A stretch of DNA of 64,000 bases from an uncultured bacterium. Its GTDB lineage: Bacteria; UBA8481. The stretch is from the NCBI GenBank assembly GCA_964548165.1, contig CAZJQD010000007.1:25665-89664 (forward strand), written 5' to 3'. This document shows, piece after piece, positions 1-64,000 of this stretch. Position 1 is the stretch's first letter. The number at the start of each line of letters is the position of its first letter. Position numbers and translations under genes: made by a program. The notes under the pieces are model-generated. The model searched no databases. It had not been told where the DNA came from and worked only from the letters and a program-made list of their open reading frames with translations.

Positions 1-37
1 CAGGTCGCGTTCCACTGACCGACGGGAGTCTTGGTCG

Positions 38-1780
38 TCAGTCTCCGTAGCGGATCTCGGTAAAATCGCGGAGGCCCTCCTCGGCCAGGCGCCGCGAGTA
101 TTCGGTCAGAACCGCCGCCGTCCCTCCGATGACGGCCAGGGCGGCGAGCCCCCGGCCGGTCGCGATCGCGCCGCCGAACGCGGCGTCCCAGGTCGCGGGA
201 ACGAGCGCGGCGATCGTGATGCCGACGTAGAGCAGGGAGACCAGCATGAAGATGATGCCGCCGGGCGAGGAGGAGATCTCGAAGACGTTGCGCTTGTCGA
301 AGACGGGCATCTTGATCGAGAGCATGAGGCCGACGGCCGTGATCGCGGTGGTCATCGCGATCGTCGCCAGTCCCCAGATCACCGAGAGCGCCCAGCCGAC
401 ACCGACGATATGGTTCGAGGCCAGGACGATACCCAGCGCGGCCGCGGTGAGCGGCAGCCACGCGGCCAGGAACTTTATGCGCACGACGGCGGCGACGGGG
501 AGCGGCGCCGTCTCCACCACCCAGAAGGGCCGGCCCTCCAAGGAGAGCGACGGGTAGACGAACCGCACCGCGACGCCGGCCACGAGAAATCCCACCAGGC
601 CCAGGTTGAGAAAGGCCACGAGGACCCGCGCGGAGGGATGAAGCTCGTAGGGAATCTCGCTCAGGTTGGCGAAGTGCAGGGCCACGATCCCGAGCATGAG
701 GATGATGTGCGAGATCTGCATCGGGTCGCGGATGTTCGTCATCAGTTCCTTGAAGACGAGTCCTCTCCGTCCCGCGGGCGCAAACCGCGCGGCCGCGCGC
801 GCCCAGCGATCGAGCCTGAGCACGCGCTCGAGCGGGCCTGGTCGCGCCGCGCTCCCCGAGACGGGGCGGTCGGTGGCGTAGGCGAGAGAACCGACGAGGA
901 AGTAGACGCCGACCGCGACGAGGGCGTAGGCGAGGAGCACGGCCGTTCCGCGCGCCCACGCGGCGTAGTGGAGAGGAGCGGCCGACACGAGCGCCTGGGC
1001 CATGACCTGCGACGGCAACCAGTCTCCGAGCGGCACCGTGAACTCCCGGACGAAGCGCGTTGCGTCCGCCACGAGCAGGTCGGGACGCGCGATGTTGCGC
1101 GGCGAGAGAAGGCGATAGAGGTAGACAACGCCGAACGAGAGCAAGGCGCCGACCCCGAGCACGGACTCGCGGGCGCGGTCCACCGGCAGAAACCTCATCA
1201 GGACGATCACGGTCGTGGCGGCCAGCGCGGGAGGCGCGACCGTGAAGACGAAGAGCGAGAAGAGGGAGAGCGGCAGGTGCGCGAAGCCGAGTCCCAGCGC
1301 CCGGCCGTAGCCGGTCATCACCGGCGTCACGATCAGGAAGACCACCCACGCGCTCGTCGCGTAGACGGACGCAAGCTTGTGCGCCAGGAGGACAGGGCGC
1401 CCAAAGGGGCGCGCGGCGAGGAAATCGATGTCGTCGTCGAAGTAGAGGGCGTCGATCGCCGCGATGAGACTGCCGAAGAAGAGGAGCGACAGGACGATGA
1501 GAAAGAGGAGGCCCAGGAGTCTCATCGCCAGGAGGAGCGCGATGAAGCTGACCGTGACATCGCCGACCACCACGAACGCGTGGAAGAGCCTCCACGAGAG
1601 ATACTCGGCACTGACGAAGAACGCCGCGACGAGAAGGACGAAAAGGTAGCCCCGCATCCGCTCGGCCCTGGTCGCCGCCGTCACGCGCCCCCAGGCGTTT
1701 TGAAGCTCGGCGCGGAAGAGCGCGGCGAGCGGCCCGGTCCGGCCGGGCTTTCCGCGCACCGGGCCCGGATCGCGGATCAC
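38..1780 (-). CDS. ABC-2 family transporter permease, large multi-TM protein
   Basis: Long ORF with more than 10 hydrophobic helices, directly downstream of an ABC ATPase. I take the start as the GTG at 1778-1780, which overlaps the ATPase TGA stop (GTGA coupling). The ORF-track start at 2191 would overlap the ATPase gene and is Arg-rich junk. An alternative ATG lies near 1655. Confidence 0.6.
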   Translation of the reverse strand: MIRDPGPVRGKPGRTGPLAALFRAELQNAWGRVTAATRAERMRGYLFVLLVAAFFVSAEYLSWRLFHAFVVVGDVTVSFIALLLAMRLLGLLFLIVLSLLFFGSLIAAIDALYFDDDIDFLAARPFGRPVLLAHKLASVYATSAWVVFLIVTPVMTGYGRALGLGFAHLPLSLFSLFVFTVAPPALAATTVIVLMRFLPVDRARESVLGVGALLSFGVVYLYRLLSPRNIARPDLLVADATRFVREFTVPLGDWLPSQVMAQALVSAAPLHYAAWARGTAVLLAYALVAVGVYFLVGSLAYATDRPVSGSAARPGPLERVLRLDRWARAAARFAPAGRRGLVFKELMTNIRDPMQISHIILMLGIVALHFANLSEIPYELHPSARVLVAFLNLGLVGFLVAGVAVRFVYPSLSLEGRPFWVVETAPLPVAAVVRIKFLAAWLPLTAAALGIVLASNHIVGVGWALSVIWGLATIAMTTAITAVGLMLSIKMPVFDKRNVFEISSSPGGIIFMLVSLLYVGITIAALVPATWDAAFGGAIATGRGLAALAVIGGTAAVLTEYSRRLAEEGLRDFTEIRYGD

Positions 1781-2556
1781 TTCGCGCCGGCCGCCCTCGC
1801 GAGGGCATCCCAGCGCTCCCGCTCCGCGGACCCCTCCGTCCTGCGCTCCGCGAGAAGGCGCAGGAAGACGGCCTCGAGACGGGCATCGCGATCGACGACC
1901 AGGCGGGAGAGAGGTCCCACGGCCACGAGCTCGCCGCGGTCCAGGATTGCAACGTCGTCGCAGAGCATCTCCGCGATGTCGAGGAGGTGCGTGGACATGA
2001 AGACGGCCGTGCCCGCGTCCGCCAGCTCGCGGAAGAGATCCTTGACCGTGCGGGCGGCCGGCGGATCGAGCCCGATCAGGGGTTCGTCGACGACCACGAG
2101 CTTCGGGCCGGGCATGACGGCCGCGACGATCGAGAGCTTCTGGCGCATCCCGAACGAGTAGGAGTCGATGAAGTCTCCCCGACGATCCCACAACTCGAAT
2201 CGCTCCAGGAGCGGTTGGGAGCGATCGCGCCAGTCGGTGACGCCATACAGGTCCCCCATGAGCTCCAGGTATTCCCAGGCCGTCAGCTTGGGATAGAGAT
2301 AGGGCGCATCGGGAATGTATCCGGTCACGCGCTTCGCGGCCTCTGGATCCGCCGCCAGGTCGACGCCCGCGATCCGGATCGAGCCCGTGGTGGGCCTGAG
2401 AATGCCCGTGATCAGGCGGATGGTGGTTGTCTTACCAGCCCCGTTGGGTCCCAGGAATCCAAAGACCGTGCCGGCCTCGACCGTCAGCGACAGATCCTGT
2501 ATGATCGTCCGCGGACCAAACCGCTTGGAAACTCTTGTGATTTCAAGAATAGACAT
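1777..2556 (-). CDS. ABC transporter ATP-binding protein
   Basis: Walker A GPNGAGKTT, signature-like SFGMRQK, Walker B VVVDEP and H-loop STH. The N-terminus MSILEITRVSKRFG is typical of ABC ATPases. The start is the ATG at 2554-2556 with a GGGGAAG Shine-Dalgarno (SD) sequence. The track ORF extends upstream spuriously. Confidence 0.85.
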   Translation of the reverse strand: MSILEITRVSKRFGPRTIIQDLSLTVEAGTVFGFLGPNGAGKTTTIRLITGILRPTTGSIRIAGVDLAADPEAAKRVTGYIPDAPYLYPKLTAWEYLELMGDLYGVTDWRDRSQPLLERFELWDRRGDFIDSYSFGMRQKLSIVAAVMPGPKLVVVDEPLIGLDPPAARTVKDLFRELADAGTAVFMSTHLLDIAEMLCDDVAILDRGELVAVGPLSRLVVDRDARLEAVFLRLLAERRTEGSAERERWDALARAAGAK

Positions 2557-2634
2557 GGGCTTCCCCGCCTCGAGGTCTGCCTCCGCGCTCGCGACCGCGG
2601 ATGCGGTCTCGACCGGACGACGAGCCGTCATCAT

Positions 2635-5600
2635 ATGACGTCGCTCGTGAACAGTAAACGGGAGGAGCCGGGACCGTGGTTCCGTCCCTGGATCCCCGCT
2701 CTCCTCATCGGCATCATTCTCCTTCTCACCGCCGCGGGCTACGCGGCGTTGCGCTACCTGGAACCTCGAGCCCTTGCGCTGGTCACCCGTGAGCTCGGCG
2801 CGGCGGCTGGGCGCGATGTGCAGGTCGAGGGATTTCGCCTCGCGTTGCCCGTGCGCGTCGACCGGATCGTCATTGCCGGCGACGGCATCATTGATTCGCA
2901 ACCCCTGCTCGTCCTCTCCGATGTCACCGCATGGCCGGACGTCTCGTCCCTGTTGCGGTTTCAACCCCGCGTCGGCCTCCTGCAGGCCGAGAGCGCCGTC
3001 CTTCGCCTGAGGGAAGAACGAGGCAACTGGAGCTCGAGGGGCGCGTTCACGGCGCCGGCGCCGGAGGTTTCCGCGATCGCCACGCTCTCGCTGCCGAACC
3101 TGCTTCTGCAGGTGGAGACCCGTGGCCGCGCCTACGAGCGCCTGCTCCGCATCAACCTGGACCTGGAGGGTCGGGGCGCTTTCACGCTCTTCTTCCACGG
3201 TGAGGAGGCGCACGGCCGCGTTCACTTCTCGGGCGCCGGCCCGGGCGCCACCTACCGGCTCGACGTCGCGCTGGATCAGTTGCCGGAGCAGCTGGAGAAG
3301 GCGGAACGGATCACGGTCACGGGCAATTACCAGGTCGACAGCCAGCTCGTGGATTTCGCCGTCGACGGCGCCCTGATGGGCAAGGAGGCCCGGATCTCCG
3401 GCCGCGTCCGCTTCGACACCCAGCGGATCCAGACCGAGACGGGCGCCTGGAAGTGGGGCGATCAGTCCGGCCGCGTGCTCGTCTCGTATGACGACCGGCG
3501 GGATCGCCGCATCGACGTCCTCACGGTCGGCCGCGTCACCTTCCCCCTGCCGATGGCGTTCCTGCGGTCGGAACCCCTGACGAGCGGGACCATCCACGTC
3601 GACAAGGTAAGCCTGAGTGGACCGTTGAACGGCCCGTGGCAGGTGAACGCTCACGTCGTCGGGGACAACCTCGAGGCGCAGGGAGCGATGGACCTGGTGG
3701 ACGGACAGATCGACGGGGAGGTCACCCTGGACGTCCATGCCAGCCGAGCCGTGAGGCTGGTGCATTCCCGCGCCAAGGTCCGCTTCGCGCACGCGCGAAG
3801 CGCCGGCTTCGAGGCGCGAGACGCGGATCTCTCGCTCGAGGCGACACCCCGCGCCGTCGTGGTGTCGGGTCGCGCCCGCGCGCTCGGGGGTTCCATCACC
3901 GCGCGCGACGTCCGGGTCGCTCTCGGCGAAGACGGACAACCGGAATCGATCCGCGGGCATCTTGCGCTCGACGAGCTGGACGGGCGAGAGCTCGCGGGAG
4001 TGACCGGCGACGTCGTGTTGCGAAATGTGACGGGAAACTACGACGTGGACGCCTGGCGCTCCCGCAACGGTTGGAAGCTCCATCGCGCCGACGGATTCAC
4101 CGAGCTCATCGAGGGGACGTGGCGCGGGGAGCCGTTCGCGGTCTCGCAAGCCCACATCATCGCCCGGGGCCAGCCCGGCGAGGCCGGCAGTGTCTTTTCG
4201 TTCAACGGCTACGTCCGCATCTTCGAGGGCCGGGGCCGCATCCGTGCCGACATCGAGGGCCGGGACATGGTGGACGCCTGGATGGAAGTGCACGAGGTCG
4301 ACCTCGCCGCCGCCAACCGGGTCTTTCACAATGCGCGCCTCGCCGCGATCGCGCGCCACGTGGATCGCGTGAGCATGGCTGGTCGCCTGCGATTCGCGAA
4401 TGACGAGAACGGTGACTCCGGCTTCGTCTTCGACGGTTCCATCAACTCGAACGGGCTCGGCATCGAGGTCTCCTCGGACGCGGCGTTCGGATCCGAACCG
4501 GACTCCAGCGCCCAGCCCGCTCCTTCCGCACCCGCCGCGCCCACAGGCCCCGTCGACTCTCCCGCGAGCTCAGCCGCCGGCTCAGCCGCCGGCTCAGCCG
4601 CCGGGTCGGCGATTTCGCCGGGAGACCAGGCTTGGACGATCGAAGAGGAGCGAGCCGGGGGAGGCGGCAATGACGAGGAAAGAGCCGACGCCGACGCGGC
4701 GCGGCCGCGGTCCCGCGCGCTCAAGGCTCGGGCCGGCGAGCCGCGCAGAGACCTGCCGAGGATGCCGTCCGTCGAGGAAGCCGGGCTCAGCACCATGCTC
4801 GATCTCATCAGCATCTTCCGGCTCGACGGACTGCCCATGCAGATCCGGGCGCGAGGACGCATGCGCATCGGGGGCGAGAACGATCCGGTCCGGATGAGCG
4901 GCCTGGAACTGGCTATCGACACGGATCGCACGATCCTCTGCGTCGACACCGCCACCTGGTATGAAAACCGCCTGGTGGCCCACCTGAGGATCGAGCGCAT
5001 CGATGCCGAGCACCTGCGCATCGCGGCGCGGCACCTGGCGCCGAACCCCCTGACCGAATCCCTCCCCTTGCGTGGCGCGCTCAGCGGCGACGTCCTCCTC
5101 GAGCGCGACAGCGCGAGCTTCTACGCCAGTATCGGCATCCATGGCGATCTCACGCTCCGGGACAGCCCCCTGGTCTTCAACACGGTGGGGACGGTGACGG
5201 ACAAGGGGCCGGACCTGCGTGTCGAGATCGGCACGATCGGAATCGATGCCCTGCACCAGAGTTTCGCCGACCTCAACTCCCAGATGGACCGGAACACCAT
5301 GAAACTCTCGGGAACCGCCGGCGTCACCCTCACCATGACCGATGCCTGGGATTCCATGATGATCGTCGGCAATGCCTCGTTCCGCGATGCCGGGGTACGA
5401 TTTCCCGCCGATTCCATCGCCGCGCTCGGTATCAACGGCAACCTGACATTCCGGGTCCGCAAGGGCCGGCTTCAGCCCTCTGAGCTCCTGCCCAACGCGG
5501 CGCCCATCACGTGCGCCAGGCTCACCTACAACGACGTCGTCGTTGAGCGCATCCACGCCCTGGCACGATTCAACGAGAAGTCCCTGCTCCTGGAATCGAT

Positions 5601-6192
5601 GACCTTCATCCTGGCCGGCGGGCGAGGCACGGGGGGATTCACGATCGACTTCCCGGCCTGGGACCAACCGCGCACGGCCTTCTTCGGCCGCGTCAGGGAT
5701 TGCAACCTCGAAATCGTCTACCGGCAGATGCAACCCTTCGCCGGAAATCTCACGGGCAGCGCGTCGGCCGAGGTCTCTCTCCTGATGGACAAACGGGACT
5801 TCCAGCGGCTGGAGGTGACCGGCACCGCGCGCAACGGCGTCATCAGCACGAGCCTCCTCTCGAGCGTCATCGAGCGGATGGACAGCGGCATGGTCCGCAA
5901 TTCGCTCGAGTCCCTGGCTGACTGGAAGTACGATTCCGCCTCGTTCCAGGCTCGCTACAGGCCGAACACCTACAGCCCCTTCGAAGCCGAGGGGCTCTTC
6001 CTGGACGCGAAGAAGACCGCCGAAGTCGTCATGGCGCTCTCGATCGTCGGCAACGTCTACCCGTTCCACCGCGCCCAGATCCTGCACTTGCCGACGCCGT
6101 TCGCGCGCATCGGCGTTCCCCTTCAACTCCAGACGCCCAACATGCCGCTCCGCCTGACCCTCTACCGCGTCGGACGCAAGATCACCCGCTAG
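2635..6192 (+). CDS. AsmA-family / TamB-like outer-membrane biogenesis protein (N-terminal TM anchor, about 1185 aa)
   Basis: ATG at 2635 (MTSLVNSKREEPGPW...), then one TM helix (PWIPALLIGIILLLTAAGYAAL), then a long beta-rich periplasmic region. There is a low-complexity SAAGSAAGSAAG / acidic segment in the middle and an AsmA-like C-terminal region. The gene is divergent from the ABC exporter. The family call is from overall architecture and is not certain. Confidence 0.5.
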   Translation: MTSLVNSKREEPGPWFRPWIPALLIGIILLLTAAGYAALRYLEPRALALVTRELGAAAGRDVQVEGFRLALPVRVDRIVIAGDGIIDSQPLLVLSDVTAWPDVSSLLRFQPRVGLLQAESAVLRLREERGNWSSRGAFTAPAPEVSAIATLSLPNLLLQVETRGRAYERLLRINLDLEGRGAFTLFFHGEEAHGRVHFSGAGPGATYRLDVALDQLPEQLEKAERITVTGNYQVDSQLVDFAVDGALMGKEARISGRVRFDTQRIQTETGAWKWGDQSGRVLVSYDDRRDRRIDVLTVGRVTFPLPMAFLRSEPLTSGTIHVDKVSLSGPLNGPWQVNAHVVGDNLEAQGAMDLVDGQIDGEVTLDVHASRAVRLVHSRAKVRFAHARSAGFEARDADLSLEATPRAVVVSGRARALGGSITARDVRVALGEDGQPESIRGHLALDELDGRELAGVTGDVVLRNVTGNYDVDAWRSRNGWKLHRADGFTELIEGTWRGEPFAVSQAHIIARGQPGEAGSVFSFNGYVRIFEGRGRIRADIEGRDMVDAWMEVHEVDLAAANRVFHNARLAAIARHVDRVSMAGRLRFANDENGDSGFVFDGSINSNGLGIEVSSDAAFGSEPDSSAQPAPSAPAAPTGPVDSPASSAAGSAAGSAAGSAISPGDQAWTIEEERAGGGGNDEERADADAARPRSRALKARAGEPRRDLPRMPSVEEAGLSTMLDLISIFRLDGLPMQIRARGRMRIGGENDPVRMSGLELAIDTDRTILCVDTATWYENRLVAHLRIERIDAEHLRIAARHLAPNPLTESLPLRGALSGDVLLERDSASFYASIGIHGDLTLRDSPLVFNTVGTVTDKGPDLRVEIGTIGIDALHQSFADLNSQMDRNTMKLSGTAGVTLTMTDAWDSMMIVGNASFRDAGVRFPADSIAALGINGNLTFRVRKGRLQPSELLPNAAPITCARLTYNDVVVERIHALARFNEKSLLLESMTFILAGGRGTGGFTIDFPAWDQPRTAFFGRVRDCNLEIVYRQMQPFAGNLTGSASAEVSLLMDKRDFQRLEVTGTARNGVISTSLLSSVIERMDSGMVRNSLESLADWKYDSASFQARYRPNTYSPFEAEGLFLDAKKTAEVVMALSIVGNVYPFHRAQILHLPTPFARIGVPLQLQTPNMPLRLTLYRVGRKITR

Positions 6193-6208
6193 TCCAGCAG
6201 GCGGGTGC

Positions 6209-7243
6209 TCAGGAAACCGCCAGGGAACATCCCTTCCTCGGGGATCCCTTGAGCCGCCCCTCGATGACCAGTCTCCCCTCCGTGTTCCAGTGCGCCAGGT
6301 CCGCGGTCAGGAGCCCCAGGCTCGACTGCCAATTCGCGAGATCCCAGAGGGCGACAATTCCGCGGGGAGCATCTTCGAGCGTCTCCGGATCGAGAATTCG
6401 CACGCGCGTCCAAGGCGCCGAAGCGAACCCGCGCCGCGCCGGTGTCACCGGTGAGTTACCGTCCTCCATGCCGCCGATACGTTCCCAGAGCGGCGAGCTG
6501 AGCTCGCACATGCCGTACTCGCCGATGATGCGTTCCGTCCCCACGCCGAAGACAGCTTGCAGGCCGGCATGGAGTTCCTCCCGCGTGACCTCGCGCGTTC
6601 TCCCCTTGAATCCGCCAGTCTCGACGATCACGGAACCCGCGGGCAATGGGTCGCGAACGCCGCTCTCGATGAGCGGGACGTACGCAAAGGCAGGGCCAAT
6701 CACCAGGACGGGAGTCGTCGCGTCCGCACCGCCTTGCGGGGCCAGGTCCTGCTTCAATGCTTCAATCATCGATGCCAGCGACGACTCGGGATTATCGGGC
6801 ATGAGCGAACGCACGCGCCAGCCGGGGCGACCTGCTTGGTCCTCACGCGCCGGCTCCTCCAGAGCCCAGCGGGCTCCCGCCAGGCACGAGGCGCGGTAGA
6901 CGGACAGGTCGCGGTGCCAGTGTCGGCCCCGCGCCTCCCTCGTCGTTCCGCTCGAACGAAAGACCCCCGTGGCCTTATCGATCGGCCAGGCGAAGATCTC
7001 GTGCTCGCCGAAGAGCGCGACAGGGACGGCCGGTATGTCTCGCCAGCTGCGAACCACGGGCGGGGCGAGGCGGGCAACCACGGGGATGCGCGACGCTTGC
7101 CAGGCATGAATGATCGGCGCCAAGGCGTCAAACTCCCGCTCCATGGCGGCGGCGTCCTGCGTCCAACCTCGGGAAATGAAGGCGGTCAGCCGGTCAAGCC
7201 AGGGCGGCAAGTGCGTCCCCGAGAATCGACAAGCCTTCGTCAA
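6209..7243 (-). CDS. LuxE-family acyl-protein synthetase (adenylate-forming)
   Basis: Four stretches line up with Vibrio LuxE: FRSSGTTREARGRHWHRDLS (LuxE FTSSGTNG...ARDRLS), VIVETGGFKG (IITGGGWK), RVRILDPETLEDAPRG (ARALDPETLKPVPDG) and C-terminal KGCSLAVS (KGCALSL). The ORF start overlaps the upstream aminotransferase by 50 nt. An alternative start is the internal ATG (MEREFD) near 7144. Confidence 0.7.
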   Translation of the reverse strand: MTKACRFSGTHLPPWLDRLTAFISRGWTQDAAAMEREFDALAPIIHAWQASRIPVVARLAPPVVRSWRDIPAVPVALFGEHEIFAWPIDKATGVFRSSGTTREARGRHWHRDLSVYRASCLAGARWALEEPAREDQAGRPGWRVRSLMPDNPESSLASMIEALKQDLAPQGGADATTPVLVIGPAFAYVPLIESGVRDPLPAGSVIVETGGFKGRTREVTREELHAGLQAVFGVGTERIIGEYGMCELSSPLWERIGGMEDGNSPVTPARRGFASAPWTRVRILDPETLEDAPRGIVALWDLANWQSSLGLLTADLAHWNTEGRLVIEGRLKGSPRKGCSLAVS

Positions 7244-8441
7244 GCGCGGCGGTGTCGATGGTCAAGGGCGGCATGATCATCACCGTCGCCCCGTTGACGC
7301 CGTCCGCAAGCACAAGGAGTCCCGCGGCGAGCGACCGTTGCACGACCGCCTGGGCGGCGGCTCCATCACGACAGGGAATGCCAACAAGTAGGCCTCGACC
7401 GACGGGTGCGAAGGCCTTGAGACGCTCCATCACACTCGCTGCCGCCGCATCCGCGCCGACACGCACGGCGTCCGAGGTCAGCAATTCCAGGGAGGCTAAC
7501 GCGGCCGCGCAACCAACGGGATGGCCGAGGAACGTCGCCGTATGAATGGCCTCACCCGTGGACTCCGGCCATGCCTCCATCACTTCCCCTCGTCCGATGC
7601 AGGCCGAGAGCGGCCAGCCGCCACCCAGGGCCTTTCCCGCGCAGATGATGTCGGGCTCGAGACCATACGCCCACGAAGCCCAGGTCTCGCCCGTGCGCCC
7701 CAGGCCCGTGAGAATCTCATCGGCGATCACCAGCGCGCCGGCCGCATGCGCTCTCTCGGCGACCGCCGGCAACCAACCCGCAGGAGGCACCCGCGCGCCG
7801 CCGCGGCCCTGCACCGGCTCCAGGATGACCGCACCAACATCGCCCGTCGCCAGCGCGGCCTCGAGGGCCCGAAGCGAGGCGGTACCATCCTCTTCGGGCC
7901 ACGGCACGAATCGCGCGAAGCGTCCCGATCTCGCGGCGAACGGCTCGCGAAACTCCCGGCGCCAGGTCACGTCCATGGCGGTTCCGATGAGCCCGTGGTA
8001 GGCGCCCTCGAACGCCAGCACGGCGGGGCGTCCGGTACGAAGGAGCGCGGTCTTGAGCGCAGCCTCGACGGCATCGGACCCATTCAAGCCGAGGATGGTG
8101 CGCACCGGCCAGGGAAAGAGCGAAGCAAGACGCTCGAGAAGCTCCACCTTCACCACGGGCGGATGCACATCCCCCAGTCCGTGGGGAAGAAGGCCTCCCT
8201 GCGCGGCGGCGGCGGCGGCGACCTGAGGATTCGCATGCCCCAGGGCAGCCACGCCGAAGCCGGAGGTGAAGTCGAGATAGCGGCGCCCTGCGGCGTCCCA
8301 CACCTCGGCGCCGCGAGCGCGTTGCCAGAAGATGGGCCATCCCGGGGCTACAAAGGTGAGGTTCCGCGACTCGACGGCCCTCAACCGGAGCGCCAGGAGC
8401 GCGTTTGGATCCGTCCCCGCGCTCGCCTTGTCAGTGGTCAC
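7194..8441 (-). CDS. class III (acetylornithine / omega-type) PLP-dependent aminotransferase
   Basis: Motifs ADEILTGLGRTG and the catalytic-lysine context CAGKALGGG, plus N-terminal YLDFTSGFGVAALGHANP. There is an ATGA overlap with the upstream PLD gene. Confidence 0.8.
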   Translation of the reverse strand: MTTDKASAGTDPNALLALRLRAVESRNLTFVAPGWPIFWQRARGAEVWDAAGRRYLDFTSGFGVAALGHANPQVAAAAAAQGGLLPHGLGDVHPPVVKVELLERLASLFPWPVRTILGLNGSDAVEAALKTALLRTGRPAVLAFEGAYHGLIGTAMDVTWRREFREPFAARSGRFARFVPWPEEDGTASLRALEAALATGDVGAVILEPVQGRGGARVPPAGWLPAVAERAHAAGALVIADEILTGLGRTGETWASWAYGLEPDIICAGKALGGGWPLSACIGRGEVMEAWPESTGEAIHTATFLGHPVGCAAALASLELLTSDAVRVGADAAAASVMERLKAFAPVGRGLLVGIPCRDGAAAQAVVQRSLAAGLLVLADGVNGATVMIMPPLTIDTAALDEGLSILGDALAALA

Positions 8442-9559
8442 CGGTCCGCGGAAAGCTCCGGCTGCGCGGCATCCCAGAGCGCATGGAAATAGTCGCGGAA
8501 CTGGCCGGCGACCCGGGGATCCGTCACGAGGAAGTTGAGCTCGTGGTAGCGGCGAAATGCCCCGAACCCCCAGTTCGTCGATCCCATGAGGGCGAGCCGG
8601 TCGGTGATGAGCAGCTTCGTATGCGAGGTGATCTCCATCGGATCACGCCGAATGCGGACCCCCCCGGAACGCAGCACGTCGACGACCTCGTTATTGAAGG
8701 CATTTCCTTCCTGGTTGTAGTCCGACTCCTCGACGATGGCCCGGACCGGGCGGCCCGCACGCGCCCGACCGCTCACCGCCAGGATCGCGGCCGAGGACGG
8801 CGATTCCGGGGACTCGGCGTACCAGCGAGCGGCATACAGGTGGAGATCGATCGAGTCGGACTCGGCAATGGCTGTCATCGCGACCGTCTCGTAGGCGCGG
8901 TCACAGACCACCGTGATGCCGTTGCTGGTGACCGGCTCGATCACGGCGTCGTCATCCGGCTTCTCCCAGAGCGCCGCGTAGTAGCGCTCCAGGGCGCCCG
9001 CGATGGCCGGGTCGTGGACAAGAAGGTTCGACTCGTTGTTTCGTTCCAGGGACGCGTCGGACCAGTTCGTCGATCCGGCCAGCACCCACTCGCCGTCGAC
9101 GAGGACCATCTTGGTGTGCGTGCGCTTACGCGGGGAATCGGCGCGAGCGGTGACGCCGAGCCGGACGAGATGCTCGACCGTGGTCATCGACCGGTCAGAC
9201 TCCTCGTCGACGAGAACGCGGACCTTGACGCCTCGGGCCGCGGCCGCGACGAGCGCCTCCTGGATGAGGCGCGTGGATCGGCCGTAGACGAAGAGGAACT
9301 GGGAGACATCGATGCGCGAGCGAGCGCCGTTGATGAGCGAGAGGACGGCAGGAAGATACTCGCGGTTGTTGCAGGCGCGCGTGAGCCCCGTCTCGGCGGC
9401 GACGGTCGCGGCGGACAGGCCCGGCGGGAGGGTCGGCGCCGCGATCGCGGGCCGAGCGGCGACGGCTTCATGCGAAGCTTGCGTTCCACCGCACGCGGCC
9501 AGGACAAGGCAGATGCCGAAAATTCCCAATCTCATGGTGTCAGGCCGCCACATTGCCAC
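8438..9559 (-). CDS. phospholipase D / cardiolipin-synthase-like lipoprotein (two HKD motifs)
   Basis: Two HxK(x4)D(x6)GSxN motifs: HTKMVLVDGEWVLAGSTNWS and HTKLLITDRLALMGSTNWG. Lipoprotein signal MRLGIFGICLVLAAC. The likely start is at M9 (about 9535) rather than 9559. Confidence 0.75.
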   Translation of the reverse strand: MAMWRPDTMRLGIFGICLVLAACGGTQASHEAVAARPAIAAPTLPPGLSAATVAAETGLTRACNNREYLPAVLSLINGARSRIDVSQFLFVYGRSTRLIQEALVAAAARGVKVRVLVDEESDRSMTTVEHLVRLGVTARADSPRKRTHTKMVLVDGEWVLAGSTNWSDASLERNNESNLLVHDPAIAGALERYYAALWEKPDDDAVIEPVTSNGITVVCDRAYETVAMTAIAESDSIDLHLYAARWYAESPESPSSAAILAVSGRARAGRPVRAIVEESDYNQEGNAFNNEVVDVLRSGGVRIRRDPMEITSHTKLLITDRLALMGSTNWGFGAFRRYHELNFLVTDPRVAGQFRDYFHALWDAAQPELSADR

Positions 9560-9591
9560 AAATTGTTTCCCAAGAGAAGGACGGCTCCGTC

Positions 9592-10326
9592 CTACATCCT
9601 CCCGAGGATGCGACCGGCACGGCCCTCCGTGAATCGCGATCCATCGTTGGGACGATGCCGGAGCGGGGACGGCAGGACGGCCGCGAGCCGCGCCGCCTGT
9701 CCCCAGGAAACCCGGGAGGAGGAGACGCGAAACCAGGCCTGGGACGCCGCCTCCGCGCCGTAGATCCCGTCACCCCACTCGATCACGTTGAGGTAAATCT
9801 CGAGAATCCGATCCTTGGGAAGGAGAAGCTCCATCCAGACGGTGAGATAGATCTCCACGCCCTTGCGAATCGCCTTGTCGTAGATCGTCACTCCCTCCCA
9901 GAGAAACAGGTTCTTGACCAACTGCATCGAGATGGTCGAGGCGCCGCGCGCGCGCTCCCCGTCCTGGCCCTCCTCGAAGGCTTTCTCGGCCTCCACCATG
10001 TCGACGCCCCAGTGCCGGTAGAACCGCCCGTCCTCGGCGGCCACCACGGCGCGGCGCAGGCGCGGCGATATCTCACCCAGGGCCCGCCACTCCATGCGCT
10101 TGTCGTAGGGACGCCAATCCACCAGGGCGGTGATGCGGCGCTGGGCCTGGAGCGAGGTCGTCGGTGGATCGATCCACCGGAGCGGCAGGAGGAGCGCCGG
10201 TGGAACGAGGACAACCAGGAGAACGAAGGCTCCCACGACCTGGAGGATTTCGCGCGCGATCCTCGCCACGCGTCCGCGCCTTCGCCCCCGGGATGCCGCG
10301 CGCGGATGAGGACCAGCGTCCGTCAT
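9592..10326 (-). CDS. mtgA: monofunctional biosynthetic peptidoglycan transglycosylase
   Basis: GT51 motifs EDGRFYRHWGVD, GASTISMQLVKNLFL and RILEIYLNVIEWGDGIYG, with an N-terminal TM anchor. The protein aligns with E. coli MtgA along its length. Confidence 0.8.
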   Translation of the reverse strand: MTDAGPHPRAASRGRRRGRVARIAREILQVVGAFVLLVVLVPPALLLPLRWIDPPTTSLQAQRRITALVDWRPYDKRMEWRALGEISPRLRRAVVAAEDGRFYRHWGVDMVEAEKAFEEGQDGERARGASTISMQLVKNLFLWEGVTIYDKAIRKGVEIYLTVWMELLLPKDRILEIYLNVIEWGDGIYGAEAASQAWFRVSSSRVSWGQAARLAAVLPSPLRHRPNDGSRFTEGRAGRILGRM

Positions 10327-10383
10327 GGGTATGCCGTGATCGATTTCTTCAGGAAGTGAAAGAGTGGAGGTCCAAAAAAAAGG

Positions 10384-11043
10384 CTACGGCTTTTTCATCC
10401 AACTGTTGTTGGGCCCCTGGATCCATGTGCCCGAGGCCGCCATGGTATGGCGGACATACGCAAACTCCTTGGCGACGTCCTCCATCCGGTAGCCCTTCTG
10501 CCGGACGATCTCCACGAAGAGCGTTCGACGATCGACGTTCTCGTCATTGAGCACCGGACCATCCTCGGCCGCGGGAAACTCGAAGGCGAAGTCCTCGAAG
10601 CCCGAGGTGCCGTTCGGTTGCTTGAGGATGCCATTGTTGGCCTCGCCGGCGACTTCCCTCTTCAAGGAATCATTGACGCGGGTGATCCGGCCCTGCCGGC
10701 GCTGCATGACGCGGACCACGGTCTCGGAGGTTTCGATGGCGCGGAGGTCGGGGCGGGCCGTGGCGTCGGCATCGGACGGAGCGCCGGCCGCGGCCACCTG
10801 GAAGGCGCCCAGGGCGACGGGGCGGACGGAGGTCGGAGCAGGGCGCGAGGAGATCGTGATCGTCATCGTGCTCCAGTCGAACTTGGCCCAGTCGTCGTTG
10901 CCGCTGAGCGATGACTCGAGGGCGAAGATGTCCGAACGCAGGTCGGCGAACTTGACGATGATGGTTTGCGTCGGGAGACAGCCGGTCGTAATGAGCGCGA
11001 CAAACGACAGGCAGGTTATGAATAGGGGCATGCGCCGCATCAT
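10384..11043 (-). CDS. hypothetical lipoprotein
   Basis: The real start is at the MM pair (ATG 11043/11040) giving MMRRMPLFITCLSFVALITTGC, a lipobox-type signal. The upstream part of the track ORF is Arg/Cys-rich junk. There is no recognisable family. A U8 tract follows the stop on the minus strand. Confidence 0.5.
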   Translation of the reverse strand: MMRRMPLFITCLSFVALITTGCLPTQTIIVKFADLRSDIFALESSLSGNDDWAKFDWSTMTITISSRPAPTSVRPVALGAFQVAAAGAPSDADATARPDLRAIETSETVVRVMQRRQGRITRVNDSLKREVAGEANNGILKQPNGTSGFEDFAFEFPAAEDGPVLNDENVDRRTLFVEIVRQKGYRMEDVAKEFAYVRHTMAASGTWIQGPNNSWMKKP

Positions 11044-11310
11044 GAATTCCTTTCTGCCCTCTTGGACCCGGGGCACGGGGGAAAGTTCACACAGATACTG
11101 CGAATATAACACATTGTCGACGTGATGTCGCGGATCGACGTGAAAAAATACAGAAGAAAATGGTCGCGCTCCCCCGCGCGATCGACTTTGGCAAAGTTTG
11201 AAAAATGAAGAGCTCGCGGCACGTGCTCGTGAGCGACAAACTAGAGGACAGCGATGGTACATGCGTGGGTACAAGCTCGTGGGGATAAGAGGCGGAAATG
11301 CCCCCGTTTC

Positions 11311-11339
11311 TTGACCCTGGAGACCCCGTCGCGTATGGT
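11311..11339 (+). promoter_or_regulatory. sigma-70-like promoter for ileS (TTGACC-N17-TATGGT)
   Basis: -35 TTGACC at 11311-11316 and -10 TATGGT at 11334-11339. The predicted TSS at about 11346 lies 5 nt before the ATG at 11351, implying a leaderless or near-leaderless ileS mRNA. Confidence 0.35.
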
Positions 11340-11350
11340 TTGTGGTTCTC

Positions 11351-14041
11351 ATGACCGCCGACTATCGCGACACCGTACGGGTTCCCGACAGCCCGGTTCC
11401 CATGCGAGCGAACCTCCCGGAACTCGAACCGAAAATGGTCGCTCGGTGGCAGGAACTCGACCTCTACGCCCGGCTCCGCCAGGCACGCGTCGGCCGCCCC
11501 ATCTTTCTCCTGCACGATGGCCCCCCTTACGCCAACGGCGAACTGCACATGGGCCATGCGCTCAACAAGACACTCAAGGACATCGTCGTCCGGCATCGCG
11601 CGCTCCGCGGCTTCGACACGCCCTTCGTCCCCGGCTGGGACTGCCACGGGCTCCCGATCGAGCACAACGTCATGCGCGAGCTCGGAGACAAGGCCGCAAG
11701 CCTCTCGCAGGTCGAGATCCGTAAGCTCTGCCGCGCCTTCGCGCGCCGCTACGTCGAGATCCAGCGAGAGGGGTTCCGCCGGCTCGGGTGCATCGGTCAC
11801 TGGGAGAATCCCTACCTCACGCTCGACGACGAGTTCGAGGCGCGCATCCTCGAGGCCTTCGGCACGCTCCACGAGCAGGGCTGCATCTATCGCGGCCTCA
11901 AGCCCATCCACTGGTGCCCGTCCTGCCGCACCGCGCTCGCCGCCTCGACGGCCGAGGCCGAATACGGCGACCACGACACCGACGCCATCACCGTCGCCTT
12001 CCCCTCCGTCGAGGACCCGAACCTCGCCATCCTCATCTGGACCACGACGCCCTGGACCCTGCCCGCCAACGTCGCCGTCGCGGTCCGCGCCGATCTCGAG
12101 TACGTCACGGTCCAGGTCGGCGAGCGTCGGTTCCTGCTGGCTGAGGCTCTCCTTCCCGCCGTGTCGACCGCGGCTGGCTGGTCCCATCCCGAGATCATCG
12201 CCCGGGTACAAGGATCCGCGATCGAACACCGCAAGTTCCGCCACCCGTTCCTCGACCGCGAGGTTCCCGCCATCCTCGGCGAGTTCGTCACGACGGACGC
12301 CGGGACCGGCGTCGTCCATATCGCGCCCGGGCACGGCGTCGAGGACTACCACGCGGGCCTCAAGTACAAGCTCCCCATCCTGGCCCCGGTCGATGATCGC
12401 GGCCGGCTGACCGAGGAGGCCGGGGTCTTCCGCGGCATCGGTGTCTTCGAGGCCAACCCGCTCATCATCGGCCTGCTCAAGGACCGCGGCATGCTCATCC
12501 ACGCCGAGACGATCCGCCATTCGTATCCGCACTGCTGGCGGTGCAAGCATCCGGTCATCTTCCGCGCCACCCGCCAGTGGTTCATGAACGTCGATCACGC
12601 GAGCGGCGGCAAGACGCTCCGCGAGATCGCGCTCGCCGCCGTCGACGCCGTCCAGTGGATCCCGAACTGGGGCCGCGACCGTTTCGCCGGCACGGTGAGA
12701 GAACGCCCCGACTGGTGTCTCTCGCGCCAGCGATCCTGGGGAGTCCCGATCCCGGCGCTCGTCTGCGACGATTGCGGCCACTCCGTGGTCGACGCTTCGC
12801 TCCAGGCCGAGGTCACGGCCCTCGCTCGCGCCGGCCGGCTCGACGAGTGGTTTGCGGAGGATCCCGCGCCGCGATCCTGCACGTGCGGCAAGCCGCTCCG
12901 ACGCGAGCGCGACATCCTCGACGTCTGGTTCGACTCGGGCGTCTCGTGGTACGCCACCGACATGTTCGACGGCGGCTCGCGAAGAACCGGCGAACCCCCG
13001 ATCGCCGATCTCTACCTCGAGGGATCCGACCAGCACCGAGGCTGGTTCCAATCCTCGCTCTGGCCCTCGTTGGCTCTACGAGGCGTCCCCCCGTACCGCG
13101 CCGTCCTCACCCACGGTTTCATGCTCGACGGCGACGGCAAGGCCATGCACAAGTCCGCGGGCAACGTCATCGCGCCGCAGGACATCATGAAGAAGTACGG
13201 CGCCGACATCATCCGGCTCTGGGTCGCCTCGGAGAACTACCGCGAGGACGTGCGACTCTCGTACGTCATCCTCGATCACGTCGCCGATACCTACCGCAAG
13301 ATCCGCAATACCTGGCGCTTCCTGGCCGGCGTCGCCAAGGACCTGCCGCTCGACGTCCAGGTTCCCGTCGCCGGCCGCCCCGAGCTCGACCGCTGGGCGC
13401 TCTCGGTCCTGGGCCGCTGGTTGGCCTCGGTCTCGCGCGCCTACGACGAGTACGCCTTTCACGAGGTCTACCGGATGACGCTGGAGCTTATCACCGGCGA
13501 GCTCTCGGCCCTCTACCTCGACGTCATCAAGGATCGCCTCTACTGCGACGCTCCCGATGGCGCCGAACGCCGGGCCGCCCAGGCGACATGCCGTGAGATC
13601 CTCTCCGTGACGGTCCGGGCGCTGGCACCCATCCTGCCGTTCACGACGGACGAGGTCTGGGGACACGCCAACATCGACAAGGGAGCTGCCGCTGACTCCA
13701 TTCACCTTTCGGACTGGCCCGCGTCCCTGCCCGTCGACGAGGAACTCCTCGCGCGATTCGCCCCCCTGTTGGCGGCGCGCGGCGAGATCCTCAAGGCCCT
13801 CGAAGACCAGCGCGCGGCCGGGAAGATCAAGAAGAGCCAGATGGCGCGCGTGACCACGCGGTTCCAGGGCGACCTCGAGACGCTCCGGCTCCTCACCCAG
13901 GTCGCCGAGCTCGTGCCCGGAGACGTGCTCATGGTGGAGCCGACCCAGCTCCCCAAGTGTCCGCGCTGCTGGCGGCACCTGCCCCTGGAGGGAGAACTCT
14001 GCGCCCGGTGCGACACCGTCGTCGCGGCGCTGGCGCGCTAG
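11351..14041 (+). CDS. ileS: isoleucine--tRNA ligase
   Basis: N-terminus DYRDTVRVPDSPVPMRANLPELEP matches the IleS consensus (E. coli [21 protein letters not shown]). HMGH motif, KMSKS-like AMHKS, and C-terminal zinc ribbon CPRCWRH...CARCD. The start is the ATG at 11351; the track's GTG at 11342 lies before the predicted TSS. Confidence 0.9.
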   Translation: MTADYRDTVRVPDSPVPMRANLPELEPKMVARWQELDLYARLRQARVGRPIFLLHDGPPYANGELHMGHALNKTLKDIVVRHRALRGFDTPFVPGWDCHGLPIEHNVMRELGDKAASLSQVEIRKLCRAFARRYVEIQREGFRRLGCIGHWENPYLTLDDEFEARILEAFGTLHEQGCIYRGLKPIHWCPSCRTALAASTAEAEYGDHDTDAITVAFPSVEDPNLAILIWTTTPWTLPANVAVAVRADLEYVTVQVGERRFLLAEALLPAVSTAAGWSHPEIIARVQGSAIEHRKFRHPFLDREVPAILGEFVTTDAGTGVVHIAPGHGVEDYHAGLKYKLPILAPVDDRGRLTEEAGVFRGIGVFEANPLIIGLLKDRGMLIHAETIRHSYPHCWRCKHPVIFRATRQWFMNVDHASGGKTLREIALAAVDAVQWIPNWGRDRFAGTVRERPDWCLSRQRSWGVPIPALVCDDCGHSVVDASLQAEVTALARAGRLDEWFAEDPAPRSCTCGKPLRRERDILDVWFDSGVSWYATDMFDGGSRRTGEPPIADLYLEGSDQHRGWFQSSLWPSLALRGVPPYRAVLTHGFMLDGDGKAMHKSAGNVIAPQDIMKKYGADIIRLWVASENYREDVRLSYVILDHVADTYRKIRNTWRFLAGVAKDLPLDVQVPVAGRPELDRWALSVLGRWLASVSRAYDEYAFHEVYRMTLELITGELSALYLDVIKDRLYCDAPDGAERRAAQATCREILSVTVRALAPILPFTTDEVWGHANIDKGAAADSIHLSDWPASLPVDEELLARFAPLLAARGEILKALEDQRAAGKIKKSQMARVTTRFQGDLETLRLLTQVAELVPGDVLMVEPTQLPKCPRCWRHLPLEGELCARCDTVVAALAR

Positions 14042-14044
14042 GTC

Positions 14045-14644
14045 GTGACTGCCGCTGCCACGTCACCGGCCCCGATGACTTCCGCCAGCATGAAGGCCCC
14101 GGGTTGGTTGCTGGCGATCACGTGGGTCGCGGTCCCCGTCCTTGTCGCCTTTGACCAGTGGACCAAGAACTTCATCGTCACCTACTACTACCTCTGGGAG
14201 ATCGACCCCATCATCGGGAACATCGTGAGATTGACGCGCGTGCATAACCAGGGCGCGGCATTCGGCGTCCTGCAGGAGTGGCCGGGGCTCTTTCGCAACC
14301 TCACGGGCTTCGCCATCGTCGCGCTTACCGCGCACAAGGCCCTGACCCGGAACCGCACCGCTCTCTACCATGCCGCGCTTGGCCTCGTGCTCGCCGGCGC
14401 CGTCGGCAACTTCATCGACCGCATCCGCTACAATTACGTCGTCGACTTCATCCAGGTCGGATTCAACGGCTGGTACTGGCCCTCGTTCAACGTTGCGGAC
14501 TCGGCCATCTCCGTGGGCGTCGTCCTCCTGCTCTGGGGCTCCCTGGCGATGCCCGAACCCGAGGACACACCTATCACCGACGAACCCATCACGGATGGGG
14601 AACCCATCACGGATGGGAAATCCGACGCAGAAGCGAGGCCCTAG
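14045..14644 (+). CDS. lspA: lipoprotein signal peptidase II
   Basis: Motifs DQWTKN, NQGAAFG, GNFIDR and FNVADSAISVG, in the conserved ileS-lspA synteny. GTG start 3 nt after the ileS stop. The C-terminal 30 aa (TPITDEPITDGEPITDGKSDAEARP) is encoded by palindromic repeat units. Confidence 0.85.
   Translation: MTAAATSPAPMTSASMKAPGWLLAITWVAVPVLVAFDQWTKNFIVTYYYLWEIDPIIGNIVRLTRVHNQGAAFGVLQEWPGLFRNLTGFAIVALTAHKALTRNRTALYHAALGLVLAGAVGNFIDRIRYNYVVDFIQVGFNGWYWPSFNVADSAISVGVVLLLWGSLAMPEPEDTPITDEPITDGEPITDGKSDAEARP
14585..14617. repeat. tandem pair of 15-bp palindromes CCCATCACGGATGGG (period 18 bp)
   Basis: Perfect inverted-repeat arms CCCATC/GATGGG with a 3-nt spacer, two copies, inside the 3' tail of lspA and 30-60 nt upstream of the lgt start. 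The same pair recurs at 56956-56988. Confidence 0.7.
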
Positions 14645-14646
14645 CC

Positions 14647-15408
14647 ATGTTCCCCGTGCTCGTAGACATTCCCGGGTTTCCCATCCACACCTACGGCATC
14701 CTCCTGGCGCTCGGGTTCGCCGCCGCCCTGGTCACGCTCATCTCCGTCGGCCGCGTCGCGGGCTTCCGCAGCGAAGACCTGGGCGACCTCGCGCTGGTGG
14801 CGCTCGTCAGCGGACTGGTGGGTGGCCGCCTCCTCTACGTGATCGTCGAGTGGGACCAGTTCGCGGGAAATCTCTCGCAGATCGTCCTCAGGCGCGACGG
14901 CTTCGTCTTCTACGGGGGCCTGCTCGTGGCCGCGCCCGTCACCATGTTCTTCCTGCGCCGCCGCGGGCTCCCCCTCGCTCCCCTCGCCGATGTCGTCGCG
15001 CCCGCGCTCGCGCTTGGCCACTCCATCGGGCGACTCGGCTGTTTCGCGCAGGGTTGCTGTTACGGCCGCGCCTCCGCCTGGGGCCTCACCTTCCACGAGG
15101 ACTCCGCGGCATCGGTCGCCAACGGCGGACTCCCGGTCATCCCCGTCCAGCTCTATGAATCGCTCCTTCTCCTGGGCCTCTTCGGCCTGCTGCTTTCCCT
15201 GAGGGGTCGCTTCAAGTTTCCTGGCGCCCTGATGTGCGTGTACCTCGCCGTGTACGCCGTGATCCGCTTCAGCCTCGAGACGCTCCGCGCCGATGACCGC
15301 GGCTTCTACCTCGGACCGCTCTCGGTTTCGCAGTTAATCTCCATCGGGCTCCTCGCGCTCGCCGGCATCCTCGCCTGGAGGCTCCGCTCACGCCAACCCA
15401 TATCGTAG
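14647..15408 (+). CDS. lgt: prolipoprotein diacylglyceryl transferase
   Basis: Lgt signature GRLGCFAQGCCYG and multiple TM helices. ATG at 14647, 2 nt after the lspA stop. The track ORF 14278-15408 is an upstream out-of-context extension. Confidence 0.85.
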   Translation: MFPVLVDIPGFPIHTYGILLALGFAAALVTLISVGRVAGFRSEDLGDLALVALVSGLVGGRLLYVIVEWDQFAGNLSQIVLRRDGFVFYGGLLVAAPVTMFFLRRRGLPLAPLADVVAPALALGHSIGRLGCFAQGCCYGRASAWGLTFHEDSAASVANGGLPVIPVQLYESLLLLGLFGLLLSLRGRFKFPGALMCVYLAVYAVIRFSLETLRADDRGFYLGPLSVSQLISIGLLALAGILAWRLRSRQPIS

Positions 15409-15476
15409 AAGACCTGGAGAAGAACCGGCGCCTCGACAAGTTCCTCGCGGATCGAAATCCCGAGGCCTCGCGCACC

Positions 15477-16319
15477 GTGCTCGCCAAGCTGGCCGAAGAG
15501 AACCACGTCCTCGTGAATGGAACGCCCGCCGGAAAGAACTACCGCGTGCGCCTCGGGGACGTCGTGACGTTCGAGCTCCCCGCTCCTGCCGACGGCGAAG
15601 GGCCTGGGGCCGAGGAACTCCCCCTGACCATCGTCCATGCCGACGACGATCTCGCCGTCATCGACAAGCCCGCCGGCCTCTGCGTTCACCCCTCTCCAGG
15701 TCATCTCACCGGGACGCTGGTCAACCGCCTGCTCGCGCGGTTCCCGAGGATGGCCGGCGTCGGATCGCGCAAGCGCCCCGGCGTCGTCCACCGGCTCGAC
15801 ATGGACACCTCCGGGCTCCTCGTCGTCGCGCTCTCCCCGCTCGCCTACAAGGCGCTCACCGCCATGCTCAAGGTCCGCACCATCCACCGCGAGTACCTGG
15901 CCGTCGTCTATGGCATTCCCGAGCCCCCGCATGGGACCATCACCCTGCCGATGGGGCGTGATCCCGAGCATCGTCGCCGGTTCGCCGTGCTCTCGCCCGC
16001 ATCGGGCCTGACCACCCGTCCCGCCGTCACGCACTACGACGTCGTCGAGCGATTCAACGCCTCCGCGCTCGTGAAGCTGAAGCTGGAGACCGGGCGCACG
16101 CACCAGATCCGCGTGCACATGCAGAGGATCGGCTACCCCATCGCCGGCGACCAGCTCTACGCGCCCGGCCACACGGGCCTTCCCATCTCCCGCCAGGCGC
16201 TCCATGCCGCGCGGCTGGCCTTCCGCCATCCCCGCTCCGGCGAGCCCGTCGAGTTCCAGTCCCCTCTGCCGCCGGACATCGCCGCCCTGCTGGATCACCT
16301 TCGCCAGGGAGCGCGGTAG
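15477..16319 (+). CDS. rluD: RluA-family (RluD-like) 23S rRNA pseudouridine synthase
   Basis: Motifs HRLDMDTSGLLVVA, KLETGRTHQIRVH and an S4-like VLVNG. An in-frame upstream stretch (EDLEKNRRLDKFLADRNPEASRT) encodes the S4-domain RLDKFL motif but has no ATG/GTG/TTG start. A CTG at 15414 preceded by AGAAGA is a possible non-canonical start. The true 5' end is therefore uncertain. Confidence 0.75.
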   Translation: MLAKLAEENHVLVNGTPAGKNYRVRLGDVVTFELPAPADGEGPGAEELPLTIVHADDDLAVIDKPAGLCVHPSPGHLTGTLVNRLLARFPRMAGVGSRKRPGVVHRLDMDTSGLLVVALSPLAYKALTAMLKVRTIHREYLAVVYGIPEPPHGTITLPMGRDPEHRRRFAVLSPASGLTTRPAVTHYDVVERFNASALVKLKLETGRTHQIRVHMQRIGYPIAGDQLYAPGHTGLPISRQALHAARLAFRHPRSGEPVEFQSPLPPDIAALLDHLRQGAR

Positions 16320-16372
16320 CCCGGGGCCATCTCCGCCAGGGAGCTCGGTAACCCCTTCTCGCTCCCTTTCCG

Positions 16373-16401
16373 CTCAGGAATTCGTCCCATTCTGCCGATA
16401 A
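16373..16401 (+). promoter_or_regulatory. sigma-28 (FliA)-type promoter upstream of flagellin
   Basis: Exact -10 consensus GCCGATAA at 16394-16401. Weak -35-like CTCAGG 15 nt upstream. SD AGGGA 5 nt before the ATG at 16440. Confidence 0.5.
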
Positions 16402-16439
16402 GAAGGGATACAAGGACGGTATCTTCTACAGGGACGTAG

Positions 16440-17267
16440 ATGAGAATCACTCACAACGAGCTATCAGCCTTTTCCCTCCGGCAGGTTAAATCCGCCGAGA
16501 AGGACGAACTCTCAACCAAGGAACAATTGTCCTCGGGCCGGCGCATCAATCACGCCGGCGACGACGCCGCGGGCCTGGCCATCTCCGACCGCCTCGCGGC
16601 GCGGCACCGCGGCATCCACCAGGCCTGGCGCAATGCCTACGACGCCCAGGCCCTGGTGCGCACCGCGGAAGGCGCCTACGAGGGCGTCAACGAGATGCTC
16701 CAGCGCGTCCGCGCGCTCGCCATCCAGGCCTCCAATGACACCCTCATCACCAGCGACCGGCAGAACATCCAGCTCGAGGTCACCGCGCTCCTCGAGGAGA
16801 TCGATCGGCAGTCGGACACGGTCGAGTACAACGGCAAGAAGCTCTTCGCGCCGACCACGGACCCGGAAGGCCAGGAATACACCTTCCAGGTCGGCTCGGA
16901 CAGGAATGAAACCCTGCGGGTCGATGTCGCGCCCCTGAACGCCACCTGGCTCGGCGTCGAGGACCTCGACGTGAGCTCCCGCGTCTCGGCCGATTCCGCC
17001 ATTGCGGCGGTGGATGGCGCTCTCAATCGCCTCAACGGCCAGCGCGCCGATGTCGGCTCGGTCCAGAACCGGCTCGACGAGGTCATGATGTTCACCGGCA
17101 TCGCCCGCGAGAACACGATCGCGGCGGAGACCAAGATCCGCGACGCCGACTTCGGCCCGACGATCACCGACTATACCAAGCAACAGATCCTGCGCAGTAC
17201 CCGCCTGAGCGCCCTGGCCCAGGCCAATCTCCAACCCGAGTCCGTCCTCCAGCTCCTCAACGCGTAA
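16440..17267 (+). CDS. fliC: flagellin (short, 275 aa, minimal variable domain)
   Basis: N-terminus MRITHN...LSSGRRINHAGDDAAGLAISDRL and C-terminus GSVQNRLDEV...IRDADFGPTITDYTKQQILRSTRLSALAQANLQPESVLQLL match conserved flagellin D0/D1 segments. There are no other flagellar genes in the window. Confidence 0.85.
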   Translation: MRITHNELSAFSLRQVKSAEKDELSTKEQLSSGRRINHAGDDAAGLAISDRLAARHRGIHQAWRNAYDAQALVRTAEGAYEGVNEMLQRVRALAIQASNDTLITSDRQNIQLEVTALLEEIDRQSDTVEYNGKKLFAPTTDPEGQEYTFQVGSDRNETLRVDVAPLNATWLGVEDLDVSSRVSADSAIAAVDGALNRLNGQRADVGSVQNRLDEVMMFTGIARENTIAAETKIRDADFGPTITDYTKQQILRSTRLSALAQANLQPESVLQLLNA

Positions 17268-17411
17268 CAAACTTGCATCGCGGGGACGGAGATTAAACTC
17301 GACCCCAATCTAGCGGCTCCTCCACTCGCGCCAGGCCTGAGCCGGGCTCGGTAGGGGCACACCCCATGGTATGGCCCTACCGTCTTGAACCAAAATCATA
17401 GGGTGAATGCC

Positions 17412-19088
17412 ATGAAACTAGCGGTCTACAAGACGCGGATCGCCTGCACGATCGGACCGGCTAGCCAAGCGCCTGAAGTGATGCTGTCCCTGCTCCATGC
17501 CGGGATGAATATTGCCCGTCTCCGTTACGCTCCCGACGATTTCGCTCACCACAAATCGGTGATCGAGAATCTTCGTCGCACCGCCCTGGAGGCTCAGAAG
17601 CCGCTGGCGATCATGGCAGATCTGCCGGGGCCGAAAAGTCGGGTCGGGGCTGAGTCGCGTGAAAACAAGAAGATGGATCACCCAGGAAATGATCAGGGAG
17701 GCGGTAAGCTTACCGAACACGACCATGACTGCCTGCAATCCGCACTGGAAAACGGCGTGGACGCCGTCTGCCTCTCCGTGGAGGAGCCGGCCAGTGTGGA
17801 CGCCGTACGAAAGGCAGCGACCGACCTGGGACGTCATCCGTTCCTCATGGCGAAGATCGACCGGGCGGCGGCACTGGACCACATCGATGAGATCCTCAGG
17901 GCTGCCGATGGCATCATGATTGCGCGAGCCGACCTCGCGGCGGAAATCCCCGTGGAGAGAATCACCATCATCCAGAAGCAGTTGACACTCAAGGCCATCC
18001 TGCTTGGCAAGCCGGTCATCACGACCACGCAGATGCTGGAATCCATGGTGAACCAGGATCGACCCACGCGGATCGAATGCGCTGACGTGGCCAACGCCAT
18101 CCTCGACGGCACGGATGGCGTAATGCTTTCCGACGAATCGGCACGGGGGAAATTCCCGGTCGAGGCGGTGAGCATGCTGGCGACGATCGCGGCAGCAACC
18201 GAGCCGCATCGGCTCGCGGGTCGCGTCCACGAAGTCTTCGCCGACTACGATCGCGACCACGATGTTCCCCTCGTGCATTTCATCTCGCACAACGTGCAAG
18301 AGACCGTGGAGCGCCTCGCACCGGCAGCTGTCATCGTCTCCACGAACACGGGGTACACGGCGCGGATGATCTCGCGCTTCAAACTGCCATTGTGGATCGT
18401 GGCTGTCAGCCCCGACGAAGCAACGTGCCAGGGGCTGCTATTTTCGTACGGCGTGCACGCGATGCACGAACCTGAGCGCCCCGAAAATTGGATCGAATTC
18501 GCAAGGCACTGGGCGCAAGGCCAGGGGCTGACAGAGGGGCTTGTGGTGTTGACTGAAGGGCCTTCGCCGGAAAACCCGAAGGCGCATCATCGCCTGGAAG
18601 TCATCGATCTGAGCCAAGCCGAGCCCAAGCCCGAAGCCAAGGTCGAGACACCGCCCGAGGTCAAGGCCGAGCCCAAGCCCGAAGCCAAGGTCGAGCCACC
18701 GCCCGAAGCCAAAGCCGAGCCCAAGCCCGAAGCCAAGGTCGAGACACCGCCCGAGGTCAAAGCCGAACTGAAGCCCGAGGCCAAGGTCGAGCCGCCGCCC
18801 GAGGTCAAAGCCGAGCCCAAGCCCGAAGCCAAGGTCGAGCCACCGCCCGAGGTCAAAGACGAGCCGAAGGCCGAAGCCAAGGTCGAGCCACCGCCCGAGG
18901 TCAAAGCCGAACCGAAGCCCGAGGCCAAGGTCGTAGCGCGTACGGAAGCGCAGGCAGACGACATGCAGAAGGCAGAAGTGGCGAACCGTTCGGACGAAAC
19001 TGCGGGGGATCAGGTCGCGCATCTGAAACGAACCGCCGTTATGGACGCGGCCCTTGAGGCTGTCAGCCAGGCGGCCACGGCGAGTTAG
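17412..19088 (+). CDS. pyruvate-kinase-like protein lacking the B (lid) domain, with a C-terminal proline/glutamate/lysine-rich repeat tail; probable pseudoenzyme
   Basis: Start at ATG 17412 (MKLAVYKTRIACTIGP) with SD AGGGTG. Conserved PK segments are present (KIDRAA..DGIMIARADLAAEIP, TQMLESM, PTRIECADVANAILDGTDGVMLSDESARGKFP). Catalytic residues are substituted: NFSHG becomes RYAPDD, DTKGPEIR becomes DLPGPKSR, ARGDLG becomes ARADLA, and SGE becomes SDE. About 6.5 copies of AEPKPEAKVE(P/T)PPEVK follow. Confidence 0.6.
   Translation: MKLAVYKTRIACTIGPASQAPEVMLSLLHAGMNIARLRYAPDDFAHHKSVIENLRRTALEAQKPLAIMADLPGPKSRVGAESRENKKMDHPGNDQGGGKLTEHDHDCLQSALENGVDAVCLSVEEPASVDAVRKAATDLGRHPFLMAKIDRAAALDHIDEILRAADGIMIARADLAAEIPVERITIIQKQLTLKAILLGKPVITTTQMLESMVNQDRPTRIECADVANAILDGTDGVMLSDESARGKFPVEAVSMLATIAAATEPHRLAGRVHEVFADYDRDHDVPLVHFISHNVQETVERLAPAAVIVSTNTGYTARMISRFKLPLWIVAVSPDEATCQGLLFSYGVHAMHEPERPENWIEFARHWAQGQGLTEGLVVLTEGPSPENPKAHHRLEVIDLSQAEPKPEAKVETPPEVKAEPKPEAKVEPPPEAKAEPKPEAKVETPPEVKAELKPEAKVEPPPEVKAEPKPEAKVEPPPEVKDEPKAEAKVEPPPEVKAEPKPEAKVVARTEAQADDMQKAEVANRSDETAGDQVAHLKRTAVMDAALEAVSQAATAS
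18618..18932 (+). repeat. 48-nt coding tandem repeat, about 6.5 copies
   Basis: Unit gccgagcccaagcccgaagccaaggtcgagacaccgcccgaggtcaag with a few substitutions per copy. It encodes AEPKPEAKVETPPEVK. Antisense ORFs 18438-19112 and 18587-18964 are shadows of this repeat. Confidence 0.9.
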
Positions 19089-19288
19089 GACGAAACGTGA
19101 AGACCTCGCCAAGGGCAGTGTCGCGACTCTCGCCCAGAGGGTGAAAGTTCACCGGCCGGGCATATTCAGGCTGCTCGGGTGTCCAAAGCCTAATCTGCGC
19201 TGTCTGCGAAATCTGCGGATGAATTCTCCGGGTTTCAAGGATCTCCGTTCCCGTTTCCAGTCAGTCTGACCCCCTATATACTGGCCGG

Positions 19289-19867
19289 ATGAATCGGGGC
19301 CTTCGAGCAGTCCTCCTGGTAGTCGCTATCGCGGTGACCCTGGCCATCCATCTCAAGACCAAGCGCCTGGAGAGCCCCAGCCTGAATACGATGGTCGCGG
19401 GGCCAGAGGAGCGCGAAGAGTCGTCCTCCCTCCTCGGTCGCACGGCTCCCGAATTCGCCCTCCCGAACCTCGACGGGTCGACCCTGGCGCTCGCTGACCT
19501 TCGGGGCGAGACCGTGGTCCTGAACTTCTTCGCAACCTGGTGCGGACCCTGCCGCATGGAGATGCCCGACCTCTCGCGCTTCTCCACGAGCGCTCGAGCG
19601 CGCGGCATCCGCGTGGTGGGCATCGACGTGCAGGAGCCTCCGACCGTCGTGCGTGAGTTCGTCGCGTCCATGGCCCTCGCCTTTCCCGTGCTCCTCGATG
19701 AGGACGGCGCGGCGAGCGAGGCCTATGGGGTCGAGGCCTTTCCCACGACCCTCCTGATCGATCCGTCGGGCGCCGTCGTGGCCGTCCAGGTCGGCATGAT
19801 CGAGAACTTCGACGAGTGGTATGCCGAGGCCTCGCGCACGTCCACCGCGCCTCCTGACCGCACGTGA
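19289..19867 (+). CDS. TlpA/ResA-family thiol-disulfide oxidoreductase (membrane anchored)
   Basis: N-terminal TM helix and thioredoxin fold with active site WCGPC (FFATWCGPCRMEMP). Confidence 0.85.
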   Translation: MNRGLRAVLLVVAIAVTLAIHLKTKRLESPSLNTMVAGPEEREESSSLLGRTAPEFALPNLDGSTLALADLRGETVVLNFFATWCGPCRMEMPDLSRFSTSARARGIRVVGIDVQEPPTVVREFVASMALAFPVLLDEDGAASEAYGVEAFPTTLLIDPSGAVVAVQVGMIENFDEWYAEASRTSTAPPDRT

Positions 19868-20868
19868 CCGCCGCGCTCGAATTCACGGACGTCAGCGTCC
19901 GTTACCGGAATACCTGGGGCCGCGGCGTTCAGGCCCTGGACGGAATGGACCTCGTCGTGGAGCCCGGAGCCATCTTCGGCCTCCTGGGTCCGAACGGCGC
20001 CGGCAAGTCGACGGCCGTCTACGTCGCGCTCGGCCTCATCCGCCCCCAGGGCGGGTCCTGCCGCGTCTTCGGCCGCGTCCTGGAACGCGGCTCCGAGGCC
20101 TTTCACGACATCGGCTATCTCCCCGAGGAAGCCCACTACCACAACGACCTGACCGTGCGCGAGGCGCTGACCATCTACGCGCTCCTCAGTGATCCGGCGC
20201 GTTCGTGGCCCGTCGACGAGACGCTCGATCGCGTCGGCATGCTGGCCGCCGCCGACCGCCGGCTCGGCACCTGCTCCAAGGGCATGCGGCAACGCCTGGG
20301 GCTCGCCCAGGCCATCATCCACCGGCCGCGCCTCCTGATCCTCGACGAGCCGACGCGCGGGCTCGATCCCGTCATCGTGCACTCGTTCCGCGTTGTCCTC
20401 GAGGAACTCGCGCGCGAGGGCACGACCATCTTCCTGAACTCGCACGTGCTCTCGGAGGTCGAGCAGATCTGCACGCGCGTCGCCATCCTCACGAGCGGTC
20501 GCGTGGCGCTGACCGGGAGCCTCAAGGACCTCCTGCCCGTCGGCGAGGGATACCGCGTCCGCTACGCGACCGCGGACGGGAACGGCGGAGCGCTCCTTCA
20601 CGGCGCCGTCCGGCGGGACGATCACTGGGAGGCTACCGTTCCCGAGGCCGCGCTCGACGCCGCCTGGACGACGCTTCGCGCCGGCAAGGCCTCCATCCTC
20701 CTCGTGGAACGCCACCGCCAATCGCTCGAGGAACTCTTCGTCCGCACCGTATCTACGGGCACGGTCTCGACCGGCACCGTCGCGACGGGCGCCATCACAG
20801 CGGGCGCCCACACCGCAGCCACCACTCCGCCCCACGTCTCGCCCGCATCGAAGGACACGTCCGCGTGA
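19864..20868 (+). CDS. ABC transporter ATP-binding protein
   Basis: Walker A GPNGAGKST, signature CSKGMRQR, Walker B LLILDEP, H-loop NSH. GTG start overlapping the upstream TGA (GTGA). Confidence 0.85.
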   Translation: MTAALEFTDVSVRYRNTWGRGVQALDGMDLVVEPGAIFGLLGPNGAGKSTAVYVALGLIRPQGGSCRVFGRVLERGSEAFHDIGYLPEEAHYHNDLTVREALTIYALLSDPARSWPVDETLDRVGMLAAADRRLGTCSKGMRQRLGLAQAIIHRPRLLILDEPTRGLDPVIVHSFRVVLEELAREGTTIFLNSHVLSEVEQICTRVAILTSGRVALTGSLKDLLPVGEGYRVRYATADGNGGALLHGAVRRDDHWEATVPEAALDAAWTTLRAGKASILLVERHRQSLEELFVRTVSTGTVSTGTVATGAITAGAHTAATTPPHVSPASKDTSA

Positions 20869-21701
20869 GCCGCTTCGTCGTCGCCCTTCGCCTCAGCCTC
20901 CTGACACTCTCGCGGAGCTGGTTCTTTCTCGTCAGCCTCCTGCCGCCTGTCCTCATCCTCCTCTTGACCGGCGCCATCGCCGCCGGATTGGCCTTCTACC
21001 CCAATCTCGAGCAGGATCAGTTCCAGGCCTTCGGCTACCTGGCCGCGCTCACGATCTTTCTCTTCCTCTTCGGACTGGCGCTGATCCTGGGCGTGATCGC
21101 GGTCAAGCGCGAGCTCCGGGAGCGCTCGGTCAAGATGCTCCTCTGCCGCCCGGTCGGCTTTCACCAGTGGCTGGCCGCCCGGCTCCTCGGCGGCGTCATC
21201 GTGCTGACCGTGGCCGCCGTCGCCAACGGCGTCGCCCTCGCCGCGACACTCGGCGTCCTGGGCTTCCCGTTCGGTCGGGACCAGGTCATGGCCGGGTTCC
21301 TCGTCTATGCGTCGCTCATCGCGCTCTACGCCTACGCCGCCTTTCTCTCGACCGTGATGCACGAGATTCCCGCCGCCATGGTCGCTGTTTTCTTCAACGG
21401 CCCGATCTATCGCGGCATCGCCTATCTCGGCATGACCATCGCGAAGGGCATCGAGGCGGCCACAGAGAACAAGTTCTCCTCCGACCTCGTCACCCGGATC
21501 TTCCAGGCCGTCTACGTCCCGTGGCCCGACACCTTCCTGCCCACCTCGCTCTTCACCATCCTGAACCTCGATGGCGCCAGCCACCCGTTCCCACCGACCT
21601 TTCTCACGGACGGCGCCTGGGCCGTGCTCTATGCCGCCAACCTCATCCTCATCTTCTACGCCCTCACCGCCGCCGTCTTGCGCCGCCGCAACTTGACCTG
21701 A
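20865..21701 (+). CDS. ABC-2 type transporter permease
   Basis: GTG start overlapping the ATPase stop (GTGA). Six predicted TM helices. The track ORF 20205-21701 is an artificial upstream extension of this frame. Confidence 0.65.
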   Translation: MSRFVVALRLSLLTLSRSWFFLVSLLPPVLILLLTGAIAAGLAFYPNLEQDQFQAFGYLAALTIFLFLFGLALILGVIAVKRELRERSVKMLLCRPVGFHQWLAARLLGGVIVLTVAAVANGVALAATLGVLGFPFGRDQVMAGFLVYASLIALYAYAAFLSTVMHEIPAAMVAVFFNGPIYRGIAYLGMTIAKGIEAATENKFSSDLVTRIFQAVYVPWPDTFLPTSLFTILNLDGASHPFPPTFLTDGAWAVLYAANLILIFYALTAAVLRRRNLT

Positions 21702-21810
21702 GAATTTTCGAGCTCCGAAGTCGTTTGGTCCTGCCGGCCATGGGGCAGTACACTACTCTTGTAGAGAACCCAATCACGGACCCCGCGTCCCTGGAGGAGA
21801 AGAAATCATC

Positions 21811-22449
21811 ATGATGACTCGCCGCGGCCTTGCCGCCCTGATCCTCTCGATCGGGATTCCCGTCCTCTATGCCTGCGACAGTGCCGCGGCCCCGACACCG
21901 GAGAAACCGACCTCGGCCACCGCACCCGCGGCCGCCCCCGCCTCCGCCCCTGCGGCAACACCCGCGACCGCGACCTCCGCGTCCGAGACTGCGGCAACAC
22001 CGGCCGCGCCCCCCGCGGAGGCGCTCGGCATCCAACCCCTGCCCTTCAGCCGCATCGTCGAGATCGTCCAGAAAGCCCAGGGCCAGGTCGTCTTCTTCCA
22101 CGTCTACGCATCCTGGTGCGGGCCGTGCCGCGTCGAGTTCCCGGAAGTCGTCGAGCTCGGTAAGCGCTATCGCGCGCAGGGGCTCAAGATGGTCCTCGTC
22201 TCCGTCGACGAGCGCCGCGGCGACCTCGAGACCTTCCTGCGCCCCCACAATGCCAACATGGTCTCCCCGGCCTACCTCATGACTGGACCCCAGCAGGAAT
22301 TTGCCACGGGCCTGAGAACGCTTGGGGCCCACTTCGAGGGCGGAATCCCCTACACGGCCGTCTACGGCCGCGATGGCAAGCTCGTCACCGAGTGGACGGG
22401 CTCGCGGAACATGGCCCACTTCGAACGGGTGATCCAGCCGCTCCTGTAG
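21811..22449 (+). CDS. TlpA-family thioredoxin-like lipoprotein with Ala/Pro/Thr-rich linker
   Basis: Signal plus lipobox (GIPVLYAC), an APT-rich linker, and a thioredoxin fold with WCGPC. SD GGAGGAG upstream. Confidence 0.8.
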   Translation: MMTRRGLAALILSIGIPVLYACDSAAAPTPEKPTSATAPAAAPASAPAATPATATSASETAATPAAPPAEALGIQPLPFSRIVEIVQKAQGQVVFFHVYASWCGPCRVEFPEVVELGKRYRAQGLKMVLVSVDERRGDLETFLRPHNANMVSPAYLMTGPQQEFATGLRTLGAHFEGGIPYTAVYGRDGKLVTEWTGSRNMAHFERVIQPLL

Positions 22450-22502
22450 CGAATCGAGGGAGACGGTCTCCATTTTCCGAGATCTGCGCCGGACCGCCTA
22501 GC

Positions 22503-23915
22503 GTGCGCCCGTTCTCCCGGCGGTTTCTCGGAGTCCTCCTGATCTTCGGCATCATCGGCGGGGGCCTCGGGCTCCGGCTCGCGCACGCGGCCGATCCCTT
22601 CCTGCGACCTCACGAGGACGACAACGCGCGCTACGGGCTCGCCGCGCGCAACCACCTCCGGCTGGGACTCGGCGCCACCCGCGGCGCGATCTGCCTGGCA
22701 ACCGGCGGTCACGCACCGATACCCGGCGACTTCTACCTCAATCACCCTGCGACGCTCACCTACATCCTCGCCGGAAGTTTCGCCCTTCTGGGCGGGTCGC
22801 CGCTCGCCACGCGCCTCCCCGCGATCCTCGCTTCGATCGCCGGCATCCTGTTCCTCTTCGCGGCCACGCGCCGGCGCTTCGGCGAGAACGTGGCACTCCT
22901 TGCGGCCGGATTCCTCGCCTTCGCTCCCGGGAGCGTCTGGGCCGGCAGGCTCGCGGTCTTCCTCCCGTTCATCCTCCCACTGGGCGTCCTGGCGCTCGAC
23001 CGCCACGATCGCGCGGTCAGCGCGGCGGCCGCGCGAGGAGGCGCCTGGTTCGGGGACACCGCCGTCGCTGTCGCCGTACTCGTCGCCACGCTCATCGACT
23101 GGGCCGGACTCCTCCTGCTTCCCGCGCTGGCCCTCCTCGGGCGGCGCGGGCTCGGCCTTCCCCTGCTGGCCGGCGCCGTCGCCGCCGCCTGGAACCTGGC
23201 CCACATCCTCTTCGTGGCCGGCTCCTCCGGCATCCTCGACCTTCTCGCCCACGCGCTCGGGCGAGCGGGCCTGGCCGGACTGGCACCCTCGACGGAAGCG
23301 GTGCCCCATGCCGCGTTCGCATGGAGCAGCCTGCCGCGAATTCTCCTGTTCGAACACCTGCCCTACCTCTTCACGCCCTTCGCCGCGATAGCGGCCCTGG
23401 CCGGCCTGGCCCTGGCGGTCGCCACCCGCTCCTGGACGCCGCGGACGCGGTGGCTCGCGGCGCTCCTCTCCTGGGGCGCGCTCTATGTCGCCTGTTTCCC
23501 GCAAGCGGCCGCCGTCCACGATTACTGGGTTTACTATCTCCTGCCTGCCGCCGGCATTGGATTCGGCCTGGCCGTCGACCGCCTCGCGCAACCGACGCCA
23601 GGCGGCGGCTCCGGCCTGGTCCCCCGTCGCATCATCGCCCTCTTGATCGTCCTCCTTTCCCTCGACCAGGCTCTCCGCATCCTCGAACGGCGCTACTGGA
23701 ACGACACCGGGTGGTATAAGGACGCGTGGGAAGTCGTGGCCTTCGCCCATCGGGAAGGCGCCCGCCCCGGCGACACCGTGATCGTCCGCGAACCCATCCA
23801 CTCCTTCATCGCGCAGAACGCGATCGATTGTCGAGTTATCCACTCCCCGGAAATACCGCATACGATGGGGTTGATTCGCTCCGGCCCGCGCCTGAGAATG
23901 AACCCCGGACCTTAG
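22503..23915 (+). CDS. GT-C fold glycosyltransferase (ArnT/PMT-like, GT39/GT83 family)
   Basis: About 11 TM helices with an N-terminal acidic motif (RPHEDDNARYGLAARN) typical of the ArnT/PMT family. Start assigned to the GTG at 22503, after the upstream gene's stop. The family call is moderate. Confidence 0.5.
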   Translation: MRPFSRRFLGVLLIFGIIGGGLGLRLAHAADPFLRPHEDDNARYGLAARNHLRLGLGATRGAICLATGGHAPIPGDFYLNHPATLTYILAGSFALLGGSPLATRLPAILASIAGILFLFAATRRRFGENVALLAAGFLAFAPGSVWAGRLAVFLPFILPLGVLALDRHDRAVSAAAARGGAWFGDTAVAVAVLVATLIDWAGLLLLPALALLGRRGLGLPLLAGAVAAAWNLAHILFVAGSSGILDLLAHALGRAGLAGLAPSTEAVPHAAFAWSSLPRILLFEHLPYLFTPFAAIAALAGLALAVATRSWTPRTRWLAALLSWGALYVACFPQAAAVHDYWVYYLLPAAGIGFGLAVDRLAQPTPGGGSGLVPRRIIALLIVLLSLDQALRILERRYWNDTGWYKDAWEVVAFAHREGARPGDTVIVREPIHSFIAQNAIDCRVIHSPEIPHTMGLIRSGPRLRMNPGP

Positions 23916-23918
23916 CGC

Positions 23919-24413
23919 ATGGATCTCTATCTCCTGAGGCATACGTCGGCCGCGGACCCGCATGGGTACGCCCAGGACGCCGACCGTCCGCTCACGGAGG
24001 CCGGCCGCTACGAAGCGGAGCGCGTCGCCGAGGCGATGCGGTGCCTTGGCTGGCAACCCGAGCTCGTCCTCACGAGCCCCTACCGGCGCGCACGCGAGAC
24101 CGCCACGATCGTCGCCGCCCACCTCAAGACCGAATCGCCCACGGACGTCGGCGGCCTGCTACCCGGCGCCGACCACATGGTGCTCCTGGAACATCTCTCC
24201 GCCCGTCGCGCGCAGGCGGTTCTGCTCGTCGGCCACGCCCCCGACCTCCCCCAGCTCCTGGCTCTCCTCTGTTGCGGCGAGGAGATCGTGATGGCCGAGA
24301 TGTCCAAGGGCGCGCTCGTGCATCTCCAGGCGGAACGCCCCCTGCGCAAGCGCCGCGCCCTCCTGCGATCGCTCATCCCCCTGCGCCTCGCGGCGCGCCT
24401 CACCCCGGACTGA
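23919..24413 (+). CDS. sixA: phosphohistidine phosphatase SixA (histidine phosphatase superfamily)
   Basis: N-terminus LYLLRHTSA (RHG-type motif), about 164 aa, with a GHAPDLPQL segment. Confidence 0.75.
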   Translation: MDLYLLRHTSAADPHGYAQDADRPLTEAGRYEAERVAEAMRCLGWQPELVLTSPYRRARETATIVAAHLKTESPTDVGGLLPGADHMVLLEHLSARRAQAVLLVGHAPDLPQLLALLCCGEEIVMAEMSKGALVHLQAERPLRKRRALLRSLIPLRLAARLTPD

Positions 24414-24422
24414 TCGATCGCG

Positions 24423-24442
24423 GACCGCGCACTGCCGCGGTC
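24423..24442. terminator. GC hairpin between convergent sixA and response-regulator genes
   Basis: GACCGCG-cactgc-CGCGGTC, 7-bp stem with a 6-nt loop. There is no clear U tract. Confidence 0.25.
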
Positions 24443-24462
24443 TGCCGGTGGGATTCCGCCGG

Positions 24463-25827
24463 CTACTTTTCGATCCGGAACTTCTCCAGCCGATAGAGAA
24501 ACGTGTGGCGCGTCATGCCCAGGAGGCGGGCCGCCGCGGCCTGGTTGCCGTTCGTCCGGCGGAGCGCCTCGTCGAGGAGATACTTCTCCAGCGCGAAAAA
24601 GTCGATGCCGGCCTCCGGGAGTCGAAAGCCGTAGTCGGCGGGCGCGGCCGGCGCTCGTTCGCGCACCGATTCCGGGAGATCCTCCAGCCCGATGGGACGC
24701 GCTTGCGGCGTGCCGGCGCCCGAGAGGATCAGGACGCGCTCGAGGACGTTCAGGAGTTCGCGGACATTGCCCGGCCACGCGGCCGAGCGCAATGCGGCCA
24801 TGGCCTCGGGATCGATCGGATGAGCGCCCAGGCGATCGCGCGCGATGACCTCGATATCCTCCGTTCTTTCCCGCAAGGGTGGCACGGCGATGGGAAAGAC
24901 CTGGAGGCGATAATAGAGATCGGCACGGAAGCGGCCGGCGGCGACGTTCCTCTCGCAGTCGGCGTTCGTGGCGGCAATGACGCGGACGCTGACCGTGCGC
25001 GACTTCGTCGCCCCGATCGGCGTCACCGCCCGATCCTCGAGCACGCGAAGCAACTTGGCCTGCGCGGGTAGCGGAAGGTCCCCGATCTCGTCGAGGAGCA
25101 GAGTGCCCCCATCCGCGCGGACGAAGACGCCGTCGTGATCGGACACCGCGCCGGTGAAGGCGCCGCGCCGATGGCCGAAGAGCTCGCTCTCGATGAGCTC
25201 CGAGGGAATGGCCGCGCAGTTGACGGCCACGAAGGGTCCGGTCGAGACCGCGGACAAGGCGTGGATCCGCCGCGCCACCAGCTCCTTGCCAACGCCGGTC
25301 TCGCCGGTCACCAGGACCGTCGTCGGCGTCGGCGCGACGCGATCGATCTGCGAGAGCACGTCGCGCATGGCGCGGGAATCGCCGAGAATGCGGTGTCGAT
25401 GGCTCAGCTCGGCGCGGAGGTGATCGACCTCGCCGCGGAGTCCCGCCAGCTCCGCCGCCTTCTCCAGGGTCACCAGGAGCCGCTCGGTCGTGACGGGCTT
25501 CTGCAGGAAATCGGCGGCCCCCTCGCGCACCGCCTCCACCGCCCGCTCGATCGAGCCATGCGCGGTCAGGACGATGACCGGCAGAAGCGGCCGAAGCTCC
25601 TTCAAGCGCGCCGTCAGCGCGAGGCCGTCCATGCCGGGCATCGCGAGGTCCGTGATCACGATCTGGATGGAGGCAAGGTCCGTCGCGAGGAGCGCGGAGG
25701 GATCGGCGAAGACGCGGACATGATGACCAGCCAGTTCCAGGCCAAGCGAGAGCGCTTCCCTGAGATTGGCATCATCGTCGACGAGAGCAATGTTCAGCGC
25801 GCGCCTCGCGCTCACGTCCGCCCCCAC
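24463..25827 (-). CDS. sigma-54-dependent response regulator (NtrC family: REC, AAA+, Fis HTH)
   Basis: REC domain with the phospho-acceptor aspartate (ITDLAMPGMDG). AAA+ motifs GETGVGKE, ESELFGH and the GAFTGA loop. C-terminal HTH (AAAARLLGMTRHTFLYRLEKF). Confidence 0.9.
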   Translation of the reverse strand: MGADVSARRALNIALVDDDANLREALSLGLELAGHHVRVFADPSALLATDLASIQIVITDLAMPGMDGLALTARLKELRPLLPVIVLTAHGSIERAVEAVREGAADFLQKPVTTERLLVTLEKAAELAGLRGEVDHLRAELSHRHRILGDSRAMRDVLSQIDRVAPTPTTVLVTGETGVGKELVARRIHALSAVSTGPFVAVNCAAIPSELIESELFGHRRGAFTGAVSDHDGVFVRADGGTLLLDEIGDLPLPAQAKLLRVLEDRAVTPIGATKSRTVSVRVIAATNADCERNVAAGRFRADLYYRLQVFPIAVPPLRERTEDIEVIARDRLGAHPIDPEAMAALRSAAWPGNVRELLNVLERVLILSGAGTPQARPIGLEDLPESVRERAPAAPADYGFRLPEAGIDFFALEKYLLDEALRRTNGNQAAAARLLGMTRHTFLYRLEKFRIEK

Positions 25828-26873
25828 GCGAGGACAAACCGGGCGCCGCCCAGGGGGGAATCGTCCACGGCGAGCCGCCAGCCGTGAGCGTCGGCGACAC
25901 CGCGAACGATGGCCAGTCCCAGGCCCGATCCGCCGGCCCGTCGTCCGACAAAAGGCTCGAAGACGGCATCGCGATCACCCGGCGCGATACCCGGACCCGA
26001 ATCCTCGATGAGCAACCGCTCGGCCTCGACGCGAACATGAACTTCCGACGGTATCGGCTCCGAGCGCGCCGTCTTCGACCCTGAGGTTTCCGCATCGTCG
26101 CGAGCTCGGGTCGGGCTTCCCTTTCCGTGGCGCGCCGCGGCGACGGCGTTCTGCAAGAGATTGCGTATGGCTCTCTCCGCCAGTCCCGGGTCCGCGGAGA
26201 TTCGGTCCGGCGCCCCGTCGACGTCGAGCGTGACGACGACGCCCGTGGCCGTCACGCGAAGAGCGGCAACCAGGCGCTCCACGAGCGGGGCCATCGCCAC
26301 GTTGACGCACCGAGCCTCGATCGGGCGGGCAAGATTGAGATAGTCACCCAACAGGGCCTCGATCCGATCGGCCTCCTCGGTCACGACATCGAGCAGGTGC
26401 GAGAGCCGATCGTCTCCCAATCGCGCGCGAACGGCCGGCGTTCCCAGCGCGCCGCCGGCCGCCGTGATCGTCTGGAGCGGATTGCGGACGTCGTGCGCCA
26501 ACATCGCGGCGAGCTCGCCCACCCTCGCCAGGTTGCGCTGGCGCGCCAGCTCGTCCGCGTCCCGGACGCGCCGATCCGTCAGCTCGCCGACCAAGCCGCC
26601 GACCAGCAGGTAGAAGCCGAACTCGGCCACGAGCGCCGACGAGGATCCGCCGTAGAGCGCGTGGTGCTGGTGATGGCTTCCCACGAGAAAGAAGGTGGGG
26701 AGGTAGGCGACGATGACGAGCACGGCGGCGCCGAGACCTCCGGTCCGCCCGAACCAGACGGCGGCCAGGAGGACGGGGATCGTGAGGAGGCGAAAGTGCA
26801 GGAAGTGCGTGGGATCGTCGTGGCCGATGAGCCCGTAATGAAGGAGAAGAACGAGGGCCCCAAGGCCGCCCAC
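25812..26873 (-). CDS. sensor histidine kinase (membrane; HisKA plus HATPase_c)
   Basis: Three N-terminal TM helices. H-box LAHDVRNPL, and G-boxes DSGPGI and GGSGLGLAI. The gene overlaps the response-regulator start by 16 nt. Confidence 0.85.
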   Translation of the reverse strand: MGGLGALVLLLHYGLIGHDDPTHFLHFRLLTIPVLLAAVWFGRTGGLGAAVLVIVAYLPTFFLVGSHHQHHALYGGSSSALVAEFGFYLLVGGLVGELTDRRVRDADELARQRNLARVGELAAMLAHDVRNPLQTITAAGGALGTPAVRARLGDDRLSHLLDVVTEEADRIEALLGDYLNLARPIEARCVNVAMAPLVERLVAALRVTATGVVVTLDVDGAPDRISADPGLAERAIRNLLQNAVAAARHGKGSPTRARDDAETSGSKTARSEPIPSEVHVRVEAERLLIEDSGPGIAPGDRDAVFEPFVGRRAGGSGLGLAIVRGVADAHGWRLAVDDSPLGGARFVLAWGRT

Positions 26874-26905
26874 GACGGCCAGGCGGAGGCGAGGGGACGT
26901 CGGGA

Positions 26906-29900
26906 TCAGGGGCGGCGGCCCATCATGCGACCGAGAACGGAGCCGAATCCAGAACGCGACTTCGGCCCGTGCTTGCGGATCTCGGCGAGGATCTTATAGG
27001 TCTCGGCGTGGAGCTCCCCCTGCGCGGCCGCGGTCTCGACGAGCGTGCGCGCGGCATCCAGGTCGCCGGATCGGAACATGATGAGCGCCAGGTTATGGAC
27101 AGCGCGCTGGTGCGTGGGGACCTCGGCGATGACCCGCTGGTAATACCGCACGGCCTCGGGGATATACCCCGTGTCCTCGAGCACCCGCGCCTTCTCGATC
27201 ATCTCGTCGATGGAGAGTTTATCATCAAGGGGCGGGAGTTCTTCCGCGATGAATTCGCCGCCGTCGTCAAAGGCAAGGCGAGGTTGCAGGAGCGGGGCGG
27301 CGGGCGATTCCGACGCCTGGGGCAAGGAGGGCTGCTTCGCCTGCGCGGCAGGCGCCGGCGCAGGTTCAGGCGCGGCAACGAATTCCGGCGGCAGAGGCGC
27401 CTGCCAGCCAGGAGCCGGGGCGATCGCGACGATCTCCGGGGGCGGCGGCTCGCCCACCGACTCGGTTGCGCGCGCCAATTCCGCCTCACGCGATGCCAGG
27501 TCGCGCCTCAGTGCCGCGCTGGCCGACTCGGCGGCGCGCCTGGCGGCCTCCGCCCGGTCACGCTCAGCCGCCAGGAGCTCACGCTCGGCCGCATCGTGGG
27601 CCCGCTCTTCCTCCAGGCTTCGCGCCCGCCCTCGCAGGGCGCTCAGCTCAGCCTGGGCCGCCTCCAGCTCCATGGCCAGTCGCTCCTGGTCCGCGGACGC
27701 CGCGACCGCGCTCGCGCGTTCCCGCTCCTCCAGCCGCGACCGTTCCATGAGCGCTTCCAGGTCGGCCAGTCGCCGCGCCGCCGCCTCGCGCTCGCGAGCC
27801 AGCGCCGCATTCTCCTCCCGAAGGCTTAGAGCCGCCCTCTCGGCCGCGCGCCACTTCTCGCGAATCTCGGCCAGTTCCGCCGAGCTCTTTGCCGGGGCCG
27901 CTCCCTCCGGGGCACCGGGCGCTGCGGCGCCCTGGCGCGAAACCAGGACCGAGGCCAGCTCATTCTGGATCCGGATGACCTCGGCGCGCAGTCGCGCGGT
28001 CTCGACGGCGTCCGCCGCCGTCTCGCCCGCACCCTCGCCCGGCGTAGCGACCGGCCGAGCCGCAAGGTCCTTGTGCAGGCGATCGATCTCGGCGCGCATC
28101 TCGGAGATGATCCGCGCCTCTCCATCATCACCGGCCACCTTGACCCGCTCGCGGAGCCACGTCCCCACCTCGCGCTTGAGAATGTCGAGCGCGCGGATCT
28201 CGAAATCCTTCTCGCGTCGCAGCAGGACGACCTCGCGGCGCATCCGCTCCAGGGCGTCGTCGAGAATCCGGCGTTCCTCGTCGGATGCGGCATCCTTGAG
28301 CCTCTCGGTGGGGGGAGAAACCGCCTGGACCCGGGCGCGAGCCGCCGCGAGCTCCTCCTCGACCGCCAGGAGATGGCGTCGATCCAACTCGCGCGCGGCA
28401 TCCGCGCTGGCGGCGGCGCGACGAGCCGCTTCCAACTCCTCGCGCATCCGCGCCAGTTCCTCTTGAGCGGCCTTGAGAGCCTCATGGTCCAGGTTCGGCG
28501 CCGAAGCGACCGGAAGGTCCGGGGGCGACGCCAGGGCGGCCAGCCGCTTCTCGGCGAGGTCGCGCTGCAGGGCGTCTCGCTCGGCGCGCATGGCATCCAG
28601 CTCGGCGCGCGCCTTCTCCATCCGGTCCCGCATCTCCGCAGCTCGCCGGTCCACGTCCTCGCGCGCCGCCTCGGCGGCTCGCCGTTCCTCTTCCACGGCA
28701 CGCCGCGCATGTTCCGACGCACGGGCGAGAGCATCCTGTTCCGCGGCAAGGGTTTCGACCACGGCACGGCGCTCCGCGATCTCGGACTCGATCTCCCCCA
28801 GCTCGCGCTCCACGGCCGACCGACGCTCCGCCTGCTCCTCCTCGAGCGCCTGCTCCCGGCCCGTCGAGGCCGCGGCGCGCAGAGGTTCAGTCGCCGCCCG
28901 GAGTTCCTCCAGCTCACGTTGAAGCGCCGCAACGCGATCCTCCATCAGGGCGCGCTGTGCGGCGAGGTCATCGTGCTGTTCCCTGAGGGCGGCCATGCTG
29001 CCCGCAAACTCCCGGCGCTCCTCCTCGAAGCGCGCCCGGTTCGCGGCCGCCGCCTCGATCTCGCCCGCCAACCGATCCCGCTCGGCGCGCTGAACGTCGA
29101 TGGAGGAAGCGAGCTCGGCGTGTGCGGCCGCCGCCTCCAGGGCGACGCGGCTCTCGGCATCCGCTCGCCTCGCCGCGATCTCCGCGTCGAGCGCGGCGAG
29201 GGCCTCGGCACGTCGCGACTCCAGCTCGCGCTGAAGGACCTGGAGGCTCTCTTCGCGCTGGGCGGCCATCTCGGCCTGCTGAACCTTGTCGCGTTGCTCC
29301 CACCGTTCCCCGAGCGCCGCGGACCGCTCGGCGTTCGCGGCATCGCGCGCCGCCTGCAACGCCTCAATCTCGCGCTCCAGGTCGCTTCTGCGCGACGCGG
29401 CCGCCTCCACCTCGCCGCGCATCGCCTCGAGGCGCGTCGCCAGGGTTCGCTCCTCCTCCAGGATCGCGGAACGATCCGCGGAGGCATGCTCGATCTCCTC
29501 GGCAAGTCGTCGACTCTCGGCCCGCGCGCTCTCCAGGCCCGCGGCCACGGCCGCGCGCTCGGCCTCGCACTCCTCCCGGAACGCGGCCCGCGCCGCCGTC
29601 TGCTCGATGCGAAGCGCCTCCAGGGCGGCCGCCCGCTCGTCCTCCAGCTGGCGCGCCAGGACGAGCGCCTCCTCCTCCTTCAGTCGCGCCAACTCCTCGG
29701 CCAATGCCCGTTCCGCGGTAGCACGGCGCTCGTCGAGCTCGCGCCAGAGTGCCGCGCGCTGCTCCTCGAACTCCGGCGGCATCGCCCCTTCGGCGTCGGA
29801 CGCGACGACAGGCACCGTCTCCGTCCCGTAGCCGCCTGGCGCCGGCGCCGAGAAGACCTGATCACGCTCGGCCTCTGCCTGTGCCCGCGCCGCGAGCGCT

Positions 29901-32458
29901 TCATCTCGCGCCGCGAATGCTTCATCCCGCGCCGCGAGCGCTTCATCCCGCGCCGCGAGCGCTTCATCCCGCGCCGCGATAGCCGCCGCGCGATCCGCGA
30001 GAACGGCATCGCGCTCGGACTGCGCCTGGTCCCTCGAAGCGCTGAGCGACTCCGTTTCGGCCGCCAGGGCCTCCTTCTGCGCGCCGTAGGCACGAAACTC
30101 CTCCAGGAGCTCGGAACGGCGCCGTCCCAGCTCCACGAGCGCCGCATCCAGCTCCTCGCGCTCCGCGCGCCGGGCGGCGAGCTGGGCCTCGACCTCCAGG
30201 ATGCCGCCGACGCGCGACGCCTCCGCGCCCAGGCCGTGGGCCGCGGATTCGGCCTGCATCGCGGACTCCTCCGCCACTGCGCGTTTCCGCTTCAGGTCCT
30301 CGATGGTCGAGGACAACTGCGCCTGGTCCTCGCGAAGCCCGCGGCAAATCTCCTTCAGCCGCGCTTCCTCCTGCCTCGTCGCCTCCACGTCTCGCGCCAG
30401 GTCGGCCGAGCCCGCGCGGGCCGCCTCGAGCCGGGACTGCCAGCCGGCGGCCTCCTCGCGGACCGCCGCCAGCTCGCCCTGCCGCTCGGCCAGCGCCGCG
30501 CCCATCGCGCTCAGCTCGCCGCGCCGCGCTTCCAGCTCGGCATCCAGCGCGCCGCGTTCCTCATCGGTGCGTCTCTGCGTTTCGTCCCGCAACTGCTGGA
30601 GACGCCCGCGGACCTCCGCCAGCTCCGACGCCACCGCTTCGCGATCCGCCGCCAGGCGCCCCGCCTCCGCGCGGATCGCCGCGAGATCGGCGCGAGCCAG
30701 TTCGAGGTCCGCGTCGAGAGCGGCTCGCGACTGTCGGGCCTCCTCCTCGAGGACGGACCGCTGGCGAGCCGCCGCCGAGGCCGCGTCGGCCGCCGACGCC
30801 AAGGCCTCGTCACGCGTGGTGAGCGCCGCCGCCAGTTCCGCCTGCACGTTCACCAGCTGGGCGCGCGCCGCGCCCGCCCGTTCCTCAGCTTCGCGACCCT
30901 CGAGTTCCGCGGCGGCGCGGGCTTCTTCCGCGCGCTGGCGCGCCTCCGCAAGAGCGGTCGCCTCCGCCCGCAGGCGCTCCAGGCCCGCGTCCAGCTCCCT
31001 GGCCTCCACCTCCGCGGCATGCCTCTGCGCGAGTCGCGCGTCCCGCGCGCGCTCCGAGGCCGAAAGCTCCTCGCGAACCGCGACGAGGCCCGCGTCCAGC
31101 TCCTCCCTCTGCCGGGACACCAGCGCCGCCTCGGTCCGCAGGCGATCGAGCTCGGCGCGGGCCTCCACGAGCTCCTGGTCGATGCGGACGCGCTCGTGGG
31201 ATCCCGCCTGGAGCTCCTCGTGCTGGTCGCGACGCGCCGACGCCGCCGCTTCCTCGACCTTGGCGAGGTCCGCGCCCAGGAGCGATCGCCGCGCCTCGAG
31301 CTCGGCTATGTGCTCGGTCAGCGAACGCGCCTTGTTGGCCTCGGCCGCCAGGGACTCAGCCGCCATCTTCTGGCGCTCGACCATCCGCCCCTCGACCTCG
31401 AAGCTCTTCATCTCGAGATCGGAGAGCTGTTGTTGAACCTCGGTCCGCCGATCCTCCAGCCGGGTCAGCTCGTCGCGCACCTCGTGGAGCGAGGCCTTCA
31501 GGGCCTCGAGCTCCCCGACCTGCTGCGTCAGGGCCTGGACCTTCTCGCCCAGCCTCTGCTCCTCCATCGCCAGCGCGGCAATGGCCACGCTATCGGTCGG
31601 CGCCGCGTCGCCGGCCGCGGTCCGCGCGTCGCGATCGGCGGAACCGGCGGCGTCTCCACCGAAATTCCCGGCATCCGTCGTCCCCTCAGCACCCGCCGCC
31701 GCCATGAGGGCCGCAAGACCTTCTAGTGCGGGTGCTGCGACTGCCTCCAGGACCCCGGGCGTACTGCCGGCCATCCCTCCCCCTTCCGGCGATTCTTCCG
31801 GCTTCTCCCATCCGCAGAGCGAACAGCGCCCGCTGTCCTTGAGCATGTTGGCCTTGCACTGCGGACAAGTCTCGAACGTCGGCTCGTGGAAGAGCACGGT
31901 CTCGCGGTCCGACAGGAGCATGCCGCAGATGTAGCAGCGATCGGCATCGTGCTTCACGACGGCGCGACAGTTCGGACAGCGCTTCGGCGGCTTGACCTCC
32001 TCCTTCTTCTCTTCCTTCGGCTCGGCCTCGGGCTCCCCACCCATCCAGCCTGGACGAATACGCGATTGCATGCTGGATGCCCCGCCCAGGGAGCGGCTCA
32101 ACCGCTCCCGCTGCATCGCCTCCGCGGCGCGGACCGCCTGGTCGCGCCCCACGTAGGTGCTGAACTCGCGCGACCCGCCCTGCACCTCGAGGAGGTCATC
32201 GAGCGCGCGCTCTTCGCCGGAAAAGACGAGGAAGACGCGCCCCTCCTTGCGCCCCAGCTTGCGCGCGGCCTTGATGAGCAGTTCCCCGGCGCCGGGAATG
32301 AACCGCCGCGCCTCGCGGAGATCGACCACCAGCACGGTCTCGCTGGCGATGAGCTCCTCGAGCCCGCGGGTGAAGATGTCCATGTCCTGGGGGTCCATGA
32401 ACCCGCGCATCTGCACGACGGGGACGGAACCGATACGGGCGGAGGAGATATCAAGCAT
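26906..32458 (-). CDS. giant (1850 aa) protein: N-terminal STAS-like domain, two zinc ribbons, about 1400-aa coiled coil, Pro-rich linker, C-terminal TPR
   Basis: N-terminal SpoIIAA/STAS-like fold (VVQMRGFMDPQDMDIFTRGLEELIASETVLVVDLREARRFIPGAGELL) without a phosphorylatable Ser. Zinc ribbons CPNCx9CYICG and CPQCx9CSLCG. A long Ala/Glu/Arg/Leu heptad-rich region (ARDEALA...). PPPPEIVAIAPAPGW linker. TPR-like C-terminus (YYQRVIAEVPTHQRAVHNLALIMFRSGDLDAARTLVE). Confidence 0.8.
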   Translation of the reverse strand: MLDISSARIGSVPVVQMRGFMDPQDMDIFTRGLEELIASETVLVVDLREARRFIPGAGELLIKAARKLGRKEGRVFLVFSGEERALDDLLEVQGGSREFSTYVGRDQAVRAAEAMQRERLSRSLGGASSMQSRIRPGWMGGEPEAEPKEEKKEEVKPPKRCPNCRAVVKHDADRCYICGMLLSDRETVLFHEPTFETCPQCKANMLKDSGRCSLCGWEKPEESPEGGGMAGSTPGVLEAVAAPALEGLAALMAAAGAEGTTDAGNFGGDAAGSADRDARTAAGDAAPTDSVAIAALAMEEQRLGEKVQALTQQVGELEALKASLHEVRDELTRLEDRRTEVQQQLSDLEMKSFEVEGRMVERQKMAAESLAAEANKARSLTEHIAELEARRSLLGADLAKVEEAAASARRDQHEELQAGSHERVRIDQELVEARAELDRLRTEAALVSRQREELDAGLVAVREELSASERARDARLAQRHAAEVEARELDAGLERLRAEATALAEARQRAEEARAAAELEGREAEERAGAARAQLVNVQAELAAALTTRDEALASAADAASAAARQRSVLEEEARQSRAALDADLELARADLAAIRAEAGRLAADREAVASELAEVRGRLQQLRDETQRRTDEERGALDAELEARRGELSAMGAALAERQGELAAVREEAAGWQSRLEAARAGSADLARDVEATRQEEARLKEICRGLREDQAQLSSTIEDLKRKRAVAEESAMQAESAAHGLGAEASRVGGILEVEAQLAARRAEREELDAALVELGRRRSELLEEFRAYGAQKEALAAETESLSASRDQAQSERDAVLADRAAAIAARDEALAARDEALAARDEAFAARDEALAARAQAEAERDQVFSAPAPGGYGTETVPVVASDAEGAMPPEFEEQRAALWRELDERRATAERALAEELARLKEEEALVLARQLEDERAAALEALRIEQTAARAAFREECEAERAAVAAGLESARAESRRLAEEIEHASADRSAILEEERTLATRLEAMRGEVEAAASRRSDLEREIEALQAARDAANAERSAALGERWEQRDKVQQAEMAAQREESLQVLQRELESRRAEALAALDAEIAARRADAESRVALEAAAAHAELASSIDVQRAERDRLAGEIEAAAANRARFEEERREFAGSMAALREQHDDLAAQRALMEDRVAALQRELEELRAATEPLRAAASTGREQALEEEQAERRSAVERELGEIESEIAERRAVVETLAAEQDALARASEHARRAVEEERRAAEAAREDVDRRAAEMRDRMEKARAELDAMRAERDALQRDLAEKRLAALASPPDLPVASAPNLDHEALKAAQEELARMREELEAARRAAASADAARELDRRHLLAVEEELAAARARVQAVSPPTERLKDAASDEERRILDDALERMRREVVLLRREKDFEIRALDILKREVGTWLRERVKVAGDDGEARIISEMRAEIDRLHKDLAARPVATPGEGAGETAADAVETARLRAEVIRIQNELASVLVSRQGAAAPGAPEGAAPAKSSAELAEIREKWRAAERAALSLREENAALAREREAAARRLADLEALMERSRLEERERASAVAASADQERLAMELEAAQAELSALRGRARSLEEERAHDAAERELLAAERDRAEAARRAAESASAALRRDLASREAELARATESVGEPPPPEIVAIAPAPGWQAPLPPEFVAAPEPAPAPAAQAKQPSLPQASESPAAPLLQPRLAFDDGGEFIAEELPPLDDKLSIDEMIEKARVLEDTGYIPEAVRYYQRVIAEVPTHQRAVHNLALIMFRSGDLDAARTLVETAAAQGELHAETYKILAEIRKHGPKSRSGFGSVLGRMMGRRP
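29888..29980 (-). repeat. 21-nt tandem repeat (about 4.4 copies) inside the coiled-coil gene
   Basis: Plus-strand unit cgccgcgagcgcttcatcccg. On the coding strand it encodes ARDEALAARDEALAARDEAFAARDEALA heptads. Confidence 0.8.
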
Positions 32459-32482
32459 GCGAGGTTCCCGCTGCGGGGCGGA

Positions 32483-32893
32483 TCACGCCGCCGACGGCAC
32501 CACGGCGACCGCGGCGATCTCGATGAGGACTCCCCTGGGAAGGGCCGGAACCTCCACGGTGATCCGCGCGGGCGGTGGACCGGCCGTGAACCGGCGACCG
32601 TAGATCTCGTTGACCGTGGCGAAGTGCTGGAGCGAGGTGACGAAGATCTGGCACTGCACGATGTCGCCCCAGCCACAGCCGCCGGCGGCCAGGACGGCCT
32701 CGAGATTCTCCAGTGTGCGCTCGGTCTGCTCCACGATCCCACCTTCGACGACGAGTCCGGTGGTGGGATCGAGCGGAATCTGGCCGGACGTGTAGAGGAA
32801 ACCGTTTCCAGACGCGCCTGTGGCCAGGATGGCCTGGGAATAGGGACCAATCGCGGCGGGTGCTCGTTCGGTAGCGATCGCCTTCTTGCTCAT
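32483..32893 (-). CDS. ridA: RidA/YjgF-family reactive-intermediate deaminase
   Basis: Start at ATG 32893 (MSKKAIATERAPAAIGPYSQAI...), 136 aa, with a typical RidA core (GPYSQA, fold ending EIAAVA). The track ORF start at 33034 is an upstream extension. Confidence 0.8.
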   Translation of the reverse strand: MSKKAIATERAPAAIGPYSQAILATGASGNGFLYTSGQIPLDPTTGLVVEGGIVEQTERTLENLEAVLAAGGCGWGDIVQCQIFVTSLQHFATVNEIYGRRFTAGPPPARITVEVPALPRGVLIEIAAVAVVPSAA

Positions 32894-32968
32894 AATCACA
32901 TGCGAGAATACCGCACCCGGAGGGAGCGTCCCAAGCACTTTCCCGTCCCACCATCCACAAGACCGCGC

Positions 32969-32974
32969 TATAAT
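32969..32974 (+). promoter_or_regulatory. TATAAT -10 hexamer upstream of htpG
   Basis: Perfect TATAAT 78 nt upstream of the htpG TTG start. There is no convincing -35 or sigma-32 box nearby. Confidence 0.25.
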
Positions 32975-33051
32975 CGTCTCCCGCCGGGCGGCTCTCCCCT
33001 CCGGCCGGGCCGAGGTCCGGCCCGAACCCACCATTCCAGGAGTCTGTTCCC

Positions 33052-34887
<1,836 letters not shown>

Positions 34888-34897
34888 ACGAGGGTTC

Positions 34898-35317
34898 GTG
34901 ACGCGCACCCTTCACCTCCTCGCTGGGCATGCGTGCGCGGGACTCGGGATCGTGGGCCTCTTTGTCCCGCTCCTGCCGACGACGCCGTTTCTTCTCCTGG
35001 CCCTCTATTTCTACTCGCGGAGTTCCACGCGCATGCACCAGTGGATGCTGCGCCATCCCCGGTTCGGTGAGACCCTGCGGCACTGGCAGGAACACGGCTC
35101 GATCGGCCTCCGGGCCAAGGTGCTGGCGACGAGCCTCATCCTGCTCTCGTCAGCCTACCTGGTCGCCACGCGTCCCTGGCCGCTCGCCGCCCAGGTCGCC
35201 ATCGGCATCGGCGGCGGCATCCTCATCCTGTTTCTCGTCTCGCGCCCGTCGCCGCCCGCGCGGCCTGCCGATGAGCCTTACGAAGGCCCAGGGAAGATCA
35301 ACCGCCCAGCATCGTGA
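34898..35317 (+). CDS. YbaN/DUF454-family inner-membrane protein
   Basis: 139 aa, two hydrophobic hairpins (GIVGLFVPLLPTTPFLLLALYFYSR...), the typical YbaN pattern. Confidence 0.65.
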   Translation: MTRTLHLLAGHACAGLGIVGLFVPLLPTTPFLLLALYFYSRSSTRMHQWMLRHPRFGETLRHWQEHGSIGLRAKVLATSLILLSSAYLVATRPWPLAAQVAIGIGGGILILFLVSRPSPPARPADEPYEGPGKINRPAS

Positions 35318-35687
35318 GGAGATCCTTGAGGTGGAATGGCTTGGGCAGGAGCGACACGTTCTCACCCTCCAGGCCGCTATGCCCGAGGTAATCGGGATCC
35401 AGCGCACCGGTGATGAGGACGATGCGCGGCCGAGGAGACTGCGCTTGAGCCGCCCGCGCCAGGTCCAGGCCGCTCACGCGCGGCATGTTCACGTCGAGGA
35501 GAAGGTAGGCGTAGTGGCGAGACGCGATGAGCTTCAAGGCCTCGGCGCCATCGGTCGTCGTCGTCACGTCGTAGCCGCGGGAATCGAGCAGCGACTCGAG
35601 CGAGCGGCAGATCGCGGCCTCGTCATCCACCAGGAGCAGGGATCGGTCCCCGGCGGACAGGGGCGTCCTCGCCCCGGTCGCGGTCAC
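35298..35687 (-). CDS. stand-alone response-regulator receiver (CheY-like)
   Basis: LLVDDE, phospho-acceptor LLLDVNMP, and the conserved K in LLPKPF. Confidence 0.8.
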   Translation of the reverse strand: MTATGARTPLSAGDRSLLLVDDEAAICRSLESLLDSRGYDVTTTTDGAEALKLIASRHYAYLLLDVNMPRVSGLDLARAAQAQSPRPRIVLITGALDPDYLGHSGLEGENVSLLPKPFHLKDLLTMLGG

Positions 35688-37285
35688 GCGATCCCTCCCG
35701 CGGGCGCGCTGGCGCCGCTCTCAAGCGGAAAACAGAGCGTGAACGCGGAGCCGCTTCCCAGCGCGCTCTCCACCGTGATCCGTCCCCCGTGCTCCTGCAT
35801 GATGCTGTAAGAAACCGCCAGGCCCAGGCCGTTGCCCTTGAGATGGGGCTCGCCATTCGCGTAGGCCCCCTTCGTGGTGAAGAACGGCGTGAATATTTGA
35901 TCCATCACCTCGCGGCTCATCCCGGTGCCACGGTCGGCGACGCGGAGCCGCGCTTCCCGGCCGTCATCCGCGATCGACGCGGCCAGGGTGAGAGAGCCGC
36001 CCTGGGTCGTCCTCATGGCGTCGCGGGCGTTGAGGACGAGATTGAGTAGAACCTGCTGGATCCGGCCGCTGTCCGCCATCACGACCAGGTCCTCCGGGAT
36101 GGCGACCCGGACCTGGATGTTCTCGGCCAAGAGCGCCGTGCGCTGCACGGTCAGCACGCGTTCGACCATCTCCAGGACGCGCGTCCGCTCCATCCGGGGC
36201 GGCACGGGGCGCGCCAGGGCCATGATCCCGGCGGCCACCTGTCTCCCCCGCTCCGTCTGCTCGTCGATGGTCGCCAGCCGGGCGAGGGCCGCCGGGTGCG
36301 CGGCAACCGCGGGATCCATCTCCAGCATCTGCGACTCAATGCGCACGATGGCGAGAATATTGTTGAACTCGTGCGCGATCCCGGAGGCGAGCTTACCGAC
36401 GGCGGCCAGACGCTCGGAGCGCACCAGGGCCTCCTCCGTCTTGCGCTTCTCGGTGATGTCCTGGACGGTGCCGCGCGAGACGAGCGGCCGACCGTCGGGA
36501 CTGAACTCCGTCTCGCACCGCTCCTCGACGTGCTTGACCCGCCCGTCCTGCATGAGGAGGCGATGGGTGATCGCGTAGGGCGTCCGCTCCTTGAGCGATC
36601 GGCTGTAGGCGTCGTTGACCGCGTCCCTGTCCTCCGGGTGGATGGCCGCCAGGAAGGCCTCGTACGAGGCCTGGAACCGACCCGGATCGATCTCGAAGAT
36701 CCGGTAGATCTCGTCGGACCACGCGAGCTGGTTGCGCTCGATATCCAGCTCCCAGCTCCCTATCGACGCGACCCGCTGGGCCTCCTTCAACCGCTCCTCG
36801 CTCTCGCGAAGCGCGGTCTCGGCGCTCTTGCGCCGCGTGATATCCAGCTCCATCCCGTTCCAGAGGATGCCGCCGTCCGCTTCGCGCACGGGTTCGGAGC
36901 AGAGATGCGACCAGCGGGCTCCGCCCTCGCGGGTCCGGACGCGCACCTCCTCCGAAAAGACCGTCATCGTCCGCGCGGCCTCGGACTCGGCGGCCGCGAC
37001 TCGATCCCGGTCCTCCTCCAGGATCTGGCCATACAAGGCCTGCGGATTCGCCAGGACCTCCGCGACGCTTATGCCGTGGAGTTTCTCGACGCCGGCGCTG
37101 ACGTACGTGAACTGCCGCCGGCCGTCCGGGTGAAACCTCACCTGGTAGATCATCCCGTCCGGCAGGTTGTCACTGAGGAACCGGAGGCGGCGCTCCCTAT
37201 CCTCGAGCTCATGGGCCATGCGAGCCGGCTCCGGGTGCCCGGGCATATCCTTCGCATCATGCGCCATCGCGATCCCATTATACAC
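35684..37285 (-). CDS. PAS-domain sensor histidine kinase (two PAS domains, HisKA, HATPase_c)
   Basis: H-box IAHEFNNIL, N-box LNLVLNARDA, and G-boxes DRGTGM and GNGLGLAVS. Overlaps the REC gene by 4 nt. Confidence 0.85.
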   Translation of the reverse strand: MYNGIAMAHDAKDMPGHPEPARMAHELEDRERRLRFLSDNLPDGMIYQVRFHPDGRRQFTYVSAGVEKLHGISVAEVLANPQALYGQILEEDRDRVAAAESEAARTMTVFSEEVRVRTREGGARWSHLCSEPVREADGGILWNGMELDITRRKSAETALRESEERLKEAQRVASIGSWELDIERNQLAWSDEIYRIFEIDPGRFQASYEAFLAAIHPEDRDAVNDAYSRSLKERTPYAITHRLLMQDGRVKHVEERCETEFSPDGRPLVSRGTVQDITEKRKTEEALVRSERLAAVGKLASGIAHEFNNILAIVRIESQMLEMDPAVAAHPAALARLATIDEQTERGRQVAAGIMALARPVPPRMERTRVLEMVERVLTVQRTALLAENIQVRVAIPEDLVVMADSGRIQQVLLNLVLNARDAMRTTQGGSLTLAASIADDGREARLRVADRGTGMSREVMDQIFTPFFTTKGAYANGEPHLKGNGLGLAVSYSIMQEHGGRITVESALGSGSAFTLCFPLESGASAPAGGIA

Positions 37286-37474
37286 ATTCTGATGCCGTTA
37301 GAACCACGGCGTGCGAACCCCAGCCCCTGGGAGGGGCAGGAACGGAAGCGTCATTTCCGCGAAAACGGGAACTCAGACCTGGCCGTAGACCTCAACGCGG
37401 ATTCCCACCTGCGCGAGAATGACGGACCATCGAGACGCCGGGGAACAACCGCCGGGTTACCGGCTACGGCGCCC

Positions 37475-38059
37475 TCAGCGCAGGACCACGCTCCGCGGGG
37501 CCACCTTGAGCACGCGGATGTTCTCGGTGTAGGCGGCCCGTTCCTCGGGGAGGATGTCGGAACGCGCCAGCAGTTCCTCGAAGATCGCGATGCTGTCGTC
37601 GGGAAAGCCCTGCTCCGCGAGAAAGACGGCCTTCAGGGTCATCGCGTAGTGCCGTCCGAGCGGCTTCTCGAGCTCGATCGCGCGGTCGTAGGCGGCCTTG
37701 GCCGCCGCCAGGGCCCCGATCTTGCCGCGCACGAGGCCGATGTTGACCCAGACCATGGCGCGATAGGTGTCCGGCAGTCCCGACTGCTCGAGCTTCTCCA
37801 GTTCCACGAGCGCAAGGAACGGACGCTTGTTCTGGATGGCGCTGTCCGCCGCCATGTTCGCCGCCTGCATGCGCGCCAGGATCTCCGAATCCGTCCCCGG
37901 ACCGGGCGCGATCGAGACGAAGGCGGTCGGAGGCGTCGCCGCCGGTGTGTCCGCCACGGGCGGGGCCGGCGGCGCAGGGGACCCTCCGCAGGAGATGACA
38001 CCGGCCGCGGCCATCGCCACCGCCACAGCGGTGGTGATGGCTTTCAGGTGGCCGGTCAC
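37475..38059 (-). CDS. TPR-repeat lipoprotein
   Basis: Signal plus lipobox (AAAGVISCGG), a Pro/Ala linker, and TPR-like helices. Confidence 0.6.
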   Translation of the reverse strand: MTGHLKAITTAVAVAMAAAGVISCGGSPAPPAPPVADTPAATPPTAFVSIAPGPGTDSEILARMQAANMAADSAIQNKRPFLALVELEKLEQSGLPDTYRAMVWVNIGLVRGKIGALAAAKAAYDRAIELEKPLGRHYAMTLKAVFLAEQGFPDDSIAIFEELLARSDILPEERAAYTENIRVLKVAPRSVVLR

Positions 38060-38061
38060 CC

Positions 38062-39393
38062 TCAGACCTTCGAGAGCGCCTTGTCGAGGGTCTCGACGAT
38101 GAGGTCGGCATCCTCGACGGTGGAGCAGAGCGGGGGCTTGATGCGGATGGTGTTGCCGGCCATGCCGCCCTTGCCAAAGAGAACGCCCATGTCCTTTGCG
38201 AGATCGAGCACCTTCAGGACGAGATCGGGCGCGGGTTCCTTGGTCTTCGGATCGCGGACGATCTCCATGCCGAGCATGAGGCCCTTGCCGCGGATCTCGC
38301 CGATGCGCTCGTGCTTCTTCATGAGCGTCTGGACGCCTGCGACGATGCGCTCGCCGACGACGCGCGCGTTAGCCGCGTACTTGTACTTGGCGATCACGTC
38401 GAGGACGGCCTCGCCCTGGGTCATCGAGACCGGGTTTCCGCCGTAGGTGTTGAAGTGGACCTTCCCGTCCATGCAGGCGGCGATCTCGGGGGTGGTGATG
38501 ATGCCGCCCAGGGGGACGCCGTTGCCGATGCCCTTGGCCATCGTGATCATGTCGGGCTGAACGCCCCAGTGTTCGATCCCGAAGAACTTGTCGCCCGTCC
38601 GGCCGAAACCGGTCTGGACCTCGTCGGCTATGAAGAGCCCGCCGTATTTCTTCACGACGTCGTAGATCTTCTTGAAGTAGTTGGCCGGCGGGGTGATGAC
38701 GCCGCCGAAGCCCATGATTGGCTCGGCGATGAACGCCGCGAGCTTGCCGCAGGTCTGGTACTTGATGATCTCCTCGACCTGCTGGGCACACCAGTCGCCG
38801 AACTGCTCGTCGGTGAATTGCTCGGGCTTGCGGTAGGTGTAGCCGGCGGGCGCGTGGTGAACGCCGAAGACGTAGGGCAGGGAGTGGCGCCAGAGCGACT
38901 GGCCGGTGAGCGTCATGGCCATCAGCGTCCGGCCGTGGAACGAGTGCCGCAGCGCGATGAACTCCGAGGTCTTCGTGTGGTTCTTGGCGAGGATGGCGGC
39001 GAGCTCGGTCGACTCGGAACCCGAGTTCGTGAAGAAGCAGTTCTTGAGGTTCGGGTTGGCTCCAGCGGCGACCTCGGCCATCTTCTTGGCGTAGGTGACG
39101 ATGCGCGGGTGATAGTAGAGCGTGGTCATGTGCTGGAGCGTCTGGACCTGCTTGACGACGGGCGCGACGACGTCAGGGTGGCAGTGACCGACCGAGATCG
39201 TGACGACGGCCGAGAACGCGTCGAGGTACTTCCGACCCTTCTCGTCGAAGACGTACTGCATCTCGCCGCGAACGACGTTCACGGGATTGGAGTAGTAGGT
39301 CATCGTCGACGGGAGGAGATACTCCTTCCGCATCTTCGCGATCTGGTCGGGGCTGAGCTGAAAATCGGGGTCGTTGGCGTCCATGGAACACAT
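38062..39393 (-). CDS. class III aminotransferase (AGXT2 / beta-alanine-pyruvate type)
   Basis: Motifs ADEVQTGFGRTG and MITMAKGIGNGVPLG (PLP lysine), plus an N-terminal LLPS segment. Start taken at ATG 39393 (MCSMDANDP). The track ORF's upstream 80 aa is Arg/Pro-rich and unlikely to be real. Confidence 0.8.
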   Translation of the reverse strand: MCSMDANDPDFQLSPDQIAKMRKEYLLPSTMTYYSNPVNVVRGEMQYVFDEKGRKYLDAFSAVVTISVGHCHPDVVAPVVKQVQTLQHMTTLYYHPRIVTYAKKMAEVAAGANPNLKNCFFTNSGSESTELAAILAKNHTKTSEFIALRHSFHGRTLMAMTLTGQSLWRHSLPYVFGVHHAPAGYTYRKPEQFTDEQFGDWCAQQVEEIIKYQTCGKLAAFIAEPIMGFGGVITPPANYFKKIYDVVKKYGGLFIADEVQTGFGRTGDKFFGIEHWGVQPDMITMAKGIGNGVPLGGIITTPEIAACMDGKVHFNTYGGNPVSMTQGEAVLDVIAKYKYAANARVVGERIVAGVQTLMKKHERIGEIRGKGLMLGMEIVRDPKTKEPAPDLVLKVLDLAKDMGVLFGKGGMAGNTIRIKPPLCSTVEDADLIVETLDKALSKV

Positions 39394-39687
39394 CACCTGG
39401 TGAAAGAATGCGCGGCTCGGCGCAAGCGCCGGCCAGCGCGCGATCCTATCCCAATCCGGTGCTCCGCGTCCATCAAACCACGAGGCGCCGGGGGCGCCGG
39501 GCGCCATCCGGGCGAAAGCCGCGAGCGCGGGCACGGGCGGGACGCGGGCGCCGTCACGAGCGACTTTTCTTGTTCGCGGGCGAGGAGTCTGCAAGAGTGC
39601 GGCTCGCAATCCAGGGTCCGGGCGGCTCGCCACCCGGAGGAAGAATCCGCGTGGCCGGGCCGCCAGCTGACTCCTTGGAGGTGCACC

Positions 39688-41013
39688 ATGCTTCGTCGCC
39701 CGTCACCCGATTTGCCAGGATCCTCGCGCACCCGAGCCATGGCGATCGCCGTCCTGGCCGCCGCGATCGCGCCGTCGGCCCTGGCCGCCGGCGGCCACCA
39801 GGATCCGGTCACGCCCGTCGCCCTGGCGCTCGCCCTTATCCTCGTCGCCGCCAAGGCGGGTGGCGAGGTCGCCATGAGGCTTGGCCAGCCGGCCGTCCTC
39901 GGCGAACTCCTGGCCGGCGTCGCCCTCGGCAATGTCGCGCTCACGGGCTTCGACGGACTCGCATGGATCAAGCGGGATGCAGCCGTGGAGATGCTCGCCG
40001 GCGTCGGCGTCCTGGTGCTCCTCTTCGAGGTCGGGCTGGAATCGACCGTCGGGCAGATGATGAAGGTGGGAATGACCGCCCTGGCCGTCGCGGTCGTCGG
40101 CGTGGTCGCGCCCTTCGCCCTGGGGTGGCTTGCGGGCGCATGGCTCCTGCCGAACGAGAGCGCCTACGCGCACGCCTTCCTCGGCGCCGTCCTCTGCGCC
40201 ACCTCGGTCGGCATCACTGCTCGCGTCTTCCAGGATCTCGGCGCCTCGAAGAGCCCCGAGGCCCGGATCATTCTCGGCGCCGCCGTCATCGACGACGTCC
40301 TCGGTCTCATCGTGCTCGCCGTCATGGGCGGCATCATCGCCGCGGCCGATAGCGGATCGACCGTCTCCTACGGCGCGATCGGGGCCATCATCGGGAAATC
40401 CATCCTCTTCCTCGTCGGCGCGCTCATCATCGGGGTGCGCGTCTCGCCGCGCATCTTCGCGTTCGCCTCGCGACTCCGGGCACCCGGGATCCTCCTGGCG
40501 ACAGGACTGGGCCTCTGCTTCCTCCTCTCCTGGATGGCGGGCTCGATCGGCCTGGCGCCCATCATCGGCGCCTTCGCGGCCGGGCTCATCCTCGAGGACG
40601 TCCACTACAAGCCCTTCAAGGACCGGGGCGAGCACGGGATCGAGGAACTCGTCCATCCCATCGCCGGGTTTCTCGTCCCGGTCTTTTTTGTCCTGATGGG
40701 CATGCGAACCGATCTCGGGGCCTTCCTCCAGCCCGGCGTCCTCGGTCTCGCGGCCGGACTCACCATCGCCGCCATCATTGGTAAGCAGGTCTGCGGCCTC
40801 GCCGCGGGCCGGGGCGTCGACCGTCTCACGGTCGGCTTCGGGATGGTGCCGCGCGGCGAGGTGGGACTCATCTTCGCCGGCGTCGGCGCCTCCATGACCC
40901 TGGGTGGGGACCCCGTAATCTCCCCGGACGTCTACTCCGCCGTCGTCGTCATGGTTATCGCGACGACACTGGCCACCCCCCCGGCTCTCCGCTGGCGCAT
41001 CGCGCGCCGGTAG
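39688..41013 (+). CDS. cation:proton antiporter (CPA2 / Kef-type)
   Basis: ATG at 39688 with a strong SD GGAGGTG. 12-13 TM helices. The upstream 1.4 kb of track ORF 38311-41013 is antisense to the aminotransferase and is spurious. Confidence 0.75.
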   Translation: MLRRPSPDLPGSSRTRAMAIAVLAAAIAPSALAAGGHQDPVTPVALALALILVAAKAGGEVAMRLGQPAVLGELLAGVALGNVALTGFDGLAWIKRDAAVEMLAGVGVLVLLFEVGLESTVGQMMKVGMTALAVAVVGVVAPFALGWLAGAWLLPNESAYAHAFLGAVLCATSVGITARVFQDLGASKSPEARIILGAAVIDDVLGLIVLAVMGGIIAAADSGSTVSYGAIGAIIGKSILFLVGALIIGVRVSPRIFAFASRLRAPGILLATGLGLCFLLSWMAGSIGLAPIIGAFAAGLILEDVHYKPFKDRGEHGIEELVHPIAGFLVPVFFVLMGMRTDLGAFLQPGVLGLAAGLTIAAIIGKQVCGLAAGRGVDRLTVGFGMVPRGEVGLIFAGVGASMTLGGDPVISPDVYSAVVVMVIATTLATPPALRWRIARR

Positions 41014-41169
41014 GTCCCGCCGACCGGACGAGGGCGATACGCTCGATGGGCCAGCGTGACCACCTTTGCGGTAATTCTGTTCGAGTCAGTCAAGTCGAAC
41101 TAAACTATTCAACCCGCAACTCGTCCCACATCGACGCGCGCGCGCATTAGCCAAACGGAGGGCCTCAGA

Positions 41170-41634
41170 ATGAATCAGATGGGAAAATGGCTGTTCGGCT
41201 CGGTCTGCACCGATACCGGCCTCCTGATCCTGCGCGTGGCTTTCGGCGCGGGCATGGTCTATCACGGCTACGGCAAGGTCACCGGCGACCTCTCCAAGTT
41301 CGCGGAAGGCGTCGCCGCGCTGGGCTTTCCCCTCCCCCTCTTCTTCGCCTGGGCCGCCGCCCTCTCCGAGTTCCTTGGCGGGCTCTTCTTGATGGCCGGC
41401 CTCTTGACCCGGCCCTCGGCCGCGTTCATCGCCTTCACCATGGCCGTGGCCGCCTTCGGCCGCCATGCGGCCGATCCCTTCCAGAAGAAGGAACTCGCCC
41501 TCGCCTACCTCTTCGCCGCGCTCTGCCTCATCTTCACCGGACCTGGCCGGCACAGCGCCGATGCGCGGATCGCCGGCGCCTGCGGATGCGCCTCTAACAC
41601 CAGCAGCAGCTCCCCAGGAAAAAAGTCAAGCTGA
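41170..41634 (+). CDS. DoxX-family membrane protein
   Basis: 154 aa with 4 TM helices, typical of DoxX. Confidence 0.7.
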   Translation: MNQMGKWLFGSVCTDTGLLILRVAFGAGMVYHGYGKVTGDLSKFAEGVAALGFPLPLFFAWAAALSEFLGGLFLMAGLLTRPSAAFIAFTMAVAAFGRHAADPFQKKELALAYLFAALCLIFTGPGRHSADARIAGACGCASNTSSSSPGKKSS

Positions 41635-41645
41635 GCTCCAGAACC

Positions 41646-43385
41646 TTGACCCTCGACCGTGCCGTCACCGGCCTGCTTCTCGCCGTGCTGGCTCTCCTCC
41701 CACCCTCCGCGGTGGACGCACGCGAGTACGTGGTCCAGGAGCGCGATACGCTCTGGTCCATCGCCCAGCGCGAGCTGGGTAATGGCGCCCGGTGGAGCGA
41801 GCTCGCGGAGAGGAACAACATCGCGGATCCCGCCGGTCTGAGATCAGGTGCCATCCTGTATCTACCGGACGATGGTGACGCTCCGGCGCGCCAGAGCGAT
41901 AGATCGCCCGAGCAACAGGCCTCTGTAGCCCCCGCGAGCGCGGATGCGACTCCCTTGTCGGCGGGGACACCCTCCGCCGAGCGCGATCCTCCCTTCGTGG
42001 CGCCAACCCTGCCCTCCTCGCCTTCCAGCACCCTGCCCACCACCACCTTCTCCCCTGACCTCTCCTGGTCCTCCAGCCTCCTTCCCCAGCTTGCAGCGTC
42101 ACGCGACGCCTCGACCCCCGAACTCACCTCGCCGCTCACCCTTGATCGCGTCCTCGCCCTCGCGCTCACCCATTCTCCGGCGGTCATGGAAGCGCGAGCG
42201 AACCTGCGCTCCACGGCGGCCGCCATCGACGTCGAGCGCGCCGCGGCCCTGCCCCAGCTCACCGCATCGGGAGAAGCACGTCGGCTCGAGACGATTCGCT
42301 CGACCTCCGGCGGCGTTCTCCTCAACGAGAACACCTACGGCGGCTCCGTCTCGCTCACCCAGAACCTCTTCTCCTTCGGACGCATCTCCAGCGCGCTTCG
42401 CGCCGCGCGCGCGGGCGAGGCCGCCCAGGTCGCCGCGCTCGTCGAGGCCGAGTTCGAGGCGCGACACCGCGCCGAGACCGCGTTCCTCGCGCTCCTCGTC
42501 GCTTCCGAGAAAGTGGGCGTGGCTGAACAGGGAGTGCAGGCCGCCCAGGAACTCGCCCGGGACGCTCGCATTCGGGAGCGCGAAGGCGCCGGCACGCGCT
42601 TCGACGTCATGCGCGCCGAATCCGAACTGGCCGCCGCCACCGCTCGACTCTCCACCTCACGCTCCAATCTCCTCAAGTCCCGCGAGTCCCTGATCGTGGC
42701 CATGGGTCTTTCGGCCGGCACACCTCTCGGCGAACTGGCGCCCCCGCCACGGCCCCGGACGCCAATTCCAGCCGACGCTGCGGTCCGGCTGGCCATGACA
42801 GAACGGCCCAACCTCGCGGTCCTCGCTCATGAGCTCGCCGCATCCCGGCATCGGGTCGAGGGCGAGCGCGCCGAGGGACGGCCCGAGGCGGAGGCCTTCG
42901 CAACCGGCTCGTACACGCGCCACGATGTCATCAGCCGACCCTCCCCCTTTCGCGACAACGATGCCTCCAGCGCGGTCGCGGGCGTACGGGTCTCCGTCCC
43001 GATCTTCGACGGCGGTCGCGTGCGCGCTTCCGTCCGACAGGAGGAAGAGTCGGTCCGCGCCAGCGAGGCAGAGCTCCGAAGCGAGCGGCTGGAGGCCGAG
43101 CGGGAAGTCCGCGCGATCTACTTCGACCTCAGCGCCGCCGCCGAGGCCCTCGCGTCGCGGCGCGCCAGCGTGGCTGCATCCCGCGAGGCCCTTCGCATGG
43201 CCGAGATCTCCTTCCGGGAGGGCATCGTCACCGCCCTCGACGTGATCCAGGCCACGCTCGCCTTCACCGTAGCGAGGGAAGCCGAGCTCGACGCGGAGTT
43301 TGCGTACCGGGTCGGGCTCGCCAACCTCGTCCGGGCCACGGGCACGCCCGCCGTCCTCCAGCCGGAGTCCGAGGCGCGCCCATGA
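41646..43385 (+). CDS. LysM-domain fused TolC-like outer-membrane efflux protein (OEP family)
   Basis: Signal peptide, then a LysM domain (YVVQERDTLWSIAQRELGNGARWSELAERNNIADPAGLRSGAILYLP), then a Ser/Pro/Thr-rich linker, then two OEP repeats. TTG start. Confidence 0.75.
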   Translation: MTLDRAVTGLLLAVLALLPPSAVDAREYVVQERDTLWSIAQRELGNGARWSELAERNNIADPAGLRSGAILYLPDDGDAPARQSDRSPEQQASVAPASADATPLSAGTPSAERDPPFVAPTLPSSPSSTLPTTTFSPDLSWSSSLLPQLAASRDASTPELTSPLTLDRVLALALTHSPAVMEARANLRSTAAAIDVERAAALPQLTASGEARRLETIRSTSGGVLLNENTYGGSVSLTQNLFSFGRISSALRAARAGEAAQVAALVEAEFEARHRAETAFLALLVASEKVGVAEQGVQAAQELARDARIREREGAGTRFDVMRAESELAAATARLSTSRSNLLKSRESLIVAMGLSAGTPLGELAPPPRPRTPIPADAAVRLAMTERPNLAVLAHELAASRHRVEGERAEGRPEAEAFATGSYTRHDVISRPSPFRDNDASSAVAGVRVSVPIFDGGRVRASVRQEEESVRASEAELRSERLEAEREVRAIYFDLSAAAEALASRRASVAASREALRMAEISFREGIVTALDVIQATLAFTVAREAELDAEFAYRVGLANLVRATGTPAVLQPESEARP

Positions 43386-44578
43386 GAACACCCTCGGTCC
43401 AACGCACGAAGCTCTTTGCACTCATCCTCCTCCCCTTCCTCCTCTCCGCGTGCGGCCAGGGCGAAGGCGCCGACCAACGGCGCGCTCCCGTCGTCCGCCG
43501 GGTCGAGATGGGCGTCGTAACGACGCGACCGCTCGATCGCGTGCTCGAGGCGCCGGCCGTCCTGGAGCCCGTCTCCAGCGCCGAAGTCGGCGTCAAGACG
43601 CAAGGCCGCGTGGCGACCCTCCTCGTCGACGAAGGCGTCCACGTGAAGCGGGGCCAGGTCCTCGCGCGGCTCTCCTCGCCCAACCTCAGCTTCGAACGCG
43701 CGGGCGCCACGGCCTCGTCCTCGGCCGTGGACGCCGAGGTCCGGCGCGCCCGCATCGATCGGGATCAGAAACGGCGGGATTACGATCGCGCCGTCAGGCT
43801 CCACGAGGAAGGCGTCTTCTCCACGGAGGCCGTCGAGCGGGCGCTGTCCAACCTCCAGATGGCCGAAGCCGCCCTCGATAACCTCGCCCGACGGGGCACC
43901 GCCGGATCCGCGACGGCGGCCGCCATCGGCGCCCAGGCCGACGAGCTCAACCTGGTCTCCCCCATCGACGGCCAGGTCTCGCGCCGGATGATCGAGCCCG
44001 GGCAGGTCGTCTCTCCCGGCTTCATCGCCTTCCGCGTCATCGACCTCGCCAAGCTCAAGGCCGTCGCCTACGTCACCGAGGAGGAACTTCCCGCGGTCCA
44101 GGAGGGGCAAGCCGTTGTCGTCGTCCTCTCGTCCCTGGCCGAGACCGTCGCCGGATCGGTGACCGCCGTCGTCCGCGAGCTCGACCCCGTGACACGCCTG
44201 GCCAAGGTCGAGGTCGTCTTCGAGAACCCGGACCGGCGCTATGCGTCGGGCATGCGTGGCATCATCCGGATCACCACCGCATCCCGGCCCTCGGCCGTCG
44301 TCGTGCCCGCGTCCGCGATCATCTCCAAGGAGGACGGCGACTTCGTCTTCGTCCTGGCCGACGGAAAAGCGCGGCAGACGCCCGTGACGATCGCCTATCG
44401 CCGTGATCCCTGGGTTGCGATTGATGAGGGCGTCAAAGCCGGCGACGCGATCGTGACCGGCAACCTCGGTGGCCTGCGCACCGGCACGCCGATCGCGCCC
44501 TTCGAGACTGCCGAGGAATCCACGGATCCCGAGAAGCCGTCGCCCGTCCCCCGAACCCCGCGCGGCGACAGGCCCTGA
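43382..44578 (+). CDS. RND efflux periplasmic adaptor (membrane fusion protein, HlyD family) lipoprotein
   Basis: Lipobox LSAC, then biotinyl/lipoyl-like and beta-barrel segments (GQVLARL..., VSPIDGQVSRRMIEPGQVVSPG). ATGA overlap with the OEP gene. Confidence 0.85.
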   Translation: MRTPSVQRTKLFALILLPFLLSACGQGEGADQRRAPVVRRVEMGVVTTRPLDRVLEAPAVLEPVSSAEVGVKTQGRVATLLVDEGVHVKRGQVLARLSSPNLSFERAGATASSSAVDAEVRRARIDRDQKRRDYDRAVRLHEEGVFSTEAVERALSNLQMAEAALDNLARRGTAGSATAAAIGAQADELNLVSPIDGQVSRRMIEPGQVVSPGFIAFRVIDLAKLKAVAYVTEEELPAVQEGQAVVVVLSSLAETVAGSVTAVVRELDPVTRLAKVEVVFENPDRRYASGMRGIIRITTASRPSAVVVPASAIISKEDGDFVFVLADGKARQTPVTIAYRRDPWVAIDEGVKAGDAIVTGNLGGLRTGTPIAPFETAEESTDPEKPSPVPRTPRGDRP

Positions 44579-44594
44579 CCATTCGTAGCGTCCC

Positions 44595-47500
44595 ATGAGC
44601 GAACCGGAAAATTCCGAGAAGCACCTGAGCGAGGAGCGATCGAAGCTCGTCGAGATCGCCGTCCATTACCCGGTCACTACCATCTCGGGCGTCCTGATGG
44701 TCATGCTCTTCGGCACCATCGGCATCATCAACCTGCCCGTCCAGCTGACTCCCACCATCGACCGCCCCACGATCACGATCCAGACCTCCTACCCCGGCGC
44801 GGCGCCGCAGGAGGTCGAGCAGCAGGTGACCAACCTCATCGAGGAGAAGGTCAACTCGGTCGAGAACCTGCGGCGCGTCACGTCCTCCTCGCAGGTCGGG
44901 CGATCCAACATCACGCTGGAGTTCGACTGGGGCATCGACAAGGACCTTGCCGTCGTCGACGTCATGCGCAAGGTCAACCAGGTCTCGGGGCTCCCGGAGA
45001 ACGTCGACCAGCCCATCATCACCGCGGCCAGCTCTGACGAGGAACAGCCCATCCTCAGGATCGCGGTCGTCTCCGAGCTGGACCCGTCGTTCATCCGGGA
45101 GGTCCTCGATCGCGATATCCAGCCGCGGCTCCTGCGCGTCTCCGGCGTGGGCGACGTCACGTTCAACGGCGGGCAGGAGCGCGAGGTGCGCGTCACGGTC
45201 GATCCCCATCGCCTCACCGCGTATCGGCTCACGGTCGAGAACGTGCGTTCCGCGATCCTGGATCGCAACCGCAACCTGCAGGCGGGCGACATTGAGAAAG
45301 GCCAGGTCCGCTGGATCGTCCGCACCGTCGGCGAGTACAACAACCTTTCGGAGATTGAGGAGACGCCGATCCGAGCCGGGGACGGCGCCTGGATCCACCT
45401 CTCCGACGTGGCGACCGTCACCACGGGTTACAAGGACCCCGAGGCCATCGTCCGCATCAACGGCCGTCCCGCCAACGTCCTCAACGTCAACAAGAAGACC
45501 GGCGGCAATACGATTGAGGTCGCCAGCGGCATCACGGCCGTCGTCGAGGAGATCAACCGCGAGTACAGCTCGCGCGGCATCCAGCTCCTCCCCGTCGTCG
45601 ACGACAGCGATTACATCTGGGCCTCCATCCGGACCGTCCTGTGGAGCCTCGTCCAGGGGACACTCCTGGCTGTCGTGATCCTGTACGTGTTCATGGGCTC
45701 CTTTCGCACCGTGGCCATCATCGGCATGGCGATTCCCATCTCGCTCGTGGGCACCTTTGCCCTCCTCTGGGGCTTCGATCGCTCGCTCAACATCATCTCC
45801 CTCGCCGGCCTGGGCTTCGCGTCCGGCATGGTGGTCGACAACGCCGTGGTGGTGGTCGAGAACATCGTGCGTCACCGAGAGAACGGGAAGGGGCTCTTCC
45901 AGGCCGCCGTCGACGGCACGAGCGAGGTCTGGGGCGCCGTGATCGCCTCCACGGTGACGACCCTGGCGGTCTTCATCCCCGTGCTCTTCGTCGAGGAGGA
46001 AGCAGGCCAGCTCTTCCGCGACATTGCCTACGCCATCTCGTTCGCCATCGGCCTTTCGCTCGTCATCTCCGTCACCATCATCCCCACCTTCGCGGCCCGC
46101 GTCCTGAAGATCCGAACGGGCGCTGAGACGGGCGAGAGCGGTCCCTATGCGGCCCTGAGGAGAGTATTTCTCGGTGCCACGAGGAGGATCGGCGAGGCCT
46201 TCATGAGGACGCTTACCGCCACGCTCGATCGCGTCCTCGTCAGCCGCCGGCGGTGCGGCATCGTCGTCGGCATCGTCGTGGCCGCCACGCTCGCCCTCAT
46301 GACCCTTCTGCCGCCCGCGGAATACCTGCCCTCGGGGAGCCGGAACTTCATCATCACGAGCATGCGGATCCCGCCGGGCCTCTCCCTGGCCGCCGTCGAC
46401 GAGATGGTCTTCACGCTCCAGTCCCGGTACGCGTCCCTGCCCGAGAAGGAGGCGATGTTCGCCGTGACCCGGCCCAACGGCTGCTTCATCGGTGTCATCG
46501 TCAAGCCCGAGCTCGCGGACCGGATCCCCGAGATCATCGGGCGAATGAGGAAGATGGCGGCCGACATCACGCAGGCCCAGGTCATCATCCAGCAGGCCAG
46601 CATCTTCCAGCGGGGTATCGCGGGCGGCAAGACCATCGCGGTGGAGGTCCACGGCGACGACATCACCCAGTTGATCGCGTACGCCGAGGAGGTCGAGGCG
46701 GCCGCGAAGGCGATTCCCGGCGTGGAGACGATCCGCTCCAGCCTCGAGCTCGGGAACCCGGAGATCCGCGTCGCCCTCGAGCCCGATCGCCTCTCCGAGC
46801 TCGGGCTCTCCACGCGCGAGGTCGGGGAGATCGTCGAGGCCATGGTCGACGGGCGGCGGACGGGCGTGTACCGCGCCGGCGGCACCGAGCAGGAGGTGGA
46901 CCTCAACGTCATCGGGTCCCGCACCCTGGCCGCCGACGCCCAGGCGCTCGCCGCGATACCGATCTGGAGCGACGGGACGCACGTCGTGCCGCTCTCGAGC
47001 GTCGGCAGGGTCGGCGCGGCCACCGGGCCGACCCGGATCGATCACGCGGACCTCGCGCGCTCGATCACGCTCACCGTCTTCGTGGCGAAGGAGATGCCCC
47101 TCCAGCCCGTCATCGACGAGCTGAACCGCGCGCTGGACGGGGGCATCCGTCCTCGGATGCCGACGGGCTACAGCATCCACATGACCGGCGCCGCCGATGA
47201 CCTCCAACGGACCATCAGCGCCCTGGTCGGCGCCTTCATCGTCGCCGTCTTCATCTCGTACCTGCTGATGGCCTCGCTCTTCGAATCCTTCGTCTACCCC
47301 TTCATCGTGACCGCCGTCGTCCCCATCGGCATGGTCGGTGCCATCGCCGGCGTCCTGGCCACCGGCGAACAGCTCAACGTCATCACCATGCTGGGCTTCA
47401 TCATCCTCGCGGGCACCGTCGTCAATAACGCGATCCTGCTCGTGCACCAGACCCTGAACTTCGAGAAGGACGGCCTGGACTTTCTCCCCGCGCTCCGCAT

Positions 47501-47738
47501 GTCCGTGATCACGCGCGTCCGGCCCATCACCATGACGACGGCGACCTCGGTCCTGGCGATGGCGCCCCTGGCCTTCGGCCACGGTTCCGGTTCTGAGCTC
47601 TACCGCGGCCTCGGTGCGGCCGTCCTCTTCGGGCTGGCGCTCTCGACCTTCATCATCCTGTTCTTCACGCCCGCCCTCTTCGCCTTCGTCTCGCGAAGGG
47701 CCCGCTTCGGAGAGTCATCCTCTTCCACAGCCGGCTGA
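44595..47738 (+). CDS. RND efflux transporter permease (AcrB/CzcA family)
   Basis: 1047 aa with the 12-TM AcrB architecture and two large periplasmic loops. Confidence 0.9.
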   Translation: MSEPENSEKHLSEERSKLVEIAVHYPVTTISGVLMVMLFGTIGIINLPVQLTPTIDRPTITIQTSYPGAAPQEVEQQVTNLIEEKVNSVENLRRVTSSSQVGRSNITLEFDWGIDKDLAVVDVMRKVNQVSGLPENVDQPIITAASSDEEQPILRIAVVSELDPSFIREVLDRDIQPRLLRVSGVGDVTFNGGQEREVRVTVDPHRLTAYRLTVENVRSAILDRNRNLQAGDIEKGQVRWIVRTVGEYNNLSEIEETPIRAGDGAWIHLSDVATVTTGYKDPEAIVRINGRPANVLNVNKKTGGNTIEVASGITAVVEEINREYSSRGIQLLPVVDDSDYIWASIRTVLWSLVQGTLLAVVILYVFMGSFRTVAIIGMAIPISLVGTFALLWGFDRSLNIISLAGLGFASGMVVDNAVVVVENIVRHRENGKGLFQAAVDGTSEVWGAVIASTVTTLAVFIPVLFVEEEAGQLFRDIAYAISFAIGLSLVISVTIIPTFAARVLKIRTGAETGESGPYAALRRVFLGATRRIGEAFMRTLTATLDRVLVSRRRCGIVVGIVVAATLALMTLLPPAEYLPSGSRNFIITSMRIPPGLSLAAVDEMVFTLQSRYASLPEKEAMFAVTRPNGCFIGVIVKPELADRIPEIIGRMRKMAADITQAQVIIQQASIFQRGIAGGKTIAVEVHGDDITQLIAYAEEVEAAAKAIPGVETIRSSLELGNPEIRVALEPDRLSELGLSTREVGEIVEAMVDGRRTGVYRAGGTEQEVDLNVIGSRTLAADAQALAAIPIWSDGTHVVPLSSVGRVGAATGPTRIDHADLARSITLTVFVAKEMPLQPVIDELNRALDGGIRPRMPTGYSIHMTGAADDLQRTISALVGAFIVAVFISYLLMASLFESFVYPFIVTAVVPIGMVGAIAGVLATGEQLNVITMLGFIILAGTVVNNAILLVHQTLNFEKDGLDFLPALRMSVITRVRPITMTTATSVLAMAPLAFGHGSGSELYRGLGAAVLFGLALSTFIILFFTPALFAFVSRRARFGESSSSTAG

Positions 47739-47766
47739 ACGGCCCGACGACCGGGGGGCGCGAGCA

Positions 47767-48831
47767 CTATCGCGTAAGCCTCGTCGTGATCCGGATGGCG
47801 GCATAACCGAGGGCGCCGAGCCTGACTCTGACGGTCCCACCGTCTGACGCCACCAGCTCGGCGCGTCCGCCATGCAGGAGTCTCGGGCTCGACGCAGCGC
47901 CCGGAAGATCCAACGTCGCCGTGACTGGATCCTCGTAGGGATTGGCGAGGATCCAGTAGGTGTCGCCGCCCCAGGCAATAACGCGGTGGTAGATGGTGGC
48001 GGGCTGGACGTCCGCGCCCACCGCGGGAGTCCCGGCCGTCAGGACCGCGTCCAGGTCGATGAGCTCACGGTTGATGACGCCCATCTCGGCCAGCATCTCC
48101 GGCTGCTGCCCCAGGTTCCAGATGACGCCATCGAGACCCTGCACCTGCCAGATGAAGAAGATGACGCCCTCGGGACTCCCGGTCAGGGCCTGGTACACGA
48201 TGTTGTGCATCTCGAACGGCTCCGGCGCGCGGTACTGCCACGGCCGCTGGAAGAACGCCGGGATGCAGACGAGGAGCGGGCGGTCGCGCATCAGCGCCCG
48301 GGCGCGGCGCGTGTATCGGCCCACGATGTCCATGTGAATGTCTTCGGGCCGCGATCCGATCGGATAGGGCGTGATCCCGAAGATGTCCGCGCTGGAGAGG
48401 TAGGCGGCGTAGCGCGACGGGGTGAAGACCGTGAGGTAGACGGGCTTCGTGGGCGAATACTCGCGCAGGCGCGCGATCTTGGCGCGGACCGTATCCGGCG
48501 TGTACCCGTAGATCTCGGGCTCGTCGAACGGATACCAGGCCATGACGATCGGGTCGGTGTCGAGCGAGCGCATCAGCTCGTGGGCGGCCGTGTCGTCGCC
48601 GTACCAGGAAGGGATCACCTTCAGGTTGAGCTCGCGGGCCCTGACGAGCTCCGTCTCCCAAGCCGGCCCGCTGACGACCATGTTGAATCCGAGAGAGACG
48701 ATCGTGTCGAAGGTCGCAGCCCCGTTGGTGTAGATCCCGCGGATGAACTCGGCGCGCGCCGGCGCCACGGTCACGGCCAAGAGGACGCCGAGCGATGCAG
48801 CGACGCGAAAGATGCCGGGCAGGAACCGCAC
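47767..48831 (-). CDS. secreted TIM-barrel glycoside-hydrolase-like protein
   Basis: GTG start at 48831-48829 overlapping the malic-enzyme TAG by 1 nt. Signal peptide (RFLPGIFRVAASLGVLLAVTVAPARA), then WYPFDEPEIYG (an NEP-like catalytic-acid motif). The upstream part of the track ORF is spurious. The family assignment is weak. Confidence 0.4.
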   Translation of the reverse strand: MRFLPGIFRVAASLGVLLAVTVAPARAEFIRGIYTNGAATFDTIVSLGFNMVVSGPAWETELVRARELNLKVIPSWYGDDTAAHELMRSLDTDPIVMAWYPFDEPEIYGYTPDTVRAKIARLREYSPTKPVYLTVFTPSRYAAYLSSADIFGITPYPIGSRPEDIHMDIVGRYTRRARALMRDRPLLVCIPAFFQRPWQYRAPEPFEMHNIVYQALTGSPEGVIFFIWQVQGLDGVIWNLGQQPEMLAEMGVINRELIDLDAVLTAGTPAVGADVQPATIYHRVIAWGGDTYWILANPYEDPVTATLDLPGAASSPRLLHGGRAELVASDGGTVRVRLGALGYAAIRITTRLTR

Positions 48832-50276
48832 TACTTGAGCGGCGTGGAGGCCCGGGGCATCCTGCGGGCGACACCGGACGCGATCGCCGTCTTCGCCGCC
48901 GCCTTCGCGACGCGGTCCGCGACGCGGCGATCGAAGACGCTCGGGATGATGTACTCGGGCGAGATCCCGTCCTCGCGAACGATCTCGGCGATGGCCCTGG
49001 CCGCCGCCAATTTCATCCGCTCGTTGATGGCCGAGGCGTGGACCGAGAGCGCGCCCTTGAAGATGCCCGGGAAGCAGAGCACGTTGTTGATCTGGTTCGG
49101 GTAGTCGCTGCGCCCGGTCGCGATGATCTTCACGTTTCCCGGTATCTCCTCGGGAAGAACCTCCGGCGTCGGGTTCGCCATCACGAAGACCATGGCATCC
49201 TTGGACATCTTCCTGAGCCACGCGGGCTTGATGGAGCCGGGACCCGAGAGCCCCAGGAGGAGATCGGCGCCGGTGAGCGCGTCCTTCAGGGGTCCCGCAA
49301 AGTTGCGCGGATTCGTCATCCGCGCGTAGGCCTCCTTGGCCGGGTTCATGTGCTCCTTGCGCCCCCGGTAGAGGGCGCCGGCCGTGTCGTACCCGGTGAT
49401 GTTGCGAACACCTGCATGGCGGAGGATCTTCGAGCAGGCGACGCCGGCCGCGCCCACGCCGTTGACGACGACCTTGAGCTTCCCGATCGGCTTGCCAATC
49501 AGGCGGCAGGCGTTGTAGACCGCGGCCAGGACGACGACGGCGGTCCCGTGCTGGTCATCGTGAAAGACCGGGATATCGAGCATCTCCTTCAACCGCTCCT
49601 CGACCTCAAAACAGCGCGGCGCGGAGATATCTTCGAGGTTGATCCCGCCGAACGTCGGGGCCAGCGCGGCCACGATCCGCACGATCTCGTCGGTATCCTG
49701 CGTCGCCAGGCAGATCGGGAACGCATTCACCCCGCCGAACTCCTTGAAGAGCATGGCCTTGCCCTCCATCACCGGCATCGCGGCCTCGGGCCCGATGTTG
49801 CCGAGCCCCAGGACGGCCGATCCGTCGGAGACGACGGCAACGGTCGACCCCTTGATCGTCAGCGCCCACGCGGACTTGGGTTGTTCATGGATGGCCATGC
49901 AGACCCGGGCAACGCCGGGCGTGTAGGCCATCGAGAGATCCTCGCGCGTCTTCAGGGGCTTGCGGTTCTCGATCGAAAGCTTGCCGCCGAGGTGGGCCAG
50001 GAAGGTGCGATCCGAGACATGGACGACGTGGTAGTTCCTGAGCGCGCGGACGGCCGCAATGATGCGCTTGGCATGTTCCTCGTCGCCAGCCGAGACCGTG
50101 ACGTCGCGGACCGTCTGCTCCCCGGAAGCCGAGACGAGATCGATGGCGCCCAGGTCGCCGCCCGCCTTCCCGATGACGGCCGCGAGCCGGGCGAAGGTGC
50201 CCGGGGCCGAGGGGAGTTCCACGCGCATGGTAAACGAGTAAGACGCTGTCGGACGATGCGCGGGAACGCTCTTCAC
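48831..50276 (-). CDS. maeB: NAD(P)-dependent malic enzyme with N-terminal ACT domain
   Basis: Malic-enzyme core (YTPGVARVC, GAAGVACSKIL, Rossmann GxGxxG). The preceding about 70 aa is ACT-like. Start taken at the GTG at 50276 (GGAG SD 6 nt upstream); an alternative ATG is at 50228. Confidence 0.8.
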   Translation of the reverse strand: MKSVPAHRPTASYSFTMRVELPSAPGTFARLAAVIGKAGGDLGAIDLVSASGEQTVRDVTVSAGDEEHAKRIIAAVRALRNYHVVHVSDRTFLAHLGGKLSIENRKPLKTREDLSMAYTPGVARVCMAIHEQPKSAWALTIKGSTVAVVSDGSAVLGLGNIGPEAAMPVMEGKAMLFKEFGGVNAFPICLATQDTDEIVRIVAALAPTFGGINLEDISAPRCFEVEERLKEMLDIPVFHDDQHGTAVVVLAAVYNACRLIGKPIGKLKVVVNGVGAAGVACSKILRHAGVRNITGYDTAGALYRGRKEHMNPAKEAYARMTNPRNFAGPLKDALTGADLLLGLSGPGSIKPAWLRKMSKDAMVFVMANPTPEVLPEEIPGNVKIIATGRSDYPNQINNVLCFPGIFKGALSVHASAINERMKLAAARAIAEIVREDGISPEYIIPSVFDRRVADRVAKAAAKTAIASGVARRMPRASTPLK

Positions 50277-50500
50277 AGGAATCTCCTTCCCCCGGGGAAC
50301 ATGATTCGACCATTCCCCAATCAGGTCAACCCCACGCTCCTCGGCCCTTGTTCCCCGAAGTTGGATCAACCACGGAGGCACTGAGACACAGAGAAGAGCG
50401 CGTCGATTGGGTTAAAAAAAGTCTGACAGGTACTCTTCGTTCACCTGCAGGGTGACATTGGCATGGGAACCCAGATATTGAGGTCTTCTCCGTGTCTCAA

Positions 50501-50517
50501 GCCCCGCGCTGCGGGGC
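50501..50517 (-). terminator. GC hairpin downstream of the GH3 gene
   Basis: GCCCCGC-gct-GCGGGGC, 50 nt after the GH3 stop on the minus strand. Only a weak U tract follows. Confidence 0.25.
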
Positions 50518-50566
50518 GGGTGTCTCCGTGGCTGAATCCCGTCTGAAAGAACTCCTCTTCGGTGAT

Positions 50567-53164
50567 TCAAGATTCTGCGATCGTCACATCGACCGAAGCG
50601 CGGAGGGCTCGCGACGAACTCCCCAGGCGGATGTGGTACGCACCCGGCTCCACGGTCCAATCGCGGCGACCAGCATCCCAGTGAGCGAAGGACTCCGGGC
50701 CGATCGTCCAGCTCACGGTCTTCCACTCGCCCGGCTCGAGCTCGACGCGGCGGAAGCCCTTGAGCTCCTGCGGCGGCCTCACGACGGTCGAGCGATCGGG
50801 GGCCACGTAGAGCTGGACGACCTCGGCGCCGCGACGAGTCCCTTCGTTGCCGACCTCGACCGAGACCTCGAACCGGTTGCCGCCCAGCGGGCGTACAGCC
50901 GCGTTGCGGTAGCCGAACGTCGTGTACGAGAGCCCGTGTCCGAACGGAAAGAGCGGCACGATGCCGGCGCGGTCGAAGTGACGGTACCCGACGAAGATGT
51001 CCTCCTCGTACCGGACCTCGACGTGATTTCCGGGGAAGTTGGTGAGAGCGGCCACGTCCGCGGCGCGGGCGGGAAACGTGAAGGGCAGGCGGGCGGAAGG
51101 ATTGACGTCGCCGAAGAGGACGTCCGCGATCGCGTTGCCGCACTCCTCCCCGGGATACCACGCCTCCAGGAGGGCTGGCACGCGTCCCACCCAGCTGGTA
51201 ATCAGGACCGGCGATCCGCTCTGGAGGATGACCACCGTGCGGGGATTCGCGGCAGCCACGGCCCGGATCAGCTCGTCCTGCCCCTCCGGGAGGTCCAGGT
51301 GCGCCCGGTCCGCGCCTTCATACTCGTCGCGGTCGGTGAGCCCCGTGAAGACGAGCACCAGGTCCGCGCGTTTCGCGGCGGCGACCGCGGCATCGAGCTC
51401 GGAGTCCTCTCCGGGCACGCGCCATCCGAATTGCGCCGCCGCGTCCCCGGACTTCTCGTAATACTCGATCCGAAGGTCGTAGGAGCGCCCCGCGACCAGG
51501 CGAACCTTCGACCGCCTCGCCTCGAACGCGTGGTCGCTCCAGTGATCGATCACCTTGCGGCCATCGAGGAAGAGCTGGATCCCGTCGTCGGCGCCGACAC
51601 CGAGCTCGAACTCGCCCGTGCGGTCCGGAACGAGGCGGCCCGTCCAGCGCACCGAGAAGCCGTCCGCGGAGAGCCCCGGGGCCGGCACGGCCACGCCCCA
51701 ATGGAAATCCACCTTCGCGTCGACGCGCGTCAGGACGGGCGTCCCCGCGCACTCCGTGTTCGCGAAATATTCGCCCTTCAGTCCGGCACCCCCATCGCGA
51801 CCGGGCTGGCGGAGGAAGTTCGCCGGCACCGGTTGCAGCTCGGCCGCCAGGGGTCGGCCCACGGCGTACTCGATCGTAATCCGGTTGCCGGCCCGCGCGC
51901 GCAAGGCATCGAGCGGCGTGACGGAGCGGACGGGATTGACCCGCGAACTCCCGCCGCCACCGTAGACGGCCAGGGCTGCGTGAGGGCCGATCACGGCGAT
52001 GCGCCGCACCGACTCCCCGACCGGCAGGAGCGCGCCCTGGTTCTTGAGGAGGACGATCCCGGCCGCGCCCGCCTCGCGCGCCAGCGTCCGATGCTCAGCA
52101 GTCCCTACCGCGCTCGCGTCTCCCCGGACGTCCCCGTCGAAGATCCCGAACTCCATCATCACGCGAAGGAGCCGACGCACCTTGTCCTCGATGACCTCGA
52201 CGGGCACAGACCCGTTCTTCACGGCCGCCGCCAGCTTTGCGCCCAGGAACTCCGGGCCCGGCATCTCGAGATCGAGCCCCGAGGTCGCCGCCGGGACCGT
52301 GCTGTGGACCGAATGCCAATCGGAGACCACGAAGCCGCGGAACCCCCAGCGTTCCTTGAGGGTCCCCTCGAGGAGCGGAGAATTCTCGGAGCACCAGGCG
52401 CCGTTGAGCTTGTTGTAGGCAGACATCACGGCACCGACGCGGGCTTCATTCACCGAGGCCTTGAAGGCGGGCCAGTAGATTTCGTTGAGCGCGCGATCGG
52501 AGACCCTGGCGTCGATGAAGCCACGGTCCGTCTCCTGGTTGTTGCACGCGAAGTGCTTGACGGTGGCCACGACGCTCTCCGCCTGCACGCCCTGGATGTA
52601 GGCGACGCTCATCCGCGCCGCCAGGAACGGGTCCTCCCCGAAGCTCTCGAAGTTCCGCCCGCCCTGGGGCACGCGGTGAATGTTGACGCAGGGCCCGAGG
52701 AGCACGTTGCGGCCGTGACCCTTGGTTTCCCGGGCCAGGGCCCCGCCAAGGCGTTCGAGGAGTTCGATATCCCACGAGGCCGCCATCGCGATGCTGGCCG
52801 GGAACGCCGTCGCTCTCCCCCACCTTACGCCGACCGGCCCGTCGGTCATCTTGAACTCAGGGATGCCGAGCCGTGTCAGCGGCACGGTCGCGAAGCCGTC
52901 GCCGCCCGCGCCGAGGCCATTGCCCGAGACCATCGCGATCTTCTCCTCGATCGTCATGCGCCCCAGCAGATCGGTCACGCGGTCCTCGACGGACCGCGAC
53001 CGGTCCTGGTACGGATGCCCCACCTCAGGACCCGGCGTGGTCGCTGGCGAGTCCGCGGCGGACGGTGCCGTCACCGGCGAAGTCCCGCAGGAGAGGAGAA
53101 GGACGGACGCGGCCAGTCCCATCCAGGGCCGGACGATCGACGCGGGCAGGCTGGACCAGAGCAC
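50567..53164 (-). CDS. bglX: glycoside hydrolase family 3 beta-glucosidase with PA14 insertion and C-terminal Fn3-like domain
   Basis: GH3 N-terminal motifs (GPCVNIHR, KHFACNNQE, catalytic SDW). PA14 domain (GEYFANTECAGTPVL...). Lipoprotein-type signal LLLSCG. Confidence 0.85.
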   Translation of the reverse strand: MLWSSLPASIVRPWMGLAASVLLLSCGTSPVTAPSAADSPATTPGPEVGHPYQDRSRSVEDRVTDLLGRMTIEEKIAMVSGNGLGAGGDGFATVPLTRLGIPEFKMTDGPVGVRWGRATAFPASIAMAASWDIELLERLGGALARETKGHGRNVLLGPCVNIHRVPQGGRNFESFGEDPFLAARMSVAYIQGVQAESVVATVKHFACNNQETDRGFIDARVSDRALNEIYWPAFKASVNEARVGAVMSAYNKLNGAWCSENSPLLEGTLKERWGFRGFVVSDWHSVHSTVPAATSGLDLEMPGPEFLGAKLAAAVKNGSVPVEVIEDKVRRLLRVMMEFGIFDGDVRGDASAVGTAEHRTLAREAGAAGIVLLKNQGALLPVGESVRRIAVIGPHAALAVYGGGGSSRVNPVRSVTPLDALRARAGNRITIEYAVGRPLAAELQPVPANFLRQPGRDGGAGLKGEYFANTECAGTPVLTRVDAKVDFHWGVAVPAPGLSADGFSVRWTGRLVPDRTGEFELGVGADDGIQLFLDGRKVIDHWSDHAFEARRSKVRLVAGRSYDLRIEYYEKSGDAAAQFGWRVPGEDSELDAAVAAAKRADLVLVFTGLTDRDEYEGADRAHLDLPEGQDELIRAVAAANPRTVVILQSGSPVLITSWVGRVPALLEAWYPGEECGNAIADVLFGDVNPSARLPFTFPARAADVAALTNFPGNHVEVRYEEDIFVGYRHFDRAGIVPLFPFGHGLSYTTFGYRNAAVRPLGGNRFEVSVEVGNEGTRRGAEVVQLYVAPDRSTVVRPPQELKGFRRVELEPGEWKTVSWTIGPESFAHWDAGRRDWTVEPGAYHIRLGSSSRALRASVDVTIAES

Positions 53165-53553
53165 GGGGCACCTCGGTTCGGATCACGGACATGCGAAACC
53201 AGACATAAGTAGCCTATTACGTTATGTAAGCGCTTGCACAACTATTTTTGTGGGTGGCGACTTTTGCGGCCGGAAAGAATGGACGCTCCGAATGAACATC
53301 CCTTCGTCACAGCGCCGTGGGCGCGGAGACGTTCACCAAGTTCAAGATCCAATGCTGCGTTATCACCCTGCCGGGGAATGAGGTAATTATGCCCGTTCCC
53401 TCGCGGAGGCCATTCCGCTCGCGCTTCTCCGCGTCTCCGTGTCTCCGTGTTGATGCAAACTTGGGGAATCCAGAACCTGTCAGTACCTTTGACTCGGCGG
53501 CGATTTCCCGCATCCTTGCGGCTCGCCGTCTCGATATCACCAAGGAGAGCTCC

Positions 53554-54615
53554 ATGAATCCCCAGATTCGCAACGCCGTCATCGTCCTCGCCGTCGTCGC
53601 CGCAGGCGCCGGCATCTATGCTTACCAGTCTTCATCCTCCAACCCTCCAGCGGAAAAGTCTCCGGCCGCAATCGAAGTCAACGGGCTATCGATCTCGGTG
53701 GCCCAGTATGATCAGATGCTGAGCAGGGAGATCACGACAGCGCTCGCTCAGATGGGCGGCGGTGGGATGGACCTCGATTCGAGCTCCCCGATCCTCCAGG
53801 CCCTCAAGGGCCAGTTCGAAGTCCAGCTCCGGGAACGCATCGTGCAGCAACTGGCGATCCGTGCCGCGGCCCGGGACGCCGGGATCGAGGCCTCCTCCGA
53901 CTCCGTCCAGGCTGCATGGCGCATGATGACGGCCGAGCTCGATGAGACCGCGCTGGAGAACGGCCTGCGCCAGGCGAACATGACGCGCGAGGAGGCGCTG
54001 GAGGAGATCAAGGCAGGGCTCACGACCGAGCTCTTCCTGAACAGCCGGGTGCCCGCGGCCACGGCGACGGAATCCGAGGCTCGCGCCTTTTTCGAGGAGA
54101 ACAAGGCCCGGTTCAATCGGCCCGAGACGGCGCGCGCCCGCCATATCCTCGTCCCTGACGACGCAAACGGCGCGAGAATCATCCGGGAGATCCGGGCACG
54201 CATCGAGCGAGGTGAGGATTTCGCCGTGCTGGCGCGTGAATACTCGATCGACGGATCCGCCCAGGCGGGTGGCGACCTCGGCAGTTTCGAGCGGGGCCGC
54301 ATGGTCCCGGAATTCGAGAAGGCCGTCTTCTCGCTTCCGATCGGAAAGGTCTCCCAGCCCGTCAAGACGCAGTTCGGCTGGCACCTCATCCGCGTCGACG
54401 AGCGGACTCCCGCCCGCCTCGCCGACTTCAACGCGGAGCGGGATACGATCGCGCTGATGGCCGGTCGCCGCGCGACGATGACCAGGATGCAGGCGTTCGT
54501 CGAGGAACTCCGTGAGAAGGCCACGGTGACCATCCACCTTCCCGCCGTCGCTCCCCCACCGGCTCCCGAAATGCCCGAAACGCCGGGCACGGCCCTGCCT
54601 CCAGGGCACCCGTAA
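53554..54615 (+). CDS. parvulin-type peptidyl-prolyl cis-trans isomerase (PpiD/SurA-like), membrane anchored
   Basis: ATG at 53554 with SD AAGGAGA. N-terminal TM helix. PpiC domain (RARHILV...GGDLGSFERGRMVPEFEKAVFSLPIGKVSQPVKTQFGWHLIRV). Confidence 0.8.
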   Translation: MNPQIRNAVIVLAVVAAGAGIYAYQSSSSNPPAEKSPAAIEVNGLSISVAQYDQMLSREITTALAQMGGGGMDLDSSSPILQALKGQFEVQLRERIVQQLAIRAAARDAGIEASSDSVQAAWRMMTAELDETALENGLRQANMTREEALEEIKAGLTTELFLNSRVPAATATESEARAFFEENKARFNRPETARARHILVPDDANGARIIREIRARIERGEDFAVLAREYSIDGSAQAGGDLGSFERGRMVPEFEKAVFSLPIGKVSQPVKTQFGWHLIRVDERTPARLADFNAERDTIALMAGRRATMTRMQAFVEELREKATVTIHLPAVAPPPAPEMPETPGTALPPGHP

Positions 54616-54791
54616 CTCCCGGGACGATCGCCGCGCGCGGGAACTCGAGGCTGCGTTCACCGGGTCTCCACCGGTCGAGGCCCGGTCCCATCGGCGACAG
54701 GGCCGGCGGGCAGGCGGTCACAAAAGGCCGCGGTAAACGCTTTTGATGATCGGCCGTCGAACGATTTATGATGGGGAAAAGTGAGGGTCCG

Positions 54792-55820
54792 ATGATGAAG
54801 ACGGCAACGTATCCCTGCCTGGCCTTGATGGTCCTGGCGGCACTCTGCGCCTGCACGAGCACGCAACGGGTGAGCCATACCGTCGTCGTGCCGGCTCAGA
54901 TGGCGGTGCCGACTGAAGTGTCGCGAGTCGCCGTCGCGCGGTTCGACGGCCTGGAGCAGACCGGCACCCTCATCGCCAACAAGGTCGCCGCAGGTCTCGT
55001 CGCTGCCGGACGATACCGCGTCTACGAGCGGGCCAAGGTCGATGAGATCCTCGGCGAACATGCCTTCAACCGCTCCGGCGTCGTCGACCCCTCCACCATC
55101 CGCGACCTCAAGCTCGCCGGCGTCGACGCGCTCATCTTTGGCATCGTCGACGTCTTCAGCATCGAGGACCAGCGCGGGACGAACCGCACGACCCGCTCGG
55201 TGGGAACTGGCGAATACCGTACGGTCGAGGAGAAGCACCCGCGAACCGGCGAAGTGACGACGCGCCAGGAGGAGATCATGCGCACAGAATCCTGGAACCG
55301 GCCCACGGTCCTCAGGATGGGCACGATGGGCGTGACGTTCCGGATGACCGATATCTCCACCGGCGAGATCATGGCCGTGGAGGCGATGACCGCGAACTTC
55401 CGGCAGGAGTGCTGGGCCGATATCCGCGACACCCGCGCCACGAAGGACGAGATCCTCGATCAGCTCTCGACGGAAGTGACCGCGAGGTTCCTCAACAAGA
55501 TCCAGCCGCATGATGCCAGCCTCTCGATCGTCTTCGAAAACTCGGGCAATTCGAGAACCGCGATCGGTCTTCACTATGTGGCCAACAAGCTCTGGACGCG
55601 CGCCCTCGGCGAGTTCGACGCCGCCATGCGCGCCGAGCCCTCCGAGCCCAGCGGCCCCTACAATGTCGCGATGGCCCACTTCGCCCTCGGCCACTACACG
55701 GAGGCTATGGCGTTCCTGGAACAAGCGATCGCCTTGGAGCCGAAGAGCCGCTACATCCAGGCGATGGCCATGGTCGAGGATGCTGTTCGCCGCGGCATGA
55801 GGGCCGAGTCAGGCCGCTGA
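54792..55820 (+). CDS. CsgG-family lipoprotein with C-terminal TPR region
   Basis: Lipobox LAALCAC. The CsgG core aligns with E. coli CsgG (RVAVARFDGLEQTG / KIFVSVYNIQDETG; GRYRVYERAKVDEILGE / RWFIPLERQGLQNLLNE; TDISTGEI / VNVSTGEI). The start is at the MMK ATG with SD GAGGG. Confidence 0.6.
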   Translation: MMKTATYPCLALMVLAALCACTSTQRVSHTVVVPAQMAVPTEVSRVAVARFDGLEQTGTLIANKVAAGLVAAGRYRVYERAKVDEILGEHAFNRSGVVDPSTIRDLKLAGVDALIFGIVDVFSIEDQRGTNRTTRSVGTGEYRTVEEKHPRTGEVTTRQEEIMRTESWNRPTVLRMGTMGVTFRMTDISTGEIMAVEAMTANFRQECWADIRDTRATKDEILDQLSTEVTARFLNKIQPHDASLSIVFENSGNSRTAIGLHYVANKLWTRALGEFDAAMRAEPSEPSGPYNVAMAHFALGHYTEAMAFLEQAIALEPKSRYIQAMAMVEDAVRRGMRAESGR

Positions 55821-55861
55821 CGGCGACCACGCACGCGGACCATCCCGCGATCGGCGCCCCC

Positions 55862-56803
55862 TTATAGCGAGGCGAAAGCGACTTCGCTGCCGCCGTGGGA
55901 GATCGTCACGCAACGCACATGGCCGGAGCCGACTGGGATCGGTTCTCCCATGAGGTAAGCCTCTGTCGGCGCTGCGGTTCCGTCCCTGTTCCAGTCGATG
56001 TAGAGGGCGTCATTGGCGTAGTCGCCATCGGCGTTCGCGTCGAAGAGGACCATGGGCACATCGCCATAGGGGAAACGGCCGCTGCGATGGCAGGCGGCGT
56101 AGAAGGCGGTGCCTCCCATGTTGCTCGGGTACCACCACATGCGGTATTTCGTCGCCTCCGCACCCTTCTCATCCGCCCAGGGGAGCTCGATCGTGTAATG
56201 AGCGGGTATCGAGCCCTCGCCCTCGGGGCTGAAGGGGCCCGGATCGTTGGTGAGGTCGCCGTCGCCATTGCGGTCCAGGTAGAGCTGAGCGGGAGTGTTC
56301 TTGCCGCCGAGATTCAAGACGCAGAGAAGGGTCTTCTCGCCGAACCATAGCGACCCGAACATCCGCTCCCCGGTGCGCGCGGGCAGGACGCGGTACTCCT
56401 CGTCGGGAAGCTCCGCGAGAGAGGCGCCGCGGCCATTCTGGGTCGAGAGCCCCAGGGGAAAACCCTCGGGCACGTACGCCATGGGGACGCGCACGGCCTG
56501 CGGGGTCGCGGGACCTGGGTCAACCACCGCCGCAATCGGTTCCGGCGCAGGCTCCGCGGCACGAAGCAAGGCGGAAAGCTCGGGCACGTCCCTGAGGAGG
56601 CGCCAATCACCATCTCGCCAGACCTGCGTCGTCTCGGTGAGCGCGCCGGTCCGCAATCGCTCCACCAGGTCGCTCTCGGTGATCGTCTGCGGTTGCCCGC
56701 CCACGAGCACGCGATGCTCCGGGACCCCTTGCCCGCACGCAGCCAGAAGGAGAGCGCCGATCACTCCCCCCATCAATCGCCTATGGCGCCACCGGCCGGC
56801 CAC
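55862..56803 (-). CDS. hypothetical lipoprotein
   Basis: Lipobox LLLAACG. The N-terminal segment TITESDLVERLRTGALTETTQVWRDGDWRLL resembles a DUF4339-type domain. The remainder is Gly/Asp-rich. No family assigned. Confidence 0.5.
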   Translation of the reverse strand: MAGRWRHRRLMGGVIGALLLAACGQGVPEHRVLVGGQPQTITESDLVERLRTGALTETTQVWRDGDWRLLRDVPELSALLRAAEPAPEPIAAVVDPGPATPQAVRVPMAYVPEGFPLGLSTQNGRGASLAELPDEEYRVLPARTGERMFGSLWFGEKTLLCVLNLGGKNTPAQLYLDRNGDGDLTNDPGPFSPEGEGSIPAHYTIELPWADEKGAEATKYRMWWYPSNMGGTAFYAACHRSGRFPYGDVPMVLFDANADGDYANDALYIDWNRDGTAAPTEAYLMGEPIPVGSGHVRCVTISHGGSEVAFASL

Positions 56804-56895
56804 GACCGCATCTTAGGCACTGGAGGCCCGCTTTCGCAATCCCGAAGACCCGATCTCCAGTAAACACAGTTCCGCAATTCCGCAGTCTGACACCG

Positions 56896-56925
56896 TTGAC
56901 ATACCGGACCGATTCCGTCTAGTTT
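56896..56925 (+). promoter_or_regulatory. sigma-70-like promoter TTGACA-N18-TAGTTT upstream of the NCS1 transporter
   Basis: Perfect -35 TTGACA at 56896-56901 and -10 TAGTTT at 56920-56925. The palindrome pair lies between the predicted TSS and the RBS. Confidence 0.35.
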
Positions 56926-56955
56926 AGCCCGCTGGTCTACTTTCACAGCATCGGA

Positions 56956-56988
56956 CCCATCACGGATGGGGGACCCATCGTGGATGGG
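56956..56988. repeat. second tandem pair of CCCATC(A/G)(C/T)GGATGGG palindromes (period 18 bp)
   Basis: CCCATCACGGATGGG at 56956-56970 and CCCATCGTGGATGGG at 56974-56988, immediately 5' of the GGAGGAG SD of the NCS1 gene. Confidence 0.7.
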
Positions 56989-57001
56989 GGGAGGAGATTT
57001 C

Positions 57002-58576
<1,575 letters not shown>

Positions 58577-58650
58577 GACTTCAGTATCCCTTCAGAACCT
58601 TTCAAATCGCTGTTTACGCTGCGACACCATCTCGATACGATGCCCCCTAT

Positions 58651-58980
58651 ATGCTCGCCACGCTGAAAACCATCGTCCTCGCCGTGATGGCTACGATCGC
58701 CGTCACCGCCATCACCTGTTTCGCCCTCTTCGGGCTCGTCTACCTCGTCAGCCCCGCCCCCCGCCGCAAGATCCTCTGGCAGAAGTTCAAGGACGTGACG
58801 CACAAGATCGGCCTCTTCAACACCTGGGTGATCCTCTCCGTCTTCTACTGGACGGTTCTCCTCGTCTACGCCCTCTTTCTCATTCCGTTCATGGATCCCA
58901 TGCGCATCAAGAAACCCTACGGCTGGATCCAGCGCTCCACGCGCGACCTGACGCTCGAAGACGCGTCGAGGCAGTCCTAG
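58651..58980 (+). CDS. small 3-TM membrane protein (SxtJ-like companion of carbamoyltransferases)
   Basis: 109 aa, 2 nt upstream of the carbamoyltransferase gene. The assignment to the SxtJ-like family is from memory of typical gene context, not from a search. Confidence 0.45.
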   Translation: MLATLKTIVLAVMATIAVTAITCFALFGLVYLVSPAPRRKILWQKFKDVTHKIGLFNTWVILSVFYWTVLLVYALFLIPFMDPMRIKKPYGWIQRSTRDLTLEDASRQS

Positions 58981-58981
58981 C

Positions 58982-60697
58982 ATGGCGCGCATCCTCGGCA
59001 TCTCCTGCTTCTACCACGACGCCGCCGCCTGCCTCGTCGTCGACGGCGCCGTCATCGCCGCCGCCGACGAGGAACGCTTCTCCCGCAAGAAACACGACGC
59101 TGGTTTCCCCAAGCTCGCCATCGAGTTCTGCCTCAAGAAGGGCGGGCTCTCGATGCAGGACCTCGACGCCATCGTCTTCTACGAGAAGCCGTTCCGGAAG
59201 TTCCACCGCCTGCTGATGACCTCGCTGGCGACCTTCCCGAAGTCCTACAAGTTCTTCACCCGCTCCATGTCCACCTGGCTCGGCGAGAAGCTCTGGATGA
59301 AGTCCTACATCCACAACGAGACCGGGCTCCCCGCCGAGAAGATCCTCTTCATCGAGCATCACCTCTCGCACGCCGCGTCCGCCTACCTCCCCTCGCCCTA
59401 CCAGGAGGCGGCCATCCTCTCCGTCGACGGCGTCGGCGAGTGGACCACGACCGCCATGGGTCACGCGAAGACCGAGAACGGCCACACGACGATCAACCTC
59501 ACTGACGAGATCCAGTTCCCGCACTCCCTCGGCCTCCTCTACTCCGCCTTCACCGCCTGGCTCGGGTTCGAGGTCAACGAGGGCGAGTACAAGGTCATGG
59601 GCATGGCCCCCTACGGCCGCCCCGAGTTCCTCGACAAGATCCACAAGGTCGCCAAGCTCGACGACGACGGCCACCTCCAGCTCGACATGAGCTACTTCAG
59701 CCACCACTGGCACTTGGAGAAGACCTTCACGCAGAAGTTCGTCGATCTCTTCGGCGAGCCCCTCAAGCGCGCGGACGACGTCGCCCCCTACTCGCTCCAC
59801 GCCAACGTCGCCTCCTCCATCCAGAAGTTCACGGAGGAAGCCATCCTCCGGATGGCCCGGACCGCTCACAAGAAGACCGGCTGCAAGAAGCTCGTCATGG
59901 CCGGCGGCTGCGCGCTCAACTCCGTCGCCAACTACCGCATCCTCAAGGAGACCCCGTTCGAGGAGATCTTCATCCAGCCCGCGGCCGGCGACTCCGGCGG
60001 CGCGATGGGCGCCGCGCTCTACGCCGACCACGTCCTCTTCGGGAACCCCCGCGCCTTCCACCTCGAGCACGCCTACTGGGGCGAGGAATACTCCCAGGGC
60101 GACGTCGAAACCTTCCTCAAGACGACGGGCGCGAAGTGGGAGCGGATCGAGGACGACGCGAAGCTCTTTGGCATGATCACCGAGCGCCTGCAGAAGCAGC
60201 AGGTCATCGGCTGGATGCAGGGGCGATTCGAGTGGGGGCCGCGCGCCCTCGGCAACCGTTCCATCCTCGCCGATCCCCGGCACGCCGTGATGAAGGACAT
60301 CGTGAACCGGAAGATCAAGTTCCGCGAGCCGTTCCGGCCGTTCGCGCCCTCCATCCTCATGGACGCCACGCCCTCCTTCTTCGAGATGCAGGATCCGCTC
60401 CGGCACCAGCCCAATCGCTACATGCTCTACGTCGTCCCCATCACCAACGACAAGATCCCGGCCGTGAAGCACGAGGACGGCACCGGGCGCCTGCAGACCG
60501 TCGAGCGTCACACCAACCAGCGCTACTACGACATGATCAAGACCCACGGCGACGCCACGGGCGTCCCGGTCGTCCTGAACACCAGCTTCAACCTGAAGGG
60601 CGAGCCCATCGTCACGACCCCGGAGAACGCGTTCTCCACGTTCATGCGTTGCGAGATGGACATGCTGGTCATCCAAAACGCCGTGGTGTACAAATAA
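58982..60697 (+). CDS. NodU/CmcH-family carbamoyltransferase
   Basis: N-terminus MARILGISCFYHDAAACLVVDG and the NodU/CmcH architecture, with a C-terminal domain (EPFRPFAPSIL, NTSFNLKGEPIV). Confidence 0.9.
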   Translation: MARILGISCFYHDAAACLVVDGAVIAAADEERFSRKKHDAGFPKLAIEFCLKKGGLSMQDLDAIVFYEKPFRKFHRLLMTSLATFPKSYKFFTRSMSTWLGEKLWMKSYIHNETGLPAEKILFIEHHLSHAASAYLPSPYQEAAILSVDGVGEWTTTAMGHAKTENGHTTINLTDEIQFPHSLGLLYSAFTAWLGFEVNEGEYKVMGMAPYGRPEFLDKIHKVAKLDDDGHLQLDMSYFSHHWHLEKTFTQKFVDLFGEPLKRADDVAPYSLHANVASSIQKFTEEAILRMARTAHKKTGCKKLVMAGGCALNSVANYRILKETPFEEIFIQPAAGDSGGAMGAALYADHVLFGNPRAFHLEHAYWGEEYSQGDVETFLKTTGAKWERIEDDAKLFGMITERLQKQQVIGWMQGRFEWGPRALGNRSILADPRHAVMKDIVNRKIKFREPFRPFAPSILMDATPSFFEMQDPLRHQPNRYMLYVVPITNDKIPAVKHEDGTGRLQTVERHTNQRYYDMIKTHGDATGVPVVLNTSFNLKGEPIVTTPENAFSTFMRCEMDMLVIQNAVVYK

Positions 60698-60700
60698 TCC

Positions 60701-60868
60701 ATGTCACTCAAGATGAAGCTCGGCATCTTCGGGGAGTTCCTCCAGTTCCTCTGGAAGGAGAAGCTCTGGTGGATGATCCCGATGATCCTGGTGCTCCTCG
60801 TGTTCGGGCTCCTCATCGTCTTTGCCCAGTCCTCGCCCATCGCCCCGTTCATCTACACCCTCTTCTAG
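60701..60868 (+). CDS. DUF5989-like 55-aa membrane peptide (not in ORF track)
   Basis: ATG 60701 to TAG 60866-60868. MSLKMKLGIFGEFLQFLWKEKLWWMIPMILVLLVFGLLIVFAQSSPIAPFIYTLF. The C-terminal PFIYTLF and the position 3 nt after the carbamoyltransferase stop match the small ORFs that follow NodU/CmcH genes. Confidence 0.6.
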   Translation: MSLKMKLGIFGEFLQFLWKEKLWWMIPMILVLLVFGLLIVFAQSSPIAPFIYTLF

Positions 60869-60914
60869 GATACCGACCACGACTCCTGCTGGCCCCGCCC
60901 GAGCGCGACCCGTA

Positions 60915-60943
60915 TTGACGCCCACCGACTCCGGGCGTAGCTT
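60915..60943 (+). promoter_or_regulatory. sigma-70-like promoter TTGACG-N17-TAGCTT upstream of the DUF47-PiT operon
   Basis: -35 TTGACG at 60915-60920 and -10 TAGCTT at 60938-60943. SD GGGAGGA before the ATG at 60977. Confidence 0.3.
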
Positions 60944-60976
60944 GGGCGGCTTCGATTCTCACGATCGGGAGGACGC

Positions 60977-61627
60977 ATGATCTTCGGACGAAAAAAGAAG
61001 CAGCAACCGGAAGACGTCCAGGCGCTCTTCACCCGCCACGTGGAGCTCGTCCGGCACGCTCTGGAACAGCTTCTCTGCGTCGTGGACGACTATCTCTCCG
61101 GGAGCACCGCGCTCCGCGACGACTCCTTCCGGATCCACGAGCTCGAGCACGAGGCGGACATCATCCGCAGGCGCATCCAGGAATCCATGTCAGCCGGCGC
61201 CTTCCTGCCCTTCTACCGCGAGGACTACATCACCCTGGCCGGCATGATCGACAAGATCGCCGGACGCGCCGTCGAGCTCTCCAAGTCGCTCGTTCTGGAA
61301 AAGCCCATCATCCCCGCGGACTGCGCCGCCGACTTCCGCCTCCTGGCCCAGAGCGTCCTGGAGACCTACATGCCGCTCGTCCTGGCCCTCGACGCCATCT
61401 TCCAGGACGCCGAGGGTGTCGACCCGTACGTGGAGCAAGTCTCGGAGGGGGAACAGGTCACGGACTCCATCGAGTGGAAGTTGACCAAGCGGATCTATGC
61501 CGCCGACATCCCGCGCATCGAGCAGGTCATCACCGCGCGGGCCATCATCCGGATATCGGCCATCGCGGACGCGATCGAGAACGCGGCCGACAAGGCGCGG
61601 GTCATCGTGACCAAGCAGATGCACTGA
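60977..61627 (+). CDS. DUF47-family (PhoU-like) protein
   Basis: 216 aa helical protein. The GAFLPFYREDYI...IDKIAGRAV core is typical of DUF47/YkaA proteins encoded with PiT transporters. Confidence 0.75.
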   Translation: MIFGRKKKQQPEDVQALFTRHVELVRHALEQLLCVVDDYLSGSTALRDDSFRIHELEHEADIIRRRIQESMSAGAFLPFYREDYITLAGMIDKIAGRAVELSKSLVLEKPIIPADCAADFRLLAQSVLETYMPLVLALDAIFQDAEGVDPYVEQVSEGEQVTDSIEWKLTKRIYAADIPRIEQVITARAIIRISAIADAIENAADKARVIVTKQMH

Positions 61628-61629
61628 TC

Positions 61630-62649
61630 TTGAGCGCGCTCCTCGCCCTGCTGACGCGGTGGCACCTCCTGGGCGGTCTCTACCTCGCCTGGGGCCTCGG
61701 CGCCAACGACTCCTCCAAGATCTTCGCGCCCGCCATCGCCACGAACTCCATTCGCTACCGCACGGCCGCGATCCTGGTTGCCGTCTTTGTCATCCTCGGC
61801 GCCGGCATCCAGGGCCATACGCTCTACGAGAACTACCGCTTCTCGGGCGGTTCGCCGGACGAGACGGCTGAGGCGCGCCTCCGCGACGCCGCCATCGCCA
61901 CGGCCTCGGCCGCCCTGGCCATCATGGTCTCGACGCTCCTCGCCATGCCCGTCTCCTCCTCCCAGGCCGCCGTCGGCGCCATGATCGGAGTGGCCGCCGC
62001 GCGCCTCGGACCCTCCGGGATAGATTTCGGCCAGATCGGCACGATGCTGGCCTGCTGGATTGCCACGCCTCCCGCGGCCGCCCTCCTGGCCATGCTCCTG
62101 TACTACCTCATGGCGCGCACCCCGATCCGGTGGTTCCGGTCCGTCCAGCGTCGCAATACCGCCCTCCAGCGCGGCCTCATCATCTTCGGGTGCTACGAGG
62201 CCTTCGCGCTGGGAGCCAACAACGTCGTCGTCACCACAGGCCCCTTCTACCTCGCCGGCTTCTTCGGTCCCGCCGGCCCTGATGCGCATTCCGCGCGCGT
62301 CATCGCCGCGCTCCTTGGAGGAACCTTCATCGCGATCGGGGCCTTTACCTACGGGCACAAGGTGATGGAGACGATGAGCCGGAAGATCACCGTGCTCGAT
62401 CCGCTCTCGGCCGGCGTCGTCGCGGCCGCCACGGCGCTCACCATGCAGGTCTTCACCTTCATGAAGGTTCCGGTCTCGATCACGCAGGCCGGCGTCGGGG
62501 CCCTCATCGGCGTCGGACTCACGAAGGGTTCCGGCGGTCTCCAGGTGGCCACGCTGAAGCGCATCGCGATCGCCTGGGTGACGTCGCCGCTCTCCGCGGC
62601 CGCCATCGCCTGGCTCATCAGCATCGTGGCGATCAGGTTCTGGGGATGA
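61630..62649 (+). CDS. inorganic phosphate transporter, PiT family
   Basis: TTG start 3 nt after the DUF47 stop. Degenerate PiT GANDxxN signature (GLGANDSSKIF). About 10 TM helices. The upstream part of track ORF 61474 overlaps the DUF47 gene and is unlikely to be translated. Confidence 0.7.
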   Translation: MSALLALLTRWHLLGGLYLAWGLGANDSSKIFAPAIATNSIRYRTAAILVAVFVILGAGIQGHTLYENYRFSGGSPDETAEARLRDAAIATASAALAIMVSTLLAMPVSSSQAAVGAMIGVAAARLGPSGIDFGQIGTMLACWIATPPAAALLAMLLYYLMARTPIRWFRSVQRRNTALQRGLIIFGCYEAFALGANNVVVTTGPFYLAGFFGPAGPDAHSARVIAALLGGTFIAIGAFTYGHKVMETMSRKITVLDPLSAGVVAAATALTMQVFTFMKVPVSITQAGVGALIGVGLTKGSGGLQVATLKRIAIAWVTSPLSAAAIAWLISIVAIRFWG

Positions 62650-62701
62650 GAGAATACATTGAGACCGCGGCTATCGCGGATAAGACGCAGGAGGCGTAGC
62701 C

Positions 62702-63340
62702 ATGTTCTTCGGCAAAAGTGAAATGAAGGTGCGCGATCGCATGCTCGAGCACGTGACGGCCGTGAAGTCCGCGCTCAGCCAGCTCCCCGTCGTCCTCGAC
62801 ACGTACTTCGACGCCCCCGAGAAGCTCGAAGACGCCACGTACGAAGTGCACCGGCTCGAGCACAAGGCCGACGACCTGCGCCGCGCCATCCAGCACGAGC
62901 TCGCGGGTGGCGCGTTCCTCCCCTTCTACCGCGAGGACTACATCGCGCTCGCGGACATGATCGACAAGGTCGCCAACCGCGCCGTCTCCCTCGCCAAGGC
63001 GATCTCGCTGGAGCGGCCGCAGTTCCCGGTCGATATCCGCCCGGGGCTCCGCGAGATCGCCGTCTGCACGGCCGAGAGCTTCGCCCACTTCGAGACCATC
63101 ATCCCCGCGCTCTTTGGGAACCAGGAGGACACGATGCAATTGACCGAGCTCGTGTCCGAAGGCGAGCAGAAGGCGGATTCGCTCGAGTGGAAGCTCCAGA
63201 AGGCCATCTTCGGCAATCCGGCCATCGACCGCGCCGAGCAGATCGTCCTGGCCGGCATCGTCCAGCGGCTATCGAGCATCCTCGACTCGATCGAGAACGC
63301 CGCCGACAAGGTGAGGCTCATCGTCGTCAAGAAGGCCTAG
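62702..63340 (+). CDS. DUF47-family (PhoU-like) protein, second paralogue
   Basis: Shares the GGAFLPFYREDYIALADMIDKVANRAV core and C-terminal SILDSIENAADKVRLIVVKKA with the first DUF47 gene. SD GGAGG before the ATG. Confidence 0.75.
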   Translation: MFFGKSEMKVRDRMLEHVTAVKSALSQLPVVLDTYFDAPEKLEDATYEVHRLEHKADDLRRAIQHELAGGAFLPFYREDYIALADMIDKVANRAVSLAKAISLERPQFPVDIRPGLREIAVCTAESFAHFETIIPALFGNQEDTMQLTELVSEGEQKADSLEWKLQKAIFGNPAIDRAEQIVLAGIVQRLSSILDSIENAADKVRLIVVKKA

Positions 63341-63401
63341 CGCCGGCGGGCCGCCGACAAGGTGAGGCTCATCGTCGTCAAGAAGGCCTAGCGCCGGCGG
63401 G
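63300..63401 (+). repeat. perfect 51-bp tandem duplication spanning the stop codon of the second DUF47 gene
   Basis: cgccgacaaggtgaggctcatcgtcgtcaagaaggcctagcgccggcgggc occurs twice back to back (63300-63350 and 63351-63401). Confidence 0.9.
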
Positions 63402-63430
63402 CCCATACGTAGCGGCCGCAGGCTCGCTCG

Positions 63431-64000
63431 TTACCCGCCCGCTGCGATCCGCTCGACGCTCCGGAGCGCCAGCGCCAGCGCGGTCAGCGTCGGATTGACG
63501 GGGCCCGAGCAACCCGGAAAGAGGCCGGTCCCCGCCAGGTAGAGATTCGTCGAACCGTGCACGCGGCCCCACGGATCGGCCACCCCCTCACCTGCCGACC
63601 CGCCCATCCGCATCCCCGACATGTGATGGCCGCCTGAATACCACGCGTTCTCGCGCGCCATCGTGGCTCGCCGCGCTCCCGACGCCGCCACGTACCGGTC
63701 ATAGAGATCGCGCGCATAGAGGTAGGTCGCGTGATCGAAATCGGAGTCTCCCACGTGGACCCGCGCCACGGGATCTCCGTGCCGATCTCGTCGCGCTCCC
63801 AGGGTCACGGCATTCTCCGGCGCCGCCAGGGATTCGGCGTGAAACCCGACGATCCTCCGCTTCAGGCGCGGCGCTAGCCGGTCCAACGCCTCTCGTCCGT
63901 TCGCCGCCGTGATGCCGCCGGCGAATTCCCAGGACGCACGCGTCGAGAGCTCCACCTTGATCCCGCCGCGCCTCCCCCGTCGCGACGGCTCCAGGAATTG
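63431..64000 (-). CDS. GMC-family oxidoreductase, C-terminal part (gene continues beyond window end)
   Basis: GMC_oxred_C motifs: HxxGSxRMG (HHMSGMRMGGSA), VADPWGRVHGSTNLYLAGTGLFP. The reading frame stays open to position 64000. Confidence 0.65.
   Translation of the reverse strand, partial: QFLEPSRRGRRGGIKVELSTRASWEFAGGITAANGREALDRLAPRLKRRIVGFHAESLAAPENAVTLGARRDRHGDPVARVHVGDSDFDHATYLYARDLYDRYVAASGARRATMARENAWYSGGHHMSGMRMGGSAGEGVADPWGRVHGSTNLYLAGTGLFPGCSGPVNPTLTALALALRSVERIAAGG

Follow-up and report, generated by a model that had tools for sequence, protein, structure and literature searches.

A LuxE-family synthetase paired with a class III aminotransferase but not with LuxC: a possible variant of an acid-to-amine gene module in an uncultured bacterium

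Introduction

The closest described relative of the synthetase discussed here belongs to the LuxC–LuxE reductase of luminous Vibrionaceae (7xc6; PMC9157457), in which LuxE is a truncated adenylating enzyme of the ANL type. Its Lys238 and Arg355 form the adenylation/thioesterification pair, and Cys364 – located in the motif 358-TRxxKGCxLS-367 – is the residue that becomes acylated (PMC9157457).

Two further precedents come from the biosynthesis of tambjamine tails. For the alkylamine tail of tambjamine YP1, TamA and TamH take an acid, with ATP, through a protein-bound thioester and a fatty aldehyde to a fatty amine, L-Glu serving as the donor for the omega-transaminase (PMC9594044). In the Streptomyces route to the tail of tambjamine BE-18591 (TabQ, TabJ, TabE and TabA), a stand-alone reductase of the ALDH superfamily feeds aldehyde to a stand-alone omega-transaminase, and TabE groups with LuxC (bioRxiv 10.1101/2025.08.11.669332).

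The locus compared here with these systems lies in a 64-kb stretch of DNA from an uncultured bacterium, hereafter the window, where a LuxE-like gene adjoins one for a class III (omega-type) PLP aminotransferase (AT). The Tam logic of activation, reductive release and transamination is the same as that proposed below for the AT–LuxE module. However, Tam relies on a phosphopantetheinyl ACP carrier domain and on a TR domain that is AAR-like and fused to the TA, whereas in the window a cysteine of the enzyme itself would be the carrier, separate genes encode the proteins, the reductase is missing and the vicinity is free of pyrrole and natural-product genes. For the LuxC-to-AT step of the AT–LuxE–LuxC gene sets (triads) found elsewhere, Tab offers the closest precedent, although it starts from an acyl-ACP and has no LuxE; what the window lacks is the reductase.

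Organisation of the locus

Five genes follow one another on the minus strand in the order DUF1318 lipoprotein, mtgA, phospholipase D (PLD)-superfamily lipoprotein, AT and LuxE-like synthetase, just as an earlier sequence-only reading had described them, including mtgA and the second lipoprotein upstream. The first gene of this apparent operon (10384–11040) encodes a DUF1318 (YdbL-family) lipoprotein of 218 aa (PF07027, 31.5 bits against a cut-off of 27) with a conserved lipobox, TTGC, followed by LPTQTIIV. It is the only neighbour present in every locus of the window's clade with enough upstream contig (L002, L003, L088, L127 and L128). The next gene (9592–10326) encodes the monofunctional peptidoglycan glycosyltransferase MtgA (TIGR02070, 202.2 bits, cut-off 182.65); it is also upstream of AT in L002, L003, L087 and L088 and is absent in L127. 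A putative sigma-70-like promoter on the same strand (11103–11131), a consensus match only, at 9 of 12 positions and with a TG extension, precedes the DUF1318 gene, within the intergenic stretch between it and the divergently oriented ileS. Between 6209 and 10384, no promoter-like or terminator-like sites were found.

Convergent with the operon, on the plus strand (2635–6192), is a gene for a membrane-anchored protein of 1185 aa, probably AsmA-like (YdbH/TamB type), judging by weak, sub-threshold matches to YdbH-like (19.2 bits), TamB and DUF748 profiles across four homologues. It is syntenic in L002, L003, L004 and L086, though not in L087 or L127, and we treat it as a context gene that is not counted with the module.

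The LuxE-like synthetase

The open frame of the LuxE-like gene spans 6209–7243 on the minus strand, with TTG 7243 as its upstream limit. TTG 7210 is the best-supported start: it has a Shine–Dalgarno sequence, GGGGA, 5 nt on its 5' side, and the resulting product of 333 aa (6209–7210) agrees with the MPPWLDRL start of its homologues and keeps the conserved N-terminal helix PPWLDRLxAxIxRGW, which is lost from the public gene call at ATG 7144. A start at TTG 7210 leaves an overlap of 17 nt with the end of AT, rather than the 50 nt given previously.

Taken alone, the window protein stays below the Pfam threshold for LuxE (PF04443, 16.8 bits against 24.9), which its clade relatives pass (L127 at 31.8 bits; P0006-8 flagged); its identity to true LuxE is low, and an NCBIfam search gave no match. 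Nonetheless, a family profile built from this protein and 24 homologues matches Photobacterium phosphoreum LuxE (7xc6_E) end to end, over residues 38–370 of 373, with E=7.8e-33. The segments on which the LuxE identification had originally been based – SSGTT, ETGGFKG, ILDPETL and KGCSLA – prove to be conserved columns of the family, and the identification stands. A PaaK/F390-synthetase type, which the sequence-only reading had named as the competing assignment, was rejected: the same profile reaches PaaK at only 2.8e-5, and the window protein is without a C-terminal subdomain.

The alignment shows the catalytic set of LuxE to be kept. Lys202 (codon 6605–6607, minus strand, in ETGGFK) and Arg319 (6254–6256, minus strand, in EGR) are equivalent to Lys238 and Arg355, and Cys328 (6227–6229, minus strand), in the C-terminal KGCSLA, to the acylated Cys364; across the family, conservation at the Cys328 column is 90% or more. 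The protein ends five residues after this cysteine and has no C-terminal ANL subdomain. In agreement with this, the AlphaFold model (pLDDT 89.8), whose closest fold is PaaK1 (2y27), aligns with PaaK1 and further ANL enzymes in their N-domains only. The assignment to the LuxE family thus appears sound: the truncated ANL architecture, the Lys/Arg pair and the KGCxL cysteine are all shared with the Vibrionaceae enzyme, from which the window protein differs in being about 40 residues shorter, with an internal deletion of ~25 residues and just those five residues after the cysteine.

Within the family, the LuxE proteins of the window's clade are distinct: they sit on a long branch, have the ~25-residue deletion in common and end in a short tail without the D/E-x-[LM]-L motif found in all AT–LuxE–LuxC members. 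Their distance from the LuxEs of the triads is also somewhat greater than the divergence of the ATs predicts (36.5% against 39.7%). Mean identities within the clade are 55.5% for LuxE and 57.5% for AT; LuxE, which is conserved as well as its partner, is not decaying.

The aminotransferase

The AT gene (7194–8441, minus strand) encodes 415 aa and scores 266.6 bits against PF00202 (cut-off 30.5), in line with the class III assignment made from the sequence by itself. The protein is 31–37% identical to solved class III structures of the GabT/ArgD/PuuE type (E about 1e-50), with which it shares the fold and the Lys, Asp and Thr residues of PLP chemistry, and 43–72% identical to the LuxE-adjoining ATs of 30+ loci. 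It reaches the cut-off of no NCBIfam equivalog, the best score being 228 bits against 457. It belongs to a distinct class III subfamily linked to LuxE.

What sets this subfamily apart is its active site, as placed by alignments with Escherichia coli GabT and with PDB GabT/AcOAT. In E. coli GabT structures, Arg141 and Arg398 are the residues that bind substrate carboxylates, with Glu211 acting as a switch. The window AT has Leu151 (codon 7989–7991, minus strand) in place of Arg141, Met388 (7278–7280, minus strand) in place of Arg398 – a position held in the subfamily by Met or another small residue – and Arg213 (7803–7805, minus strand) in place of Glu211, while the Schiff-base Lys270 (7632–7634, minus strand; GabT K268) and the PLP-binding Asp241 (GabT D239) are kept. 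In addition, the conserved Thr is preceded by an inserted GEAIHT that GabT, ArgD and PuuE do not share. A carboxylate-substrate transaminase of the GabT/ArgD type was rejected on the strength of these three replacements and of the NCBIfam equivalog scores, all below cut-off. The loss of both carboxylate-binding arginines, together with the arginine gained at the Glu211 position, suggests instead a lipophilic aldehyde or amine as the substrate.

The signature of Leu, Arg and a non-Arg residue at GabT positions 141, 211 and 398 was found in all 25 LuxE-linked ATs of at least 40% identity and in 120 of the 120 best database homologues. ATs of the window's clade and of the triads share it alike, with Lys, Asp and Thr kept, so that both would be expected to act on substrates of one kind.

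LuxC and the distribution of the pair

A LuxE synthetase typically forms a complex with an acyl-CoA reductase, LuxC, from a neighbouring gene. LuxC and LuxD had been described as absent, and broader searches agree. A tblastn search for LuxC found no match in the 64-kb window; a LuxC HMM trained on 70 sequences gave none of its six-frame ORFs more than 8.6 bits, compared with 170–625 bits for LuxC-bearing loci; and Pfam scans of about 45 window ORFs detected no LuxC, LuxD, luciferase or aldehyde dehydrogenase. Nor was a LuxC partner found in the seven related clade loci. None of the eight clade loci has a conserved reductase candidate, and the 64-kb window contains none either.

The AT and LuxE genes are adjacent in every one of the eight clade loci, with overlaps of 1–62 nt or short gaps. 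The same adjacency recurs in about 28 other loci, among them loci of Myxococcota, Spirochaetota, Verrucomicrobiota and Vulcanimicrobiota; at least five phyla share the arrangement, and apart from it their flanking genes are unrelated. Outside the clade, LuxC lies directly beside the AT-linked LuxE in 25 of the 26 loci whose flanks reach 1.5 kb or more, and two of three AT-centred look-ups likewise ended in AT–LuxE–LuxC operons. The window has an AT with the subfamily signature beside a LuxE, as these operons do, but no adjoining LuxC; it resembles a reduced version of a three-gene set that is widespread and uncharacterised. The window's clade, which probably belongs to Hydrogenedentota, is rare. 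A second, unrelated AT–LuxE locus, L029, with pirin and serine dehydratase genes downstream, also does without LuxC, so that LuxC-free operation may be real. An NJ tree did not separate a derived from an ancestral LuxC-less state.

The PLD lipoprotein

The sequence-only reading had grouped LuxE and AT with the third enzyme of the operon, a PLD-family lipoprotein with two HKD motifs. The description of the protein itself was accurate. From the most likely start, ATG 9535 in the open frame 8438–9559, the gene (8438–9535, minus strand) encodes 365 aa with a lipobox, LVLAAC (Cys15), two PLDc_2 domains (PF13091, 137.5 bits) and two intact HxKx4D motifs, HTKMVLVD...GSTN at residue 140 and HTKLLITD...GSTN at residue 305. 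Its junction with AT is a stop/start overlap that reads GTGA, not ATGA as first noted.

The grouping itself does not survive. The PLD gene occurs in only three of the eight clade loci (the window/L001, L002 and L086, all with a conserved lipobox), being missing from L003, L087, L088 and L127/L128, where AT directly follows mtgA or the DUF1318 gene. Nor does it occur in any of the 80 genome loci beyond the clade, those with AT and LuxE included. The conserved unit is AT plus LuxE, and the PLD gene is a lineage-specific, accessory insertion.

Among PDB entries, the best match of the PLD protein is SpPLD of Serratia plymuthica (7e0m, 5.7e-20), followed by Nuc, mitoPLD, NucT and PLD3. It resembles SpPLD and Nuc/NucT in being exported, in its length (~370–390 aa), and in its two HKD domains and GS motifs, but is a lipoprotein instead of being soluble and secreted, and belongs to no NCBIfam equivalog. 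Identification as a cardiolipin synthase ClsB or a NucT equivalog was rejected, the scores being far under the NCBIfam cut-offs (ClsB 58.6 against 281, NucT 68.9 against 297; DrmC, 74.2 against 133). Since the solved structures nearest to it are those of a secreted, in some features nuclease-like PLD and of the nucleases Nuc, NucT and PLD3, it offers no evidence for an amino-lipid head-group pathway.

Possible functions of the pair

The reading that we prefer, if tentatively, is that the window carries a LuxC-less variant of an uncharacterised module leading from acid through aldehyde to amine, its reductase being unlinked or replaced. The three-gene set of the triads probably turns acids into amines: a carboxylic acid would become an acyl-AMP and then an acyl thioester on the LuxE cysteine, from which LuxC, with NADPH, would release an aldehyde for conversion by AT into a primary amine. 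In the window, the functional unit would be the translationally coupled AT and LuxE-like genes. The conserved Lys/Arg/Cys set points to adenylation of a lipophilic, probably fatty, acid and to self-acylation on Cys328 of the flexible KGCSLA tail. At the weakest link of the scheme, an enzyme encoded off-locus – an unlinked LuxC or another thioester reductase – would reduce the thioester, and AT would aminate the aldehyde, the relocated Arg at the Glu211 position probably holding the amino-acid donor. The pair would be co-transcribed with envelope genes (YdbL-like lipoprotein, mtgA and, in three genomes, the PLD lipoprotein), with PLD outside its chemistry. The earlier suggestion that an activated acyl group ends as an amine thus fits the AT–LuxE–LuxC operons of the same AT subfamily in many phyla. 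Counting against the preferred reading are the negative result for a reductase in the eight clade loci and the window, the LuxC-free pair in L029, the low identity to true LuxE and the occurrence of either partner alone in other loci.

Alternatively, though we think it rather unlikely, the missing LuxC may not be needed: a nucleophile – in the simplest case, an amine that AT has made – would react directly with the acyl-AMP or the acyl thioester on Cys328, giving an N-acyl amide, lipid or lipoamine, possibly for the envelope, without any aldehyde being formed from the activated acid. Amines are readily acylated by thioesters. The absence of LuxC from all eight clade loci and the 64-kb window, the LuxC-free pair in L029, the distinctness of the clade LuxEs and the envelope proteins among the operon partners all favour such a transfer. 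Against it, the AT signature is identical to that of LuxC-containing triads, the aldehyde would need another source, and amide-forming activity is undocumented for the LuxE family in the literature surveyed; nor are the short C-terminal tails diagnostic, because Verrucomicrobial LuxEs adjoining LuxC have them as well. More doubtful still is a specific form of this idea, in which the LuxE homologue would be a LuxC-independent, self-acylating acyltransferase that, with the arginine-swapped AT, makes an N-acylated amine lipid – a new envelope aminolipid route encoded in the same operon as the YdbL-like lipoprotein and beside the candidate AsmA-like lipid transporter.

We give little credence to the absence of any functional coupling, with AT and LuxE acting independently and lying together through phylum-level synteny, or LuxE persisting as a non-functional remnant after the loss of LuxC. 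Each family does also occur alone (AT in L129, LuxE in Bacteroidota L084), and the whole ileS–lspA–lgt–DUF1318–mtgA region is syntenic within the lineage. However, the adjacency recurs among unrelated flanks in at least five phyla; the two coding regions overlap, and LuxE keeps all its catalytic residues and is as well conserved as AT.

An envelope pathway in which LuxE, AT and PLD together build an amino-lipid head group, PLD performing transphosphatidylation, seems very improbable. The GTGA overlap in the window (4 nt in L086 as well), the predicted export of a PLD with both HKD motifs intact and the envelope-lipid genes nearby (YdbL-like, AsmA-like, lgt/lspA) speak for it; against it stand the patchy occurrence of PLD, its nuclease-type resemblance to DrmC, NucT, Nuc and PLD3, including the GS/GS motifs, its low cardiolipin-synthase score and its periplasmic location, AT and LuxE being without signal peptides. 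Finally, a dispersed bioluminescence system with luxCDAB elsewhere, to which LuxE family membership alone would point, can practically be dismissed: luxA, luxB, luxC, luxD and luxG are absent from the 64 kb, the partner is an aminotransferase, and hundreds of uncultured, non-luminous lineages from soil and sediment have homologues.

Significance

We see in this finding less a surprise than a good lead, and none of the following points is proven. Cascades of carboxylic acid reductases and transaminases are now assembled artificially. If the preferred reading is true, AT–LuxE–LuxC – a set present in many phyla, cultured as well as uncultured, with Minicystis rosea as one example – would take acids to primary amines by a natural and compact route in which a cysteine of the enzyme itself carries the acyl group, and would be of interest for both bacterial lipid biology and biocatalysis. 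The LuxE-linked ATs would likewise form a large, unnamed class III subfamily that has lost the carboxylate-binding Arg and carries an Arg at the position of the Glu partnering it in GabT, a clear and testable specificity switch. The LuxC-less clade, for its part, would be a natural experiment on whether LuxE-type enzymes can work without their reductase partner.

Gene organisation of the locus

The gene for the LuxE-like protein (6209–7210) ends a run of five consecutive minus-strand genes separated by short gaps or overlaps, which begins with a DUF1318 lipoprotein (10384–11040) and continues through mtgA (9592–10326), a PLD-superfamily lipoprotein (8438–9535) and a class III aminotransferase (AT; 7194–8441). 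This neighbourhood had been described from the sequence alone and is confirmed here. As a promoter-like site occurs only 5' of the DUF1318 gene at the head of the run, and a scan of the operon found no terminator-like site inside it, the five genes plausibly form a single predicted operon. GC content is about 0.65–0.70 across the region, with no compositional break. Neither the window nor the operon yielded anything relevant when scanned for Rfam families, tRNAs and terminators, and the 64 kb as a whole showed no tRNA gene and no Rfam family at gathering threshold.

The gene boundaries differ in part from those first proposed. For LuxE, the open reading frame extends back to TTG 7243, yet TTG 7210 appears to be the better start: it has GGGGA 5 nt upstream, agrees with the MPPWLDRL N-terminus of two homologues and corresponds to the called start in L086, a related locus. 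Starting there, LuxE overlaps AT by 17 nt rather than the 50 nt claimed earlier, while the PLD/AT junction, reported as ATGA, is a shared GTGA stop/start. The public LuxE call (311 aa, from ATG 7144) is too short, because it omits a helix conserved across the family.

Convergent to the operon is a plus-strand gene for an 1185-aa protein (2635–6192), followed by an ABC transporter. The protein is N-terminally anchored and weakly matches YdbH-like, TamB and DUF748 families – AsmA-like lipid-bridge families – and the DUF1318 lipoprotein is a YdbL-family member with an additional N-terminal region of ~140 residues. The two resemble a split E. coli ydbH–ynbE–ydbL (PMC11126948), the likeness being to the YdbH and YdbL members. 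On the other flank, 11342–15408 (+) holds ileS, a short ORF (14045–14644; probably lspA, by comparison with the related locus L127) and lgt, with its LGT domain in 14278–15408. Lipoprotein-maturation genes therefore diverge from, and adjoin, an operon encoding two lipoproteins; the divergent ileS and nearby lgt/lspA recur in L127, whose MAG (GCA_003697085.1) carries the label Candidatus Hydrogenedentota, which makes that phylum the probable origin of the window.

Identity of the LuxE homologue

Taken alone, the window protein scores 16.8 bits against Pfam LuxE, below the cut-off of 24.9, and matches no NCBIfam model. A profile built from it and 24 homologues, however, aligns with Photobacterium phosphoreum LuxE (7xc6_E) over residues 38–370 of 373 (E=7.8e-33), and its relative in L127 passes the Pfam cut-off with 31.8 bits. 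Cryo-EM of LuxE identified as essential a Lys238/Arg355 pair and Cys364 within 358-TRxxKGCxLS-367, in a protein without the ANL C-terminal subdomain (PMC9157457). All of these have window equivalents – Lys202, Arg319 and Cys328, the last in KGCSLA – and the window protein, ending five residues after Cys328, likewise lacks that subdomain. Its AlphaFold model (pLDDT 89.8) matches ANL N-terminal domains, PaaK1 first; 7xc6 chain E is fragmentary, so that a structural search retrieves N-domains of PaaK and other ANL enzymes rather than LuxE. The profile match, the Pfam-passing relative, the catalytic equivalents and the ANL N-domain model together argue for a LuxE-family acyl-protein synthetase, as the sequence-only reading had proposed. 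The PaaK/F390 ligase identity that it had named as the alternative is ruled out, since the same profile reaches only 2.8e-5 against PaaK.

A LuxC-less clade and the place of PLD

Close relatives of the window LuxE are few: about nine, at 48–64% identity, among 5.8 billion clusters. No further member exceeded 39% identity among the matches listed from genome contigs, or ~40% over full length in metagenome contigs. The clade is known from only about ten proteins. Eight distinct loci were read, namely the window (identical to L001), L002, L003, L004, L086, L087, L088 and L127/L128. A neighbour-joining tree places them on a deep, separate branch. AT lies immediately upstream of LuxE in 8/8 and LuxC occurs in none, while mtgA is missing from L127 and the DUF1318 gene is found upstream wherever the contig extends that far. 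AT is directly preceded by mtgA in L003, L087 and L088, and by DUF1318 in L127/L128.

The absence of LuxC and LuxD noted earlier holds within the 64-kb window. A tblastn search with LuxC from a related locus found no match there, and a LuxC HMM (70 sequences) gave at most 8.6 bits on six-frame ORFs of the window and related loci, against 170–625 bits in LuxC-bearing loci, which belonged to its training set. Of ~45 window ORFs scanned with Pfam, none matched LuxC, LuxD, a luciferase, an aldehyde dehydrogenase or a thioester reductase.

In line with the initial description, PLD is a lipoprotein with two HKD motifs; both motifs are intact, the protein is exported and its lipobox is conserved in 3/3 orthologues. 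Among solved structures it is closest to SpPLD from Serratia plymuthica (7e0m), in which the authors noted nuclease-like features, followed by the nucleases Nuc, NucT, mitoPLD and PLD3; the cardiolipin-synthase and NucT cut-offs both lie far above its scores. Candidate substrates are nucleic acid and phospholipid. A defence role as DISARM DrmC is rejected, as the PADLOC similarity is generic to the PLD domain, other DISARM genes are absent nearby and the protein carries a lipoprotein signal. Within the clade, PLD is confined to the window, L002 and L086 (3/8), and it is absent from all other loci sampled. This distribution rules it out as an integral partner – the LuxE–AT–PLD trio does not stand as a unit – and, being patchy, leads us to treat PLD as a lineage-specific insertion.

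An arginine-swapped aminotransferase

AT is a class III enzyme (266.6 bits) that retains the Schiff-base Lys270 and Asp241 and reaches no NCBIfam equivalog cut-off. It was aligned to E. coli GabT and to solved GabT and acetylornithine aminotransferase structures. In GabT, Arg141 binds the distal carboxylate of GABA, and Arg398, gated by Glu211, binds the α-carboxylate of glutamate or 2-oxoglutarate. In the window AT, Arg141 is replaced by Leu151, Arg398 by Met388 and Glu211 by Arg213, and a GEAIHT insertion stands ahead of the conserved Thr. Such a pocket, we infer, suits a substrate without a carboxylate, for example an aliphatic aldehyde or amine, and the relocated arginine would hold the amino-acid donor.

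The same pattern (Leu, Arg and a non-Arg residue at GabT positions 141, 211 and 398) is shared by every one of the 25 LuxE-linked ATs with an identity of 40% or more, be they from the clade or from AT–LuxE–LuxC triads, and by 120/120 of the highest-ranking database homologues. The canonical residues are retained in three remoter ATs that neighbour LuxE–LuxC. The subfamily is not exclusively LuxE-linked, since one arginine-swapped AT (52% identical; L129, 8001–9269) stands alone in a 5-Mb contig, next to genes for a Na/Ca exchanger, pterin dehydratase and squalene/phytoene synthase.

Arrangements in the wider family

The wider sample drew on 80 loci from genomes and 38 from metagenomes, supplemented by a few look-ups. 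In 93 of these loci the sequence extends 1.5 kb or more to either side of LuxE: 41 carry LuxE and LuxC, 25 the full triad, 19 LuxE alone and eight AT and LuxE without LuxC. LuxC was confirmed by Pfam. The eight are seven clade loci and L029 (9956–12479), from an unrelated 'delta proteobacterium' MAG, in which LuxE is followed by pirin and serine dehydratase. LuxC is present in its sister locus, L059, and L029 is a second, independent LuxC-less case. Triads are present in Myxococcota (including Minicystis rosea), Spirochaetales, Verrucomicrobiota, Vulcanimicrobiota and others. They show no fourth conserved gene, the Suf operon and other neighbours being ruled out as lineage synteny. Three look-ups from AT homologues outside the clade gave two AT–LuxE–LuxC operons and one lone AT. 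Bacteroidota LuxE homologues (L084, 9965–10945; L070, L073, L076, L078–L081 and L083) form a clade of their own, with C-terminal RGCN instead of (K/R)GCS and no LuxC or AT close by; the genes flanking LuxE in Jejuia spongiicola encode a Por-secretion-tail protein and one with a YHS domain.

Other genes in the window

An 1850-aa ORF (26906–32458, −) shows only a double zinc ribbon near its N-terminus and TPR at its C-terminus; a histidine kinase and sigma-54 response regulator (24463–26873) follow directly downstream of it. At 60977–63340 (+), a PHO4-family phosphate transporter sits between two PhoU_div (DUF47) genes, a duplicated regulator/transporter arrangement. A 900-aa ORF (38311–41013, +) has a Na/H-exchanger domain restricted to residues 516–893, reflecting either an over-called start in GC-rich DNA or a long uncharacterised N-terminal region; the preceding 716-aa ORF (36296–38446, +) has no Pfam match. 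A lone flagellin gene (16440–17267, +) has an unannotated ORF on one side and pyruvate kinase on the other, with no other flagellar gene in the window.

A possible acid-to-amine pathway

The simplest chemistry for the triads would lead from acid through acyl-S-Cys and aldehyde to amine: LuxE would adenylate the acid and load its own cysteine, LuxC would convert the thioester into the aldehyde, and AT would turn the aldehyde into the amine. Experimental precedent exists for the first half, activation and reduction, in the LuxCE complex (PMC9157457), and for the second in the tambjamine tail pathway (TamA/TamH; PMC9594044). TabQ/TabE/TabA, whose reductase TabE groups with LuxC, offers a further second-half precedent (bioRxiv 10.1101/2025.08.11.669332). 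Our literature search found no published description of an AT–LuxE–LuxC operon; in the literature found, mention of LuxC/LuxE homologues is so far limited to flagellin glycosylation islands.

In the window's clade, the AT signature is unchanged from the triads, the LuxE catalytic residues are kept and LuxE is conserved much like AT (mean pairwise identity within the clade 55.5% and 57.5%, respectively), which argues that the pair is functional. The most economical reading – if a tentative one – is that the clade runs the triad pathway with its reductase encoded elsewhere or replaced. According to the main rival, which we consider unlikely, LuxE passes the acyl group directly to an amine or other acceptor. 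Clade LuxEs do differ from the others in sharing a ~25-residue deletion and in having a short tail (4–8 residues after the Cys) that lacks the D/E-x-[LM]-L motif seen in every triad member, where the tail has at least 10; yet Verrucomicrobial LuxEs beside LuxC are also short-tailed (5 residues), so tail length is not diagnostic and was dropped as a marker of LuxC partnership. The relative divergence of LuxE and AT did not point strongly to a functional shift in clade LuxE, the difference being only ~3 percentage points among pairs that are not independent. No decay indicative of relaxed constraint is seen in clade LuxE, which within the clade is conserved like AT.

The interpretation first proposed for the locus is thus partly supported: its acid-to-amine logic is, the trio and the amino-lipid head group are not. 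With its reductase encoded elsewhere or replaced, the locus would be a LuxC-less variant of known chemistry, in a module that is uncharacterised but widespread and whose aminotransferase subfamily is distinctive.

Follow-up and report, generated by a model that had tools for sequence, protein, structure and literature searches.

REP families normally comprise tens to hundreds of copies, and REP and REPIN sequences are mobilised by RAYT transposases. MITEs are built of terminal inverted repeats around an internal segment, are accompanied by a target-site duplication and are usually at least 50 bp long. Small hairpins are also found in translational control, where a GGA-containing hairpin loop together with a site at the Shine-Dalgarno sequence is the typical two-site layout of flagellin mRNAs controlled by CsrA/FliW. 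In the hairpin of the hcnA ribosome-binding site, as bound by RsmE, C-G and U-A pairs close an ACGGAU loop (PMC4005645), and for CsrA the SELEX consensus is RUACARGGAUGU, with the CsrA dimer bridging sites that are 10-63 nt apart (PMC7652899). When the GGA is buried, RsmE binds only at millimolar strength, about a thousand-fold worse, and the ligands selected by SELEX have stems of at most four pairs (PMC7652899, PMC4005645).

The window, by which we mean the whole 64-kb stretch of DNA analysed here, contains a short palindromic element at two unrelated loci, one in the 3' coding tail of lspA (locus 1) and the other in the leader of an NCS1-family transporter gene (locus 2) (Table 1). Like REP, BIME and REPIN sequences, it is an imperfect palindrome of ~35 nt, within the ~20-40 nt of that class, and is predicted to fold into a stable hairpin both in mRNA and in single-stranded DNA; the element is also lineage-specific and dispersed, and it lies in transcribed DNA between genes or just before them. 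It differs from these families in being a direct tandem of two self-palindromic 15-mers instead of an inverted REP doublet, and in being known from only two loci, with one copy inside an ORF (copy 2 is extragenic, as is expected of a REP, and copy 1 is not). In addition, no conserved GTAG-like head was seen, and a Pfam search of about 30 ORFs of the window found no gene for RAYT or another transposase. Unlike a MITE, the element is only 33-36 bp long and has no internal segment, and a direct repeat, CCGACG, flanks locus 1 only, with no equivalent at locus 2. The Rickettsia palindromic elements (RPEs) resemble the element described here in that a palindromic repeat sits in frame in a gene, where it adds residues to a tolerant region, and the same element is also found in non-coding DNA. 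However, RPEs measure about 100-150 bp, come from an unrelated lineage and share no sequence similarity with the element, of which only one copy is coding.

Exact matches to CCCATC-N3-GATGGG start at positions 14585, 14603, 56956 and 56974 of the window, all on the + strand, and against these four matches 100 dinucleotide shuffles gave an expectation of 0.00 for the pattern CCCATCNNNGATGGG. The palindromes form two tandem pairs with an 18-bp period, at 14585-14617 and 56956-56988, and both the sequence and the coordinates agree with the initial annotation. TRF described both loci as 18-bp × 2 arrays (14582-14617 at 100% and 56953-56990 at 90%), with the units GAACCCATCACGGATGGG and GGACCCATCACGGATGGG. 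The 18-bp unit consists of G-R-A followed by CCCATC-N3-GATGGG, and two units in tandem make a sequence of 33-36 nt that can be read both as a direct repeat and as an imperfect palindrome. All four palindromes have perfect 6-3-6 symmetry, with variation confined to the central 3 bp (ACG versus GTG). Between copy 1 and copy 2, 33 of 37 bases are identical, including the non-palindromic CG-R-A flank and the G-R-A spacer, which points to common descent and not to convergent binding sites. The number of units is two in each copy, and the phase and the orientation relative to the gene are also the same, an agreement that would be explained, too, by selection for a two-site function.

No further copies had been noticed by eye in the window, and relaxed searches gave the same answer: neither the cores CATC-N3-GATG and CCAT-N5-ATGG, nor a 17-mer with up to three mismatches, nor a survey of all 6-3-6 palindromes detected a degenerate or additional copy there. 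In a general repeat search, the element was the only dispersed high-identity short repeat shared between non-homologous contexts in the window.

Table 1. Positions of the palindromic element and of the surrounding features in the window.
Feature	Position	Strand	Remarks
Copy 1	14582..14617	+	GAA-CCCATC-ACG-GATGGG twice, perfect 18-bp units; in frame in the lspA 3' tail; encodes EPITDG-EPITDG
Copy 2	56953..56988	+	GGA-CCCATC-ACG-GATGGG, then GGA-CCCATC-GTG-GATGGG; in the NCS1 5' untranslated leader
Degenerate partial unit	14570..14584	+	CCTATC-ACC-GAC-GAA (PITDE), directly 5' of copy 1; 11 of 18 unit positions match
lspA (signal peptidase II)	14045..14644	+	Homologues carry PF01252; copy 1 makes up 11-12 codons of the variable C-terminal tail
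lgt (prolipoprotein diacylglyceryl transferase)	14647..15408	+	Clean 253-aa ORF; start 2 nt after the lspA stop
NCS1-family nucleobase:cation symporter gene	57002..58576	+	PF02133 and names of JGI homologues; 87% identity to P0121 and P0122
Putative NCS1 promoter	56896..56925	+	TTGACA-18 nt-TAGTTT; read from the sequence
NCS1 Shine-Dalgarno GGAGGAG	56990..56996	+	5 nt before GTG 57002

A single unit is predicted to form a hairpin of 6 bp with a 3-nt loop (-6.8 kcal/mol), which is the structure that had been proposed for each palindrome. This structure is one of two possible folds, but it is less stable than the other, in which the whole tandem pair makes one extended hairpin of 14 pairs within the 33-nt core (-21.5 kcal/mol for copy 1 and -20.4 kcal/mol for copy 2, as RNA). 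In the extended hairpin the outer arms pair with each other and the inner arms pair with each other, the former loops add two pairs flanked by single A bulges, and the spacer, GAA or GGA, becomes the apical loop. The fold of -21.5 kcal/mol accounts for 89% of the predicted ensemble, and the z-scores of the RNA folds were -4.9 for copy 1 and -2.3 for copy 2. Folded as DNA, the two copies gave -12.2 and -11.5 kcal/mol, and the z-scores over RNA and DNA folds together ranged from -2.3 to -5.0. Because one extended hairpin is preferred, a 33-nt imperfect palindrome, similar in size to a REP, describes the element better than two independent hairpins do.

Two small tandem hairpins in front of a transporter gene, with ACG-purine in three of the four units, also recall the guanidine-II riboswitch (mini-ykkC). 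This candidate was rejected because there was no match in Rfam at E ≤ 10 and the ACG triloop is closed by a C-G pair and is not an ACGR tetraloop; moreover, the fourth loop is GUG, one of the loci is coding, and the adjacent gene is not one typically related to guanidine. Other riboswitches were rejected as well, as Rfam gave no match for the window at the gathering score and nothing but noise for both loci at E ≤ 10.

At locus 1, translation of the ORF confirmed the statement of the initial annotation that the element lies in the 3' coding end of lspA and gives the protein a PITDG-PITDG extension: the tail encodes ...TPITDEPITDGEPITDGKSDAEARP*, which includes EPITDG-EPITDG from copy 1. The end of copy 1 is 29 nt from the ATG of lgt at 14647 and 17 nt from a putative GAGG Shine-Dalgarno sequence, and nothing resembling a promoter or terminator was detected in its surroundings. 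The lgt orthologue of the closest relative (L001) carries PF01790, and its stop-start arrangement with lspA is identical to that in the window. Copy 1 is written in minority codons, since GAT makes up 27% of Asp codons, GGG 22% of Gly codons and GAA 16.5% of Glu codons in 15 genes of the window, and a unit encoding the peptide PIxDG would carry the palindromic codon set with a probability of 0.027. Such codons in lspA, together with the presence of the same DNA at locus 2, where it does not code for protein and is not in frame with the NCS1 ORF, indicate that what is conserved is the nucleotide sequence and not the peptide; in lspA, the ORF reads through an element that exists at the level of DNA. 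The sequence of the element tolerates this read-through, since all but one of its six reading frames are open and PIxDG is also encoded on the reverse strand.

The degenerate partial unit directly upstream of copy 1 appears to be at least partly ancestral sequence, because the relative shares its ACCGACGAA part. The edges of locus 1 can be aligned with the relative on both sides, with ACCGACGAA on the left and GAT GGG versus GAC GGG on the right. Because both edges look ancestral, the repeat at locus 1 may instead have originated in situ.

At locus 2, the start of the NCS1 gene was placed at GTG 57002, and orthologues start at the equivalent (M/V)xRIPIDEL. Copy 2 ends at 56988, only 1 nt before the Shine-Dalgarno sequence GGAGGAG. 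The earlier description of hairpins abutting the ribosome-binding site is therefore accurate for locus 2, but it does not fit locus 1 with its distance of 17 nt from the putative GAGG. The sigma-70-like promoter in front of the NCS1 gene had been called good, which overstated the match: the -35 is perfect but only 3 of 6 positions agree in the -10, and on account of this weak -10 a consensus scan did not call the promoter. An analogous arrangement, TTGACA-18 nt-TTTGAT, is found upstream of the NCS1 gene of a relative (L018). The NCS1 leader is not unusually structured when taken in its wider context (z -0.5).

In the window, the ORF next to the NCS1 gene on its upstream side is lipoprotein-like, and its match to GYF_2 is weak, below the Pfam cutoff. 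In L018 (8397-9731), genes for a class-III aminotransferase and a RidA-family protein divergently adjoin the NCS1 gene, and the homologue of this aminotransferase in the window (38062-39633, - strand) lies about 17 kb away from the NCS1 gene. The remote position of the aminotransferase gene and the different upstream neighbour show that the DNA directly upstream of locus 2 has been rearranged.

Relatives of the source organism are poorly represented among known sequences: the best homologues of the window's LspA are 78, 72 and 65% identical, after which identity drops to about 43%, and the best NCS1 homologues reach 87%. Comparison of lspA 3' ends among relatives, as proposed in the initial annotation, detected no PITDG repeat in the three LspA homologues of 65-78% identity, whose tails vary in length and sequence, and no palindrome in the DNA of the lspA-lgt junction of L001. 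In L018 and L019, too, the DNA in front of the NCS1 orthologue lacks the element, and L018 keeps the downstream synteny with the NCS1 region of the window as well as a similar layout of -35 and spacer. No analogous tandem palindromes were found in 38 kb of relatives' DNA. The absence of the element at the orthologous positions of the nearest available relatives indicates a lineage-specific gain at both loci.

The search was extended to one genome from each of 185,579 species, scanned for the tandem form only, with any loop and a gap of 1-30. The scan returned 16 loci, all of which are unrelated repeats, and no genome with this element. If the source genome is among the scanned species genomes with only the window masked, it contains no further exact tandem copy. 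Some of the 16 loci belong to a G-rich family of a single gammaproteobacterial MAG, and the others are isolated tandem repeats from elsewhere. In this MAG, MEX2-MAG1, an abundant family flanked by G/C runs is built around CCCATC-N3-GATGGG with the loops GGA, AAA, TTT and CCC; it was seen on at least nine contigs (L002-L004, L007, L008, L010, L011, L014 and L017), and its flanks and spacing are unrelated to those of the window element. A locus in a Desulfobacteraceae MAG (L005, JBNKKA010000075.1, 6040-6072) has two CCCATC-N3-GATGGG palindromes with the same 18-bp period as in the window, but its loops, TCC and TCT, and its spacer, CGG, are different. The L005 pair is intergenic and lies immediately 3' of a TAA stop codon, before another hairpin.

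The scan of JGI metagenomes gave one contig only, L020 (Ga0066650_10015946; 58% GC). At 785-838 of this contig, three 18-bp units stand in frame (EPIADG-EPVVDG-EPIADG) in a linker of a CheA-like hybrid kinase; in order they read GAACCCATCGCGGATGGG, GAACCCGTCGTGGACGGG and GAACCCATCGCGGATGGG, and they are nearly identical to the window unit. In the middle unit, CCCGTC...GACGGG, the palindrome is kept through a paired change from A:T to G:C. This repeat may be a distant relative of the window element or an independent, hairpin-driven duplication of coding sequence. IMG/VR gave no match, and blastn against plasmids and phages gave only chance-level matches (E ≥ 1). Proteins of the window, looked up as exact sequences, are absent from the public assemblies on record. 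A protein search with three-unit queries in the five open frames returned nothing at E ≤ 10, a threshold at which proteins with two units would not be detected. A search of the literature for the 15-mers as strings found unrelated primer sequences only.

The best-supported interpretation, to which we assign a probability of about 0.4, is that the element is a lineage-specific REP-like palindromic repeat whose DNA was copied into two transcribed sites that tolerate insertions. These sites would be the disordered C-terminal tail of LspA, where the copy is in frame, and the 5' leader of the NCS1 gene. The copying could have been carried out by a RAYT-type single-strand transposase encoded elsewhere and acting in trans, by ectopic recombination or by template switching, and the two-unit form probably arose by slipped-strand duplication stimulated by the hairpin. 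TRF detected many other short exact tandem duplications in the window, suggesting that slippage is active in this genome. Effects on expression would then be a by-product: a hairpin of ~-20 kcal/mol located 1 nt before the NCS1 Shine-Dalgarno sequence could change mRNA stability or the access of the 30S subunit, whereas the lspA copy would be melted by translating ribosomes and merely lengthen a variable tail, so that effects on lspA-lgt and on the transporter are probably incidental. The initial annotation had left the choice between an operator and a REP/MITE-like repeat, and the evidence leans loosely to the latter because the element is absent in relatives, the flank and spacer are shared and the codons are minority codons. 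What speaks against a REP-like repeat is that only two loci are known in 64 kb, that the scan of species genomes returned no genome with the element and the search of about 30 ORFs no transposase, and that one copy lies inside a gene, where REPs are not typically found; the possible in-situ origin at locus 1 and the agreement of the two copies in unit number, phase and orientation also count against it. That both loci lie near start codons says little, as the sites where insertions are tolerated are mostly gene ends and intergenic DNA, and together with the shared sense orientation this proximity is too weak to be taken as evidence of regulation. As a copied hairpin repeat, the element would illustrate in compact form how a palindrome spreads into both coding and leader DNA, which would be of modest interest for how genomes evolve in an under-sampled lineage.

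The perfect 6-3-6 symmetry of all units, in which only the central 3 bp vary, is what would be expected of a DNA operator where each 15-bp palindrome binds a dimeric protein and each locus holds two dimers. The same two-site architecture at both loci and the position of copy 2, about 30 nt downstream of a plausible -10, would agree with this, and the low copy number would suit a specific regulator; the protein might act as a roadblock repressor in the NCS1 leader, or it might be a low-copy chromosome-organising protein with matS/parS-type sites that ignore gene boundaries. We consider an operator unlikely, as the centre-to-centre spacing of 18 bp would place the two dimers out of helical phase and the identity between the copies reaches non-symmetric bases of flank and spacer, which a binding consensus does not require. 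Locus 1 has no promoter-like site and lies inside lspA, in an operon with a 2-nt stop-start spacing, no regulator gene adjoins either locus, and lgt and a nucleobase transporter have no apparent functional link. An operator would also be promoter-proximal and conserved at orthologous promoters, a combination that the element does not display, and the sites are not kept at the orthologous loci in L001, L018 and L019. Another view would dispense with a shared origin: the PITDG repeat in the LspA tail would come from coding slippage, and locus 2 would be alike by chance. LspA tails are indeed variable and acidic, most of the differences between the upstream PITDE and the units are synonymous, and in-frame 18-bp tandem repeats encoding xPIxDG with the same codons occur in the unrelated genomes L012 and L020. 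Coincidence is nevertheless extremely improbable, considering that the shuffles predict zero chance matches, that locus 2 is non-coding and out of frame, that the codons are minority codons and that the two loci are identical at 33 of 37 positions including the spacer.

A further alternative is at the level of RNA, namely a CsrA/Rsm-type operator with one GGA per unit, in which one CsrA dimer bridges two sites 18 nt apart. This distance falls within the bridging range of 10-63 nt, and the GGA core conforms to the A(N)GGA / CAnGGAnG consensus: UCACGGAUG, which contains the ACGGAU loop of the hcnA site, is present in three of the four units, and GGAUG in all four. Both copies are in the sense orientation on the mRNA, and copy 2 abuts the AGGAG of the Shine-Dalgarno sequence, which as a third site would complete a translational repression module for NCS1. 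The leader of a flagellin gene in the window (16395-16440), with an AAGGACG hairpin loop and an AGGGA Shine-Dalgarno sequence, also fits an organism that uses this type of control. However, the GGA of the element is not displayed in the loop of a short hairpin, where at most four pairs are typical; it is paired in GC-rich stems of 6 or 14 pairs, with two of its three bases in the 6-bp hairpin and all three in the favoured long hairpin, and a buried GGA binds RsmE poorly; ligands from SELEX have short stems. At locus 1 the sites are in a translated ORF, with the GGAs 36 and 54 nt before the start of lgt and away from its Shine-Dalgarno sequence. Natural CsrA sites are degenerate and do not take the form of cassettes that agree at 33 of 37 bases, the relatives lack the element, and neither tblastn nor a motif regex found csrA in the window. 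Control by CsrA thus seems quite unlikely. Very unlikely, too, is the combination of both ideas as a portable translational-control cassette, in which two CsrA/Rsm hairpins at bridging distance, each with UCACGGAUG, were copied as a unit before new genes. If this were the case, new genes would have been recruited into the CsrA regulon in a poorly sampled, flagellated lineage. More generally, if the hairpins recruit a regulator, be it CsrA or a DNA-binding dimer, the element would be a mobile regulatory module and more important than a REP-like repeat copied into tolerant sites.

Other repeats were observed in the window, and the genome is rich in short tandem duplications of coding sequence. 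A perfect 51-bp tandem duplication (63299-63400, + strand; 2.1 copies, 100%) covers the end of the second PhoU_div (DUF47) gene (62702-63340), from its last codons through the stop codon to 10 nt beyond, and it looks very recent. The ORF at 17385-19088 has a long C-terminal extension made of a 48-bp coding repeat (18616-18933, + strand; 6.6 copies, ...KAEPKPEAKVEPPPEV...), and an in-frame array of 21 bp × 4.6 is located at 29884-29979, inside a giant ORF (26909-32458, - strand).

In the flagellin leader (16395-16442, + strand; ORF 16440-17267), the predicted hairpin is GGGAUAC-AAGGACG-GUAUCUU, which places the GGA in a 7-nt loop, and the Shine-Dalgarno sequence reads ACAGGGAC. Such a leader with a CsrA-type layout suggests that the organism may encode CsrA.

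Follow-up and report, generated by a model that had tools for sequence, protein, structure and literature searches.

The 64-kb stretch of DNA analysed here (64,000 nucleotides, hereafter the window) encodes an 1850-aa protein that is a member of a very small, rare, uncharacterised and unnamed family and that, judging from its anatomy and its gene neighbours, we take with slightly better than even confidence to be a lineage-restricted, elongated coiled-coil scaffold or tether of the cytoplasm.

Table 1 Features of the ridA–regulator locus, in positions of the window; residue numbers refer to the 1850-aa protein.
Feature	Positions	Strand	Basis or remark
ridA, 136 aa	32483..32893	minus	Start is Met48 of a longer ORF; first gene of the cluster
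Big ORF, 1850 aa	26906..32458	minus	Translation and orthologues
STAS (SpoIIAA-like) domain, residues 1-125	32084..32458	minus	Profile against PDB, AF2, Foldseek
Two CxxC-x10-CxxC zinc ribbons, residues 158-218	31805..31987	minus	Eight Cys invariant in 4 orthologues
Ala/Gly-rich low-complexity linker, residues 226-296	31571..31783	minus	Composition; conservation 0.03-0.08
Ala/Glu/Arg/Leu-rich helical rod, residues 297-1668	27455..31570	minus	Composition, heptad occupancy
21-nt tandem repeat, 4.6 copies, encoding (AARDEAL)n in the rod	29884..29979	minus	Tandem Repeats Finder, translation
Conserved island in the rod, residues 1401-1470, LRREKxFExxxxEILKxE...W...EMRxEIxxL	28049..28258	minus	Full-length alignment
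Pro-rich linker, residues 1669-1745	27224..27454	minus	Composition; length differs among orthologues
Two TPR repeats and capping helix, residues 1746-1825	26984..27223	minus	Pfam, profile against PDB
Basic amphipathic C-terminal tail, residues 1826-1850	26909..26983	minus	Charge and hydrophobic moment
Sensor histidine kinase	25812..26873	minus	DUF4118-like polytopic membrane domain, HisKA, HATPase_c (Pfam; hydrophobic windows)
NtrC-type sigma-54 activator	24463..25827	minus	Receiver, AAA+ with intact GAFTGA, Fis-type HTH
GC-rich hairpin	24444..24463		Terminator-like site between the convergent regulator and His_Phos_1 genes

The gene lies in a cluster of four packed minus-strand genes (ridA, the big ORF, a sensor histidine kinase and an NtrC-type regulator; positions 24463-32893), which an earlier note on this DNA had correctly described, with gaps of 24 nt (ridA/big ORF) and 32 nt (big ORF/kinase) and a 16-nt overlap between kinase and regulator. 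The product of ridA is a Rid-family enamine/imine deaminase (Pfam Ribonuc_L-PSP, 1.4e-36; TIGR00004, 142.7 bits against a cut-off of 106), and the identities of the kinase and the sigma-54 activator are backed by Pfam/NCBIfam, with Pfam matches of the regulator to Sigma54_activat (8.6e-69) and Response_reg (2.2e-24) and a GAFTGA motif seen in its translation. No terminator-like site was found in the gaps among the four genes, and the hairpin beyond the regulator is likely the end of the transcription unit. The big gene is probably co-transcribed with ridA, and co-transcription of all four genes is plausible in this genome. A promoter scan found no sigma-54 -24/-12 consensus upstream of ridA or of the big gene, and 15 matches across the whole window, where 13.9 are expected by chance; a consensus scan for sigma-70 promoters also returned none. 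By eye, a weak TTGGGA-N18-TATTCT can be seen upstream of ridA, which we do not count as evidence.

The big ORF is a genuine gene, as orthologues at the protein level are present in genomes of 41%, 47% and 62% GC, with frame and domain order preserved: P0001 at locus L002 (1809 aa, GTG start), P0002 at locus L003 (1626 aa) and the copies at L001/L005. We give virtually no credence to the idea that the ORF is a by-product of GC-rich, repeat-rich DNA, or that the true gene is the 1217-aa ORF on the opposite strand (28073-31726). The latter has the same third-position GC as the big ORF (0.84); however, the orthologue from the 41% GC genome keeps both its N- and C-terminal domains while its opposite strand carries no ORF longer than 212 aa, and all three domain types (STAS, zinc ribbon, TPR) are recognised in the minus-strand frame. 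These conservation data refute such a reading, and the opposite-strand ORF was rejected as a codon shadow of the big ORF.

Exhaustive comparison with 1.84 billion protein representatives, together with scans of genomes and metagenomes, located orthologues in no more than three lineages besides that of the window, all of them metagenome-assembled genomes, two labelled Hydrogenedentes and Lindowbacteria. The full-length orthologues came from the exhaustive phmmer search; word-indexed searches with the N-terminal 228 aa or with the family profile recovered none of them, only P0025, a 200-aa metagenomic protein. The metagenome scan added a second strain of the L001 organism and two unrelated zinc-ribbon matches, nothing more. 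Only one orthologue has a source name, and that name is 'hypothetical protein'; the whole architecture falls under no Pfam or NCBIfam family, and literature searches found no published description of a STAS/zinc-ribbon/coiled-coil/TPR protein, which supports the earlier view that the architecture is undescribed. The L005 copy seems to end ahead of the TPR region, either because the TPR and tail are dispensable or because the contig end is faulty. With neither a signal peptide nor a transmembrane segment found in it, the big protein is predicted to be cytoplasmic, and its candidacy as a surface or S-layer protein was rejected on the same grounds.

The N-terminus had been read as a STAS domain, and structure comparison bears this out. 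The family profile matched 4hyl_A (1.3e-6), 4qtp_A (2.6e-4) and 8ih8_A (1.5e-3) in the PDB, and the AF2 model of residues 1-125, built on a five-sequence alignment, reached a pLDDT of 77-93, replacing a single-sequence model of the N-terminus with a pLDDT of only 56. The best 30 Foldseek matches in the PDB were all STAS proteins (TM 0.75-0.80, E down to 2.7e-6); Pfam STAS models stayed below threshold on the single window sequence. In antagonists of the SpoIIAA/RsbV type, a Ser/Thr at the start of helix 2 (Ser58 in SpoIIAA) is phosphorylated by a partner kinase. When the window protein is aligned to 4hyl and 4qtp with HMMER, Gly56 falls on this residue; its counterpart is Glu in L002, L003, P0025 and P0041 and Ser only in L001/L005. 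The Asp that precedes the phospho-site in anti-sigma antagonists is replaced by Pro, both here and in the relatives. The earlier claim that the phospho-serine had been replaced stands for the window protein; given the Ser in the one lineage of L001/L005, the family as a whole may retain a phosphorylation switch. No HATPase_c_2 kinase or PP2C phosphatase was found among the scanned ORFs of the window or in L002-L004. Because Gly56 cannot be phosphorylated at the canonical site, the STAS head of the window protein is most likely a fixed module for protein binding or oligomerisation rather than a switch.

The STAS domain is followed by two consecutive CxxC...CxxC knuckle pairs (Cys161/164/175/178 and Cys198/201/212/215), which make up a double zinc ribbon; both ribbons had been recognised previously, although their internal spacing is x10 and not x9. 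The stretch that joins them, MLLSDRxTxLFHxxxF, is near-invariant and the best conserved part of the protein, with a maximum of 0.71 identity over residues 176-200. Matches to DZR/UPF0547 were weak, the full protein scoring 23.4 bits with Pfam DZR (PF12773) against a cut-off of 27.3. The exhaustive phmmer search returned about 38 other proteins matching the ribbon region only, and DZR scored strongly in four of the six such matches put through Pfam. The ribbon-only matches P0003-P0011 are unrelated multi-domain proteins and were rejected as a functional lead.

The bulk of the protein is the rod, in which Ala, Glu, Arg, Leu or Asp account for 65% of residues. Its five main helical segments (572, 414, 144, 29 and 144 aa; 1303 aa in sum) would reach about 193 nm at full extension, which is an upper bound, and it is broken by Pro/Gly stretches at approximately residues 868-897, 1310-1325, 1380-1384, 1468-1480 and 1509-1525. 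Of the roughly 1,400 aa of uninterrupted coiled coil proposed earlier, a long helical rod of about 1300 aa thus holds, but not its continuity, as there are five Pro/Gly linkers. Heptads were assessed in local windows, since register shifts hampered global Fourier analysis, and a/d occupancy was 0.47, compared with 0.355 +/- 0.007 in shuffled sequences. This fits a coiled coil, presumably dimeric, with many register shifts; part of the Ala/Glu/Arg-rich rod could be a single alpha-helix or disordered. The rod matches SMC and other helix-rich families at the level of coiled coil, far under their cut-offs. Two SMC models scored 41.7 bits (cut-off 567) and 26 bits (cut-off 729), in both cases on coiled coil only, and neither a Walker A motif nor an LSGGQ-like ABC signature was found in the protein, on which basis it was rejected as an SMC protein. 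Among orthologues the end domains are conserved and the length of the rod differs, and two near-identical strains are separated by clean indels of 49 aa and 7 aa, both within the rod, a pattern that fits a structural spacer and does not fit an enzyme. A profile of the conserved island within the rod (residues 1401-1470) found nothing significant in the PDB or Pfam.

The Pro-rich linker and TPR C-terminus of the earlier description were both confirmed, the former by composition and the latter above Pfam gathering cut-offs: the C-terminal 123 aa alone scored 35.0 with TPR_14 (cut-off 23.5), 33.2 with TPR_19 (25) and 29.8 with TPR_2 (27). TPR families match all three orthologues and the C-terminal profile found consensus TPR proteins in the PDB (up to 7.8e-36), with only about two repeats present. 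The last 25 residues have a net charge of +4 to +6 and a hydrophobic moment of 0.53-0.76 in all three full-length orthologues, compared with 0.48 for the MinD tail, an approximate value, and form a putative membrane-targeting helix.

Directly upstream of the big gene, ridA is present in three of the four lineages: that of the window, L001/L005 (1-nt overlap) and L002 (35-nt gap). The downstream flank is visible in L002 and L003 only, as L001 and L005 end short of it. In both, the big gene runs straight into the convergent block that the window also has, namely His_Phos_1 (L002 only), PMT_2, Redoxin, a pseudouridine synthase (RluD), Lgt and LspA, with no kinase or regulator there, and tblastn with the window's kinase and regulator gave no match in L001-L003. 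Because L002 and L003 lack the pair inside an otherwise shared block, the kinase/NtrC pair appears to be an insertion specific to the lineage of the window and not part of the family core. The big protein had been described as hard-wired to its own sigma-54 pair; a search for the same four-gene neighbourhood showed that the two-component system is not kept with the big gene, being absent from both relatives with a visible flank. The earlier note had itself named such an absence as grounds for refutation, and on this small comparison of two relatives the family as a whole does not have the two-component system next to the big gene.

We propose that the big protein acts structurally, in that it would position or space the partners that dock on either end and on the island. 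Following the STAS head, a highly conserved double zinc ribbon would lead into a rod of at most about 190 nm at full extension, in which the Pro/Gly breaks could serve as hinges and residues 1401-1470 as a docking island. At the far end would lie the Pro-rich linker, the two-repeat TPR and the basic amphipathic tail, which may attach this end to the cytoplasmic membrane from the inside.

An alternative possibility, which we regard as unlikely, is partner switching, whereby the STAS head would bind an RsbW/SpoIIAB-type kinase encoded elsewhere and the rod would localise or sequester it, tying sigma-factor activity to position. The nearest relatives of the head in sequence and fold are anti-sigma antagonists, some solved with kinases (8ih8, 1th8, 6m36), and the Ser at the phospho-site of L001/L005 and the Glu of most other members, which resembles the phosphorylated state, are consistent with this mechanism. 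However, SpoIIAA/RsbV in its phosphorylated, Glu-like form fails to bind the kinase, Gly occupies the site in the window protein, neither a HATPase_c_2 kinase nor a PP2C phosphatase was found among the scanned ORFs of the window or in the fetched loci, and STAS is also used as a plain interaction or oligomerisation module, as in RsbS/RsbR and SLC26 transporters. It seems quite unlikely that the coiled-coil protein and the kinase/NtrC pair constitute one module, in which the kinase would sense assembly or the regulator would drive the scaffold operon via sigma-54. The tight packing of the four genes on one strand, the lack of terminator-like sites in their gaps and the intact receiver and GAFTGA motif of the regulator would suit such a module; against it stand the missing pair at the orthologous position of L002 and L003 despite their conserved flank, the empty tblastn searches in L001-L003, the lack of a -24/-12 element upstream of ridA or the big gene with matches in the window at chance level, and the fact that such pairs are widespread and frequently found inserted among genes unrelated to them.

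We find it improbable that the protein organises the nucleoid or nucleic acids, with ribbons binding DNA or RNA and the rod bridging or tethering, like SMC/MukB without the ATPase. In favour are the frequent role of zinc ribbons in binding nucleic acid, the conservation of the ribbon pair, which exceeds that of any other part of the protein, and weak matches to NCBIfam SMC-arm models (41.7 bits); however, this score is far under the cut-off of 567 and comes from coiled coil only, the Walker A motif, ABC signature, hinge and antiparallel arm symmetry are all lacking, and DZR-type ribbons occur in many unrelated proteins. The scaffold that we favour could also be elaborated, as a long shot, into a membrane-anchored ruler or tether of at most about 190 nm with a partner-switching STAS head that could be phosphorylated in certain lineages and would be locked elsewhere. 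Sigma-factor activity, or other signalling, would thereby be tied to a set place or distance in the cell, and here the protein would also be wired to the inserted kinase/NtrC pair. If true, no earlier STAS partner-switching scaffold of a cytoskeleton-like kind would precede it.

Should the scaffold reading be right, a distinct architecture would be added to the bacterial coiled-coil scaffolds, with a very long rod, three folded modules and a possible membrane anchor, in which a STAS domain has been recruited as the head of a structural protein. The drift of the phospho-site between Ser, Glu and Gly offers a small natural experiment in the loss of switching by partner-switch domains. The family is confined to few uncultured lineages, two of them labelled Hydrogenedentes and Lindowbacteria. 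As no carrier has been cultured, the immediate impact is modest; the practical outcome is that the link to a sigma-54 two-component system is corrected to a local gene insertion rather than a conserved system.

The head shares its fold with SpoIIAA, RsbV, RsbS and mycobacterial RsfB (4hyl, 4qtp, 8ih8 and 6jhk; TM 0.75-0.80 over about 115 residues, 16-24% identity), and the loop and helix that bear the phospho-site in anti-sigma antagonists are conserved and align. STAS proteins of anti-sigma and stressosome systems are domains of approximately 110-120 aa, standalone or at the C-terminus of RsbR, whereas here the domain heads an 1850-aa protein, with Gly in place of the phospho-Ser and without a cognate kinase or phosphatase nearby. 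The particular STAS variant of this family, with its LLPEG motif, also occurs at about 28% identity in two unnamed metagenomic proteins, P0041 (493 aa) and P0025, where it precedes a coiled coil; unlike the big protein, they lack zinc ribbons, long rod and TPR; beyond its coiled coil, P0041 has a hydrophobic stretch, by eye a candidate transmembrane segment, and a LytR_C domain, and its gene adjoins one encoding a FIST domain.

Myxococcus AglZ and FrzS, the analogy drawn in the earlier note, resemble the big protein in that a long coiled coil follows an N-terminal domain of the alpha/beta signalling type, and the phospho-acceptor site of the receiver-type domain of FrzS is also degenerate. Nevertheless, the head of the big protein is a STAS domain and not a CheY-like receiver (Pfam found no Response_reg match in it), zinc ribbons, TPR and basic tail are additional, and its rod is 3-5 times longer, with no homology. 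Nor did we find in it the ATPase head halves of SMC/MukB/Rad50, its termini being STAS and TPR. The broader comparison is with crescentin, Streptomyces FilP/Scy, Helicobacter Ccrp and cyanobacterial CCRPs, to which no sequence homology was detected. These proteins share with the big protein a long heptad rod as their bulk, a cytoplasmic location, the lack of an enzymatic domain and a rod character that outlasts rod sequence; their heads and tails are short and unstructured, whereas the big protein carries three folded modules (STAS, double zinc ribbon and TPR) and a conserved island within its rod.

The 1850-aa protein encoded in the window (hereafter the big protein) is, at the domain level, a true member of the STAS, DZR and TPR superfamilies, and the family that it forms is very small and has no name. 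An exhaustive phmmer search with its N-terminal 230 aa against 1.84 billion cluster representatives recovered the complete architecture in only two proteins, P0001 and P0002, encoded at loci L002 and L003, the second of which bears the database name 'hypothetical protein [Candidatus Lindowbacteria bacterium]'. Two short proteins, P0025 and P0041, had the STAS variant alone in common with it, and about 38 other matches the zinc ribbon alone. A single locus, L001, emerged from a scan of 185,579 species genomes; it lies in a MAG labelled Candidatus Hydrogenedentes, and a scan of JGI metagenomes added only L005, from another strain of the same organism. The lineages besides that of the window are represented by GCA_964499705.1, GCA_016765405.1 and the PEWQ01 MAG. 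All carriers are uncultured, and the window's own big protein was absent from the searched collections. No description of the combination of STAS domain, double zinc ribbon, rod and TPR was found in the searchable literature. With identities of 65% for IleRS, 60% for HtpG and 83% for the class-III aminotransferase, the L002 MAG is a moderately close relative of the window organism.

The earlier note had described a four-gene cluster and a big protein with STAS, zinc-ribbon and TPR domains, all of which proved real, the domains as judged by PDB profile and Foldseek searches, invariant cysteines and Pfam TPR thresholds. The four genes are closely packed, with spacings of 24 nt and 32 nt and then a 16-nt overlap in the order ridA, big gene, kinase, activator, and no terminator-like sites were found in the gaps separating them. 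The hairpin that follows the activator gene is probably the terminator of His_Phos_1, and it may serve the minus-strand cluster as terminator too.

Coordinates of the features discussed, in the window and in related loci
Sequence	Feature	Position	Strand	Remarks
Window	Four-gene cluster	24463-32893	-	closely packed ORFs
Window	ridA	32483-32893	-	start at Met48 of a longer ORF; Ribonuc_L-PSP 1.4e-36; TIGR00004 above cut-off
Window	Big gene	26906-32458	-	1850 aa
Window	Histidine kinase	25812-26873	-	DUF4118-like polytopic membrane part, HisKA, HATPase_c
Window	NtrC-type activator	24463-25827	-	receiver, Sigma54_activat 8.6e-69, GAFTGA intact, Fis-type HTH
Window	Hairpin	24444-24463		8 bp, GC-rich; between convergent regulator and His_Phos_1 genes; T-run 3' on plus strand only
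Window	HtpG	33052-34887		divergent, upstream of cluster
Window	Opposite-strand ORF	28073-31726	+	1217 aa, inside big gene
Window	Flagellin	16440-17267	+
Window	Pyruvate kinase-like ORF	17385-19088	+	read by eye
Window	48-nt tandem repeat	18616-18933		6.6 copies, 90% identity
Window	Second two-component pair	35298-37285	-	PAS-PAS histidine kinase, single-domain receiver
Window	Second very large ORF	1615-6192	+	1525 aa; coding-like third-position GC 0.82; no Pfam match at E <= 1e-5
L001	Big-protein gene	5163-9525
L005	Big-protein gene	607-5147
L004	P0041 gene	6608-8089		493 aa

A long ORF lies inside the big gene on the opposite strand, with a third-position GC content equal to that of the big gene. 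We rejected it as a true gene because orthologues follow the minus-strand frame at the protein level, in genomes of 41-62% GC, and because the longest opposite-strand ORF in the relative of 41% GC is at most 212 aa. It is a shadow of Ala/Glu/Arg codons (GCC/GAG/CGC-type) and could mislead gene callers; that the big protein is itself an artefact is, given these orthologues, scarcely conceivable.

The STAS head (residues 1-125) is divergent, as Pfam STAS models did not match the N-terminus of the protein. A family profile run against PDB sequences matched 4hyl_A (1.3e-6), 4qtp_A (2.6e-4) and RsfB (8ih8_A, 1.5e-3), and an AlphaFold2 model built from a 5-sequence alignment reached pLDDT 77-93 over these residues. 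In a Foldseek comparison of this model with the PDB, the best 30 matches were all STAS proteins (target TM-score 0.75-0.80), including anti-sigma antagonists, RsbS, RsbV and SpoIIAA. According to HMMER alignments, the canonical phospho-serine of the antagonists is Gly56 in the window protein, which thus falls outside the definition of a phosphorylatable anti-sigma antagonist, while the residue is Glu in four relatives and Ser in L001/L005. This variation suggests that the head is now largely free of the kinase-controlled cycle and serves as a fixed domain for interaction or oligomerisation.

Two zinc ribbons follow (residues 158-218), with all eight cysteines invariant and a spacing of CxxC-x10-CxxC, correcting the x9 read previously; between them lies MLLSDRxTxLFHxxxF, the most conserved stretch in the entire protein. 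An unconserved linker rich in Ala/Gly (residues 226-296) leads into the rod (residues 297-1668), which is broken by Pro/Gly at approximately 868-897, 1310-1325, 1380-1384, 1468-1480 and 1509-1525, and whose five main helical segments sum to 1303 aa, or a computed length of about 193 nm when fully extended. Over the entire protein, Ala makes up 22% of the residues, Glu 15%, Arg 13% and Leu 10%. In 28-residue windows, the fraction of strong hydrophobics in the best a/d register was 0.47, versus 0.355 +/- 0.007 in shuffles, which fits a coiled coil of frequent register shifts. Within the rod, a tandem repeat with a 21-nt unit gives rise to (AARDEAL)n, and an island at residues 1401-1470, kept in all orthologues, gave no match to anything known. 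After a Pro-rich linker (residues 1669-1745) come two TPR repeats, which exceed the Pfam gathering thresholds in a scan restricted to the C-terminus and also match consensus TPR structures. The last ~20 residues are both basic and amphipathic in all three full-length orthologues (charge +4 to +6, hydrophobic moment 0.53-0.76) and could form a MinD-like membrane-targeting helix. No Walker A motif, ABC signature, transmembrane segment or signal peptide was found in the big protein.

The near-identical Hydrogenedentes-labelled strains of L001 and L005 differ by clean deletions of 49 aa and 7 aa within the rod. L005 also carries two in-frame TAA codons, separated by 36 nt and close to the contig end, with coiled-coil-like sequence beyond them; the allele could be truncated, the gene a pseudogene or the end of the contig faulty. 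P0041 combines the STAS variant, bearing an LLPEG motif as in the big-protein family, with a short coiled coil, a hydrophobic stretch (by eye a putative transmembrane segment) and LytR_C; its gene adjoins a FIST-domain gene, and a flagellin gene lies ~2 kb downstream. These features and neighbours suggest that coiled-coil proteins with a link to the cell envelope carry the STAS variant repeatedly.

Gene order at L002 is IleRS, LspA, Lgt, RluD, Redoxin, PMT_2-like and His_Phos_1, converging at a spacing of 8 nt on the big gene, followed by ridA and the aminotransferase; at L003, LspA, Lgt, RluD, Redoxin and PMT_2 converge on the big gene, followed by a cNMP-binding gene. The window has IleRS, LspA, a gap, an RluD-like gene, Redoxin, PMT_2 and His_Phos_1, converging on regulator and kinase, then the big gene and ridA, with HtpG divergent. 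Within its IleRS-LspA-RluD-Redoxin-PMT_2 block, unbroken in L002 and L003, flagellin, pyruvate kinase, Redoxin, ABC and ABC-2 transporter genes are inserted after the RluD-like gene. The pyruvate kinase ORF ends in the 48-nt repeat, encoding (EPKPEAKVEPPPEVKA)n, a Pro/Lys/Glu-rich C-terminal tail unusual for this enzyme. At L001/L005, ridA overlaps the start of the big gene by one base and the contig ends short of the downstream flank. Accordingly, ridA adjoins the big gene in three of four lineages, and the two-component system in one of the three whose flank is visible. Since the pair occupies the exact site of the direct junction in the two relatives, its insertion in the window's lineage is the simplest reading.

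A second two-component pair lies in the window between HtpG/DUF454 and the class-III aminotransferase. This interval holds other genes in L002, and for several of their families (cytosine/purine permease, carbamoyltransferase) the window has members at 56.9-60.7 kb. The window neighbourhood has thus undergone rearrangement about conserved anchor genes.

We infer the function of the big protein and lean towards a scaffold, structural spacer or tether, because the rod varies in length, the ends are conserved, catalytic motifs are absent and rod indels between near-identical strains are clean. Its STAS head, zinc-ribbon pair and TPR would serve as three binding modules, with one docking island within the rod and perhaps a membrane-binding tail. 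The resemblance of the head to anti-sigma antagonists, and the serine of L001/L005, would accord with partner-switching under a kinase encoded elsewhere, a reading that we consider unlikely. That the zinc ribbons, with their invariant cysteines, make the protein a nucleic-acid tether seems very improbable.

The earlier note tied the big protein to its own sigma-54 pair and counted a lack of synteny with that pair in relatives as refuting. Such a lack was observed: the pair is missing from the L002 and L003 junctions, and tblastn with the window kinase and regulator gave no match in L001-L003. No sigma-54 -24/-12 element was matched 5' of ridA or the big gene, matches across the window being at chance level. 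The adjacency is local and fortuitous, and functional coupling, which would concern the window genome only, is quite unlikely. The scaffold or tether that we favour differs from SMC proteins, whose defining ATPase heads it is missing. The likeness to AglZ and FrzS drawn previously stands for their receiver-plus-coiled-coil architecture but not for homology, as the big protein is without their defining receiver domain; with these and other bacterial coiled-coil-rich proteins, what it shares is architecture rather than descent.

Follow-up and report, generated by a model that had tools for sequence, protein, structure and literature searches.

A widespread three-gene module joining a class III O-carbamoyltransferase to two small predicted membrane proteins, most likely a membrane-tethered system for the carbamoylation of an envelope glycan precursor

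Organisation of the locus

The locus lies in the second half of the window, that is, the whole 64-kb stretch of DNA that was analysed, and comprises the following genes, listed together with the upstream neighbour.

56966-58576, + strand: NCS1 permease gene (Pfam, 8e-117)
58651..58980, + strand: gene of an SxtJ-like small membrane protein, 109 aa (SxtJ superfamily via intermediates)
58982..60697, + strand: gene of a class III O-carbamoyltransferase (CT), 571 aa (Pfam Carbam_trans_N and Carbam_trans_C)
60701..60868, + strand: gene of a DUF5989 micro-protein, 55 aa (Pfam PF19451)

The last three ORFs are those which an earlier note on this DNA had described, and the 55-aa ORF has exactly the sequence quoted there. 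The note had put the spacing at 2-3 nt; the small genes do flank the CT gene closely, the real gaps being 1 nt between the SxtJ-like stop and the CT start (TAG c ATG) and 3 nt between the CT stop and the DUF5989 start (TAA tcc ATG). The three genes form a translationally coupled operon of the SxtJ / SxtI / SxtK type, in which the equivalence of the third gene to SxtK is a probable one.

The coding signal of the three ORFs is far above chance expectation, with a GC3 of 0.92-0.96 (0.92 in the SxtJ-like gene) against a GC2 of 0.27-0.39. Purifying selection acts on all of them, the dN/dS against relatives being about 0.12-0.19 for DUF5989, about 0.2 for CT and about 0.4-0.6 for the SxtJ-like gene. 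An antisense ORF of 589 aa (58907-60676) was dismissed as a shadow of the CT gene; the GC content of the genome is 67%. The ORF and Pfam survey of the window revealed no biosynthetic genes flanking the trio and no glycan-synthesis gene adjoining it. Moreover, no homologue of the SGNH/AlgX-like proteins described below was found among the ORFs of the whole window, and no Rfam element, riboswitches included, was detected in it.

The carbamoyltransferase

The CT matches Carbam_trans_N at residues 3-346 (1.2e-82) and Carbam_trans_C at residues 401-571 (8.5e-65), and in its single chain a Kae1-like transfer domain at the N-terminus is joined to a YrdC-like domain of the carbamoyl-AMP-forming type at the C-terminus. 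Full-length alignments were obtained to the PDB relatives 7xb6 (9e-92), NovN, GdmN and TobZ, with E-values between about 1e-74 and 1e-91; a literature search found no mention of the PDB code 7XB6. In GdmN, the general base is H27 and the Fe ligands are H133, H137, D156 and D333 (PMC9633730), to which H12 and, respectively, H126, H130, D149 and D337 of the CT align. These five residues are invariant across 24 CT relatives, and a GPRALGNRS motif is located at residues 419-427. With all catalytic residues present, the protein is, as far as can be judged from its sequence, a complete class III (TobZ/GdmN/NodU-type) enzyme which should be catalytically intact. With TobZ, GdmN, NovN and 7xb6 it has in common the arrangement in two domains, the catalytic His and the His-His-Asp-Asp site for Fe, which implies that it would perform the same chemistry. 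The NCBIfam NodU model (NF041651) is matched at 8e-41 with 140.4 bits, against an equivalog cut-off of 1000, which makes the CT a relative of NodU but no NodU equivalog.

The CT belongs to a subfamily of at least 8000 members (E<1e-30) distributed over more than a dozen phyla, including the small-genome Patescibacteria, with 49-62% identity across phyla and a mean column identity of 71%. The identity of the window CT to the solved enzymes is clearly lower than within this subfamily. With 571 aa against the 682 aa of GdmN, the protein lacks the C-terminal domain through which the latter dimerises. Residues 66-110 are conserved within the subfamily, whereas they align weakly to the solved CTs and are not conserved in them. 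This segment falls in the N-terminal stretch that includes the acceptor-pocket helix 1 of GdmN (E85-E98; PMC9633730), a correspondence which holds at the level of the region only. The high identity across phyla suggests that the acceptor may be conserved throughout the subfamily.

The two small proteins

The assignment of the 55-aa ORF to DUF5989, proposed in the earlier note, was borne out by a direct match to Pfam PF19451 (E 1.4e-20, 73.5 bits against a cut-off of 27, positions 2-49 of the 49 of the model). The same note had held the gene to be unannotated and missed by most annotators, which is wrong: the exact product is already on record in NCBI and Logan gene calls, and its relatives are called by the JGI, NCBI and ENA pipelines and routinely named 'DUF5989 family protein'. 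A literature search for DUF5989 found no paper mentioning it. The protein is predicted to consist of an N-terminal amphipathic helix followed by one transmembrane helix, and its AF2 model (pLDDT 82) contains helices at 3-19, 25-44 and 47-54. In the family alignment Y52 is conserved at 100%, W24 and P27 at 99% each (window numbering), and near-invariant residues flank the transmembrane helix on both sides. The C-terminal motif APFIYTLF is also conserved, with the protein ending in ...FIYTLF; this tail, which we read as extracytoplasmic, would suggest more than passive anchoring.

The 109-aa protein was less readily placed. No Pfam or NCBIfam model was matched even at E<=10, the SxtJ model PF19588 included, so that the SxtJ label given in the earlier note is valid by remote homology only. 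As a word-indexed homology search returned only three relatives, an exhaustive profile search was needed: a profile of the protein and two relatives retrieved 236 proteins at E<=1e-3 from 1.84 billion representatives. Among the best 150 of these 236, 68 match PF19588 SxtJ at E<=0.01 (best 1.2e-15), while no other family is common to more than one member. The matches cover the C-terminal part of the model, starting from about position 37-58 of 99, and precomputed SxtJ matches exist in the close relatives L001, L085 and L090. The label therefore holds at the level of the superfamily, through intermediates, and the protein reads as a divergent SxtJ member with a predicted extra N-terminal transmembrane helix. 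Hydrophobic segments are found at about 8-26 and 53-71, the AF2 model (mean pLDDT 72) has helices at 2-33, 36-81 and 91-108, and the family consensus residues R59, P72 and R78 are lacking.

Conservation of the module across genomes

Gene neighbourhoods, whose study the earlier note had proposed as a check, were compared for 81 loci from more than a dozen phyla, and in 65 of these the SxtJ-like, CT and DUF5989 genes are contiguous. The reading of the trio as a conserved core is thereby upheld, through a direct match for DUF5989 and a transitive one for SxtJ. Two main gene orders occur, SxtJ-like/CT/DUF5989, as in the window, and DUF5989/SxtJ-like/CT. SxtJ-like homologues lie directly upstream of CT in 75/80 genome loci, the distance between the end of the gene and the start of CT being -4 to +6 nt in 44 of 76, and the DUF5989 gene adjoins CT in 74/78, with a single exception on the same strand. 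All three loci which were reached starting from DUF5989 also carry a CT. In these sequence comparisons, the two small predicted membrane proteins and this CT subfamily are hardly ever found apart, whatever the phylum. A membrane protein of 100-135 aa encoded 3' of DUF5989 in Chloroflexota was considered as a second SxtJ-type protein on account of its C-terminal motif and rejected (hhalign probability 0.5-5%).

Outside the trio, no other gene is conserved across the loci as a whole, and an SGNH/AlgX-like gene is the most frequent companion. Of the 149 nearest flanking genes, 21 are of this type, compared with 3 for the family that ranks second. A gene of this type lies within 1.5 kb of CT in 49/82 loci and within the gene block in 48/81, and is contiguous with the trio in 39/81, where the gene order varies and the strand is nearly always shared. 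[quoted passage not shown] In about half of the genomes, a gene for an SGNH/SxtL-like protein makes the module a unit of four, and the window has the three-gene form. In L003 and L093, which have no SxtJ-like gene, DUF5989 comes immediately after the SGNH gene or overlaps with it, and in L049 an MBOAT gene is found between CT and DUF5989. Glycosyltransferase, flippase and nucleotide-sugar genes neighbour the module in L003, L090, L091, L093 and L094, the glycosyltransferase-type neighbours being only modestly enriched, and L072 encodes a fusion of CT with YfhO, a GT-C glycosyltransferase. Where they are informative, the surroundings point to envelope glycan synthesis. Since the window has neither an SGNH gene nor an adjacent glycan gene, this indication is borrowed from other lineages.

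Relation to known systems

The closest parallel is found in the saxitoxin cluster, where, as in the window, a class III O-carbamoyltransferase (SxtI) is accompanied by two short ORFs, one of the SxtJ family. Homologues of sxtJ and sxtK were reportedly seen by Kellmann et al. in 2008 to adjoin carbamoyltransferase genes. Published accounts have SxtI, SxtJ and SxtK act 'in conjunction' but offer no functional data. The sxtK gene (165 nt, 54 aa) lies beside sxtI and sxtJ, and from this size and position DUF5989 is its probable counterpart; the name SxtK is absent among the best 120 of at least 7996 DUF5989 matches. Furthermore, the sxt tables place sxtL (GDSL-lipase) directly after sxtK, comparable to the SGNH gene which is often adjacent in other phyla. 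The window differs in that it has neither the saxitoxin pathway nor a counterpart of sxtL, and its SxtJ-like protein, with 109 aa against the 134 aa of SxtJ, is too divergent for PF19588.

TobZ, GdmN and NovN are soluble enzymes of antibiotic pathways, unlike the membrane-tethered CT proposed here, and we know of no membrane partner reported for any of them or for 7xb6. NodU/NolO-type enzymes carbamoylate the sugars of Nod factors. Together with WapO (PA5005), they belong to the same enzyme family as the window CT and act on glycans; WapO is a putative carbamoyltransferase for the heptose of the LPS core and provides a precedent (PMC8005017). A functional analogy only can be drawn with MBOAT/AT3 + SGNH O-acetylation (AlgI/J/F/X, PatA/PatB, OatA), where the genes for the use of a cytoplasmic acyl donor, for membrane parts and for an SGNH/AlgX-like transferase outside the cytoplasm occur together. 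Those systems use acetyl-CoA and multi-pass MBOAT/AT3 proteins, whereas the module would employ carbamoyl-AMP and micro-proteins of one or two helices, and the window form is devoid of an SGNH protein.

Proposed mechanism and alternative explanations

The trio most likely encodes an O-carbamoyltransferase which is tethered to the membrane, depends on ATP and carbamoyl phosphate, and acts on a precursor of an envelope glycan; we infer this activity from homology and gene context. By homology to TobZ and GdmN, the YrdC-like domain would convert carbamoyl phosphate and ATP into carbamoyl-AMP, and the Kae1-like domain would pass the carbamoyl group to an acceptor hydroxyl. A membrane location through the small proteins is suggested by their hydrophobic segments, with which the AF2 helices agree, whereas none was found in the CT, which is predicted to be soluble. 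Both micro-proteins would be non-catalytic subunits that keep the otherwise soluble enzyme on the cytoplasmic side of the inner membrane, for which the SxtJ-like protein would use its basic amphipathic flanks and DUF5989 the amphipathic helix at its N-terminus. With the enzyme held there, the acceptor is expected to be a membrane-bound precursor; the most plausible candidate is a polyprenyl-phosphate-linked sugar or glycan on its way to the cell envelope. In the four-gene forms, the membrane-anchored SGNH/AlgX-like enzyme, the counterpart of SxtL, may act on the same product outside the membrane; its outward orientation is presumed because of the AlgX-type domain and the single N-terminal transmembrane segment. 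One point which counts against an envelope substrate is that SxtI has been proposed to carbamoylate a soluble small molecule, which means that the module can serve substrates other than glycans. On balance, an intact CT held at the inner membrane by the micro-proteins and acting on a membrane-bound envelope precursor is the best explanation, at slightly better than an even chance.

A different division of labour has been considered, in which carbamoyl activation by the cytoplasmic CT is followed by a relay through the SxtJ-like and DUF5989 proteins, which span the membrane, and the extracytoplasmic SGNH/AlgX-like protein installs or edits the group on a polymer exported beforehand. Such an arrangement would amount to a carbamoyl version of the MBOAT/AT3-SGNH O-acetylation systems. 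The close and co-oriented association of the SGNH gene with the trio, the N-terminal hydrophobic segment and conserved catalytic residues of its product, its direct linkage to DUF5989 where the SxtJ-like gene is absent, the MBOAT gene of L049 and the near-invariant DUF5989 residues on both sides of the helix all speak for such a relay. However, the trio occurs in the window and in its close relatives with no SGNH gene beside it, so a relay cannot be obligatory. A conduit made of proteins with one or two transmembrane helices is also improbable. The Kae1-like acceptor site is intact, like that of enzymes which hand the group straight to the final substrate, and a relay of this kind has no precedent; we regard it as unlikely. 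Just as doubtful is the broader proposal that CT, SxtJ and DUF5989, with SGNH, form one ancient cross-phylum machine for the carbamoylation of a common envelope component. In that machine the micro-proteins would couple the carbamoyl-AMP-forming enzyme to the presumed-outward SGNH transferase, the saxitoxin pathway would have borrowed sxtI-J-K-L wholesale, and the window form would be a reduced one. That the CT serves instead as a tailoring step of secondary metabolism, like SxtI, TobZ, GdmN and NovN, with the small proteins as pathway-specific accessories, would accord with the closest solved and named relatives being secondary-metabolite enzymes and with the first description of the module in the sxt cluster. 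This is very improbable in view of the lack of biosynthetic genes at the flanks of the trio in the window, the size and phylum range of the subfamily, small-genome Patescibacteria included, and neighbourhoods which are not conserved beyond the trio.

The NCS1 permease gene which the earlier note had pointed out is indeed present, ending 74 nt upstream of the trio on the same strand, and a promoter/terminator scan of the interval found nothing. The module might in this lineage work with the permease, either by carbamoylating an imported nucleobase- or ureide-like molecule at the membrane or in nitrogen/nucleobase salvage. Besides the short gap with no terminator-like site found in it, this would be in line with the recurrence of the adjacency in L001/L002, L084 and L092, and with L087, where a Xan_ur_permease, of a different family, is directly upstream and NCS1 and CN_hydrolase genes are nearby. 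However, the adjacency tracks other shared flanks: all loci with an adjacent NCS1 gene also share the upstream aminotransferase gene, L084 and L092 share the downstream PhoU_div gene(s) as well, and L084 shares PHO4 too. No permease is found at L085, L090 and L091, relatives with CTs 63-77% identical, no transporter family recurs among the nearest flanking genes from other phyla, and the window has no riboswitch or other Rfam element. The adjacency looks like lineage synteny by descent and, being confined to close relatives that share other flanks and missing at the loci of other phyla, is weak evidence for a functional link, which we consider quite unlikely.

Significance

Since the first description of the saxitoxin cluster, 'unknown, act with SxtI' has been the entry for SxtJ and SxtK, and it still is in a 2026 preprint; the earlier note's remark that the role of the two peptides is unknown agrees with a literature which still calls both proteins uncharacterised. 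The window itself adds one more example only, a divergent three-gene form of a known and very widespread module, from a genome which probably belongs to the Hydrogenedentota. Across more than a dozen phyla, the two micro-proteins emerge as near-obligate partners of one highly conserved CT subfamily, and an SxtL-like SGNH membrane enzyme as a frequent fourth partner of the module. What appeared to be an oddity of a toxin cluster is in this way turned into a testable hypothesis, namely that the module may carry out a widespread, uncharacterised modification of the cell surface.

Coding evidence and gene spacing

The trio and its immediate neighbours occupy the following positions in the window.

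Genes in and around the trio
56966-58576, + strand: NCS1 permease gene (Pfam, 8e-117)
58651-58980, + strand: SxtJ-like protein gene, 109 aa (ORF and remote homology)
58982-60697, + strand: carbamoyltransferase (CT) gene, 571 aa (ORF and Pfam)
60701-60868, + strand: DUF5989 gene, 55 aa (ORF and Pfam)
60977-63340, + strand: PhoU_div (DUF47) - PHO4 phosphate transporter - PhoU_div triplet, directly downstream of the trio

One base separates the SxtJ-like gene from the CT gene (TAG c ATG) and three bases separate the latter from the DUF5989 gene (TAA tcc ATG), so the spacing is a little tighter than the 2-3 nt given in the earlier note. In the window, whose G+C content is 67%, all three ORFs carry the codon-position signature of real genes (GC3 0.92-0.96, GC2 0.27-0.39). 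Divergence was computed against L084 and L092, loci of relatives whose CT protein is 79% identical to that of the window. Nonsynonymous over synonymous divergence was 0.10 over 0.54-0.82 for the 55-aa ORF and about 0.16 over 0.75 for the CT (both loci), and 0.36 over 0.91 for the 109-aa ORF (L092). Codon usage and low nonsynonymous divergence together indicate that all three are translated genes under purifying selection. An antisense ORF of 589 aa (58907-60676, - strand), spanning nearly the whole CT gene, was rejected as a gene and considered a shadow of the CT; similar ORFs recur in related loci and are ascribed to the high G+C content.

Identity of the three proteins

Pfam identifies Carbam_trans_N (1.2e-82) and Carbam_trans_C (8.5e-65), each over its full length, in the 571-aa protein, which also aligns end to end with solved class III CTs (7xb6 at 9e-92, then NovN, GdmN and TobZ). 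In GdmN, iron is bound by H133, H137, D156 and D333, and H27 is the general base (PMC9633730); the aligned positions are H126, H130, D149 and D337, and H12, in the window protein, none of which varies across 24 relatives. The GPRALGNRS motif lies at residues 419-427, and 'GPRALGRS' is given as the putative catalytic site of the saxitoxin protein SxtI in a 2026 preprint. No hydrophobic segment was found in the CT, which is complete as an enzyme. At 140 bits, where the equivalog cut-off is 1000, it is not NodU itself. Conservation in the subfamily is unusually high (mean column identity 71%) and extends to residues 66-110, a segment with many Lys, Arg, Trp and Phe residues that aligns only weakly to solved CTs and falls in the N-terminal stretch containing acceptor-pocket helix 1 of GdmN, a placement made at the level of the whole stretch. 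Such conservation, extending to a segment so weakly aligned to the solved enzymes, argues for one acceptor common to the subfamily across phyla.

The 109-aa ORF gave no match to Pfam or NCBIfam, even at E<=10, and only three relatives in a word-indexed search. A profile built from these three and run exhaustively against 1.84 billion representatives recovered 236 proteins at E<=1e-3, mostly of 73-80 aa and covering query residues 40-109. Pfam SxtJ (PF19588) matched 68 of the 150 best profile hits at E<=0.01 (best 1.2e-15), no other family occurring in more than one of them, and precomputed SxtJ matches are present on close relatives of the window gene (L001, L085, L090). The description of this product as an SxtJ-like membrane protein therefore holds at the level of the superfamily, through intermediates, but not as a direct match to Pfam or NCBIfam. 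On profile comparison it is a divergent SxtJ superfamily member, consisting of the C-terminal part of the SxtJ model and an extra N-terminal transmembrane helix, and the consensus residues R59, P72 and R78 of the family are no longer present in it, which is why the Pfam model misses it. The SxtJ-like core contains one hydrophobic helix with basic amphipathic stretches on either side and ends in a conserved tail, L-E-x-A-R-R-Q-[GF]. Elsewhere, SxtJ-like C-terminal domains occur in fusions, with a HAD phosphatase (Hydrolase_like/PNK3P type) in database entry P0205 (266 aa) and with a 185-aa region that has no Pfam match in L087:4231-5001 and P0131 (256 aa each).

The 55-aa peptide, suspected to be DUF5989-like, is a clear member of that Pfam family (1.4e-20, 73.5 bits against a cut-off of 27). 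The expectation that most annotators would miss it was mistaken, since NCBI and Logan gene calls already include exactly this product. Its predicted structure has an amphipathic helix at 3-19 and a transmembrane helix at 25-44, separated by a break at the conserved K-x-W-W-x-x-P and followed by a short C-terminal helix bearing the near-invariant APFIYTLF end. DUF5989 is represented in the database by at least 7996 proteins, which NCBI names 'DUF5989 family protein'. JGI labels several (P0287, P0303, P0334 and others) 'drug/metabolite transporter superfamily protein YnfA' and one 'NAD/NADP transhydrogenase beta subunit'; these names look spurious, arising from transmembrane-helix similarity, and the window protein reaches only E 0.028 with the YnfA model.

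Conservation of the trio across phyla

The window probably belongs to Candidatus Hydrogenedentota, since assemblies of this phylum contain the closest CTs (77-88% identical). A pattern scan with one genome per species yielded at least 598 confirmed CT relatives, of which the best 80 loci were analysed with ORF-based heuristic gene calls. Their CTs are 49-59% identical to the window enzyme and derive from Chloroflexota, Acidobacteriota, Omnitrophota, Methylomirabilota, Binatia, Nitrospirota, Planctomycetota, Verrucomicrobiota, Chlamydiota, Patescibacteria, Lindowbacteria, Fermentibacteria and others. Among the 78 genome loci whose CT ORF is complete, iterated searches of all ORFs found DUF5989 in 74, and in only one of these does its strand differ from that of the CT. 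An SxtJ-like ORF was present in 75/80 loci; in 44 of 76 cases it ended -4 to +6 nt from the first possible start codon of the CT, a spacing that would be expected for translational coupling.

When all ORFs were clustered against each other, only these three families were common to most loci. They are contiguous in 65/81 loci, mainly in the window's order (SxtJ-like, CT, DUF5989) or in the order DUF5989, SxtJ-like, CT, and in the reverse test a CT adjoins all three DUF5989 proteins on long contigs. The trio thus travels together through many phyla, as the earlier note proposed; the refuting outcome that it had set beforehand, no family match and no conserved order, clearly did not occur. The two partners of the CT are small membrane proteins, and the three genes are coupled and co-inherited across phyla.

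Additional genes accompany some loci. In the Hydrogenedentota relative L001 (7817-8188), a 123-aa soluble-looking gene without family assignment lies between CT and DUF5989. Downstream of DUF5989, 22 Chloroflexota loci (e.g. L026:8050-8448) encode a membrane protein of 100-135 aa that belongs to no Pfam family, most copies ending in GWTE(E/Q)DA(K/R)(T/S)SGL; a relationship to the SxtJ-like family was rejected (hhalign probability 0.5-5%).

A frequent SGNH partner

Among the 149 nearest flanking genes, the only recurrent Pfam families were Lipase_GDSL_2 (21) and ALGX (13), the next reaching 3. Several loci hold a gene of about 400 aa inside the module, most of which match GDSL or AlgX models. 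In a census by iterated search seeded with the L003 protein, 53 loci contained a member of this SGNH-like family, and in 49/82 it lay no more than 1.5 kb from the CT (full-length matches of >=250 aa at E 1e-27 to 1e-181, mostly 350-560 aa long). In 39/81 loci the gene is contiguous with the trio; the strand is nearly always shared and the order is shuffled (L-J-C-K, K-J-C-L, L-K-J-C, C-L-K and J-C-L-K, where L is the SGNH gene, J SxtJ-like, C the CT and K DUF5989). The proteins keep the GDS, ND and H catalytic positions, and 45/57 have one N-terminal hydrophobic segment. No SGNH homologue was found in the whole 64-kb window, which therefore has the three-gene form of the module. According to the saxitoxin papers, sxtI, sxtJ, sxtK and sxtL (a GDSL-lipase) are consecutive and I, J, K and L share a common phylogenetic origin, so the sxt cluster appears to contain the whole four-gene module, with SxtK as putative DUF5989 counterpart.

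Genomic neighbourhood

The NCS1 transporter reported beside the module is indeed there, ending 74 nt upstream of the trio, and a scan found no terminator-like site between them. An NCS1 permease also directly precedes the trio in L001/L002, L084 and L092, where, as in the window, an aminotransferase gene lies beyond it; downstream PhoU_div genes are common to the window, L084 and L092, and PHO4 also occurs in L084. Since these other genes are shared too, the adjacency looks like synteny by descent. L084 has the full PhoU_div-PHO4-PhoU_div triplet, while the L092 contig ends at the first PhoU_div gene. The window's PHO4 ORF (61474-62649, 391 aa) probably starts later than listed, as the L084 orthologue has 335 aa. 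In a single case, L087, a Xan_ur_permease gene is directly upstream, with NCS1 and CN_hydrolase genes on the other strand; two nucleobase-type transporter families thus adjoin the same module within one phylum. L085 has no transporter neighbour, and the window contains no Rfam element.

Other relatives have different surroundings: GDSL, AT3 acyltransferase, methyltransferase and GT2 genes in L090; nucleotide-sugar epimerases and dehydratases, UDP-glucose dehydrogenase and LptD in L091. Outside the phylum, the informative contexts point to envelope glycans: glycosyltransferases in L094 and, in L003 and L093, a GT4-CT-SGNH-DUF5989 arrangement beside giant beta-helix proteins. Two fusions belong to these contexts as well. 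One is the P0205 protein, with its SxtJ-like domain and HAD phosphatase. The other is in a Curtissbacteria MAG (L072:3474-7679), at a locus without DUF5989, where one 1401-aa ORF combines both CT domains with a GT-C membrane glycosyltransferase of the YfhO type; as a possible Rosetta stone, it hints at a lipid-linked sugar as acceptor. In L049 (7860-10371), CT and DUF5989 are separated by an MBOAT acyltransferase gene and a 379-aa gene without assignment; MBOAT proteins are the classical membrane component of polysaccharide O-acetylation.

Proposed role and alternatives

Class III CTs use their YrdC-like domain to adenylate carbamoyl phosphate and their Kae1-like domain to carbamoylate a hydroxyl (PMC9633730). 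By homology, the window enzyme would form carbamoyl-AMP in the former and transfer the carbamoyl group in the latter, while the SxtJ-like and DUF5989 proteins may tether it to the inner face of the membrane. Given the presumably outward-facing SGNH partner and the glycan-type neighbours, together with the other evidence, the most economical reading would be that a lipid-linked sugar or glycan precursor is carbamoylated at the membrane. WapO, proposed to act on Pseudomonas LPS core heptose, offers a precedent for a glycan substrate (PMC8005017). The genes are identified with near certainty; the uncertainty lies in the tethering role and the envelope substrate. The overall picture of a membrane-tethered CT acting on an envelope glycan precursor is somewhat favoured.

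A trans-membrane relay to the SGNH enzyme, resembling MBOAT/AT3-SGNH O-acetylation, would fit two observations: in L003 and L093, which lack an SxtJ-like gene, DUF5989 is coupled to the SGNH gene, and in L049 an MBOAT gene intervenes; but the window's trio has no SGNH gene and the membrane parts are small, which makes a relay unlikely. A functional link to the NCS1 permease, with a small imported substrate, is quite improbable, the adjacency having limited phylogenetic spread. Tailoring of a secondary metabolite is very doubtful, as the trio has no biosynthetic neighbours and its distribution includes Patescibacteria.

The SxtJ, DUF5989 and CT families are all already in Pfam, and the I/J/K association is present in the saxitoxin literature, where J and K are still called uncharacterised. 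The window itself adds minor peculiarities: its SxtJ-like protein is divergent and extended at the N-terminus, and an SGNH partner is lacking. Drawn from sequence comparison of one sample of 80 loci, the comparative result may be of wider interest than the window: the partnership is near-obligate in many phyla, an SxtL-like gene is often the fourth member, and there are contexts of envelope-glycan type.
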